Source: an uncultured Planctomycetota bacterium (GTDB lineage Bacteria; Planctomycetota; J058; JACQDU01). Taken from it: 16,115 nt of DNA. The translations under genes were made by a program, and so were the position numbers. The stretch's first letter is position 1. Every line of letters begins with the position of its first letter. The DNA lies in the NCBI GenBank assembly GCA_964648345.1, contig CAZYLP010000081.1, positions 1 through 16,115 on the forward strand, given 5' to 3'. This document shows, in pieces, positions 1 through 16,115 of the stretch. The notes beneath the pieces were generated by a model. That model was not told where the DNA came from, did no database searches, and was given only the letters and a program-made list of their open reading frames with translations.

Positions 1-35
1 TGCCGCTGCGGCGGGGGGCGGGCCCCCCGGCCCCC

Positions 36-536
36 CTACTCCGGGCGTTTGAACCAGCCGGTGGGACGCGGAGGGGCGCCCTTCTCGATGCACTCGAGCT
101 CGCTCGGCGTGAGGAGGATCCTCTCGACCTCCCACTCCGACTTCACGACTCCGAGCGCGATGAAGTACCCGCGTCCGACACGCCACGAGAGCTCGACGAG
201 CGCCGAGGCCGTGGCGGCATTGCCCGCAACTCCGAGGACGATGCGGACGCGCGAGCTCTCCGCGAGCTTGCCGGCGGCCTTGAGGTACGGGAGAGGCCCG
301 AGCGCGCGCGCCGCCGCCGGCGCGGGTGGCGAGCCGATGAGCGCGTTCGAGTCTCGCTGGCTCTCGCCCGCGCTCGCGAGCGCGGCAGCCAGCGCGGTGG
401 CGGCGCGCTCCTCGAGGGGCTCGGGCCCCTCCGCGACGAGCACGAGGAGCGTTCCCGGGACTCGCATCCGCTCGAGCAACTTCCGGCGAGCGTCGTCGTC
501 GGAGCCGATCAAGAGGTAGAAGGGCGCGTCTCTCAC
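36..536 (-). CDS. Hypothetical protein (166 aa), last gene of the minus-strand redoxin/peroxidase operon; possible Rossmann-like beta-alpha-beta core (VRIVLGVAGNAATASALVEL)
   Basis: Minus-strand ORF with balanced amino-acid composition, whereas the overlapping plus-strand ORF 49-519 is a Ser/Arg/Ala-rich wrong-frame product. GTG start at 536 lies 10 nt after the stop of the upstream peroxidase gene, consistent with co-transcription. No family recognised by eye. Confidence 0.45.
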   Translation of the reverse strand: MRDAPFYLLIGSDDDARRKLLERMRVPGTLLVLVAEGPEPLEERAATALAAALASAGESQRDSNALIGSPPAPAAARALGPLPYLKAAGKLAESSRVRIVLGVAGNAATASALVELSWRVGRGYFIALGVVKSEWEVERILLTPSELECIEKGAPPRPTGWFKRPE

Positions 537-546
537 GGCTCTGCGC

Positions 547-2325
547 TCACAACGACTCGAGGAACACGACCAGATCCGCGATCTCCTGCGGCGTGAGCTC
601 CGTCTCGTCCTCGGCTCGAGGCGGGTGGAGCTTCGTCAGGACGTCCGCGAGCGTGCGCGCCCTCCCGTCGTGGAGGAACGGCGCCCGGTGCCGGACGCCG
701 CGCAGCGAGGGCGGGTTGAACCCCTGGTAGACGTCGTCCCTCGACTCGAGGTCCACGAGGTTCACCCCGGCGGTCGTGTAGTCGGGCGGCGCGTGGCACA
801 CGTCGCAGCTTCGCCGGAAGAAGACCTCGCGCCCGCGCGCCGCCGCATCGGGTGAAGGCGTCGGCCGCGGCGGCACGAAGTCGAGGCCCTTCAAGAACGC
901 GACGAGAGCGTCGAGGTCCTCGCTGGAAGGCTTGGGCCCCTGGAGAGTCTTCGTGAGCGACTGCTCGACCGACGCGCGGAGGTCCTTCTGCCAGCCGTGC
1001 CACGTGTAGGGTGCCGTCTTCGCGACGCCGCGGAGGCTCAGCGTCTTCTTCGCGTTTCCGTACCGGCCGTCGTTGAAGGTGTCGTAGCTCGCGCCGTTCG
1101 TGTGCCCGTCCGTATGGCACGAGTGGCACGAGTACCACTGACGGAAGGATCGCTTCGCGTCGTAGAAGACCGCCTCGCCTTGCCGCTCGAGGGATCGCTT
1201 GACCGGCCCGCCGAGGGAGATCCTCCGGGTCACCGAGGCGCTCGTGACCGAGACGACCTGGAGCGCGTTCTCGAGGTAGTTCGAGACGACGACGGACTCG
1301 CCTCCCGGGAGGAAGGCCACGCTCACCGGACGGCCCCCGAGCGCGACGCGGCGGAAGCGCTCGCGGTCGGTGCGGAGGTCCGGGTCGATGTGATCGCCCG
1401 GACCGCCGAACGCGACGAACGGCAGCGGCTGTCGCAGGAGGAGGAGCTCCTGCGTGCCGCCGGCACAGAGCGCGAGGCTCGCGCCGTCGGGGCTGACCGC
1501 GACCCCGTCGAGGTCGGCCACCGCCTCGCCGCGAGGATCGAGGGCGATCGCCTCGCGCGGCCCGTCCTGGCGGAGCGGGACGCGGCTGAGCCGGCTGCCG
1601 AGGACCCAGCCGGCGTCGATGTCGTTCCGGTTCGTACGCCCGCCGCGCTCGGCGACGTTGGCGACGTACGCCCACGCTCCGTCGGGCGAGACCGCGAGCT
1701 GGCGCACGTTGTGACCGCGGAGACGGACGGTGTGGAGAAGTCTCAGGTCCTTCGCGTCGAGGACGCGGAGGTCCATCGAGCGCGCGTGCCCTACGGCGAG
1801 GCGTTCACCGTCGGGCGTGAGCGCGACGTGCCACGGCTCGGCGCCGACGACGGCGCTCGCGACGACGGCGAGGCTCGTCAGGTCCACGACGGCGACCGCG
1901 TCGTCTCCCGAGAGGGCGACGAACGCGCGGCGACCGTCGCGGGCGATCGCGACGCCGCGCGGCTGGTAGCCGACGCCCGCGCTCCCCGCGACCCTCATCG
2001 CCGGCGGCGCCAGGTCCAGCACGGTGATCGAGCCCCCGAGGAGGCTCGTCACCACGGCGCGCTTCCCGTCGGGAGAGAGCGCGACCGCGAAGGGCCGGCC
2101 CCGAACGGGGACCTCGGCCGTGACCGCGCCCTCCTCGAGGTCCACGAGCGACGCCGTGTCGGCCGTGGCGTTCGCCGTCACGGCCCAGCGCCCGTCCGCC
2201 GAGACGGCGAGCCCCAGCGGCGAGCGGTCTCTCTCCGGTTCCTGCGCGAGGGCGATCGAGAGAGTCGAGAACACGAGGGCGGCGCGAACGGGCGTTCGCT
2301 TCACCCTCCGTGGAGCGGAGATCAT
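547..2325 (-). CDS. Secreted fusion protein: N-terminal YVTN-type beta-propeller repeats plus C-terminal di-haem cytochrome c peroxidase (CCP/MauG family) domain
   Basis: Two CXXCH haem-binding motifs (WYSCHSCH and SCDVCHA) in CCP-like context (GEAVFYDAKRS...SCHSCH; GREVFFRRSCDVCH; PSLRGV...APFLHDGRARTLADV). Upstream half has repeated (V/T)SPDG...A(Y)V(A/T) blades typical of YVTN/PQQ-like propellers. Signal peptide MISAPRRVKRTPVRAALVFSTLSIALAQEP begins at the ATG at 2325. The ORF-track start at 2472 would add 49 Arg-rich residues ahead of the signal peptide, so 2325 is preferred. Confidence 0.8.
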   Translation of the reverse strand: MISAPRRVKRTPVRAALVFSTLSIALAQEPERDRSPLGLAVSADGRWAVTANATADTASLVDLEEGAVTAEVPVRGRPFAVALSPDGKRAVVTSLLGGSITVLDLAPPAMRVAGSAGVGYQPRGVAIARDGRRAFVALSGDDAVAVVDLTSLAVVASAVVGAEPWHVALTPDGERLAVGHARSMDLRVLDAKDLRLLHTVRLRGHNVRQLAVSPDGAWAYVANVAERGGRTNRNDIDAGWVLGSRLSRVPLRQDGPREAIALDPRGEAVADLDGVAVSPDGASLALCAGGTQELLLLRQPLPFVAFGGPGDHIDPDLRTDRERFRRVALGGRPVSVAFLPGGESVVVSNYLENALQVVSVTSASVTRRISLGGPVKRSLERQGEAVFYDAKRSFRQWYSCHSCHTDGHTNGASYDTFNDGRYGNAKKTLSLRGVAKTAPYTWHGWQKDLRASVEQSLTKTLQGPKPSSEDLDALVAFLKGLDFVPPRPTPSPDAAARGREVFFRRSCDVCHAPPDYTTAGVNLVDLESRDDVYQGFNPPSLRGVRHRAPFLHDGRARTLADVLTKLHPPRAEDETELTPQEIADLVVFLESL

Positions 2326-2363
2326 CTGTAGATTCGGCTCACCGAGCCGACGCGGGTGATGCC

Positions 2364-2963
2364 TCACCCATAGCCCTTCGTCTGCTTCGTCGTCACGTCC
2401 TTGCCGGCGAGGACCTCGTCGAGCGCCTCGCGCGCGTACTGCGCCTTGGCGGTGTTCGCCTTCTTGCGCCACGAGCTCGGGGTCTGGAGGTCGTCGAACG
2501 CGCCGTAGTAGCGGAGCACGCCCTCCTTGTCGATCACGGCGTAGAGCGGAGTCACGCGCGCGCCGAAGTAGTCGGCGACGATGTTCCGGTCGTCGTAGAG
2601 GATCGGGACGTCGAAGTTCTTCGCCTCCGCGTACTTCTTGATGTCCTCCGCGCTGTCCGCGGCGCTGCTACGGATCCCGAGGAAGACGACGCCCTTCTTC
2701 TTGCACTCGGCGATGAGCTCGCCGGTCCTCTTCTCGTAGGCCCAGGTCACCTGGCACTTGTCGCTCACGAAGTAGAGGACGACCGTCTTCCCCTTGAGCT
2801 CGGAGAGCCTGACGAAGGTCTCGTTGTCGCTCATCACGTCCTTGAGCTTGAAGTCGCGGACCGGCTTGTCGACCGTTGCCTTCGCGGGGGCGTCCTCCGC
2901 GGACGTCGCGGCCATCGATCCCGCGAGCACGAGGACTGCCAGAGCCAGCGAGCGTGCGCTCAT
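2364..2963 (-). CDS. Periplasmic thioredoxin-fold protein (TlpA/Redoxin/AhpC-TSA-like) with atypical single-Cys active site (VSDKCQVTW)
   Basis: Signal peptide MSARSLALAVLVLAGSMAATSA. Redoxin-like pattern KGKTVVLYFVSDKCQ...GVVFLGIRSSAD...FDVPILYDDRNIVADYFGARVTPLYAVIDKEGVLRY. GGGGAG Shine-Dalgarno 6 nt upstream of the ATG at 2963. The ORF-track N-terminal extension to 3191 is rejected. First gene of the operon, 38 nt upstream of the peroxidase gene. Confidence 0.7.
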   Translation of the reverse strand: MSARSLALAVLVLAGSMAATSAEDAPAKATVDKPVRDFKLKDVMSDNETFVRLSELKGKTVVLYFVSDKCQVTWAYEKRTGELIAECKKKGVVFLGIRSSAADSAEDIKKYAEAKNFDVPILYDDRNIVADYFGARVTPLYAVIDKEGVLRYYGAFDDLQTPSSWRKKANTAKAQYAREALDEVLAGKDVTTKQTKGYG

Positions 2964-2997
2964 ATCGTCTCCCCTCGCGGCCCATGGTAACCGGTGG

Positions 2998-3028
2998 CCC
3001 TGCTCCACGACGGCGCTCCCTGCTCCAC
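2998..3028. promoter_or_regulatory. Two copies of 11-bp direct repeat CCCTGCTCCAC (2998-3008 and 3018-3028), start-to-start spacing 20 bp, in divergent intergenic region
   Basis: Exact repeat read directly from the sequence. Lies between the divergent start codons at 2963 (minus) and 3167 (plus). Spacing of about two helical turns is typical of response-regulator or other dimeric regulator sites. Confidence 0.35.
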
Positions 3029-3132
3029 CTCGGCGCAGGCTCGACTTAGCGCCTCCTGGCAATGGAAGGACATACGGGTTGCCTCCTTTCTTGCACCACG
3101 TAGGTTCCACCAGTCGGTTCGAGACTCGGGGT

Positions 3133-3151
3133 TTGGGGGCGAAGCCCCCAA
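3133..3151. promoter_or_regulatory. Perfect hairpin TTGGGGGC-GAA-GCCCCCAA (8-bp GC-rich stem, 3-nt loop) in the 5' leader of the major-vault-protein gene
   Basis: Seen directly in the sequence. Ends 16 nt upstream of the GTG start at 3167, just before the purine-rich ACAGGGG putative RBS. It cannot be a terminator for the flanking genes because both diverge from this region. Confidence 0.4.
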
Positions 3152-3166
3152 GAACAGGGGTGCCAG

Positions 3167-5218
3167 GTGGTCGAGCGAGACAGGGACACACGCGAGCGGG
3201 ACATCCTCGTCGCGGGCAACGAGTACGCGTACGTCCAGGACCTCACGAAGGGCGACATCGTCCTCTACGTCGGTCCGACGAAGATCAGCCTCTCGAACAC
3301 GGAGCGGCTCGTCGTCCTGCAAGGAGGGCGCTTCGTCCCGGTGCGCAGCGAGGACGGCGGCGCGACGGGTGTGTCCGCGTTCGTCGCGGCGACGAGCTCG
3401 CAGTACATCGTCCTCGAGAACCCGCCCAAGGATCCGGCATCGCGTCCCGTGAAGGGGAGCAACTCGGCGGTCGAGCTCCTCACCGGCAAGAAGGTCGTCG
3501 TGCCCGGCCCGGCGACGTTCCCTCTCTGGCCGGGCCAGCGCGCGAGCGTCGTCGACGGGCACGAGCTCCGCGAGAACCAGTTCCTCTGGCTCCGCGTCTA
3601 CGACAAGATCGAAGGCGACCCGAGCCCGATCGGGACCGGCAAGATCGTCCGCGGCTCCGAGGTGAGCTTCTACATCCCGAAGACCGGCCTCGAGGTCGTC
3701 CCGGACCGGACGGGCTACGTCCGCAACGCCGTGACGCTCCGGCGCAACACGGGCCTCCACGTCCGCGCCGTCAGGGAGTTCACGGCGGGCCCCGACGACG
3801 ACGTGCCGGCGGGCAGCTACGCCGCGGGGCAGGGGATCTTCATCAAGGACCGCGAGGGCTTCTTCTTCCCGACCGGCGACCTCGAGGTCGTCGGCGAGGT
3901 CCGCACGATCCCGCTCAGCGACAAGGAAGGGATCTACGTCCGCGACATCGAGACCGGGCGGATCTTCACGGAGATCGGCCCCAAGAACTACCTCCCCGAT
4001 CCGACGCGCGTCGAGGTCGTCACGCGCACGCTCGACCCCGAGACCGCGAAGCTCTACGGGGTCGCCAACCACGAGAGGGGCAAGGCGGTGTCGGTCTACA
4101 TCCCGCCGAGCTTCGCCGTGCTGGTGACCGCGAAGAACAAGCGCGAGGTCGTGCGCGGCCCGCAGACGCGGATCCTCGCGTTCGACGAGGACCTCGAGGT
4201 CCTCAAGCTCTCGACCGGCAAGCCGAAGACGGACGAGACGCTCCTCTCGACGTGCTTCCTCCAGACCGACGGCAACAAGGTCTCGGACATCGTGCGCGTG
4301 AAGACGCGCGACCACGTCGAGCTGAACGTCACGCTCTCCTACCGCGTGTCCTTCATGCCTCGTGAAGGGCACCAGGGCGACGAGCGCTGGTTCAACGTCA
4401 AGAACTACGTCGCGCTCCTCTGCGATCACCTCGCTTCGATCGTGCGCGGAGCGGTCCGCGCGCACTCGATCGAGCAGTTCCACGCGCGGAGCACCGAGGC
4501 GATCAGGAACGCCATCCTCGGCGAGAAGCACGGCGACGAGCCGCGCCTCGGCCGGCGCTTCGAGGAGAACGGCCTCACGGTCTACGACGTCGAGGTCCTC
4601 GACGTGAAGATCCTCGACGCGGAGGTCGAGAAGCTCCTCTCCGACGCGCAGAAGGCCGGCATCGCCGCCGACGTGACGCGGCGTCAGGAGGAGCTCCGCC
4701 TCGGCGGCGAGAAGCTCAGGGAGCAGGTGACGGCGCAGATCTACGAGGCGCAGATCGTCACCCTCGCGCGGGCCGTCGAGCTCGAGAACGCGAAGTGGCG
4801 CGTCTCCGAGGCGAAGGCCCAGGCCGGCGTCGAGCTCGACAAGCTCGACCGTCTCGGCCGCGCGCAGAACGAGGCCGAGGCGCTCGAGATCTCGAGCGCC
4901 GCGAGGGCCGCGGCGTCCGGCCGCGAGAACGAGGTCGAGGGCAAGGCGCTCCAGGCTCGCGTCGCCGCGTTCCGCGAGCAGATGGGCGCCCTCGCGCCCG
5001 AGCTCGTCACGACGATCATGGTGCTCGGCGAAAAGCAGCTCGCCGGGGAGCTCACGAAGAACCTCTCGCCGCTCGCTATCCTCGGGGGAACGTGCGTGGG
5101 CGTGGTCGGGGAGCGGCTCCTCGGCGCCCTCCCGCTCGGAGTGACGGGGCCCGACGGCGCGGCCAAGGCCGTCTCGACGGCCGAGGCCCGGGCGAGCAAG
5201 GCGAACGGGAGGCGCTGA
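3167..5218 (+). CDS. Major vault protein (MVP) homologue, 683 aa: MVP repeat domains, shoulder (SPFH-like) domain and cap-helix coiled coil
   Basis: Alignment by eye to human MVP across the whole length. N-terminus: [21 protein letters not shown]...ERLV vs [22 protein letters not shown]...ERVL. Repeat 2: FPLWPGQ vs FPLYPGE. Shoulder: [28 protein letters not shown] vs [46 protein letters not shown]...[23 protein letters not shown] vs LSAGRPKRPHARRALCLL...[37 protein letters not shown] vs HKNSARIIRTAVFG. Cap-helix: [42 protein letters not shown]... Ala/Glu/Leu-rich coiled coil. GTG start with upstream ACAGGGG. Confidence 0.85.
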   Translation: [683 protein letters not shown]

Positions 5219-5245
5219 GCGTCGTCGTCTGCAAGAATCGAGGTC

Positions 5246-5791
5246 ATGGACTTCGAGTGCACCGACGACGTGCCGTTCCCCGCGGAGGAGGTGCACCGCC
5301 TCCTCCGCGACGACATGACGGCGATCCTTCCGTTCCTCTCCGACGTCGAGGCGATCGAGGTCAAGGAGCGGAAGGAGGAGCCCGACGGGATCCGGATCAC
5401 GAACTTCTGGCGCGGCTCGATCAAGGCCGCGCCGAAGATCGCCCAGAAGTTCATCACGAAGGACCTCGTGAGCTGGACGGACCACGCGTTCTGGCCCTCG
5501 GCCGAGCGGCGCGCGGAGTGGCGGCTCGAGCCGCGCGTCGGCGCGGGCGTCTTCGAGTGCACGGGCAAGACGAGCGTCCTCGACGGAGCTACGCCGGGGA
5601 CGTGCCGGATCCGCGTCGAGGGGAAGCTGGCGATCTACCCCGAGCGCGTCCCGGGCGTGCCGCGGATCATGGCGAAGGCCGTGCGCGGGACGATCGAGAG
5701 CGTGATCGTCGCCATGATCGTCCCGAACATGAAGACCCTCGCGCGCGGCGTGAAGGGCTACTTCGAGTCGCGGAGGCGTGAGCCAGGTTAG
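5246..5791 (+). CDS. SRPBCC-superfamily protein (START/Bet v1/polyketide-cyclase-like, DUF2505-like), probably co-transcribed with the MVP gene
   Basis: 181-aa ORF beginning about 27 nt after the MVP stop, with GAGGTC just upstream of the ATG. Mixed alpha/beta pattern with a C-terminal amphipathic helix (AKAVRGTIESVIVAMIVPNMKTLARGV) typical of SRPBCC ligand-binding folds. Family assignment is by eye only. Coordinates follow the ORF track; my own base counting near the start differed by 1 nt. Confidence 0.55.
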   Translation: MDFECTDDVPFPAEEVHRLLRDDMTAILPFLSDVEAIEVKERKEEPDGIRITNFWRGSIKAAPKIAQKFITKDLVSWTDHAFWPSAERRAEWRLEPRVGAGVFECTGKTSVLDGATPGTCRIRVEGKLAIYPERVPGVPRIMAKAVRGTIESVIVAMIVPNMKTLARGVKGYFESRRREPG

Positions 5792-5845
5792 GCAAATTGT
5801 CGGTGGCATAGGTTAGGTTTGTTCCGCGTGAGGCGAAGGCGACCG

Positions 5846-6187
5846 ATGCCAGACGTGTGGGCGACTCAGTTTCTCGGAACTGTCTACGAAGACCTGTCGG
5901 GGAGGCTCATGGCCCAACGACAGTCCATCCCGAAGAACAGTCCGCCGACCCACCACGGCGGCGATCGTCTGTTCCGTCGCTTGGACTGCGCGGTGATCAA
6001 CTGGGCGGCGAAGGCGGGTCACTCCGGCGGTCGAGACCTCGCGTTCGACACCGTGCGGGGCGTGTTCGAGGAAGGGCTCCCGGCATCTCCTGGCGCGGCG
6101 GTCCGGCAGAAGTCGCATGTCCAGATCGCGATCAGGAGTCCCGCCTGCATCCTTGGGATCTTCCGGCCCACCGGCTACTCTCTTTAG
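5846..6187 (+). CDS. Hypothetical protein (about 113 aa) in a lower-GC segment
   Basis: Frame-2 ORF with a protein-like composition (MPDVWATQFLGTVYEDLSGRLMAQRQSIPK...). ATG at 5846 preceded by GAGGCGAAGG. The track ORF begins at a TTG at 5819. Third-position GC is lower than in the surrounding genes. No homology recognised. Confidence 0.35.
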   Translation: MPDVWATQFLGTVYEDLSGRLMAQRQSIPKNSPPTHHGGDRLFRRLDCAVINWAAKAGHSGGRDLAFDTVRGVFEEGLPASPGAAVRQKSHVQIAIRSPACILGIFRPTGYSL

Positions 6188-6198
6188 ACGAGGACCTC

Positions 6199-6417
6199 GT
6201 GCGAATCATCGACCCCTACCGCAAGGAGAACGCTCGGCTCCTGAAGTGGCTCGCGCAGCTCTCCGAGGAAGATGGCGTGAGACTCTTGAAGGAGTGCGGC
6301 ATCCTCGACGCGCGCGGAAACCTCGCGCGGAAGTACAGGACGCCGAAGGACGAGGTACAGAAACCGGCAAAGCCCAAGTCGCCGAAGACCCCCCGACGTA
6401 AACGAGCGGCTTCATAG
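6199..6417 (+). CDS. Small basic hypothetical protein (about 72 aa), C-terminus Lys/Pro/Arg-rich (KPAKPKSPKTPRRKRAAS)
   Basis: Frame-1 ORF whose protein-like part starts near LDEDLVRIIDPYRKENARLLKWLAQLSEEDGVRLLKECGILDARGNLARKYR. GTG at 6199 preceded by GAGGA 4 nt upstream. The frame-1 sequence further upstream (5857-6180) looks like an Arg-rich wrong-frame product. Alternatively this is the 3' part of a gene frameshifted relative to 5846-6187. Confidence 0.3.
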   Translation: MRIIDPYRKENARLLKWLAQLSEEDGVRLLKECGILDARGNLARKYRTPKDEVQKPAKPKSPKTPRRKRAAS

Positions 6418-6430
6418 CTCGACCGGCTGC

Positions 6431-7102
6431 GTGGGGATTTCCTACGAGCACTGGTTCGTCGTGCGCGACCTCGACTGGCGCCCGGCCAAGAAACACGGAG
6501 AGGCGATCCATCGCCTCCTCGTCGATTGGGGCCTCGTCCGCGAGAAGCCGAAGCTGTTCGCGGTTGACGAGGGGCACGAGAGAGAAGTGCAAGGCGCCGC
6601 TGTCGTGCGGGACGGCGCCATCCCTGACGAACTCTGGATGCGCTACAGCCCCATGGTCGAAGGCGAGGCCGCCGAACGGGTCGTGGGACCGCTCGAGGAG
6701 GAGAGCGTCCCGGAGGCAAGGCCGTTCATCTGGGCCATCACCGTCGTCCTCGGTCGCGACTACAAGATCATCGACGCTCCGGACTTCGGACCGGTCTCCA
6801 CATCTCTCGTGGGAGGGCGGAGACCGACGCACGCGGTCGGCGCGATCGACGCCGTCGCCGCGACGTGGGATCAGCCGCCGCCTCCCACCGAGGTCGCATT
6901 CTCCGATCCCATGACGGGTGATCCCCGCGAAGTGCCCGACGGGTTCGTCGGGCTCATGAGGTCGGGAGTCATCTTCGACTGCGACAGGGCTCGCCCCGAG
7001 TTCCCACGGAGTTCCGATTCCCGGCTTCCGAACCGCGAGTTCGTCCGAGCGCTCGAGGGTGCCCTCGAGACCGGGGTTATCGAGATCGGCCGGTACGTCT
7101 GA
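6431..7102 (+). CDS. Hypothetical protein (223 aa)
   Basis: Plus-strand codon usage is typical of the host (ttc, gac, gag, ctc, atc, high GC3), whereas the antisense ORF 6206-6832 is Arg/Pro-rich. GTG start at 6431. No recognisable motif (MGISYEHWFVVRDLDWRPAKKHGEAIHRLLVDWGLV...). Confidence 0.55.
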   Translation: MGISYEHWFVVRDLDWRPAKKHGEAIHRLLVDWGLVREKPKLFAVDEGHEREVQGAAVVRDGAIPDELWMRYSPMVEGEAAERVVGPLEEESVPEARPFIWAITVVLGRDYKIIDAPDFGPVSTSLVGGRRPTHAVGAIDAVAATWDQPPPPTEVAFSDPMTGDPREVPDGFVGLMRSGVIFDCDRARPEFPRSSDSRLPNREFVRALEGALETGVIEIGRYV

Positions 7103-7112
7103 CGACGACGCG

Positions 7113-7547
7113 CTACTCGATCTCTTCGAAGCGGTGAGTGCCGGCGAGTATCGCGTGCACTACGGGCGCCCACGCGACCTCGACCCACTCGAGGTCGTTG
7201 AACGGAGGCACCCGCTCGTTCGACCACTTCGCCTGACCCAGGAAGTACTTCATGGACGGGGCTGCCAGGTGATTGCTCGTGTGAACGATCACGGGGCAAG
7301 TCGGAGTCCGACCGGTCAGGAAGAGAACGACATCGGTTCCTGACCCGGGATCGTCGCCTTTCTCCTTGGCGACGAGGTCGTGATCGAGGGAGATGAGAAC
7401 ACACTCGCCGAGGTGTTCCTCGAGCCACGCGATCATGTCGTGCGCTCGGGGGAAGACGTGGACGCTCAGCGCTCCTTCTTGCGCGAGCTGTCGGAGCATT
7501 GCATCGCGACGTCCTTCGTCGTCCTCCAGGATCGCGATCGCGCGCAC
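7113..7547 (-). CDS. Stand-alone receiver (REC, CheY-like) domain protein, 144 aa
   Basis: Receiver hallmarks in order: acidic pair after beta1 (RAIAILEDDEGRRD), phospho-acceptor-like Asp at the end of beta3 (CVLISLDHDL), conserved Thr/Ser (VIVHTSNH) and Lys (SMKYFLGQAKW). GTG start at 7547 is chosen to include the DD pair; an ATG at 7500 would truncate it. The rest of track ORF 7113-8393 is antisense to the methyltransferase gene and is rejected. Confidence 0.55.
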   Translation of the reverse strand: MRAIAILEDDEGRRDAMLRQLAQEGALSVHVFPRAHDMIAWLEEHLGECVLISLDHDLVAKEKGDDPGSGTDVVLFLTGRTPTCPVIVHTSNHLAAPSMKYFLGQAKWSNERVPPFNDLEWVEVAWAPVVHAILAGTHRFEEIE

Positions 7548-7646
7548 ATCGCACGTTAGCTGCGTACCCCGATGTGCGACCAGGTGGTACCACGACACGG
7601 CCCGGCTGTGATACGGTCGCGCCGAACGCTCGCAGGGGGAGAGACC

Positions 7647-8459
7647 ATGAATCCGAACAAGGCGCTTTGGGAGAAGGGCGACTTCACCGAGATCGCCTCT
7701 TTCATGCGGCAGTCGGGCGAAGCCGTCGGCAACTCGCTCGGAGTCACGAACACGATGCGCGTCCTCGACCTCGGCTGCGGCGACGGCACGACCGCGGTCC
7801 CGATCGCGAGGCTCGGTGCGGAGGTCGTCGGGATCGACATCGCCCGGAACCTCGTCGAGGCCGGCAACAAGCGCGCCGCCGCGTTCGGGCTCGGCCGCCT
7901 CAGGTTCCAGGAGGGCGACGCCTGCAAGCTCGAGGGCGTGCCGGACCGCTCGTTCGACCTCACGCTCTCCGTGTTCGGGGCCATGTTCGCGCCCAGGCCG
8001 TTCGACGTGGCGAAGGAGATGGTCCGCGTCACGAAGCCGGGCGGCCGGATCGTCATGGGCAACTGGATCCCTGGAGACCCGACCTTCGTCGCGCAGCTTC
8101 TGAAGATCAGCTCGGCGTTCACGCCGCCGCCGCCCGAAGGGTTCGTGAGCCCTATGACGTGGGGCGTGGACACGAACATCTACGAGCGCTTCGGGGCTGC
8201 CGGCGTGCCCCAGCAGAAGATCACGCTCGCGCGGGAGACGTTCACCTTCATCTCCCCCGACAAGAGCCCGGAGCAGGTCGTCGAGTCGTTCCGCAAGTTC
8301 TACGGGCCGACGATGAACGCCTACGAGGCCGTCGAGAAGAACGGGAAGACGGACGAGCTCCACGCGCAGGTCGTCGATCTCGCGAGGTCGCACAACAAGG
8401 CGACGGGCGGCGGAACGTCGATCCCGGCGACGTTCCTGCGAGTCACGGTCTCGGTGTGA
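7647..8459 (+). CDS. Class I SAM-dependent methyltransferase (Methyltransf_11/25-like), 270 aa
   Basis: Motif I VLDLGCGDGTTAVPIARLGAEVVGIDIA, acidic post-I residue, and motif II/III region RLRFQEGDA...DLTLSVFGAMF...KPGGRIVMGNW. Strong RBS GGGGGAGAG 5 nt before the ATG at 7647. The track start at 7572 adds 25 improbable residues. Confidence 0.8.
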   Translation: MNPNKALWEKGDFTEIASFMRQSGEAVGNSLGVTNTMRVLDLGCGDGTTAVPIARLGAEVVGIDIARNLVEAGNKRAAAFGLGRLRFQEGDACKLEGVPDRSFDLTLSVFGAMFAPRPFDVAKEMVRVTKPGGRIVMGNWIPGDPTFVAQLLKISSAFTPPPPEGFVSPMTWGVDTNIYERFGAAGVPQQKITLARETFTFISPDKSPEQVVESFRKFYGPTMNAYEAVEKNGKTDELHAQVVDLARSHNKATGGGTSIPATFLRVTVSV

Positions 8460-8847
8460 CGCCCGGCCAGACCCGCCGCCCGTGCACGAAGACGGCGGCG
8501 ACGGTCTCGGGCTCGAAGGTCATGTGGAACCCTCGCTCGGGCGAGAGGAACTCCTCGGGCAAGAGGTCCTGCACGCGCCGGAACGAGAGGAGGTCGTCCT
8601 CGATCCCGACGAACTTCATACCCCCGAAGCCGACGCGCGCGGAGCCTCCCTCGTCGTCGCAGAAGACGACCTGATCCGTCGGGACGGGCACGCCGCGGCC
8701 ACCCGGGAAGTGGACGAAGGTCCCCGGCGGACCGTTCTGGACGATCGGGAGGCTCTTCGCGACGAGCTTGCCGCGCGTGATCCGGCTACCCTCGAGGAAC
8801 TCGACGAGCACGGGGATCTTCAAGACATCGACGGGATCAGAGTTCAT
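8443..8847 (-). CDS. Hypothetical protein (about 134 aa)
   Basis: ORF with protein-like composition (MNSDPVDVLKIPVLVEFLEGSRITRGKLVAKSLPIVQNGPPGTFVHFPGG...). ATG at 8847 is preferred over the track start at 8982, which lies inside the AT-rich palindromic intergenic region. The 3' end overlaps the convergent methyltransferase gene by 17 nt. No family recognised; weak PilZ-like impression only. Confidence 0.4.
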   Translation of the reverse strand: MNSDPVDVLKIPVLVEFLEGSRITRGKLVAKSLPIVQNGPPGTFVHFPGGRGVPVPTDQVVFCDDEGGSARVGFGGMKFVGIEDDLLSFRRVQDLLPEEFLSPERGFHMTFEPETVAAVFVHGRRVWPGVTPRP

Positions 8848-9077
8848 GGCCAACGAGACGGCAAGCCTAGCAGGTCTCGCGATGCTCTGACGACATGACG
8901 ACGGCTCGTCGACCCGCGGGCGGAACGGGATCAGCGCCGTAAACTTAAGATTACATTGCAATGCATTGCCTATGTATGACATAGGCCATTTTAGACGAGC
9001 ATCTTTACACCAGGATCGCCGTTTGATCCCGCCGGGATCGTCCGTGACCCGGACTCGGAAAGGAAGGCTGACGCCTC
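8848..9077. promoter_or_regulatory. AT-rich (about 45-50% GC against about 70% background) divergent promoter region containing three palindromes
   Basis: Perfect palindromes read directly from the sequence: CATTGCAATG (8954-8963, with overlapping ATGCAT and a flanking CATTGC direct repeat), GCCTATGT-atg-ACATAGGC (8968-8986), and GATCCCG-c-CGGGATC (9025-9039). An AGGAAGG RBS lies before the ATG at 9078. Confidence 0.45.
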
Positions 9078-9641
9078 ATGGACCTCTCTCTGTACGGACA
9101 GCCGGACGACGGCCCCTTCGACGGCCCGCTCGCGGCCAACTGCGCCGTGATCGGGTTGATCGTGATGATGCTCGTCGGCCTGGGCTTCGTCTCCTACCCG
9201 GTCGGGCTCACGCTCGCGTTCATCTTCCTGTGGGCGTTCATCGCCGGACTCATCGTCGGCGCCGTCGCCTACCTCCTCCTGCGGCGACTCCGTCAGGCCG
9301 ACAGGTCGCGGCAGCCCTCGAGCAGGATCTTCGACCCCTCGCTTCGCGCCGGCCTCGTGGCCGCGGCGACGAGCGTCGCGGCGCTCGGCATCGTCGATCC
9401 GTCTCTCGTGGCGCGCTCGACCCCGTACGCAGCCGCGCGCGAGGGAGGTCGCGCCTTCAGCGTCTCGATCCGTTCACCGCGCGCGAAGACCACGACTCCC
9501 GCCATCGCGGGAGAGGACGTCGAGCGAGCCGTCCGCGAAGCGACCGCGGCAGGCAGCACGCCGCCGGCCGAGCCTCCGCGCCCTCACCGCGAGGCCGCGG
9601 AGCCGACCTCGACCGGGTTCCTGGGCGCGCTGGGGCGCTGA
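9078..9641 (+). CDS. Small membrane protein (two predicted TM helices) with a low-complexity tail ending TSTGFLGALGR
   Basis: Hydrophobic stretches AVIGLIVMMLVGLGFVSYPVGLTLAFIFLWAFIAGLIVGAVAYLLL followed by a basic RRLRQADR. ATG at 9078 with upstream AGGAAGG. The stop at 9639-9641 is 3 nt before the next gene's GTG, implying translational coupling. Confidence 0.55.
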   Translation: MDLSLYGQPDDGPFDGPLAANCAVIGLIVMMLVGLGFVSYPVGLTLAFIFLWAFIAGLIVGAVAYLLLRRLRQADRSRQPSSRIFDPSLRAGLVAAATSVAALGIVDPSLVARSTPYAAAREGGRAFSVSIRSPRAKTTTPAIAGEDVERAVREATAAGSTPPAEPPRPHREAAEPTSTGFLGALGR

Positions 9642-9644
9642 GCC

Positions 9645-10862
9645 GTGGGACCGCTCGAATCGATCGGCGAGTGGATCTCGGAGAACAGGAACGCGATCGT
9701 CGCGACCACCGCGGGCCTCGTCGTCGGCACCGGGGTCACGATCGCCCTCCTCGCGACGGCTCCCGTGAGCATGCCCGCGCTCCTCGCCGTCGGAGGAGCG
9801 GTCGCGGCGGGCGCTTTCATCGGGACGGCGTTCACGTACGTCGCGCTGAGCGCGTTCGACGGCGCCGACCTCCAGGACCGGAGCATCGTCCTCAGGGCGA
9901 CGGCTCACGCGACGGTGGCCGCGGGTCTGAGCTTCCTGACCGTCGGCGCGCTCGGCCCCGCCGGCGGAGTGGCGACGGGCCCCGCCGGCGTCGCGCTCGG
10001 CGAGTCCTCGCTCGCGACGATCGCCGCCCAGGCGCCCACGCGGTTCGTCGTGGGCGCCGGCGCGGCGGGCGCGCAGCAGCTCGCGTCGAACCTGATCGAG
10101 GGCCGGCCCTCCGAGGAAGGGATGCCGACGGCACTCCTCCTCGGCGGGACGCTGACCACCGTCGCCACGACCGCGGGAGACCTCCACCAGGGCGTCTTCG
10201 CCCCTGACCCCATCGCAGACGCTCGGCCCGTGCTCCGCCACTCGTCGTCTCTCGAGCAGGACCTCGCTTACTACCGCGCCCAGGGTTGGAGGATCCGCTA
10301 CGGCGAGCCAGGACGCGGCACGTTCATGACCGACCCCGCGCCCGGCGTGCCAGGAGAGATCGTGATCGACCCACTGCGGCGTCCCTCTCCGACCTCGCTC
10401 ACGAACGGGCTCGCACACGAGGTCGGCCATGCGAACGCCGGCGCCCCTCCGACGTACGGTCCGAGCGCCACGATCGCGACGCGAGAGGAGTTCGCACGGA
10501 TCAACGTGCTCCAGCAGCTCGACGGCGAGGGGATCGCCGTCCTCAACGAGGCGACCGTGCGGAGCGAGATCCTCGCGGCCGGGGGACCCGACATCGGTGG
10601 GAGTCCTGCGATCCCGAGGTACGCCGACATCCTGAACGATCCCTCGATCGGCGCGTGGGAGCAGGCCCGGCGGTTGGGCAACAACTACAGGTACGAGACG
10701 CCGAGCACCAACCCAGCCGTCAACTACGGCCGCTACTGGAGCGCCTACTACGAGGACTGGTGGGACAGGGTCATGGGCTCGGGTCCGCTCACGGTCACCA
10801 AGGGGACGGCGACGACCGCGCCGGCGACGTCTCCCGGGATCCTCGGCGCGATCGGACGCTGA
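9645..10862 (+). CDS. Membrane-anchored protein with Gly/Ala-rich hydrophobic N-terminal region and a C-terminal HExxH...E (gluzincin-like) putative metallopeptidase domain; ends TSPGILGAIGR
   Basis: N-terminal about 180 aa of glycine-zipper-like hydrophobic helices (GLVVGTGVTIALLATAP..., LLAVGGAVAAGAFIGTAFTYVALSAF...). Motif NGLAHEVGHANAG followed about 20 residues later by REEFAR, the HExxH + E zincin arrangement. Aromatic-rich C-terminal segment NYGRYWSAYYEDWWDRV. Plus-strand codon usage is good. The antisense ORFs 9474-11198 and 9584-9886 are rejected. Confidence 0.6.
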   Translation: MGPLESIGEWISENRNAIVATTAGLVVGTGVTIALLATAPVSMPALLAVGGAVAAGAFIGTAFTYVALSAFDGADLQDRSIVLRATAHATVAAGLSFLTVGALGPAGGVATGPAGVALGESSLATIAAQAPTRFVVGAGAAGAQQLASNLIEGRPSEEGMPTALLLGGTLTTVATTAGDLHQGVFAPDPIADARPVLRHSSSLEQDLAYYRAQGWRIRYGEPGRGTFMTDPAPGVPGEIVIDPLRRPSPTSLTNGLAHEVGHANAGAPPTYGPSATIATREEFARINVLQQLDGEGIAVLNEATVRSEILAAGGPDIGGSPAIPRYADILNDPSIGAWEQARRLGNNYRYETPSTNPAVNYGRYWSAYYEDWWDRVMGSGPLTVTKGTATTAPATSPGILGAIGR

Positions 10863-10879
10863 ACGTGGCTCGAGGCGTC

Positions 10880-11818
10880 TCAGCGGAACTTCGTCGCCCA
10901 GCCGAGACCGCCCGCCTCGCCCGCCGCGTTCATCGTCCTGAGCTCGTCCCAGTCCTTCGCGACCACGGCGTAGTCCGGGTAGGGCCCGGGCTCCTGCGTG
11001 TGGAAGATGTAGGACTTCATGCCGTTGTCCTTGTAGACCTCGGCATCCGAGGTCCTGTTCCCGAAGCCGTAGAGGAGCTTCGGGAACGACGGCCTCAGGG
11101 ACTTGAGCACGCGGTTTCTCTGGTCGTAGTTGTTGGCCTTGTCGCCCTCGGCGCGGAGGAGCGCCGGCCCGCGCGGGAACTTCCAGTGCGCGAGCCACGC
11201 CTTCGACTTCTGCGTGTAGGTCCAGTCGCGGCCCGTGATGTAGACGACCGTGCAGTCCTTCGCGATGTCGCTGAGCCCTCTGGGCGCGCCGGGGACCGGC
11301 GGCAGCTGCTCGATCGGACGGGCGACGACCTCGGCCCAGTGGAGCGCGGAGATCGTCATGTCGATGTCCGTCACGAGCATCCGGCGCTTGGGGTCGCGGA
11401 CGGCGACGAGCGCGTACGAGTCCGATGCCACGTACGTGATGCCGGAGTCGTCGTTGTCGAGCGCTCCGATGAAGCTCCCGCCGCCCGCGAGCCGGCCGGT
11501 CACGAGGAGGTCGCCCGGCGTGGAGGGCACCTTGACCGAGAGCTCGGCGTAGCCCTTCGCGTTCGACTCGGCGGTCCCGAGGACGGCTCCGTTCGCGCGG
11601 AACTGGACCTTCACGCCCTTCAAGTCGTAGGGCGTCGCGCTGTCGCGCCGCACCTTGAACTTGACCTTCGCGGTCTGCGTCCCGCTCGGGACGAGGACGT
11701 CGAAGCCGGTGAGGAGGGCCGCCTTCTTGATGGGGTCGGCCTGCGCACTGCCCGTGAGAGATGCGACGAAGCCCCCGCAGAGCAGTGAGGCGACGATGGC
11801 ACCCTGCCTCGATCTCAT
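10880..11818 (-). CDS. Secreted App1-like (DUF2183/LNS2) HAD-superfamily phosphatase, 312 aa
   Basis: Signal peptide MRSRQGAIVASLLCGGFVASLTGSAQA. HAD motif I VTDIDMTIS (DxDxT), conserved Lys region KANNYDQRNRVLKSLRPSFP, and motif IV-like YGFGNRTSDAEVY (App1 has GDSGQ.D). N-terminal beta-sandwich-like segment. ATG at 11818 with upstream GGGTGA. The track ORF extends to 12115 through an Arg/Gly-rich improbable N-terminus. Confidence 0.65.
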   Translation of the reverse strand: MRSRQGAIVASLLCGGFVASLTGSAQADPIKKAALLTGFDVLVPSGTQTAKVKFKVRRDSATPYDLKGVKVQFRANGAVLGTAESNAKGYAELSVKVPSTPGDLLVTGRLAGGGSFIGALDNDDSGITYVASDSYALVAVRDPKRRMLVTDIDMTISALHWAEVVARPIEQLPPVPGAPRGLSDIAKDCTVVYITGRDWTYTQKSKAWLAHWKFPRGPALLRAEGDKANNYDQRNRVLKSLRPSFPKLLYGFGNRTSDAEVYKDNGMKSYIFHTQEPGPYPDYAVVAKDWDELRTMNAAGEAGGLGWATKFR

Positions 11819-11940
11819 GAAATCACCCGTGATGAGTAGGCCGTGTGCACGAGTCGTGCCTCGTCCCAACTCGCGAAGGGCCGAGCGATAGCGTCTCGCG
11901 GGTGCGACGCATTCCGGGGAGCTGGAGCCGGAGGTGCTAC

Positions 11941-13041
11941 TCAGGTACTCATCCGCTTCCAGACCGGGACCGACCCCGGAGCGCCGCCGCGGATCCGCGC
12001 GATCGCCGCCTCCACTTCGCGCCGCACCTCGAACTCGGCGTCGCGAGCGGCCGCCTCGAGAGCCGGGAGAGCGTCCGCCGTCCCGACCTCCGCGAGGAAG
12101 CGCGCCGCGCGCCACCGCACGAGCTTGTTCGCGTCTCCGAGCGTCTCCAGGATCGCAGGCTGAGCGGCCGGGTCACCGAGATCGGAGAGGCTGTCGCCCG
12201 CCGTGCGCCGGACCGCAACGGCCTGGTCGCGGAGCGCCTTGCAGAGGGCCGGAACCGCATCGGCGCTCGCGGTCGCTCCGAGCCCGGCCGCGGCCCACCG
12301 CCGGACCTCGGTCCTCGGATCATCGAGCGCGAGCGCGAGGAGAGGGATCGCCGCCGGATCCGTGCCGAGCTGCTTCACGGCGCGGAGACGCCGCCGCCAG
12401 TCGTCGCTCCGGAGCTCGCGCTCGAGCTCGCCTGCCGATGCCGGCGGAGCGGCGGGCGGCCGCTCCGCGCCCGTCTCCTCGGCGAGGAGACGCGCGAGCG
12501 CCTCCTCGTCGAGGAAGGCCTCGATCTCGGCCGCGACGCTCGCCGCGACCTCCTCCACGCTGCCGTAGCGGACCCCCCGGTCCACCCACGAGCGCTCCTT
12601 CAAGTAGTCGCCGCCCGTCCGTGCCTGGATCTCCTTCGCGACCACGCCGAAGCGCGGGTCGAGCGCGACCCGCTTCTCGGCCTGGCCGTCGGTCGCCCTC
12701 ACCTGGATCGGGACCTGCCGGTACGTCTGGACCGAGACGCGGACCTGACCGCCCGGGCCAGGAGAGCTCGCCGGCGCCGGCGCGACGGAGCCTCCCGCGA
12801 GGACGGTCTTCGCGGCCGCGATGATCGGCTCCCAGTCGGCCCGCGGATCGCGGTTGAGCGTCACGAAGTCCGCGCAGATGAAGACGCTCTCGACGCCCGG
12901 GACCTCGAGGAGCTTCGCGACGAAGGGCGCGGCGCCCGAAGCGTTCGTGCGCGTGTACGTCGACGTCGAGCCGGCCGGACCCGTGAGGTTCAGCTTCATG
13001 CTGTTCGGGTTCGGCGTCGTCTCGATCGAGCGCAGCAGCAT
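11941..13041 (-). CDS. Nfu_N (scaffold protein Nfu/NifU N-terminal) domain protein fused to C-terminal HEAT/PBS-lyase repeats, 366 aa
   Basis: N-terminus MLLRSIETTPNPNSMKLNL matches the Nfu_N signature (M.I.TE.TPNPN.LKF). C-terminal tandem repeats of the type DPRTEVRRWAAAGLGATASADAVPALCKALRDQAVAVRR...LGDPAAQPAILETLGDANKLVRWRAARFL are HEAT_2-like. The N-terminal 161 residues of the track ORF are Arg/Glu-rich and antisense to a better plus-strand gene, so the start is placed at 13041. Confidence 0.65.
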   Translation of the reverse strand: MLLRSIETTPNPNSMKLNLTGPAGSTSTYTRTNASGAAPFVAKLLEVPGVESVFICADFVTLNRDPRADWEPIIAAAKTVLAGGSVAPAPASSPGPGGQVRVSVQTYRQVPIQVRATDGQAEKRVALDPRFGVVAKEIQARTGGDYLKERSWVDRGVRYGSVEEVAASVAAEIEAFLDEEALARLLAEETGAERPPAAPPASAGELERELRSDDWRRRLRAVKQLGTDPAAIPLLALALDDPRTEVRRWAAAGLGATASADAVPALCKALRDQAVAVRRTAGDSLSDLGDPAAQPAILETLGDANKLVRWRAARFLAEVGTADALPALEAAARDAEFEVRREVEAAIARIRGGAPGSVPVWKRMST

Positions 13042-13071
13042 GGCGGTGAGAGGGAGTATAGGCTCTCCTCG

Positions 13072-13527
13072 ATGAAGGTCGAGGTCTTCGACGTCCCGCC
13101 CGGCGCTCCGCACCCGTTCGAGCCAGCGGACGCGCGCTACTTCGTGCAGCGCACGGCGAACCACGCGTGCACGCGGCTGTTCGAGGACGGCGCGAAGACC
13201 CGCGACCTCGACTTCCTCTCCCTCCACTTCCCGACGGGTTACACGAGCCTCTGGGCCCTCGAGCGCGCGGCGCTCTTCCTCCCGGACGGGCTCCACCGCT
13301 GGCCCCTCGGCCCCGCTCCGCGCCCCCCGAACGACCGCGAGGGGCGGTTCTTCCTCTTCGGCGACGACGGCTCGGAGGTCTCCTGGAACCCCGGGCCCGA
13401 CGGGCAGACGATGGTCCTCGGCTACACGACGCTCGCGGAGGCGGAGGCGGCGCTCGGGCACCCCGCTCTCCGGCGCGCCGACGCGATCGTGATCGCGCGG
13501 CTCAACGAGGACATCTTCTGGCACTGA
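13072..13527 (+). CDS. Hypothetical protein (151 aa)
   Basis: This is the 3' end of long track ORF 11845-13527. Only this part has protein-like composition (MKVEVFDVPPGAPHPFEPADARYFVQRTANHACTRLFEDGAKTRDLDFLSLHFPTGYTSLW...). ATG at 13072. It is divergent from the Nfu_N gene with only about 30 bp between the start codons. Confidence 0.45.
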   Translation: MKVEVFDVPPGAPHPFEPADARYFVQRTANHACTRLFEDGAKTRDLDFLSLHFPTGYTSLWALERAALFLPDGLHRWPLGPAPRPPNDREGRFFLFGDDGSEVSWNPGPDGQTMVLGYTTLAEAEAALGHPALRRADAIVIARLNEDIFWH

Positions 13528-13533
13528 GGCCCG

Positions 13534-16115
13534 TCACTTCTTCGGCGCGAGCTCCGCGAGGACCGTCCGCGCCCAGGGCGCATGAGGCCCGTTCGGCTCG
13601 ACCTCGAGCAGGAGCCGCACGTCGGCGAGCGCCGCCTCCCTCTGACCGAGGAGGCGTCGCCCGCCGGCCCGCGCCATGAGCGCGACCGGGAGGCGCGGCT
13701 CGAGCGCGAGCGCGTCCGTCGCATCCGCGGTGCCTCCTTCGAGGTCTCCCTTGGCGACCTTCGCGACGGCCCGGCGCGCGAGGAACCGTGCGCGGTCGGC
13801 CGGAGCCGCTCTCTCGAGGAGCCCCGTCAGGTCCGCGATCGCCGCGTCGTGGTCGAGGAGCGCGGTCAGGGCCGCGGCGCGCAGCTCGACGGCATCCGTC
13901 CGCGAAGCGTCGAGCTTGATGGCCTCGCTGTAGGCTTGCACCGCCGCCTCGAACTCGCGCCCCTGCGCGAGCCGCGACCCGAGCTGGACGAGCGACTCGG
14001 CGTCGCGGTCGCCCTCGATCTTCGCCACGGCCCACTCGTGGAGGAGCGCGTAGCGCTGATCCCGGGGCCCGATGACCGACGCGAGGCGCTTCAGGTCCGC
14101 GCGCGCGGAGGCCTTGTCGCCGAGGCCGGCGTACGCGGAGGCGCGCTGGAGGAGGGCCAACGGATCGGCGGTGTGAGCGGCGAGGACCGCCGAGAAGTCC
14201 TCGACCGCTCCCTTGTACTCGCCGGCCTGGAGGCGCATGATCCCGCGGTCCCGGTGCAGCTCGATGAGCCCCGCGTCCTCGGCCTTCTCGATGAGGGCGG
14301 TGTAGATCGCGATCGCCTCGTCGTACCTCTTGAGGAGGTAGAGCGCCCCGGCGCGCCCGCGGAGCGCGCGTATCTCCGTGGGAGCCTGCGCGAGGGCCTT
14401 GTCGAAGTCCTCGAGCGCGTCGGTCCCGCGGTGGCCCGTGAGGCGCGCCAGTCCTCGCTGGACCCACGCCTCGGGGTTCGATGGCGCGAGCGCGATCGCG
14501 CTCGTGCTCGCGGCCACGGCGCCGTCGATGTCGCCCGCCTCGCGGCGGCGCTCGGCGGTCGCGATGAGCTGGTCCGCGGGGCCGGAGCTCGCGAGACGCT
14601 CGAGCGCGCGCGCGACCTCCTCGGCCTCCTCGGAGCCCGGAGGCGCGAGCTCGAGCTGCGCTCTCAGGTCCGCGCGCGCCTCCGCGACACGCCCGAGCAA
14701 CTCCTTGATCCGGGCACGTCCGCGGAGCGCGGGCCGGTACGTCGAGACGAGCTCGAGCGAGCGATCGAGGTCCTCGAGCGCGCCGCGGAGGTCGTTCGTG
14801 CGCGACCGGAGCTTCGCCCGGTTGGCGAAGAGCTCGTGCCGGTCCTGCCGGGACGAATCTGCGAGGAGCGCCGTGTGGGCCGGCACCCCGCGCCTCCAGT
14901 CGTCCATGAAGAAGTAGACGTCGGCGCGGCCGCGGAGCGCGTTCGGGTCGCCGGGCACGAGCTCGAGCGCGGCCGCGAAGTCGCTCTCGGCCTCGGCGTA
15001 CCGTCCGAGCTGGAGGTGGGCGGTGCCGCGCGCGGACCAGGCGGCGGCGTTCGCGGGCTCGCGCTCGAGCGCGCTCGTGAGCGCGGCGACCGCCTCCTCG
15101 AAGCGCCTCGCCTCGAACAGCGCGATGGCCTCGGCGGCCGAGAGCGGCTTCGCGGCCTTGACGGCCGTCGGGGGCGAAGGGCTCGCCGGAGGACGAGCCG
15201 GCGGCGGCGGAGGAGCGTGAGCCCGCAACCCCGCCGCGATGGCGGCGACGAGACCGGCGACGCCGGCGACGAGGAGTGCCGGGAGGAGAGGCGACCGGCG
15301 GCGCGTCCGCCCCTGCTCGAGCGCATCGCGGAGCGCGGCCGCGTCCTTCGGCCGGAACGAGGGGTCGCGATCGAGGGACCGCTCGACGATCCGCGCGAGC
15401 CAGGCCGGCGCATCGGGGCACGCGCGCGCGAGCGGCTCGAGCCGGCCGCGCTCGATGCGAGCGACGACCTCGACCGGGTTCGCGCCCGGGAACGCGGGCC
15501 TCCCCGCGAGGGCCTCGTAGAGGATCGCGCCCAGGGAGAAGACGTCGCAGGCCGGCCCGGCGCTCGACGCGTCGCGGAGCTGCTCGGGCGCCGAGTAGCC
15601 GAACGAGCCGAGGAGCGAGCCCGTGGCCGTCAGCCCGCCGCTCGCGCTCCCTCCCGAGACGTCGCGGCGGAAGTGCTTCGCGAGGCCGAGGTCCGCGATG
15701 AGCGGCCTGCCGGCGCGGTCGAAGAGAACGTTCGCGGGCTTCAGGTCCCGGTGGACGACGCCCTTCTCGTGCGCGTGCGCGATCGAGCCCGCGAGCGCGA
15801 GCCCGAGCTCGAGCGCGTCGCGCCACGGGACCGGCGCCCCGAGCCGCTCGGCGAGCGTGCCCCCTTCGAGGAGCGGCATCGCGAACCAGGGTCCCTCGGG
15901 CGCGGTCCCCGAGTCGATGATCGGCACGAAGCCCTCGCGCTCGCCGAGGAGCGCGAGGAGCCGGCGCTCGCGCTCGAAGCGGCCGACCCGGGCGTCGGTC
16001 GGGTCGCCGCCGAGGAGCTTGACGGCGCCCTCGACCTCGCCCCTGCGCGCGCGGGCGACGCCGCCGCTGCCGCCGCGGCCGATCTCGCCGAGGAGCTCCC
16101 AGTCGCCGAGGCGTC
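13534..16115 (-). CDS. Hanks-type Ser/Thr protein kinase with one TM helix and a long C-terminal TPR-repeat domain. 5'-partial: the N-terminus lies beyond the window end
   Basis: Translating the minus strand from the window edge gives the kinase N-lobe (LGEIGRGGSGGVARA glycine loop, AVKLL lysine motif), then AMPLLEGGTL hinge, HRDLKPANVLF catalytic loop, DLG (DFG-like) and SAPE motifs. TM segment LLPALLVAGVAGLVAAIAAGL. More than 400 aa of TPR-like Ala/Leu/Arg repeats ending LAELAPKK. The track's start at 15927 is an internal GTG. Stop codon at 13534-13536. Confidence 0.85.
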   Translation of the reverse strand, partial: RLGDWELLGEIGRGGSGGVARARRGEVEGAVKLLGGDPTDARVGRFERERRLLALLGEREGFVPIIDSGTAPEGPWFAMPLLEGGTLAERLGAPVPWRDALELGLALAGSIAHAHEKGVVHRDLKPANVLFDRAGRPLIADLGLAKHFRRDVSGGSASGGLTATGSLLGSFGYSAPEQLRDASSAGPACDVFSLGAILYEALAGRPAFPGANPVEVVARIERGRLEPLARACPDAPAWLARIVERSLDRDPSFRPKDAAALRDALEQGRTRRRSPLLPALLVAGVAGLVAAIAAGLRAHAPPPPPARPPASPSPPTAVKAAKPLSAAEAIALFEARRFEEAVAALTSALEREPANAAAWSARGTAHLQLGRYAEAESDFAAALELVPGDPNALRGRADVYFFMDDWRRGVPAHTALLADSSRQDRHELFANRAKLRSRTNDLRGALEDLDRSLELVSTYRPALRGRARIKELLGRVAEARADLRAQLELAPPGSEEAEEVARALERLASSGPADQLIATAERRREAGDIDGAVAASTSAIALAPSNPEAWVQRGLARLTGHRGTDALEDFDKALAQAPTEIRALRGRAGALYLLKRYDEAIAIYTALIEKAEDAGLIELHRDRGIMRLQAGEYKGAVEDFSAVLAAHTADPLALLQRASAYAGLGDKASARADLKRLASVIGPRDQRYALLHEWAVAKIEGDRDAESLVQLGSRLAQGREFEAAVQAYSEAIKLDASRTDAVELRAAALTALLDHDAAIADLTGLLERAAPADRARFLARRAVAKVAKGDLEGGTADATDALALEPRLPVALMARAGGRRLLGQREAALADVRLLLEVEPNGPHAPWARTVLAELAPKK

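What the first reader, a model, noticed from the sequence alone, without database searches (positions are those of the whole stretch)
3167..5218. Bacterial homologue of the eukaryotic major vault protein
The 683-aa product aligns by eye to human MVP from the N-terminal repeats (FPLWPGQ vs FPLYPGE), through the shoulder domain ([21 protein letters not shown] vs [21 protein letters not shown]), into the cap-helix coiled coil. In eukaryotes MVP is the structural subunit of vaults, the largest ribonucleoprotein particles (78 copies per particle). Scattered bacterial MVP-like genes have been noted in comparative analyses, but as far as I know no bacterial vault particle, cargo or function has been described. 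A full-length MVP with shoulder and cap-helix, the regions that mediate the cap and half-vault contacts, suggests an assembling shell rather than a fragment. No C-terminal eukaryote-style cap-ring extension is obvious.
Basis: partly seen in the sequence, partly recalled or inferred. Interest (0 to 1): 0.85.

Follow-up and report, generated by a model that had tools for sequence, protein, structure and literature searches.

The report
Bacterial major vault protein homologue
This gene really does encode a bacterial relative of the protein that builds eukaryotic "vault" particles, but such relatives are already on record and widespread, and nobody has yet shown that any of them forms a particle.

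Summary
Window 3167-5218 (+) is a real 683-aa gene (GC3 0.95). Its product matches Pfam MVP_shoulder (9.9e-33) and Vault_3, and rat and human MVP by sequence (family profile E 3e-54). Its AlphaFold model matches solved vault structures (Foldseek 1e-31). The SPFH cages HflK/C, prohibitin and flotillin score far lower (1e-7).

The layout is about six beta-repeat modules (rat MVP has nine), a shoulder, a 124-residue cap helix, a conserved 47-residue C-terminal module and a basic disordered tail. No membrane segment is present.

It belongs to a very tightly conserved bacterial subfamily (55-71% identity) in Myxococcota, Planctomycetota and Acidobacteriota. This subfamily nests inside a wider group of longer prokaryotic MVP-like proteins, some of them on archaeal contigs. 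It is well separated from eukaryote-type MVPs.

No neighbouring gene is conserved. No vault RNA, defence-system match or phage relative was found.

Bacterial MVP homologues were reported in 2013, 2019 and 2023, and Asgard and pan-archaeal ones in 2026. I found no paper showing an actual particle.

The most likely function is a self-assembling, ring-symmetric hollow shell in the cytoplasm. That is inferred, not shown.

Verdict: a new member of a known kind, of moderate interest.

The parts
2964..3166 (.). Intergenic region of 203 nt between the divergent redoxin gene and the MVP-like gene. It presumably holds the promoter.
   Evidence: The redoxin ORF most plausibly starts at M77 (nt 2963), which is followed by a signal-peptide-like stretch. 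No sigma-70 consensus site was found. An AGGGG lies about 8-12 nt before the GTG start.
3167..5218 (+). Complete coding sequence of the MVP-like protein: 683 aa, 74.5 kDa, pI 6.1.
3167..3199 (+). Charged N-terminal tail (residues 1-11, [12 protein letters not shown]). Some relatives extend it with RD/RE dipeptide repeats.
   Evidence: pLDDT is below 50.
3200..3379 (+). Repeat module 1 (residues 12-71). It is the most conserved part of the protein; residues 21-40 have conservation 0.97.
   Evidence: Conservation. Predicted beta strands. This module sits where R1 sits in MVP, but a profile of it alone does not find MVP R1.
3380..3538 (+). Repeat module 2 (residues 72-124). It contains a disordered loop at 95-106 and the FPLWPGQ motif.
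   Evidence: It aligns to rat R2 in the secondary HMM alignment. Secondary structure.
3539..3724 (+). Repeat module 3 (residues 125-186). In 40 of 84 relatives a further 46-aa repeat follows it; this protein lacks that repeat.
   Evidence: hhalign places residues 126-186 on rat R5 and the relatives' extra module on rat R6.
3725..3904 (+). Repeat module 4 (residues 187-246), equivalent to rat R7.
   Evidence: There is a weak Pfam Vault hit at residues 191-207.
3905..4132 (+). Repeat module 5 (residues 247-322), equivalent to rat R8. It has a short helix insert.
   Evidence: Pfam Vault_4 at residues 248-266, below threshold. Alignments. Helix 291-297.
4133..4273 (+). Repeat module 6 (residues 323-369), equivalent to rat R9.
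   Evidence: Pfam Vault_3 scores 32.9 bits against a cut-off of 28.8 at residues 323-364.
4274..4618 (+). Shoulder domain (residues 370-484), an SPFH-like alpha/beta fold.
   Evidence: Pfam MVP_shoulder 9.9e-33, covering profile positions 3-118 of 118. pLDDT is about 90-95.
4619..4990 (+). Cap helix (residues 485-608), predicted as a single 124-residue helix.
   Evidence: DSSP helix 485-608. It aligns to rat MVP residues of about 647-800.
4991..5131 (+). Conserved C-terminal helical module (residues 609-655, with the motif [10 protein letters not shown]...ERLL..LP.G). It occupies the position of the eukaryotic cap-ring.
   Evidence: Conservation 0.77. Helices 611-638 and 644-654. Collinear with rat 803-855 in the full-length hhalign. 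Not significant on its own.
5132..5218 (+). Variable, basic, disordered tail (residues 656-683) plus the stop codon.
   Evidence: Conservation 0.3. pLDDT below 50. pI 10.9.

Best explanation
The gene encodes a genuine prokaryotic member of the major-vault-protein family, in a short form with about six beta-repeat modules instead of nine.

Shown: it is homologous to MVP along almost its whole length. It is soluble, with no membrane segment or signal peptide. It is a stand-alone gene. It is under very strong purifying selection, strongest in the first repeat and the C-terminal module.

Inferred: many copies pack side by side, as in MVP and every structurally solved SPFH-clan protein. The shoulder domains would form a ring, the long cap helices would bundle into a dome closed by the C-terminal module, and the repeat modules would form the thin wall of a cup. 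Two cups may then pair through the nearly invariant first repeat, giving a closed hollow shell shorter than the eukaryotic vault. What it encloses is unknown, and no candidate cargo is encoded next to it.

I put the homology at about 0.97 and the assembly into a cage of some kind at about 0.6. The confidence given below refers to the whole statement.
For: Family models: MVP_shoulder at 113 bits and Vault_3 above its cut-off. Sequence: human MVP 3.3e-30, family profile to rat MVP 3.3e-54, and hhalign probability 99.87% with query 126-661 on rat 213-855. Structure: the AlphaFold model (pLDDT 77.9, above 90 through residues 130-350 and the shoulder) shows beta modules, an alpha/beta shoulder and a 124-residue helix. 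The top 12 Foldseek hits are all vault structures (1e-31 to 1e-26, about 700 aligned columns), followed by the R1-R7 crystal (1e-12) and then SPFH cages (1e-7 or weaker). Solubility: the highest 19-residue hydropathy is 1.46. Selection: 84 relatives from several phyla are 59-71% identical, and residues 21-40 are almost invariant, as expected for a subunit with many fixed contacts. Self-sufficiency: no gene is conserved beside it in 64 genome loci or in three further contigs, matching the fact that eukaryotic MVP alone builds the shell (PMC11203631). Repeat modules come and go as whole 46-aa units within the family, as expected if they are stackable wall elements. For a five-repeat Asgard homologue, published multimer modelling gave a closed cup (PMC12962969).
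Against: No assembly was tested here, and I found no paper with an experimentally observed prokaryotic vault. The first two repeat modules are modelled with low confidence (pLDDT 50-60), and a profile of module 1 does not find MVP R1. The waist contact is therefore inferred from position only. The C-terminal module is not demonstrably homologous to the cap-ring. No vault RNA, TEP1 or PARP-like partner lies nearby. The published Asgard multimer model has only a modest score (ipTM 0.525).
Confidence: 0.6

Rival explanations
1. It forms an open cup (a half-vault) that caps another surface, for example the inner face of the cytoplasmic membrane, as canonical SPFH cages and some Dictyostelium vaults do. 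It would not form a free closed particle.
For: All other solved SPFH-clan assemblies are half cages sitting on membranes, and they are the next-best structural matches after MVP. In situ, some eukaryotic vaults bind membranes through the shoulder region (PMC13100048). Homology of the R1 module to the eukaryotic waist-forming repeat is not demonstrable by sequence.
Against: The protein has no transmembrane or hydrophobic anchor and no signal peptide. The N-terminal position that carries the anchor in SPFH proteins is occupied here by beta-repeat modules. The near-invariance of module 1 fits a symmetric self-contact at least as well.
Confidence: 0.25
2. It keeps the MVP fold but does not build a cage. 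It would act as a monomeric or small-oligomer scaffold or binding protein.
For: Nothing here tests oligomerisation. The protein has three fewer repeats than eukaryotic MVP. No partner genes are conserved.
Against: The shoulder, the very long single helix and the conserved C-terminal module are the elements that mediate ring formation in MVP and SPFH proteins, and all are retained. A 124-residue isolated helix is unlikely to be stable without lateral partners. Identity of 55-71% across phyla is unusually high for a simple scaffold.
Confidence: 0.1
3. It is an ordinary band-7/SPFH membrane scaffold that only resembles MVP locally.
For: There is a weak Band_7 hit at residues 368-507 (E 0.0041). 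Some database sources label relatives as 'HflC'.
Against: Band_7 scores 17.6 bits, below its cut-off of 23.6, while MVP_shoulder scores 113 bits. MVP structures score 1e-31 against 1e-7 for SPFH cages. About 370 residues of MVP-type beta repeats precede the shoulder. There is no membrane anchor.
Confidence: 0.02
4. It is eukaryotic contamination, or a recent transfer from a eukaryote.
For: Daly et al. raised transfer from eukaryotes for the cyanobacterial MVPs, which are much closer to eukaryotic sequences (PMC3762200).
Against: GC and GC3 match the neighbouring bacterial genes. The gene has no introns, and its neighbours are typically bacterial. Over repeat 9 plus the shoulder it is 26-33% identical to eukaryote-type sequences, 60-76% to its bacterial subfamily and 34-51% to the longer prokaryotic relatives. 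In the NJ tree, eukaryote-type sequences split off in 40 of 40 bootstraps, and this subfamily nests among prokaryotic sequences.
Confidence: 0.02

Closest known systems
Eukaryotic major vault protein (rat, human and rabbit MVP; PDB 4V60, 9BW5, 9R86, 9Z4W)
   Same: The domain order is the same: N-terminal beta repeats, an SPFH-like shoulder, a long cap helix and a short C-terminal module. The alignment is collinear from rat residue 213 to 855. These are the best structural matches. The protein is soluble and has no membrane anchor.
   Different: It has about six repeat modules rather than nine. The cap helix is shorter (124 against about 155 residues), and the long insert in repeat 8 is missing. 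Identity is only 20-26%. No vault RNA, TEP1 or PARP4 counterpart is nearby. Assembly and copy number are unknown.
Previously reported bacterial MVP homologues: Corallococcus, Plesiocystis, Enhygromyxa, Saprospira, Microscilla and Herpetosiphon (PMC3762200; 10.1101/872010), and phage or Clostridium MVPs (10.1101/2023.11.10.566534)
   Same: They are the same kind of protein. Myxobacterial members are among those listed, and all are known only from sequence and modelling.
   Different: This protein belongs to a compact short-form subfamily of 654-765 aa. The 2023 preprint gives a bacterial mean length of 822 aa. The subfamily is much larger and more conserved than the 'few Bacteria' in the literature suggest: at least 966 clusters at 90% identity.
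Asgard and other archaeal MVP-like proteins (PMC12962969; PMC13607799)
   Same: They are prokaryotic MVP relatives with repeats, shoulder and cap helix but fewer repeats (five in the Lokiarchaeial example). Their function is also unknown. Here, the closest relatives outside the tight subfamily include proteins on contigs with archaeal translation factors and one from a Methanosarcinales MAG.
   Different: Those relatives are 34-47% identical and mostly longer (800-950 aa, about three more repeats). The window's gene sits in a bacterial, high-GC context.
Canonical SPFH cages (HflK/C, QmcA, flotillin, prohibitin, erlin, stomatin)
   Same: They share the shoulder-like fold followed by a long helix, and they are second-tier structural matches (1e-7 to 1e-4). 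They give the general mechanism of ring and dome assembly.
   Different: They are membrane-anchored half cages with no MVP repeats. Here Band_7 is below threshold and there is no anchor. No NfeD or FtsH partner lies adjacent.

Membership tests
Major vault protein (MVP) family | Shoulder domain (Pfam PF11978, MVP_shoulder) | tested here: met
   It scores 113.1 bits against a cut-off of 25, E 9.9e-33, at residues 370-484, covering profile positions 3-118 of 118.
Major vault protein (MVP) family | Tandem N-terminal MVP beta-repeat domains (Pfam Vault, Vault_3, Vault_4; nine in rat) | tested here: met
   Vault_3 scores 32.9 bits against a cut-off of 28.8. Vault_4 and Vault are below threshold. The model is all-beta through residues 12-369. 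Foldseek matches the R1-R7 crystal structures at 1e-12. The family profile hits chain 3gf5 (R1-R7 only) at 2.8e-4. The count differs: about six modules here, and seven in 40 of 84 relatives. Repeats are not detectable by HMM self-comparison.
Major vault protein (MVP) family | Long cap helix directly after the shoulder | tested here: met
   A single predicted helix spans residues 485-608. It aligns to rat MVP from about 647 onward.
Major vault protein (MVP) family | C-terminal cap-ring module | tested here: inconclusive
   A conserved module at residues 609-655 is collinear with rat 803-855 in the full-length hhalign. A profile of it alone finds no MVP in the PDB. It scores only P of about 0.01 (probability 3-4%) against the human C-terminus or a eukaryotic C-terminal profile.
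Major vault protein (MVP) family | Self-assembly into a ring-symmetric hollow shell (39-fold half-vaults, 78-mer in rat) | not testable with these tools
   No multimer modelling or experiment was available. The literature has only an in-silico decamer cup for an Asgard homologue (PMC12962969).
Vault ribonucleoprotein (the complete eukaryotic particle) | Associated vault RNA, TEP1 (TROVE) and PARP4 | tested here: not met
   No Rfam match at E up to 1 anywhere in the window. No TROVE or PARP domain occurs in any neighbouring ORF. No neighbour is conserved in 64 related loci.
Canonical SPFH / band-7 membrane scaffolds | Band_7 (PF01145) domain above threshold | tested here: not met
   It scores 17.6 bits against a cut-off of 23.6.
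Canonical SPFH / band-7 membrane scaffolds | N-terminal membrane anchor (transmembrane helix, hairpin or lipidation site) | tested here: not met
   The highest Kyte-Doolittle 19-residue mean is 1.46, and it lies in the C-terminal module. The N-terminus is highly charged.
Cargo-loading nanocompartments (encapsulin or BMC type) | Shell gene with adjacent, conserved cargo or partner genes | tested here: not met
   No conserved neighbour was found. The fold is MVP, not HK97 or BMC.

The most novel reading that the evidence does not exclude
This short-form MVP builds a true closed mini-vault of two six-repeat cups in the bacterial cytoplasm. That would be a third class of prokaryotic protein compartment, beside encapsulins and microcompartments. 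It would be widespread in Myxococcota, Planctomycetota and Acidobacteriota and related to archaeal versions. The eukaryotic vault would then descend from a prokaryotic organelle whose function could be studied genetically.
Probability: 0.4. Interest if true: 0.75.

Novelty: new member of a known kind. Interest (0 to 1): 0.4.

Why it matters
The function and origin of vaults have been open questions for about 40 years. A compact, stand-alone and extremely conserved bacterial version offers a simple test system. One gene can be expressed in E. coli to ask whether it forms a shell. Relatives in cultivable Myxococcota could be deleted or imaged. The idea is not new, because bacterial and archaeal MVP homologues have already been published. 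This analysis adds four things:
- The family is large: at least 966 clusters at 90% identity, and 510 representatives at 50% identity with E of 1e-30 or better.
- Repeat number varies in whole modules.
- The first repeat is nearly invariant.
- There are no conserved partner genes.

Tried and rejected
- HMM self-comparison of the N-terminal 372 residues, to count repeats, gave no off-diagonal hit. The repeats are too diverged and the family too uniform (Neff about 2). The repeat count therefore rests on alignments to rat MVP and on predicted strands.
- A profile of the C-terminal module against the PDB found no MVP hit. Against the human C-terminus, and against a 50-sequence eukaryotic C-terminal profile, it scored P of about 0.01 with probability 3-4%. 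It is collinear but not significant.
- A profile of the first repeat against the PDB found no MVP hit.
- The synteny survey found that none of the window's neighbours recurs next to relatives. The only large neighbour cluster is Ser/Thr kinases at random positions.
- PADLOC defence models, Rfam and a scan of viral contigs all returned nothing. The BFVD fold search returned only SPFH-type viral proteins.
- The afdb50 fold library was unavailable.
- The exact look-up of the product failed because the translation tool renders the GTG start as V. The record was found through its cluster instead.
- A search for full-length eukaryotic MVPs in the protein collection returned only exon-sized fragments. 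The tree therefore uses repeat 9 plus the shoulder only.
- A test for helical periodicity of conservation in the cap helix was marginal (first half p=0.006 uncorrected, the rest not significant). I did not use it.
Full report
**1. The observation**

The window is a whole NCBI contig of 16,115 bp at about 70% GC. The ORF at 3167-5218 (+) starts with GTG, encodes 683 residues and ends with a stop at 5216-5218. Its codon-position GC (0.69/0.44/0.95) is that of a real gene in this genome. NCBI records the same 683-aa product (P0133). The N-terminus, [17 protein letters not shown], lines up with the N-termini of relatives (M.[12 protein letters not shown]...), so the start codon is right.

**2. Identity**

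- Pfam gives MVP_shoulder at 9.9e-33 (113 bits, cut-off 25; residues 370-484, the whole profile) and Vault_3 above its cut-off (residues 323-364).
- Vault_4, Vault and Band_7 fall below their cut-offs. NCBIfam has no model for the protein.
- phmmer against all PDB chains finds only MVP (human 3.3e-30, query 153-582 on MVP 294-751).
- A profile of 84 relatives reaches rat MVP at 3.3e-54 and also hits the R1-R7 fragment 3gf5 (2.8e-4).

Residues 58-233 and 293-771 agree with the target lines printed. The matching human C-terminus was validated by a 98%-identical database hit. hhalign then gives probability 99.87% and E 1.5e-31, with query 126-661 on rat 213-855. That alignment is collinear to within six residues of the rat C-terminus.

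**3. Structure**

AlphaFold2 with the 84-sequence alignment gives mean pLDDT 77.9, and above 90 for residues of about 130-350 and the shoulder. The model has:
- beta-strand modules through residues 12-369;
- an alpha/beta shoulder at 370-484;
- one uninterrupted helix at 485-608;
- two short helices at 611-638 and 644-654;
- a disordered tail.

In the Foldseek search of the PDB, the 12 best hits are all vault structures (rabbit, human and rat; 1e-31 to 1e-26; about 700 aligned columns). The R1-R7 crystal structures follow at 1e-12. Only then come the SPFH cages HflK/C, erlin, prohibitin, flotillin, QmcA and stomatin, at 1e-7 to 1e-4.

**4. Anatomy compared with eukaryotic MVP**

Mapping onto rat MVP gives module boundaries at about residues 12, 72, 125, 187, 247, 323 and 370. 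That is six repeat modules before the shoulder, against nine in rat. The last three correspond to R7, R8 (without its long insert) and R9.

Forty of the 84 relatives carry one more 46-residue module after residue 186 (consensus AVTLLDGEYCILLAPNG..YFRGPAVVFPEP.EEFV). hhalign places it on rat R6. Repeat number therefore varies by whole modules inside the family, and this protein is the short form. Six relatives also have a 40-residue insert in the R8-like module, where eukaryotes have one too.

After the cap helix comes a conserved 47-residue module ([10 protein letters not shown]...ERLL..LP.G; conservation 0.77). It sits where the cap-ring sits and is collinear with it. By itself it is not significantly similar, so this point stays open.

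The protein has no hydrophobic segment of membrane-spanning strength (maximum 1.46) and an overall pI of 6.1. Its short basic tail is variable.

**5. The family**

The best 120 are 55-71% identical over at least 93% of the query and 654-832 aa long. Sources label them Myxococcota, Planctomycetota and Acidobacteriota, mostly as 'hypothetical protein' and sometimes as 'major vault protein' or 'HflC'.

The nearest relative, at 96% identity, is a partial protein from a Planctomycetota MAG. The source organism of the window itself is not labelled. Among GTDB species representatives, 64 loci were confirmed. All are MAGs, mostly Myxococcota, with some Planctomycetota and Acidobacteriota and one Methanosarcinales MAG at 39% identity. 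This is a lower bound, because the scan needs exact peptide patterns.

Conservation is uneven. The first repeat module scores 0.88, with residues 21-40 at 0.97. The shoulder scores 0.75, the cap helix 0.59, the C-terminal module 0.77 and the tail 0.3. The best-conserved region is also the least confidently modelled (pLDDT 50-60). That may simply reflect the lack of sequence variation there.

**6. Wider relatives**

An exhaustive phmmer search of 1.84 billion representatives at 50% identity gives 1,098 hits at E of 1e-3 or better, 854 at 1e-10 and 510 at 1e-30. The tight subfamily collapses to about one full-length representative. The next 130 or more are longer proteins (800-950 aa, 34-47% identical) whose shoulder starts about 150-190 residues later, which means about three more repeats.

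I inspected contigs for four of these longer relatives; three had informative neighbours:
- One carries translation initiation factor aIF-1A, above the NCBIfam cut-off.
- One carries IF5A-type and NcsA-like genes.
- One carries a TrmB regulator.

At least part of this group is therefore archaeal.

I built a neighbour-joining tree of repeat 9 plus the shoulder (197 columns, 86 sequences). Eukaryote-type sequences separate in 40 of 40 bootstraps. The window's subfamily is monophyletic in 29 of 40 and nests inside the diverse longer prokaryotic group. Identity to the window over this region is 60-76% for the subfamily, 34-51% for the longer prokaryotic group and 26-33% for eukaryote-type sequences. 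Contamination and recent transfer from eukaryotes are excluded. The direction of any transfer between archaea and bacteria is not resolved by this simple tree.

**7. Context**

Upstream, and divergent, lies an exported AhpC/TSA-type redoxin. Its likely true start is M77 at nt 2963, followed by a signal peptide. Beyond it is a beta-propeller/di-haem cytochrome c peroxidase fusion. Twenty-seven nucleotides downstream, on the same strand, is a DUF2505 gene.

None of the window's neighbours recurs beside relatives. All-against-all clustering of neighbours in 65 loci finds nothing conserved except scattered Ser/Thr kinases. Three further contigs show unrelated contexts: fatty-acid synthesis, glycosyltransferases and amidohydrolases.

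The window has no Rfam match at E up to 1 and no PADLOC defence match. The subfamily was not found on viral contigs. The gene is a stand-alone unit. That matches eukaryotic MVP, which builds the shell on its own (PMC11203631). It also means that any cargo cannot be read from the neighbourhood.

**8. Mechanism**

The following are shown:
- homology to MVP across the repeats, shoulder and cap helix;
- solubility;
- strong purifying selection;
- modular gain and loss of repeats;
- absence of conserved partners.

The following is inferred from the solved structures of MVP and all SPFH-clan assemblies (PMC13100048). Lateral packing of the shoulders and cap helices would give a ring-symmetric dome, and the repeat modules would form the wall of a cup. 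Two cups may pair through the invariant first module into a closed shell shorter than the eukaryotic vault.

The main rival is an open cup docked on a membrane or another surface. A non-assembling scaffold is less likely, because a 124-residue lone helix and the retained ring-forming elements argue against it. Nothing here identifies the contents or the physiological role.

**9. What is known**

- Daly et al. 2013 listed bacterial MVP homologues from Corallococcus, Plesiocystis, Microscilla, Saprospira, Flexibacter and Herpetosiphon (PMC3762200).
- A 2019 preprint analysed myxobacterial, Cytophagales and cyanobacterial ones (10.1101/872010).
- A 2023 preprint reported phage-borne ones (10.1101/2023.11.10.566534).
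- In 2026, ten Asgard homologues were described, with a five-repeat example and an in-silico decamer cup (PMC12962969). A second 2026 paper reported a pan-archaeal repeat-plus-SPFH architecture (PMC13607799).
- The Asgard paper still speaks of 'only a few Bacteria'.

None of my searches found an experimentally observed prokaryotic vault. The library lacks most subscription-journal papers, so this absence is not proof.

**10. Verdict**

The finding is real and correctly interpreted, but it is a further member of a kind that is already described. The points I have not seen stated elsewhere are the size and extreme conservation of this short-form subfamily, its whole-module repeat polymorphism, its nesting among longer relatives that are partly archaeal, and its lack of conserved neighbours. 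These raise its value as an experimental entry point but do not change its category. Interest is 0.4.

Noticed in passing
window 2364-2963 (-) and 547-2472 (-): An exported AhpC/TSA-family redoxin lies next to a 641-aa fusion of a YNCE-type beta-propeller with di-haem cytochrome c peroxidase and cytochrome c domains. The redoxin's listed ORF runs to 3191, but its likely start is M77, followed by a signal peptide. The pair looks like a periplasmic peroxide-handling unit, divergent from the MVP-like gene. AhpC-like genes lie within a few kb of relatives in only 3 of 64 loci.
   Followed up: partly
window 5246-5791 (+): A DUF2505 protein of 181 aa starts 27 nt after the MVP stop on the same strand, so the two are probably co-transcribed here. 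It is a singleton at 90% identity in the collection and is absent beside all relatives.
   Followed up: yes
A1 alignment, after query residue 186 (window about nt 3724): Forty of 84 family members carry an extra 46-aa MVP repeat that aligns to rat R6. The window protein lacks it. Repeat number therefore varies by whole modules within one closely related subfamily.
   Followed up: yes
L069, L070, L072 and L063 (relatives P0395, P0384 and P0385, and a Methanosarcinales MAG): The closest relatives outside the tight bacterial subfamily are longer MVP-like proteins (745-946 aa, 39-47% identical). Their contigs carry archaeal genes (aIF-1A, IF5A-type, NcsA-like, TrmB). This points to a sizeable archaeal MVP-like group and to exchange between archaea and bacteria.
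   Followed up: partly
N-termini of family members (A4; window 3167-3199): The charged N-terminal tail (ERDxRERD) is expanded in some relatives into runs of RD/RE dipeptides, for example MPERDRDRDPRERDIPLRDRDVRERD. Its function is unknown. In eukaryotic vaults the N-terminus lies at the waist.
   Followed up: no
window 7113 to about 7560 (-): A receiver-like domain (Pfam cREC_REC, 7.5e-9) lies in the 3' part of a long minus-strand ORF. The 5' part of that ORF overlaps the SAM methyltransferase gene at 7572-8459 (+). The real gene is probably a short response-regulator-like ORF.
   Followed up: no
window 10880-12115 (-): A 411-aa protein has an LNS2 (lipin/PITM-type) domain hit above threshold (33.9 bits, cut-off 27.7) and a weak APP1 phosphatidate-phosphatase hit. 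This is a eukaryote-flavoured lipid phosphatase fold in a bacterial contig.
   Followed up: no
window 11941-13524 (-) and 11845-13527 (+): A HEAT-repeat, Nfu_N and 'Virulence_fact' domain protein is encoded on the minus strand. It is shadowed by an almost full-length antisense ORF of 560 aa with no family hits. That is a typical high-GC artefact.
   Followed up: partly
window 5857-6417, 6431-7102, 9078-9641 and 9645-10862 (+); 8443-8982 and 36-536 (-): Six ORFs, four of which passed the GC3 coding filter, have no Pfam or PADLOC match. The 187-aa product of 9078-9641 is a singleton in the protein collection.
   Followed up: partly
BFVD hit A0A3G5A4K1 (Harvfovirus sp., 802 aa): A giant-virus 'prohibitin domain-containing protein' aligns with the model over 770 columns (E 9e-12). 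This is much longer than ordinary viral SPFH hits, so it may be an MVP-like protein in a giant virus.
   Followed up: no

Follow-up and report, generated by a model that had tools for sequence, protein, structure and literature searches.

A divergent AT-rich region with clustered palindromes as a putative control region for a zincin operon in an uncultured high-GC bacterium

The window analysed here is an entire contig of 16,115 bp, with a GC content of 70.4% that agrees with the background of about 70% given in a first-pass annotation. At 8848-9077 lies an intergenic region from which a gene for a small conserved protein departs leftward and a pair of genes, the second encoding a zincin domain, departs rightward. 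The features of this part of the window are as follows.

7572 to 8459, plus strand: SAM methyltransferase gene (GC3).
8443 to 8847, minus strand: left flanking gene, a 134-aa conserved hypothetical all-beta protein (GC3 0.90).
8831 to 8840, plus strand: direct repeat ACGGGATCAG, copy 1, within codons 3-6 of the 134-aa gene.
8848 to 9077: divergent intergenic region, 230 bp, 57.4% GC.
8925 to 8934, plus strand: direct repeat ACGGGATCAG, copy 2.
8938 to 9012: AT-rich core, 37.3% GC, lower than in any other 75-bp window of the contig, holding palindromes 1 and 2.
Within the core, plus strand: TANNNT hexamers TAAACT, TAAGAT and TACATT, to the left (upstream) of palindrome 1.
Within the core, minus strand: TANNNT hexamers TAAAAT, TAATCT and TAAGTT, with TAAAAT to the right of palindromes 1 and 2.
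8954 to 8963: palindrome 1, CATTGCAATG.
8958 to 8969: 12-bp perfect palindrome GCAATGCATTGC, overlapping CATTGCAATG and abutting palindrome 2 with two bases in common.
8968 to 8986: palindrome 2, GCCTATGT-ATG-ACATAGGC (arms 8 bp, spacer 3 bp).
9025 to 9039: palindrome 3, GATCCCG-C-CGGGATC (pattern form TGATCCCG-N-CGGGATC), its end 38 nt before the ATG at 9078.
9058 to 9068, plus strand: Shine-Dalgarno-like GGAAAGGAAGG, 9 nt before the ATG at 9078 (read from the sequence).
9078 to 9641, plus strand: first operon gene, 187 aa (GC3 0.89).
9645 to 10862, plus strand: second operon gene, 405 aa (GC3 0.90).
10880 to 11818, minus strand: LNS2/HAD-like gene (GC3).

The divergent layout described earlier is borne out by GC3 and homolog alignment, which agree on a minus-strand gene running from 8847 to 8443 and a plus-strand gene running from 9078 to 9641. 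The start of the left gene at ATG 8847 is backed by alignment with 14 homologs, with similarity from IPVLVEF onward. Because this start fits the homologs and a Shine-Dalgarno-like site precedes the ATG at 9078, 8848-9077 is taken as a true divergent intergenic region. A longer left gene starting from ATG 8982, within which palindromes 1 and 2 would be coding, was rejected: no homolog begins before the 8847 start, and the extension also lowers GC3 from 0.90 to 0.84. At its far end the 134-aa gene overlaps the plus-strand methyltransferase gene tail to tail by 17 bp (8443-8459), and there is therefore no terminator between the two.

The base composition of the region is uneven. It had been described as 230 bp at 45-50% GC; the region as a whole proves richer, at 57.4%, but a core of about 75 bp does stand at 37-39% (37.3% for 8938-9012, 38.7% for 8936-9010). 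This core is the sole AT-rich patch of the contig, the next-lowest 75-bp window elsewhere having 54.7% GC as against 37.3% at 8938.

The 134-aa protein is a member of a large, uncharacterised family (447 word-search matches) for which there is no Pfam or NCBIfam model and no structural neighbour. It carries the motifs NGPPGT, VPxPTDQ, ARVGFGGM and LSPERG, and the invariant elements in the family are NGPPGT, PTDQ, GFGGM and LSPERG. The family (the window gene and loci L001-L003 and L055-L138) is strongly conserved and widespread in soil and freshwater metagenomes. Its genes usually close small operons, behind varied partners that include a 322-aa conserved ORF (no NCBIfam match; DUF169-like by eye), a SagB-type dehydrogenase, a small ORF that is BolA-like by eye and a molybdopterin oxidoreductase. 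The upstream DNA at 89 loci of the family is unrelated to the region studied here; L001-L003 and L135-L138 are cases of this. The 148 bp upstream of a divergently arranged relative with 71% identity (L136/L137) contain a perfect palindrome of another sequence, GAGTGCGCC-T-GGCGCACTC (L136 4931-4949; L137 1206-1224).

On the right, the genes for the 187-aa and 405-aa proteins are separated by 3 nt and, on this spacing, form an operon; the upstream 187-aa hydrophobic protein is the sole operon partner of the 405-aa gene. The 187-aa protein has a hydrophobic N-terminal part, which as read from the translation is probably two membrane helices, and a disordered tail ending in TSTGFLGALGR; it has no homolog and no family in the searched collections. 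The 405-aa protein combines a hydrophobic, Gly/Ala-rich N-terminal half with a C-terminal zincin domain (HEVGH followed by a downstream Glu) and the tail TSPGILGAIGR.

The C-terminal 185 or so residues of the 405-aa protein are matched by 366 proteins in a HMMER search. Elsewhere the domain stands at the C-terminus of VgrG, RHS-repeat, PAAR-like, eCIS-core (one case) and WXG100-like proteins, and these relatives invariably have HExxH and, 32 residues after its second His, a Glu. DUF6782, a Pfam family of putative metallopeptidases, is found in 16 of 47 domain relatives, and Pfam makes no DUF6782 call on the 405-aa protein itself; one profile has a weak match to the small neutral zinc protease of Streptomyces (E 0.011). 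Since the domain recurs behind diverse N-terminal delivery domains, the suggestion that the operon encodes toxin-like cargo is supported, and so is a reading of the 405-aa protein, from these alignments, as a polymorphic-toxin-type zincin domain placed on a new hydrophobic N-terminal carrier. No close relatives of the 405-aa protein were found. Its only full-length homolog is distant (P0183, 30% identity), and the upstream region of that homolog is GC-rich, unrelated to the window and free of any palindrome cluster.

In comparison with the DUF6782-related polymorphic zincin toxins, the likeness lies in the alignable C-terminal 185 or so residues and in the invariant HExxH and downstream Glu. 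Unlike them, the 405-aa protein has a hydrophobic Gly/Ala-rich N-terminal half in place of a recognised delivery domain, its partner gene lies upstream and not downstream, no secretion system genes are found in the contig, and the Pfam call is lacking.

The 187-aa and 405-aa proteins end alike, in TS(T/P)G(F/I)LGA(L/I)GR followed by the stop codon (9609-9641 and 10830-10862). This tail occurs in none of the other 150 domain relatives; the tail of P0183 is SSGGFVGSLR (L004 6276-6308). Possibly the shared tail is a signal at the C-terminus for sorting or processing, linked to the hydrophobic N-terminal carrier. The locus of the full-length homolog, L004, shares sequencing run ERR1346839 with L137.

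Elsewhere in the contig, a 683-aa protein (3167-5218, plus strand) has, unusually for a bacterial MAG, vault repeat domains together with the shoulder domain of the major vault protein (E 1e-32). The stretch 5792-7600 has lower GC (60-66%) and a weak coding signal. It includes an ORF at 5857-6417, of which the C-terminal 78 aa look real and end in the basic tail KPAKPKSPKTPRRKRAAS without any family assignment, a 223-aa orphan at 6431-7102 and a stand-alone cREC_REC receiver domain gene at 7113-7496 (minus strand). Pfam recognises no transcription-factor gene among the ORFs of the 16-kb contig, and no tRNA or tmRNA gene was found in it.

A MAG labelled Planctomycetota, GCA_041287755.1, holds a cluster mate of the vault-like protein that is more than 90% identical, and also the closest homolog of the 134-aa gene (L001, 89% nucleotide identity in the gene). 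At that locus a GYD-domain gene is followed, after 45 bp, by the 130-aa gene and then by an LNS2-like gene. In the window the gene order differs: the AT-rich region and the two orphan genes of the toxin operon separate the 134-aa gene from the LNS2-like gene, and similarity between the two loci is lost no more than about 30 nt from the start codon. Among the nearest JGI relatives of the 134-aa gene the upstream gene abuts it, and other relatives stand in quite different contexts. No orthologous intergenic region was found in the searched collections. Because the upstream DNA and gene contexts of the relatives differ, the control region is, on these comparisons, lineage-specific.

Within the region, the three palindromes reported by the first-pass annotation were each verified at their positions (8954-8963, 8968-8986 and 9025-9039), and the distance of about 40 nt given from the third to the ATG at 9078 is confirmed at 38 nt. 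Two further elements had not been described, namely the fourth perfect palindrome, GCAATGCATTGC, and the exact direct repeat ACGGGATCAG. The overlapping set at 8954-8969 is an alternation of CATTGC, GCAATG and CATTGC. The half-sites of the three palindromes are mutually unrelated, and CGGGATCA is both the core of the direct repeat and a half-site of palindrome 3. Several of these words are locally concentrated: CGGGATCA occurs three times here against twice across the remaining 15.9 kb, and CATTGC three times at 8954-8969 against three times in the rest of the contig. The enrichment of CATTGC, CGGGATC and CGGGATCA has nominal P values of 1e-5 to 6e-5 for words picked post hoc. GATC, in contrast, shows nothing of the kind, and a Dam-type methylation cluster was rejected, with 146 GATC in the contig and the 4 in the 230 bp close to expectation. 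A dif/Xer site was likewise rejected, there being no resemblance in sequence.

The palindrome load was assessed with 5000 dinucleotide-preserving shuffles of the 230-bp region. At least three palindromes with arms of at least 6 were obtained with P = 0.0004, at least two with arms of at least 7 with P = 0.0016, and both together with P = 0.0002. Since palindromes are more frequent throughout the contig than in shuffled sequence, real 230-bp windows of the contig are a fairer yardstick, and 2.3% of them reach an equal load. Roughly 35 different palindromes in the 16-kb contig have arms of at least 7, and GC-rich ones with 7-bp arms are common; palindrome 3 alone therefore means little and could be due to chance. 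Outside this region, the only intergenic palindrome of the contig with arms of at least 6 lies in 11819-11940. The AT-rich core together with its two or three palindromes exceeds chance and is a real feature.

No sigma-70-like promoter was found in the region by scan or relaxed scan, with a consensus that may not be that of this lineage, and an ECF-type GGAAC...CGT spacing, read by eye, does not fit. All candidate -10 elements of the TANNNT type in the region, as read from the sequence, lie inside the AT-rich core.

The search for relatives of palindrome 2 used the pattern GCCTATGTNNNACATAGGC against one genome per species (185,579 species, 596 Gb) and returned 45 loci, which looks no larger than the roughly 140 expected by chance under a rough, uniform-composition estimate. 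In 12 of the 45, all of them high-GC Actinomycetota (Thermoleophilia/Solirubrobacterales and unclassified Actinomycetes MAGs; loci L011, L012, L023, L025, L029, L038, L039, L042, L045, L051, L052 and L053), the site has the invariant form TGCCTATGTGATACATAGGC and lies 2-5 nt before the start of a gene for a 128-aa protein with MerR-HTH and TOBE domains, followed by modA/B/C-like genes. The other 33 loci are unrelated, many of them being terminator-like hairpins in low-GC genomes. The TOBE part of the 128-aa regulator matches the solved molybdate-binding domains of Mop, ModG and ModE. TGCCTATGTGATACATAGGC itself stays constant although its flanking sequence differs between loci and ModA identity drops to 33%. 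The site therefore reads as an operator footprint and is apparently, on this pattern of conservation, the operator of a molybdate regulator class; literature searches on MerR/TOBE regulators found no description of their operator.

Palindrome 2 agrees with the Actinomycetota site at 16 of 16 specified positions, with half-sites GCCTATGT and ACATAGGC and an equal 3-nt spacing. It differs in its spacer, ATG in the window as against GAT, and in one outer flank base. It also lies about 100-130 bp from the neighbouring starts instead of 2-5 nt, under another phylum label and without any genes for molybdate transport in its neighbourhood. Palindrome 2 and the ModE motif RTTATGT-N8-RCATAAY (PMC12327845) have the half-site core TATGT/ACATA in common, and the ModE box can be regarded as a functional analogue. 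Within the 16-kb contig each of the palindromes is single-copy.

The interpretation favoured here, with slightly better than even confidence, is that 8848-9077 is an ordinary type of divergent promoter/operator region, specific to this lineage, that controls the zincin operon and the 134-aa gene. In its favour are the divergent genes, an AT-rich stretch that has no equal in the contig, more palindromes than expected by chance, their scarcity in other intergenic regions and the local enrichment of half-sites. Against it stand the failure of the scans to find a sigma-70-type promoter, of Pfam to find a regulator gene in the 16 kb and of the collection searches to find an orthologous region, together with the single copy of each palindrome in the contig, the unrelated upstream DNA of P0183 and of the 89 family loci, and a palindrome 3 that is within chance. 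Both flanking units would start in the 75-bp AT-rich core, the 134-aa gene leftward and the membrane-protein/zincin operon rightward, from promoter positions that we infer. Within this core, GCAATGCATTGC with the overlapping CATTGCAATG, and GCCTATGT-N3-ACATAGGC, would be operators for dimeric helix-turn-helix regulators. Palindrome 2 is the strongest operator candidate of the region, as judged from its sequence, and the invariance of TGCCTATGTGATACATAGGC at 12 loci with varying flanks indicates that such a sequence can serve as an operator. The -10-like hexamers on opposite strands appear to face each other across palindromes 1 and 2, so that one bound protein or dimer could block both directions. 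Tight, multi-input repression, as first suggested, is plausible, with a number of inputs that we infer; tight control would be expected for a gene of the polymorphic-toxin-type metallopeptidase class.

The same region could instead be a scar. The AT-rich patch may be a promoter-bearing or junction remnant of a rearrangement that introduced an orphan toxin module and parted the 134-aa gene from the gene usually found upstream of it, with palindromes that are incidental and unbound. The differing gene order at L001, the loss of similarity so close to the start codon, the abutting upstream gene in the closest JGI relatives, the 2.3% of contig windows that are equally palindrome-rich and the single copy of each palindrome in the contig are all consistent with this. 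Three to four perfect palindromes in or beside the AT-rich core are, against it, unlikely by composition (P 0.0002-0.002); moreover, the module is not bounded by terminal inverted or direct repeats and no phage or plasmid similarity was found, for which reasons a mobile-element end or attachment site was rejected, and the GC3 of the operon genes (0.89 and 0.90) equals that of the host and argues against recent foreign DNA. A junction remnant is considered unlikely. It is very unlikely that the palindromes work as RNA hairpins in a long 5' leader, with palindrome 2 and the following CAUUUUA acting as a weak attenuator and palindrome 3 stabilising the transcript or modulating translation. Since the plus-strand TANNNT hexamers are all upstream of palindrome 1, a transcript from there would span all three palindromes; minimum-free-energy folds of the leader retain hairpins at palindromes 2 and 3 (-10.4 and -8.6 kcal/mol, respectively), and in low-GC genomes the GCCTATGT/ACATAGGC stem sits between A- and T-runs in a terminator-like manner. 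These folds, however, are no better than those of shuffles (z -0.75 and -1.74), a terminator scan does not call palindrome 2, which only 4 T follow, and no Rfam covariance model matches at E<=1 anywhere in the contig. The 7-bp-stem leader hairpin previously suggested for palindrome 3 has a 1-nt loop and cannot form; a stem of 6 bp with a 3-nt loop is realistic.

A more specific alternative assigns palindrome 2 to the molybdate regulators. It would then be a molybdate-box for a MerR-HTH and TOBE (Mop) molybdate/tungstate sensor encoded elsewhere in the genome, and the 134-aa gene, perhaps with the toxin operon, would be molybdate-dependent. The invariant TGCCTATGTGATACATAGGC at the 12 MerR/TOBE-modABC loci, with the same half-sites and spacing, the match of the regulator's TOBE part to molybdate-binding domains and the TATGT/ACATA core also present in the ModE motif (PMC12327845) speak for it. 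So does the position of the gene directly downstream of a molybdopterin oxidoreductase in L002 and L055, which are among the closest relatives of the 134-aa gene; in L002 the homolog start overlaps the oxidoreductase stop by 4 nt. Yet a molybdoenzyme neighbour is seen in only 2 of 87 loci of 134-aa relatives (2/83 and 0/4), and no palindrome resembling palindrome 2 (<=3 mismatches) occurs at the 83 scanned loci of the family. The 45 matches do not appear to exceed the rough chance estimate, and they include none from Planctomycetota, to which the >90%-identical relative MAG is assigned by its label. In the window, 101 and 130 bp separate the palindrome from the two start codons, in place of a position at the start codon; no mod, Mop or TOBE gene is found in the 16 kb, and a perfect 16/16 match across phyla is atypical of diverged regulons. 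A molybdate-box of this kind is quite unlikely, and we think it decidedly improbable that palindrome 2 is a genuine molybdate-box of a MerR-HTH/TOBE regulator outside Actinomycetota through which a Mo/W signal controls both the 134-aa family and the zincin operon.

The divergent promoter/operator region preferred here has parallels in well-known systems. In Tn10, tetR and tetA are transcribed from divergent overlapping promoters with palindromic operators, and one bound protein shuts both directions. In the window, similarly, two genes leave a short shared region, the palindromes lie in its AT-rich centre between opposed -10-like hexamers, and one of the products, if controlled as proposed, would be harmful when over-expressed. 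Unlike the Tn10 arrangement, the region has no flanking gene for a TetR-family or other regulator, its three palindromes have unrelated half-sites, and its -10 hexamers are candidates only. LexA-repressed colicin operons carry tandem operators, and they resemble the window in that a toxin operon lies behind closely spaced or overlapping palindromes, which here are only predicted operators. By reading, no palindrome of the region resembles the LexA box types known to us, and LexA boxes were rejected on this basis.

As an ordinary-looking control region, the locus is of modest general importance. If the palindromes are operators, the region would act as a compact switch governing a toxin-like zincin of an uncultured bacterium with high GC. 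That palindrome 2 matches the MerR/TOBE site exactly in its half-sites and spacing is one concrete, testable lead, offered as a hypothesis and not as a result. If true, it would define the operator of an uncharacterised molybdate regulator class and provide a first functional handle on the 134-aa family.

Follow-up and report, generated by a model that had tools for sequence, protein, structure and literature searches.

The window (the whole 16,115-nucleotide stretch of DNA that was analyzed) contains on its forward strand two adjacent genes, ORF1 and ORF2, both annotated as genes in the public record, whose products end in closely similar peptides. The features of the pair and its upstream region are:

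8939..8989, no strand assigned: AT-rich divergent intergenic region with palindromes, GC down to about 0.60
9060..9067, + strand: Shine-Dalgarno-like AAGGAAGG, 10 nt 5' of the ORF1 ATG, read from the sequence
9078..9641, + strand: ORF1, 187 aa, ATG start, candidate effector-less partner protein
9120..9305, + strand: ORF1 predicted transmembrane hairpin, residues about 15-76 (hydropathy, AlphaFold)
9555..9605, + strand: ORF1 Pro/Ala/Glu-rich linker STPPAEPPRPHREAAEP (sequence; pLDDT below 50)
9606..9638, + strand: ORF1 tail motif TSTGFLGALGR
9639..9647, + strand: junction TGA-GCC-GTG (ORF1 stop, one codon, ORF2 start) in a single reading frame
9645..10862, + strand: ORF2, 405 aa, GTG start, membrane-anchored zincin effector (N-module, gluzincin domain, linker and tail)
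9645..10199, + strand: ORF2 N-terminal family module (N-module), residues 1 to about 185, with a conserved NLIEGRP segment
9687-9851, + strand: ORF2 membrane hairpin, residues 15-69 (hydropathy)
10203..10784, + strand: ORF2 zinc-metallopeptidase (gluzincin) effector domain, residues about 187-380
10416..10430, + strand: HEVGH zinc-binding/catalytic motif (H258, E259, H262)
10527..10529, + strand: E295, predicted third zinc ligand, inside GEGIAVLNE
10779..10826, + strand: ORF2 Thr/Ala/Pro-rich linker (sequence; pLDDT below 50 from residue 382)
10827..10859, + strand: ORF2 tail motif TSPGILGAIGR, followed by TGA at 10860-10862

Both ORFs carry the signature of coding DNA, with a GC3 of 0.89 for ORF1 and 0.90 for ORF2 versus 0.58-0.70 at codon positions 1 and 2. 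The stop codons are called correctly and the tails are truly C-terminal, ORF1 ending in ...EPTSTGFLGALGR-TGA and ORF2 in ...ATSPGILGAIGR-TGA. The region at 8939..8989, whose palindromes are GTAAACTTAAG..., GCAATGCATTGC and ATTGCCTATGT/ACATAGGCCAT, is, judging from its sequence, likely the promoter/operator of the pair, and the gene 3' of ORF2 is convergent. A search for anti-phage defense with PADLOC gave no match. A vault (MVP-like) gene lies 4 kb upstream, but a link with it finds no support, as no MVP gene occurs near the related loci P0068, L079, or L082 described below.

The two tails are identical at 8 of 11 residues and stand exactly at the C-terminus of both ORFs, a match that is real and far beyond chance: P(>=8/11) from the composition of ORF1 and ORF2 is 2.7e-7, and none of 200,000 random draws gave 8. 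The sequence-only reading of this DNA had reported this shared undecapeptide on adjacent proteins and about 75% DNA identity over the last 36 nt or so, and over the final 12 codons we measure 27/36. Aligned locally, the DNA gives a score of 44 versus 21 +/- 3 (maximum 36) in 500 shuffles, and the similarity between the 3' ends covers ~62 nt, running across the stop codon. However, that reading overlooked that different synonymous codons are used at four of the eight identical tail residues, which argues that the similarity has been kept at the protein level and does not stem from a recent DNA copy; with half of these synonymous sites differing, the duplication or recombination of a 3' module that had been proposed does not fit as a recent event. 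A six-frame scan of the window revealed no further copy of the motif. AlphaFold predicts coil rather than helix for both tails, at a pLDDT below 50, from which they are predicted to be flexible and exposed.

On the evidence of its sequence, ORF2 contains at residues about 190-380 an intact HExxH+E zinc peptidase domain, predicted to be a gluzincin, so that what is annotated as a 405-aa "hypothetical protein" would be an intact zinc-peptidase effector. A word-indexed search with ORF2 returned only the query; its relatives emerged by exhaustive HMMER searching, in which the zincin domain had 366 matches at E<=1e-3 and 114 at E<=1e-10. All 80 sequences of an alignment keep H258, E259, H262, and E295, and the domain is predicted by AlphaFold at a pLDDT above 90. 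Solved zincins are only weakly similar, the snapalysin-type zinc endoprotease chains 1c7k/4hx3 matching at E=0.017-0.018, and the Foldseek matches of the domain, selecase and Spartan, have E values above 0.6. VgrG, Tox-PAAR-like, RHS, and WXG100 proteins carry the same domain at their C-terminal end. The tail is not part of the zincin domain, as most of 150 homologues stop 3-20 residues past the YYxxxYExxWD helix and are tail-less.

The N-terminal part of ORF2, for which AlphaFold predicts helices at 15-38, 43-69, 76-102, and 130-152, aligns with P0068, P0031, P0018, and the L079 and L082 proteins, and an N-module HMM built from the non-window members only matches ORF2 at E=1.9e-4 in a 3,157-sequence database. 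ORF2 is thus a member of a small undescribed Planctomycetota family of membrane-anchored toxin-like proteins, which is known from only about six independent sequences. The N-module is joined to the zincin domain in ORF2, P0031, P0018, and P0068, the last being a full-length ORF2 homologue (27% identity) with the C-terminus PSSSGGFVGSLR. P0068 sits in a variable slot flanked by cydB and a lipoprotein gene that is conserved across the slot alleles. In the same slot of a syntenic Planctomycetota contig, L079, the N-module is fused to an AvrPphF/EspJ ADP-ribosyltransferase (C-terminus DSPGFTDKLDEVSK) and a 203-aa protein consisting of the N-module only is also encoded (C-terminus PPSEGFVRALGKAESAK); another syntenic contig, L082, has an N-module fused to a RamC_N/LanL lyase (C-terminus SESSGLVGALDHH) and an N-module-only protein of 206 aa. 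These two partner proteins, encoded downstream of the effectors, are ~89% identical to each other despite the differing effectors beside them, which shows that they are not immunity proteins specific to one effector. A partner gene is absent at P0068.

ORF1, ORF2, P0068, and the L079/L082 proteins all begin with a membrane hairpin rather than a signal peptide, and neither a signal peptide nor PAAR, VgrG, RHS, or WXG was found in ORF1, ORF2, or the related loci. We found no synteny between the window and the P0068/L079 loci, and apart from the N-module genes no gene is common to them, so that the motif is constantly accompanied by the N-module alone. The four loci compared (the window, P0068, L079, and L082) have no protease or transporter gene in common, clustering with such a gene being one of the checks that the sequence-only reading had suggested, and no secretion gene was found in any of them.

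Following the Pro-rich linker, most members of the family and the effector-less partners beside them carry the motif [ST]-x-G-[FIL]-[VLT]-x-x-[LI], 0-7 residues from the end. MAFFT places the tails of ORF2, P0068, and the L079/L082 proteins in one block, and the motif recurs in relatives with only 25-30% identity and alongside more than one kind of effector domain, as expected of a conserved element rather than an artefact. As a regular expression, derived after these sequences were seen, it matches within the last 22 residues of 7/9 N-module-type proteins (ORF1 counted) and of P0048, against a background rate of 1.5e-4 per residue (61,206 residues). The motif is thus C-terminal in eight proteins, one of which, P0048, has a Sec signal peptide and no N-module. 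In P0031 and P0018 a similar element is internal, directly after the N-module and Pro linker, and P0018 has no C-terminal motif. The L079/L082 effector tails are acidic (DKLDEVSK, ALDHH) and the partner tails charged (GKAESAK).

We also scanned for the ORF1/ORF2-type tail more widely, by a method that detects only close copies and would pass over more divergent ones, like the tails of P0068 and L079. The 185,579 GTDB species genomes gave two matches, neither of them in frame: one lay within another ORF and the other in a dapA-like frame, so that neither is a genuine carrier. Of 66 matches in JGI metagenomes, 34 had real stop codons and again none was a genuine carrier; only two, in a CofC and an ABC permease, coincided with the real end of a long coding ORF, and these proteins have no linker and no other similarity. 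Six matches in viral contigs were taken as chance. For these genomes and metagenomes we therefore reject a widespread tag that closely copies this tail, and the ORF1/ORF2-type tail appears to be family-specific.

The relationship of ORF1 to this family is less clear. Its hairpin (Kyte-Doolittle 19-residue mean up to 2.58; AlphaFold helices 15-39 and 41-76) is followed by RRLRQADRSR, a helical/low-complexity middle, and the linker. A word-indexed search of 5.8 billion proteins returned only the query, and no Pfam, NCBIfam, or PADLOC model matched. ORF1 is colinear with the family N-module HMM over residues 21-160 at a non-significant E=0.35, was not among the top matches of a second HMM that included the tail, and gave a local hhalign E=0.0035 at 9% probability. 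Its global alignment with the L079 partner has z=4.2, or z=2.1 after the hairpin and tail are removed. Its helix layout in AlphaFold resembles that of the N-module. We therefore regard ORF1 as a candidate partner protein, having the partner architecture of membrane hairpin, Pro-rich linker, and motif, with a homology that is statistically non-significant, such that it could instead be an unrelated protein that gained the tail. The description of the two proteins as simply unrelated is not supported: the family of ORF2 includes effector-less partners with the layout of ORF1. That ORF1 is an immunity protein finds no support, as P0068 has no such neighbor and the analogous partners are invariant when the effector changes.

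The explanation that we favor, tentatively, is that a membrane-anchored polymorphic effector family has this tail as its signature short linear motif, and that the tail acts as a docking peptide. A member of this family begins with a ~185-aa N-module containing the transmembrane hairpin, continues with an exchangeable effector and a linker that is Pro-rich and disordered, and closes with the motif; the adjacent, translationally coupled partner has the same layout minus the effector. In the window, ORF2 would be the zincin effector with ORF1 in the partner position, which would account for a shared tail on proteins with dissimilar bodies. We infer that the hydrophobic residues of the motif, at positions i, i+1, and i+4, would fall on one face of a short helix and that this helix would dock, coupling effector and partner to each other, via the N-module, or to one common factor, and so letting the two be handled together. 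AlphaFold left the tail of ORF2 undocked on its own N-module, for which the alignment was shallow, and the presence of the motif in the Sec-exported P0048, which has no N-module, argues against docking that is strictly intramolecular or confined to the N-module. Of the roles suggested for the tail by the sequence-only reading, that of a shared partner-binding peptide is, in our view, the best one remaining.

It is possible, although unlikely, that the motif instead is a membrane-binding amphipathic mini-helix of the MinD/FtsA kind, which would lie on the bilayer surface and pin the far end of the protein there, with no protein partner. The core G-F-[LV]-x-x-L matches the pattern of KGFLKRLFGG, the short C-terminal amphipathic element of Escherichia coli MinD (PMC5471200), and the one-faced arrangement of the hydrophobic residues and the flexible linker that always precedes the motif would suit such a role. 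So would the absence of shared neighbors, since no conserved partner gene is needed, and the internal copies in P0031 and P0018 and the secreted P0048 are compatible with it. The charges differ from those of MinD/FtsA, where basic residues flank the hydrophobic face: the partner tails do have such residues, the ORF1 and ORF2 tails have only one each, and the L079 and L082 effectors have acidic ones in their place. There are also just three hydrophobic residues, AlphaFold gives coil, and the invariant [ST]-x-G ahead of the hydrophobic pair suggests specific recognition.

An improbable alternative is that the tail is a C-terminal export or translocation signal for a dedicated secretion machine encoded elsewhere (T4SS-like, T1SS-like, or new), with effector and partner as its substrates. 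The effector domains are indeed of secreted-toxin/effector types (the zincin fused to VgrG/PAAR/RHS/WXG100, EspJ/AvrPphF, and LanL-type lyase), no effector-specific immunity gene was seen at the loci, and the eight C-terminal copies have small, polar, disordered flanks. Yet the loci are devoid of secretion genes, P0018 has no C-terminal copy and both it and P0031 have an internal element, P0048 already has a Sec signal peptide, and the genome and metagenome scans, which recognize close tail copies only, yielded no other carriers. Stably membrane-anchored hairpin proteins would moreover be awkward substrates.

That the shared tail is a functionless relic, copied with the 3' end of the gene by duplication or recombination and merely persisting, seems still less probable. 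Such an origin would fit two adjacent, in-frame genes with DNA similarity across the stop codon, and an orphan ORF1 with a low-complexity body. On the other hand, the synonymous sites differ like unrelated codons while the amino acids persist, and the motif has been kept at only 25-30% identity and beside three different effector domains.

We consider it very improbable that the tail is an encapsulin-type targeting peptide by which both proteins are loaded as cargo into a protein shell. Encapsulin targeting peptides (PLTVGSLRRGG in M. xanthus; NTGGDLGIRK in T. maritima; consensus DGSLGIGSLKG; PMC7925596), in particular those of family 1, are like the tails here in being ~10 residues long at the extreme C-terminus, preceded by a flexible linker, rich in Gly/small residues, and anchored by two or three aliphatic residues, with a basic one at the end. 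The VGSLR of P0068 equals the M. xanthus core and the ORF1/ORF2 tails fit LGIGSL[KR] / TVGSLRR only loosely, and the gene for a secondary cargo need not lie beside that for the shell (bioRxiv 10.1101/085266). However, the partner tails and the L079/L082 effector tails are off consensus. Every carrier other than P0048 is anchored by a strongly hydrophobic membrane hairpin, a feature that does not allow packaging inside a closed shell, and P0048 for its part is Sec-exported. Neither the window nor the 10 kb on either side of P0068 contains an encapsulin or HK97-fold gene. The membrane anchors, the missing shell gene, and the non-fitting family tails together lead us to reject this as the main reading.

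We give equally little weight to the idea that the pair is one gene split by an in-frame TGA (a pseudogene, a sequencing error, or programmed read-through), in which case the first "tail" would be an internal repeat. It arises from a detail that the sequence-only reading had overlooked, namely that ORF1 and ORF2 share a frame with TGA-GCC alone between them, and the L079 and L082 pairs are likewise separated by an in-frame TGA plus 1-2 codons before the start. Each ORF has its own start codon, though, that of ORF2 being backed by homologues whose N-termini align with its first residues and lack an ORF1-like extension; a shared frame is expected by chance in one third of cases, and L079 and L082 are not independent.

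Genuine sorting tags such as LPXTG, PEP-CTERM, and GlyGly-CTERM, which also place a common C-terminal suffix on otherwise dissimilar proteins, are defined by a motif, a TM helix, and a basic cluster, with a signal peptide on the protein (PMC3237569). A sortase-like tag of this or the MYXO-CTERM type, cleaved by a dedicated membrane enzyme, is the least probable of the explanations, because the order of P-x-[ST]-x-G, short hydrophobic run, and terminal Arg imitates theirs only superficially: the run is 6-7 residues rather than a TM helix, the ORF1 and ORF2 tails have one Arg instead of a basic cluster, the partner tails are charged (compare the genuine PEP-CTERM tail in L085, VPEPASLLLFGLLGLGAIRRKLA), N-terminal signal peptide and nearby sorting enzyme are absent, and the close-copy scans show no spread over many proteins or genomes. 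The general sorting role raised by the sequence-only reading is for these reasons unlikely.

Among the known systems closest to the family are the polymorphic toxin/effector systems (Zhang, Aravind et al. 2012, PMC3482391), in which a conserved N-terminal module is likewise combined with differing toxin domains at the C-terminus. Alleles are likewise swapped at one chromosomal site, and the ORF2 zincin domain also occurs on VgrG, PAAR-like, RHS, and WXG100 toxins. The N-module here differs in being a new membrane-hairpin domain without a Pfam or NCBIfam model. Furthermore, the toxin domain of those systems is normally at the extreme C-terminus, whereas here a conserved motif comes after it, and we found no allele-specific immunity gene directly 3' of the effector in the window, L079, or L082; in L079 and L082 an effector-less copy of the carrier adjoins the effector. 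We found nothing that connects ORF1, ORF2, or the loci related to them with any known route of secretion.

In T7SS pairs (LXG toxins with Lap proteins; EsxA/EsxB, PE/PPE) a toxin is encoded beside small carrier-like proteins, the heterodimer is the unit that is handled, and a short C-terminal signal contributes to its recognition. The toxin-neighbor arrangement, with small proteins resembling the N-terminal carrier domain of the toxin, is shared with the loci described here, but the T7SS proteins form a soluble helical hairpin as opposed to a membrane hairpin and their YxxxD/E or WxG is not the motif found here. Planctomycetota, moreover, are not known for a T7SS. The T6SS prePAAR effectors with Eag chaperones have N-terminal transmembrane segments before a swappable toxin domain, as do ORF2 and its relatives, which however have neither a PAAR domain nor an Eag (DUF1795) gene. 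An N-terminal membrane domain is also found in the PrsW-peptidase-fused toxins (PMC3482391), again ahead of a swappable toxin. PrsW, though, is an 8-TM peptidase with catalytic motifs, whereas the family here has a 2-TM hairpin and Gly/Ala-rich helices, and neither PrsW-fused nor prePAAR toxins are known to carry a C-terminal motif.

If confirmed, the family would represent a new carrier module for polymorphic effectors in the Planctomycetota, a phylum whose secretion biology is poorly known, with two conserved ends, membrane hairpin and C-terminal motif, bracketing a swappable toxin and accompanied by an "empty carrier." The motif is a simple handle for finding more members by pattern or HMM, and through it the assembly, restraint, or release of the effectors becomes testable. 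A more speculative proposal, which we think rather unlikely, is that N-module, effector-less partner, and [ST]-x-G-Phi-Phi-x-x-L constitute a hitherto unrecognized Planctomycetota route of effector handling or delivery with the motif as its recognition signal; through it, effectors of eukaryote type (EspJ/HopF2-like ADP-ribosyltransferase, OspF-related lyase, zincin) would be deployed independently of T3SS, T6SS, or T7SS. Some domains of the effector repertoire are otherwise found in type III effectors that target kinases of eukaryotes, a hint that the proteins may interact with eukaryotes or have self-directed (abortive) roles.

The two adjacent genes whose products carry near-identical C-termini (the tail) both show a strong bias in third-position G+C (0.89 in ORF1 and 0.90 in ORF2, vs. 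0.58-0.70 at positions 1 and 2; the window as a whole is 70% G+C), which identifies them as real genes, and a public collection holds both as called proteins.

Genes carrying the tail
ORF1, 9078-9641: 187 aa, ends EPTSTGFLGALGR-TGA
ORF2, 9645-10862: 405 aa, GTG start, ends ATSPGILGAIGR-TGA

The tails are identical at 8 of 11 residues at the exact C-terminus of each protein, as the sequence-only reading had noticed, and a match of this kind has a chance probability of 2.7e-7 based on the composition of ORF1 and ORF2 (none of 200,000 random draws gave 8). Its figures of a 3-nt spacing and ~75% DNA identity over the last ~36 nt were also borne out (a 3-nt gap; 27 of 36 positions identical), and local alignment of the tail-coding DNA scored 44, against 21 +/- 3 for shuffles. 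Its suggestion that a 3' module had been duplicated or recombined does not fit as a recent event: four of the eight conserved residues use different synonymous codons, approximately the expectation for unrelated codons at this codon bias, so that it is the protein sequence whose likeness has been kept, and recent DNA transfer is not its source. Overlooked in that reading was the single frame common to ORF1 and ORF2, with only TGA-GCC between them. A scan of all six frames of the window found no further copies of the tail motif.

ORF2 had no match in Pfam, NCBIfam or a word-indexed protein search. Searching 1.84 billion representatives exhaustively with HMMER produced 366 matches, all to ORF2 residues about 190-380. 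In those homologues the domain comes last, at the very C-terminus, preceded by VgrG, Tox-PAAR-like, RHS or WXG100 modules, an arrangement characteristic of polymorphic-toxin domains. H258, E259, H262 and E295 are invariant (alignment of 80 sequences) and the AlphaFold model is confident (pLDDT >90 for residues 190-380), while matches to zincins among solved structures are only weak. ORF2 thus contains an intact HExxH+E-type zinc peptidase, belonging to a toxin family that is uncharacterised and has a weak relationship to Pfam DUF6782. Nearly all of the 150 homologues listed end 3-20 residues past the last helix (YYxxxYExxWD), without such a tail. Another recurrent tail, KP-x-x-F-[RVK]-A-P, ends a subgroup of these zincin toxins (P0027, P0035, P0050, P0056, P0062, P0066, P0072 and P0105), several of which have a Flp/TadE-like RGLSTVEY prepilin-type N-terminus, suggestive of another delivery mode for the same domain.

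One zincin homologue, P0068 (435 aa, 27% identity), aligns with ORF2 over its full length, including the hydrophobic N-terminal 185 residues, and ends APPAPSSSGGFVGSLR. It is from Planctomycetota-like contigs, as judged by a neighbouring gene, and its gene has cydB on one side and a conserved lipoprotein gene on the other. Looking up the lipoprotein in other assemblies identified further alleles of this slot, in which the ~185-aa N-terminal membrane-hairpin module (N-module) is followed by other effector domains and an effector-less partner protein is encoded next to the effector.

Tandem pairs at the variable slot
L079 (Planctomycetota MAG, GCA_035653775.1), effector: 262 aa, N-module and AvrPphF/EspJ-type ADP-ribosyltransferase, ends PPDSPGFTDKLDEVSK
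L079, partner, after the effector: 203 aa, N-module alone and Pro-rich linker, ends APPSEGFVRALGKAESAK
L082 (JGI contig), effector: N-module and RamC_N/LanL-type lyase domain, ends SPSESSGLVGALDHH
L082, partner, after the effector: 206 aa, module-only, ends PPPSEGFVRALGKAEAPK

At this slot in related Planctomycetota one N-module carries three effector alleles: zincin, AvrPphF/EspJ ADP-ribosyltransferase and RamC_N/LanL lyase. The slot, which separates cydB from the conserved 160-aa lipoprotein gene, lies at 10001-11308 in L078, 4582-5988 in L079 and 4204-5988 in L082; the L078 copy of the lipoprotein gene is called with a length of 72 aa only and may be disrupted.

An N-module HMM built without window sequences matched ORF2 at E=1.9e-4 (3,157-ORF database), and MAFFT placed the ends of P0068, the L079 and L082 proteins and ORF2 in one block. 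In seven of nine N-module-type proteins (a tally that includes ORF1), the pattern [ST]-x-G-[FIL]-[VLT]-x-x-[LI], with a background of 1.5e-4 per residue (61,206 residues of the proteins gathered here), falls inside the last 22 residues, an enrichment that is descriptive, the pattern having been refined after viewing these same sequences. It is likewise found inside the last 22 residues of P0048, a zincin with a signal peptide. P0031 and P0018 have no clear C-terminal copy; in them a comparable element (TGGLVELL, DGIAQAL) comes right behind the N-module and Pro-rich linker. Conservation of the tail in relatives, on which its significance had been made to depend, was thus found: the motif recurs across proteins of 25-30% identity and three unrelated effector domains. 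In all three tandem pairs the TGA and the next start share a frame, 1-2 codons apart (window 9639-9647, TGA GCC GTG; L079 5368-5379, TGA GGC CAC GTG; L082 5362-5370, TGA TCC ATG), as does the lipoprotein gene after the pair in L079 and L082. This shared frame may be due to chance, may stem from an in-frame duplication or may permit low-level read-through fusions.

ORF1 had no detectable homologue or family match. Its strongly hydrophobic hairpin (residues 15-76) has the same coordinates as in ORF2, its layout is that of the module-only partners (hairpin, helices, Pro-rich linker, motif) and, as partners do, it directly adjoins a family effector, across the 3-nt gap. The N-module HMM aligned colinearly with ORF1 residues 21-160, but at E=0.35, and there was no match to a second HMM, in which the tail was included. 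With hhalign the conserved N-A-I-x-G-R-P-L-x-x-G-L-G-x-A segment was matched locally (E=0.0035, 9% probability), and global alignment to a partner gave z=4.2, falling to z=2.1 once hairpin and tail were removed. Because these tests are equivocal, with homology unproven, we take ORF1 as an architectural counterpart of the partner protein only.

We tentatively favour, at somewhat under an even chance, a role for the motif as a short, flexibly tethered docking helix, which would couple effector to partner via their N-modules, or both to one common factor. This reading draws on the conservation of the motif, the Pro-rich segment that always precedes it and that AlphaFold leaves disordered (pLDDT <50), the bulky hydrophobic residues at i, i+1 and i+4, which form one face of a helix, the N-terminal module as its sole constant companion, and partners that do not co-vary with the effector. 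The last observation also rules out partners as immunity proteins. The main rival, an unlikely one, is a MinD-like membrane-binding helix, which needs no partner and whose sequence KGFLKRLFGG has the same GF[LV]xxL core (PMC5471200); however, the tails contain few basic residues, two of them are acidic and their [ST]-x-G prefix does not vary. That the tail directs export by a machine whose genes lie elsewhere is improbable, and a functionless duplication relic, contradicted by the conservation pattern, is very improbable. The tail is strikingly like the encapsulin targeting peptides PLTVGSLRRGG and DGSLGIGSLKG (PMC7925596), but its carriers are membrane-anchored and no shell gene was found, making this reading highly improbable; we give as little credence to a single gene with read-through of the in-frame TGA. 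A sortase-like tag is the least credible.

The results speak against a general sorting tag. A degenerate DNA pattern for [ST][ST]xG-h-[LV]GA-h-GR-stop had two matches, neither of them in frame, in 596 Gb of species-representative genomes, and a looser pattern had 66 in JGI metagenomes, 34 with true stops and only two at real gene ends (a CofC and an ABC permease, with no linker or other resemblance); these scans detect close copies of the ORF1/ORF2 form only, and the source genome is in neither collection. LPXTG, PEP-CTERM and GlyGly-CTERM signals are defined by a motif, TM helix, basic cluster and N-terminal signal peptide (PMC3237569), an architecture the tail lacks, in agreement with the sequence-only reading. 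The clustering with a protease or transporter gene which that reading envisaged was not seen, no such gene, or any other, being common to the loci compared. In contrast to the tail, a neighbour of P0048 (L085 151-702, minus strand; 183 aa, Cys/Asp-rich) has a textbook PEP-CTERM end (VPEPASLLLFGLLGLGAIRRKLA). The end of an orphan 223-aa protein (window 6431-7102; ALETGVIEIGRYV) scores BLOSUM 18 against the ORF2 tail, equal to P0068; it has no preceding disordered linker and is probably a chance resemblance.

In its workings the system resembles a polymorphic toxin/effector family (PMC3482391), sharing two defining features: one conserved carrier is combined with alternative toxin domains, and the toxin domain also occurs in other delivery systems. 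Unlike in those toxins, the carrier is an undescribed membrane hairpin, the conserved motif comes after the toxin domain, the effector is accompanied by the gene for a carrier copy without one, and no effector-specific immunity gene or known secretion link was found here. It is a rather doubtful proposition that carrier, partner and motif constitute a new effector-handling route in Planctomycetota.

Elsewhere in the window, a bacterial major-vault-protein homologue (3167-5218; MVP shoulder domain E=1e-32, vault repeats), a kind already described in bacteria (bioRxiv 10.1101/872010), had no connection to the tail that we could find. A DUF2505/SRPBCC-like gene follows after 27 nt (5246-5791), and a Planctomycetota MAG has an annotated fragment with ~90% identity (MEZ0227854.1). 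A stand-alone cyclic-phosphate-processing receiver domain (7113-7592, minus strand; cREC_REC, E=1e-9) overlaps at its gene end that of a class I SAM methyltransferase (7572-8459, plus strand). Upstream of ORF1, an AT-rich divergent intergenic region (8939-8989; about 50-60% GC) contains several palindromes (GTAAACTTAAG/CTTAAGATTAC, GCAATGCATTGC, ATTGCCTATGT...ACATAGGCCAT) that are possible operator sites for ORF1-ORF2 and a divergent 179-aa gene (8443-8982). Convergent on ORF2 is a gene for a secreted-looking protein (10880-12115, minus strand) with Ig-like and LNS2/APP1-type (lipin-like) phosphatidate-phosphatase domains, which is unusual among bacteria. The product of a minus-strand gene at 11941-13524 has an Nfu/NifU domain at its N-terminus, then a 'Virulence_fact' domain (PF13769), and HEAT repeats at its C-terminus; the gene adjoins one for a Ser/Thr kinase with TPR repeats (13534-15927).

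Follow-up and report, generated by a model that had tools for sequence, protein, structure and literature searches.

What does a membrane protein with an HExxH metallopeptidase motif do in an uncultured Planctomycetota bacterium, and is the second membrane protein encoded directly ahead of it its partner? The question is raised by a stretch of 16,115 nucleotides (the window, analysed over its full length), for which a sequence-only reading had proposed a membrane-anchored toxin, effector or bacteriocin-like module. The genes concerned are:

8940 to 9077, no strand assigned: AT-rich intergenic region ahead of the two-gene unit, read from the sequence.
9078 to 9641, + strand: upstream gene P0002, 187 aa, coding-like (GC3 0.89); residues ~20-67 hold two strong TM helices.
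9606 to 9638, + strand: P0002 tail TSTGFLGALGR, followed by TGA at 9639-9641, with 8/11 aa and 30/39 nt in common with the target tail.
9645 to 10862, + strand: target gene P0001, 405 aa, an intact ORF with a GTG start and its stop codon at 10860-10862.

The ORF at 9645-10862 is a real gene. Its GC content by codon position (0.68/0.58/0.90) is typical for genes on this ~70% GC contig, and the 405-aa protein, its N-terminal hydrophobic helices and its HEVGH motif were all found as first described. The GTG start lies 3 nt past the stop of the upstream gene, with both ORFs in one frame and a TGA and a single codon, GCC, at the junction (TGA-GCC). Alignment of residues 3-18 of the target with the N-terminus of a homologue, P0072, backs this start. 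Searches of Pfam, NCBIfam, PADLOC, PHROGs and PDB sequences gave no meaningful match for the target or the upstream protein, with no family match for P0002 in the first four; a word-indexed homologue search with the full target protein returned the self-match alone, and the window proteins that were looked up are each a singleton cluster at 90% identity. The intergenic region at 8940-9077, which contains two perfect palindromes (GCAATGCATTGC at 8958-8969 and CCTATGT-ATG-ACATAGG at 8969-8985) and an RBS-like GGAAAGGAAGG at 9057-9067, is possibly a promoter or operator region, to judge from its letters. It has no sigma-70 consensus match, and a scan of the window found no informative promoter or terminator consensus and no meaningful DNA repeats.

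The part of the target that carries the HExxH motif comprises the following:

10200 to 10784, + strand: zincin-fold metallopeptidase toxin domain, residues 186-380, from the family profile and AlphaFold2.
10416 to 10430, + strand: HEVGH, with H258, E259 and H262 as predicted zinc ligands and catalytic base, invariant in 150/150 homologues.
10527 to 10529, + strand: E295, predicted third zinc ligand, in L-D-G-E-G-I-A on the long helix 280-311, invariant in 150/150 homologues.
10725 to 10727, + strand: Y361 in the Tyr/Trp-rich last helix, near-invariant (148/149 sequences; invariant in alignment A6).

Residues 186-380 are modelled by AlphaFold2 (pLDDT 88.4, pTM 0.85) as a zincin fold in which three strands, a small beta-sheet, are followed by the active-site HExxH helix and the long Glu-bearing helix; together with a Glu 33 positions further on and the Tyr, HExxH makes up a gluzincin arrangement, with zinc binding and proteolysis as predicted properties. 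LAHEVGHA corresponds to residues 256-263, and HEVGH sits on predicted helix 249-265. A chance match inside another fold had been a concern, and the invariance of HExxH in all 150 homologues together with the folding of the domain as a zincin argues otherwise. The ligand Glu had been placed about 20 residues past the motif, where E281/E282 (+19-20) are indeed present but unconserved; it is E295, at +33 from H262 in the family motif L-x-D/G-E-G-x-A, that is invariant. The Tyr/Trp-rich segment noted from the letters, NYGRYWSAYYEDWWDRV, was found at residues 360-376, and by analogy with M1-type gluzincins we take Y361 to be a candidate transition-state stabiliser. A Foldseek search against the PDB gave no significant match. 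The dissimilarity to housekeeping peptidases also held, with no match to FtsH (M41), HtpX (M48) or RseP (M50) models in Pfam or NCBIfam.

The domain belongs to a large family: 394 cluster representatives were found at E<=1e-3 (best 2.6e-24), and 133 representatives other than the target, at E 2.6e-24 to 1e-10, span residues ~190-380 of the target, which itself retains all conserved family residues (H258, E259, H262, E295 and Y361). In most of 150 homologues the zincin domain lies within ~6 residues of the C-terminus, preceded, according to Pfam, by VgrG, PAAR, Tox-PAAR-like, RHS, WXG100, eCIS_core or DUF4280; NCBIfam gave an independent count of carriers (VgrG 13, WXG100 13, PAAR 8, RHS core 3), and prepilin-like leaders are also among the N-termini. 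Three homologues have prePAAR, TMD, PAAR, TMD and zincin in that order, and two Rhs proteins, P0060 and P0096 (the latter from locus L016), have a TM-rich stretch between the DPxGL cleavage motif and the zincin domain. One C-terminal domain is hence found, at the level of the family, on varied trafficking modules, and the family can be assigned with strong support to the C-terminal modules of polymorphic toxins. It is widespread in several phyla and experimentally uncharacterised, the toxicity of its members being predicted. In the library searched, no paper deals with the family or with DUF6782, its nearest curated model. The LAHEVGHA pattern itself occurs at 10 genome and 20 metagenome loci, none with a target-like architecture. 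A word-indexed search with a 97-sequence profile of the domain listed at least six proteins.

In 19 fetched loci the zincin gene is adjoined by a conserved small gene, the product of which in most cases carries a signal peptide or lipobox. An HMM built from seven of these neighbour proteins matched beside the zincin gene in 13 further loci outside the training set (E 1e-40 to 1e-7), on the strand of the zincin gene and nearly always immediately downstream of it. Most of the matched neighbours have a signal peptide or lipobox, one a Tat-like signal, and at the B. stagnalis locus L014 the immunity-like gene adjoins a prePAAR-Rhs gene. The zincin domain and its small neighbour form a toxin-immunity family, in which the exported neighbour is probably the immunity protein and the toxin probably acts on the cell envelope. 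No copy of this immunity gene was detected in the target window among all ORFs by tblastn or the immunity HMM. An AhpC-like gene that gave a weak tblastn match was discarded, as hhalign did not confirm it. The 16-kb contig also has no secretion-system, Rhs, PAAR, Eag or WXG gene.

Several known systems resemble this family in part. VgrG2b of the Pseudomonas aeruginosa H2-T6SS is an effector with a C-terminal metallopeptidase and the immunity protein PA0261; it is toxic in the periplasm, needs its catalytic Glu, is neutralised by that small protein encoded next to it, and has no known substrate (PMC6899460). Common to VgrG2b and the target family are a zincin-fold toxin with HExxH and a downstream Glu ligand and, in many members, a place as the C-terminal part of a T6SS spike. 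VgrG2b belongs, however, to another sequence family, DUF4157/eCIS_core (PF13699), and the spacing from the second His to the Glu is 44 residues in it versus 33 in the target family; unlike VgrG2b, the target has neither a VgrG fusion nor such an immunity gene. PF13699 has no match in the target and matches 1/114 homologues, at a location not established to be on the zincin domain. The nearest curated model is PF20573 (DUF6782, a putative metallopeptidase family), which 23/114 homologues match weakly (best 1.4e-07) and the target not at all at E<=10. Against its 27-bit gathering score, P0110 passes with 30.1 bits, P0153 reaches 26.1 bits, and the others scanned individually score lower or not at all. 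Since the matches are mostly partial and sub-threshold, the family can be linked to DUF6782 at most as a divergent sister group or as an extension of it.

Polymorphic-toxin zincin domains have been described as Tox-MPTase1-5, Tox-HopH1 and ALF-MPTase (Zhang et al. 2012, PMC3482391). Like the target family, these are small HExxH domains, C-terminal in RHS, T6SS and T7SS (WXG) toxins from many phyla, planctomycetes included (PMC3482391). No associated immunity protein is listed for them there, whereas the target family has its conserved immunity-like neighbour. The metallopeptidase-toxin models in Pfam, of Tox-MPTase or HopH1/Peptidase_M91 type, have no match in the target and are not among the commonest families of the homologues, the sole Peptidase_M91 trace being one homologue at E = 0.11.

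Outside the zincin domain, the target consists of these parts:

9687 to 9947, + strand: N-terminal hydrophobic helices, residues 15-38, 43-69 and 76-101, with Kyte-Doolittle peaks of 1.7-2.0 and AlphaFold2 pLDDT of 60-74.
9948 to 10199, + strand: Gly/Ala-rich linker, residues 102-185, with an NLIEGRP motif; pLDDT <50, motif alignment.
10785 to 10859, + strand: C-terminal extension of a Thr/Ala/Pro-rich linker and the tail TSPGILGAIGR (10827-10859).

AlphaFold2 places helices at residues 2-13, 15-38, 43-69 and 76-101, and hydropathy puts the strong hydrophobic segments within residues 18-71. We infer that the helices at 15-101 are a membrane anchor or insertion region; the charge distribution around them gave no usable orientation signal. 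Of the ~180 aa of hydrophobic Gly/Ala helices described from the sequence, the part up to residue ~101 stands, whereas residues 100-183, being Gly/Ala-rich and modelled with low confidence, are not clearly helical. The suggested likeness to pore-forming toxins found no echo: nothing points to pore formation, and no link could be detected between the N-terminal region and known domains for trafficking or pore formation. T6SS effectors of the Tse6 type reportedly have a prePAAR motif and N-terminal TM domains, and the target shares with them Gly/Ala-rich TM helices ahead of the toxin domain; unlike them it has no AARxxDxxxH motif (its N-terminus reads MGPLESIGEWISENRN), no PAAR domain and, in the window, no Eag (DUF1795) gene. 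The N-terminus was rejected as a prePAAR TMD, its similarity to the TMDs of homologues being compositional only (z = -0.1 to 1.8). The target thus lacks a recognisable trafficking domain, a prePAAR motif, nearby delivery genes and the family immunity gene, all of which speaks against a toxin reading.

An N-terminus of the target type occurs in only about four of the 150 representatives, and the NLIEGRP motif of the linker is also found in P0072, P0008 and P0025. With P0072 the N-terminal region is homologous (z = 8.2 against shuffles). This protein, ~31% identical to the target overall, stands alone, begins at the equivalent position, and is the only clear full-length homologue and the only one with both the N-terminal domain and the tail of the target. 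Its gene lies among housekeeping genes, for cytochrome bd oxidase and PPDK, and no counterpart of P0002 lies upstream of it. A metagenome scan with the N-terminal patterns of the target found no relatives; nor did a profile search with the four-sequence N-terminal alignment, which missed the query itself too, probably through composition filtering.

The C-terminal extension is absent from most homologues and disordered in both models. The common tail of the two-TM upstream protein and the target, remarked on in the sequence-only reading, is a statistical outlier in the window and not a chance match: 30/39 nt is the best match of the 39-mer on both strands (runner-up 25), and 8/11 aa is the top of 7750 ORF-tail pairs (runner-up 6). 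In a comparison that took in the window and every fetched locus, the motif G-phi-phi-G-x-phi-(G)-R-COOH is confined to P0002, P0072 and the target. In P0002, TM2 is followed by Arg-rich sequence; the protein also contains a Pro/Ala/Glu-rich linker and, at residues 88-111, a less strongly hydrophobic segment. Provided that this segment is not a further membrane span, the Arg cluster suggests that the C-terminal part is cytoplasmic. As a member of the family's immunity proteins P0002 was rejected (hhalign probability 0.2%). The idea that it is an immunity or chaperone-like partner accordingly keeps its tight linkage and common tail and loses its kinship to the family's immunity protein; and since P0002 also has no homologues in the libraries scanned, linkage and tail are what a partner role is built on. 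The P0072 locus, in its housekeeping neighbourhood and with no upstream P0002 counterpart, speaks against a toxin with P0002 as its partner, as does the lack of relationship to the immunity family.

On a narrow balance, we favour the view that the target is a stand-alone, membrane-anchored member of a zinc-metallopeptidase toxin family, partnered by the upstream membrane protein. The first proposal of a toxin module holds for the domain family, which is found on VgrG, PAAR, Rhs and WXG100 proteins with an immunity-like neighbour, and from the family we infer the role of the target itself. The family domain would kill competitor cells, or inhibit them, through cleavage of a target in the envelope or periplasm; in the protein studied here, two to three N-terminal TM helices and a disordered Gly/Ala linker would anchor or insert it in the membrane. 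P0002, if co-transcribed, would most likely be a protective or handling partner, standing in for the canonical immunity gene that the window lacks, and the common tail could be a recognition element for the partnership of the two proteins or for one shared machine.

The same protein might instead be a resident, cell-autonomous membrane zincin that processes the cell's own envelope proteins, with P0002 as regulator or substrate and the tail as a motif for recognition or cleavage; toxin forms would then have evolved from such enzymes, or such enzymes from toxin forms. No delivery system or canonical immunity gene is nearby, the N-terminal domain and tail are kept in P0072 in an unrelated housekeeping neighbourhood, and the codon statistics of the target are ordinary and host-like, as would be expected of a resident enzyme. 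Such an enzyme would not be expected to match no housekeeping peptidase family, nor to be so sparse, with singletons at 90% identity and nothing else from the word-indexed search, and only ~4/150 representatives have such an N-terminus versus dozens on VgrG, PAAR, Rhs and WXG100. We regard this explanation as a serious one, if rather unlikely.

A further reading gives the tail itself the leading part. Latency in proabylysin is kept by its own C-terminal segment, which occupies the active-site cleft. The minigluzincins proabylysin and projannalysin (PDB 4jiu, 4jix) are a possible model for the flexible tail of the target, although the models leave that tail disordered and there is no sequence relationship between the minigluzincins and the target. 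The tail could be a pseudo-substrate plug: the PAST-rich linker and tail would bend back to occupy the peptidase cleft, and P0002, offering the same tail in trans, would confer immunity by mimicry. Or it could be a new C-terminal sorting signal for both proteins, routing them to one machine. We think either quite improbable.

Could the gene be a displaced, decaying cassette, an orphan Rhs-CT-like tip (TM-rich segment and zincin) that fell out of use after the loss of its carrier and immunity gene? The Rhs proteins P0060 and P0096 (L016) do carry a TM-rich segment right before the zincin domain, and carrier and immunity gene are both missing from the window. Such a cassette is nevertheless hard to reconcile with an intact 405-codon ORF with a GC3 of 0.90 and all invariant residues kept, an own start codon, tight linkage to the upstream gene and the same stand-alone architecture, with an equivalent start, in P0072; the TM segment of the target shows no similarity to that of the P0060 Rhs-CT beyond composition (z = 0.1). 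This makes the explanation very unlikely. Least probable of all is a single gene, either read through an in-frame TGA into one 590-aa protein or broken there by a nonsense mutation or an assembly error: the ORFs starting at 9078 and 9645 do share a frame across a gap of a stop codon and one codon, but frame-sharing is expected by chance one time in three, both ORFs end in the same tail directly before TGA, as two complete proteins would, and P0072 stands alone and starts at the equivalent region.

Few antibacterial effectors are as poorly understood as metallopeptidase toxins. Starting from this locus, the analysis arrived at a zincin toxin family that is large, unnamed and marked by clear catalytic signatures. 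Its conserved immunity partner is in most cases exported or a lipoprotein, its carriers are T6SS, T7SS, Rhs and other proteins, and the family offers a defined toxin-immunity pair with a probable target in the envelope. The target is a rarer form of the family: it is membrane-anchored, has neither carrier nor canonical immunity gene, and ends in a tail that it shares with P0002. It could show how such a toxin is handled or deployed without a dedicated secretion apparatus, or else reveal cell-autonomous relatives of the toxin family. If the plug or sorting reading were true, it would be a Planctomycetota zincin toxin deployed without any known secretion carrier.

Codon-position GC content (0.68/0.58/0.90), the signature of the real genes in this 16115-bp, ~70% GC window (apparently a complete NCBI contig), marks the target ORF as a real gene; ORFs overlapping it in other frames do not have this pattern. 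It and the ORF before it have the following features:

9078-9641 (+): upstream ORF, 187 aa, GC3 0.89, two strong hydrophobic helices
9645-10862 (+): target ORF, 405 aa, hydropathy peaks from residues 18 to 71
10416-10430 (+): HEVGH of the target, within LAHEVGHA (residues 256-263)

The target had no match in Pfam, NCBIfam, PADLOC, PHROGs or PDB sequences, and a word-indexed homologue search returned only itself. An exhaustive phmmer search of 1.84 billion cluster representatives, with residues 186-405 as query, returned 394 matches at E<=1e-3, of which 134 reached E<=1e-10; the strongest apart from the target itself had E = 2.6e-24 and 40% identity. Conservation was scored on the aligned top 150 of the 394: H258, E259, H262 and E295 never vary, Y361 is kept in 148/149 aligned homologues and many positions occupied by Gly, Ser or Glu come close to invariance. 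The HExxH of the sequence-only reading is thus genuine, and the Tyr/Trp-rich segment noted after it is present (NYGRYWSAYYEDWWDRV, residues 360-376). The Glu ~20 residues past HExxH, noted in the same reading, varies among homologues; invariant instead is E295, 33 residues past the second His in the motif L-x-[DG]-E-G-x-A. Structure prediction, the check suggested for a zincin fold, came out in its favour: AlphaFold2, run on the domain with the homologue alignment, modelled it confidently (pLDDT 88.4, pTM 0.85), showing three short strands, a helix with HExxH, a long one bearing E295 and, at the C-terminus, a Tyr-rich helix. Judged by the invariant residues and this model, the domain is a zincin with gluzincin arrangement, without a close solved relative, and would bind zinc and be catalytic. 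Since the target retains every invariant residue, and nearly all near-invariant ones, it looks catalytically competent.

The domain is very probably a member of a zincin toxin family. Most of the 150 homologues stop only a few residues after it, and the N-terminal part before it ranges from nothing to >1400 aa. Scanned with Pfam, 114 full-length homologues gave VgrG parts (Phage_GPD 10, Phage_base_V 11, Gp5_trimer_C 14), PAAR (10), Tox-PAAR-like (2), RHS (2), WXG100 (13), and eCIS_core, DUF4280 and prePAAR (1 each), with NCBIfam in agreement (VgrG 13, WXG100 13, PAAR 8, RHS core 3). Inspection revealed prePAAR-TMD-PAAR-TMD-zincin proteins, Rhs proteins with a DPxGL cleavage motif and then a TM-rich stretch ahead of the zincin (P0060, and P0096 in locus L016), and forms with signal-peptide or lipoprotein N-termini. 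Two homologues (P0052, P0059) and L019 1545-2594 have a Flp/TadE-like prepilin leader (e.g. RGVTTAEYIVLAAVLVLG) before the zincin, which hints at delivery or display via a Tad-type pilus system. In five Burkholderia/Paraburkholderia loci (L003, L006, L008, L010, L028) the zincin is internal, not C-terminal, to giant ORFs of >2400-2800 codons with no stop inside the locus, and no immunity-family gene was detected within the fetched stretch.

In the fetched genome loci a weakly conserved protein of ~150 aa is encoded beside the zincin gene, downstream in L001, L002, L004, L014 and L015 and upstream in L009, and L001 has another copy farther on. Positions of such genes are:

L001: 4578-5114 and 6386-6961
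L004: 4571-5083
L014: 6533-7051
L015: 6731-7174

An HMM built from these seven proteins (L001 x2, L002, L004, L014, L015, L009) had same-strand matches (E 1e-40 to 1e-7) in 13 further loci, from metagenomes (L017-L034), none used in the build, nearly all directly downstream of the zincin gene; L034 has one upstream and one downstream, and copies are duplicated in some loci. Most neighbour proteins have a signal peptide or lipobox at the start; one has a Tat-like RREFLK, and a few carry no export signal. The family has no Pfam match and was previously unannotated. In Burkholderia stagnalis (L014) one pair adjoins a prePAAR-Rhs gene. From gene adjacency and signal sequences, we read zincin and neighbour as a toxin-immunity family acting mostly in the periplasm or cell envelope. 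The P. aeruginosa VgrG2b-PA0261 pair offers a parallel: its metallopeptidase shows toxicity in the periplasm alone (PMC6899460). In mode of action the target would resemble metallopeptidase polymorphic toxins, the VgrG2b C-terminal effector being closest; it falls outside DUF4157/eCIS_core. It matched none of the Pfam metallopeptidase-toxin models, a comparison that Tox-MPTase1 (Zhang et al. 2012) lies outside; it is not Peptidase_M91/HopH1. For DUF6782 ('putative metallopeptidase'), weakly matched in 23/114 homologues, the target is below threshold whereas some relatives reach it.

The zincin fold, the conserved catalytic residues, the modular distribution typical of toxins and the conserved neighbour, which is usually exported, are established. 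Beyond them, we lean towards an explanation in four parts. The zincin family would cleave an envelope target in competitor cells; the target's N-terminal helices would anchor or insert it in a membrane; the tightly linked upstream membrane protein would fill the protective or handling role that a canonical immunity protein has elsewhere; and a shared tail would tie the two together, or both to a common machine. That the target is instead a cell-autonomous membrane peptidase we consider rather unlikely.

Genes for a secretion system, Rhs, PAAR, WXG or a chaperone are absent from the window, as is any member of the immunity family, to which the upstream protein is unrelated. Homologue P0072 is encoded between cytochrome bd oxidase and PPDK genes, with no counterpart of the upstream protein at its locus. 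Surrounding features in the window are:

3167-5218 (+): bacterial protein with major-vault-protein (MVP) shoulder and repeat domains and, below threshold, a weak match to SPFH/Band 7; the 90%-identity cluster it belongs to includes Planctomycetota MAG protein MEZ0227854.1, the sole pointer to taxonomy
5819-6187 (+), 6431-7102 (+), 8443-8982 (-): coding-like ORFs with no Pfam, NCBIfam, PADLOC or PHROGs match, the second a singleton cluster in the protein collection
7113-7571 (-): small receiver-domain gene (matching Pfam cREC_REC at E = 7.5e-9, a cyclic-phosphate processing receiver), located at the 3' end of a 426-aa ORF whose codon statistics are coding-like there only
7572-8459 (+): real methyltransferase gene, antisense to the remainder of that ORF
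8940-9077: AT-rich divergent intergenic region with two adjacent perfect palindromes, GCAATGCATTGC (8958-8969) and CCTATGT-ATG-ACATAGG (8969-8985), the latter overlapping the start of ORF 8443-8982

Also encoded in the window are a cytochrome c peroxidase/propeller protein, an AhpC-like protein, DUF2505, a HAD/LNS2-like protein, a HEAT/Nfu_N protein and a TPR-repeat Ser/Thr kinase. The palindrome region may, from its sequence, be an operator for the two-gene unit.

The Gly/Ala-rich hydrophobic helices proposed for the N-terminus hold up to residue 101 (2-13, 15-38, 43-69 and 76-101 in the full-length AlphaFold2 model, at modest confidence); the ~80 Gly/Ala-rich residues that follow are disordered. 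No known domain matched the N-terminal 185 residues, and charged residues near the helices are too few to indicate topology.

Target N-terminus compared with homologues (z against shuffles; shuffles reaching the score)
P0072: 8.2; 0/300
P0008: 3.4; 2/300
P0096: 3.2; 1/300
P0025: 2.6; 4/300
prePAAR and Rhs-CT (P0060) TM segments: -0.1 to 1.8; 16-149/300

P0072, P0008 and P0025 have an NLIEG[RK]P-like motif in common. A displaced, decaying Rhs-CT-like cassette is, in our view, a very unlikely origin for the target.

The target's 25-residue C-terminal extension, absent from most homologues and disordered in both AlphaFold2 models, ends in TSPGILGAIGR, and the upstream protein in TSTGFLGALGR, a likeness already remarked on from the sequence and confirmed as an outlier: 8/11 aa are identical, the highest of 7750 ORF-tail pairs (runner-up 6), and 30/39 nt are common to both ORFs, the top match of the 39-mer on either strand of the window (runner-up 25). 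Several nucleotide differences are synonymous, so it is the peptide that is kept, not the DNA. The two ORFs lie in the same frame 3 nt apart (TGA-GCC-GTG), and the reading of both as one gene interrupted by an in-frame stop is the least probable alternative. P0072 has a tail of the same kind (...SSSGGFVGSLR) after a similar Pro/Ala/Ser-rich linker, and in a pattern search of the window plus all 36 fetched loci only these three proteins matched. An Arg cluster after TM2 suggests that the C-terminal part of the upstream protein is cytoplasmic, provided that the weaker segment 88-111 is not itself membrane-spanning. As to the tail itself, a pseudo-substrate plug or new sorting signal common to toxin and partner seems distinctly improbable.

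Our literature search found no paper on DUF6782 or on the zincin family. The domain class is already familiar, the zincin family and its immunity partner are uncharacterised, and a membrane-anchored form that bears a tail and lacks both carrier and canonical immunity is unusual.
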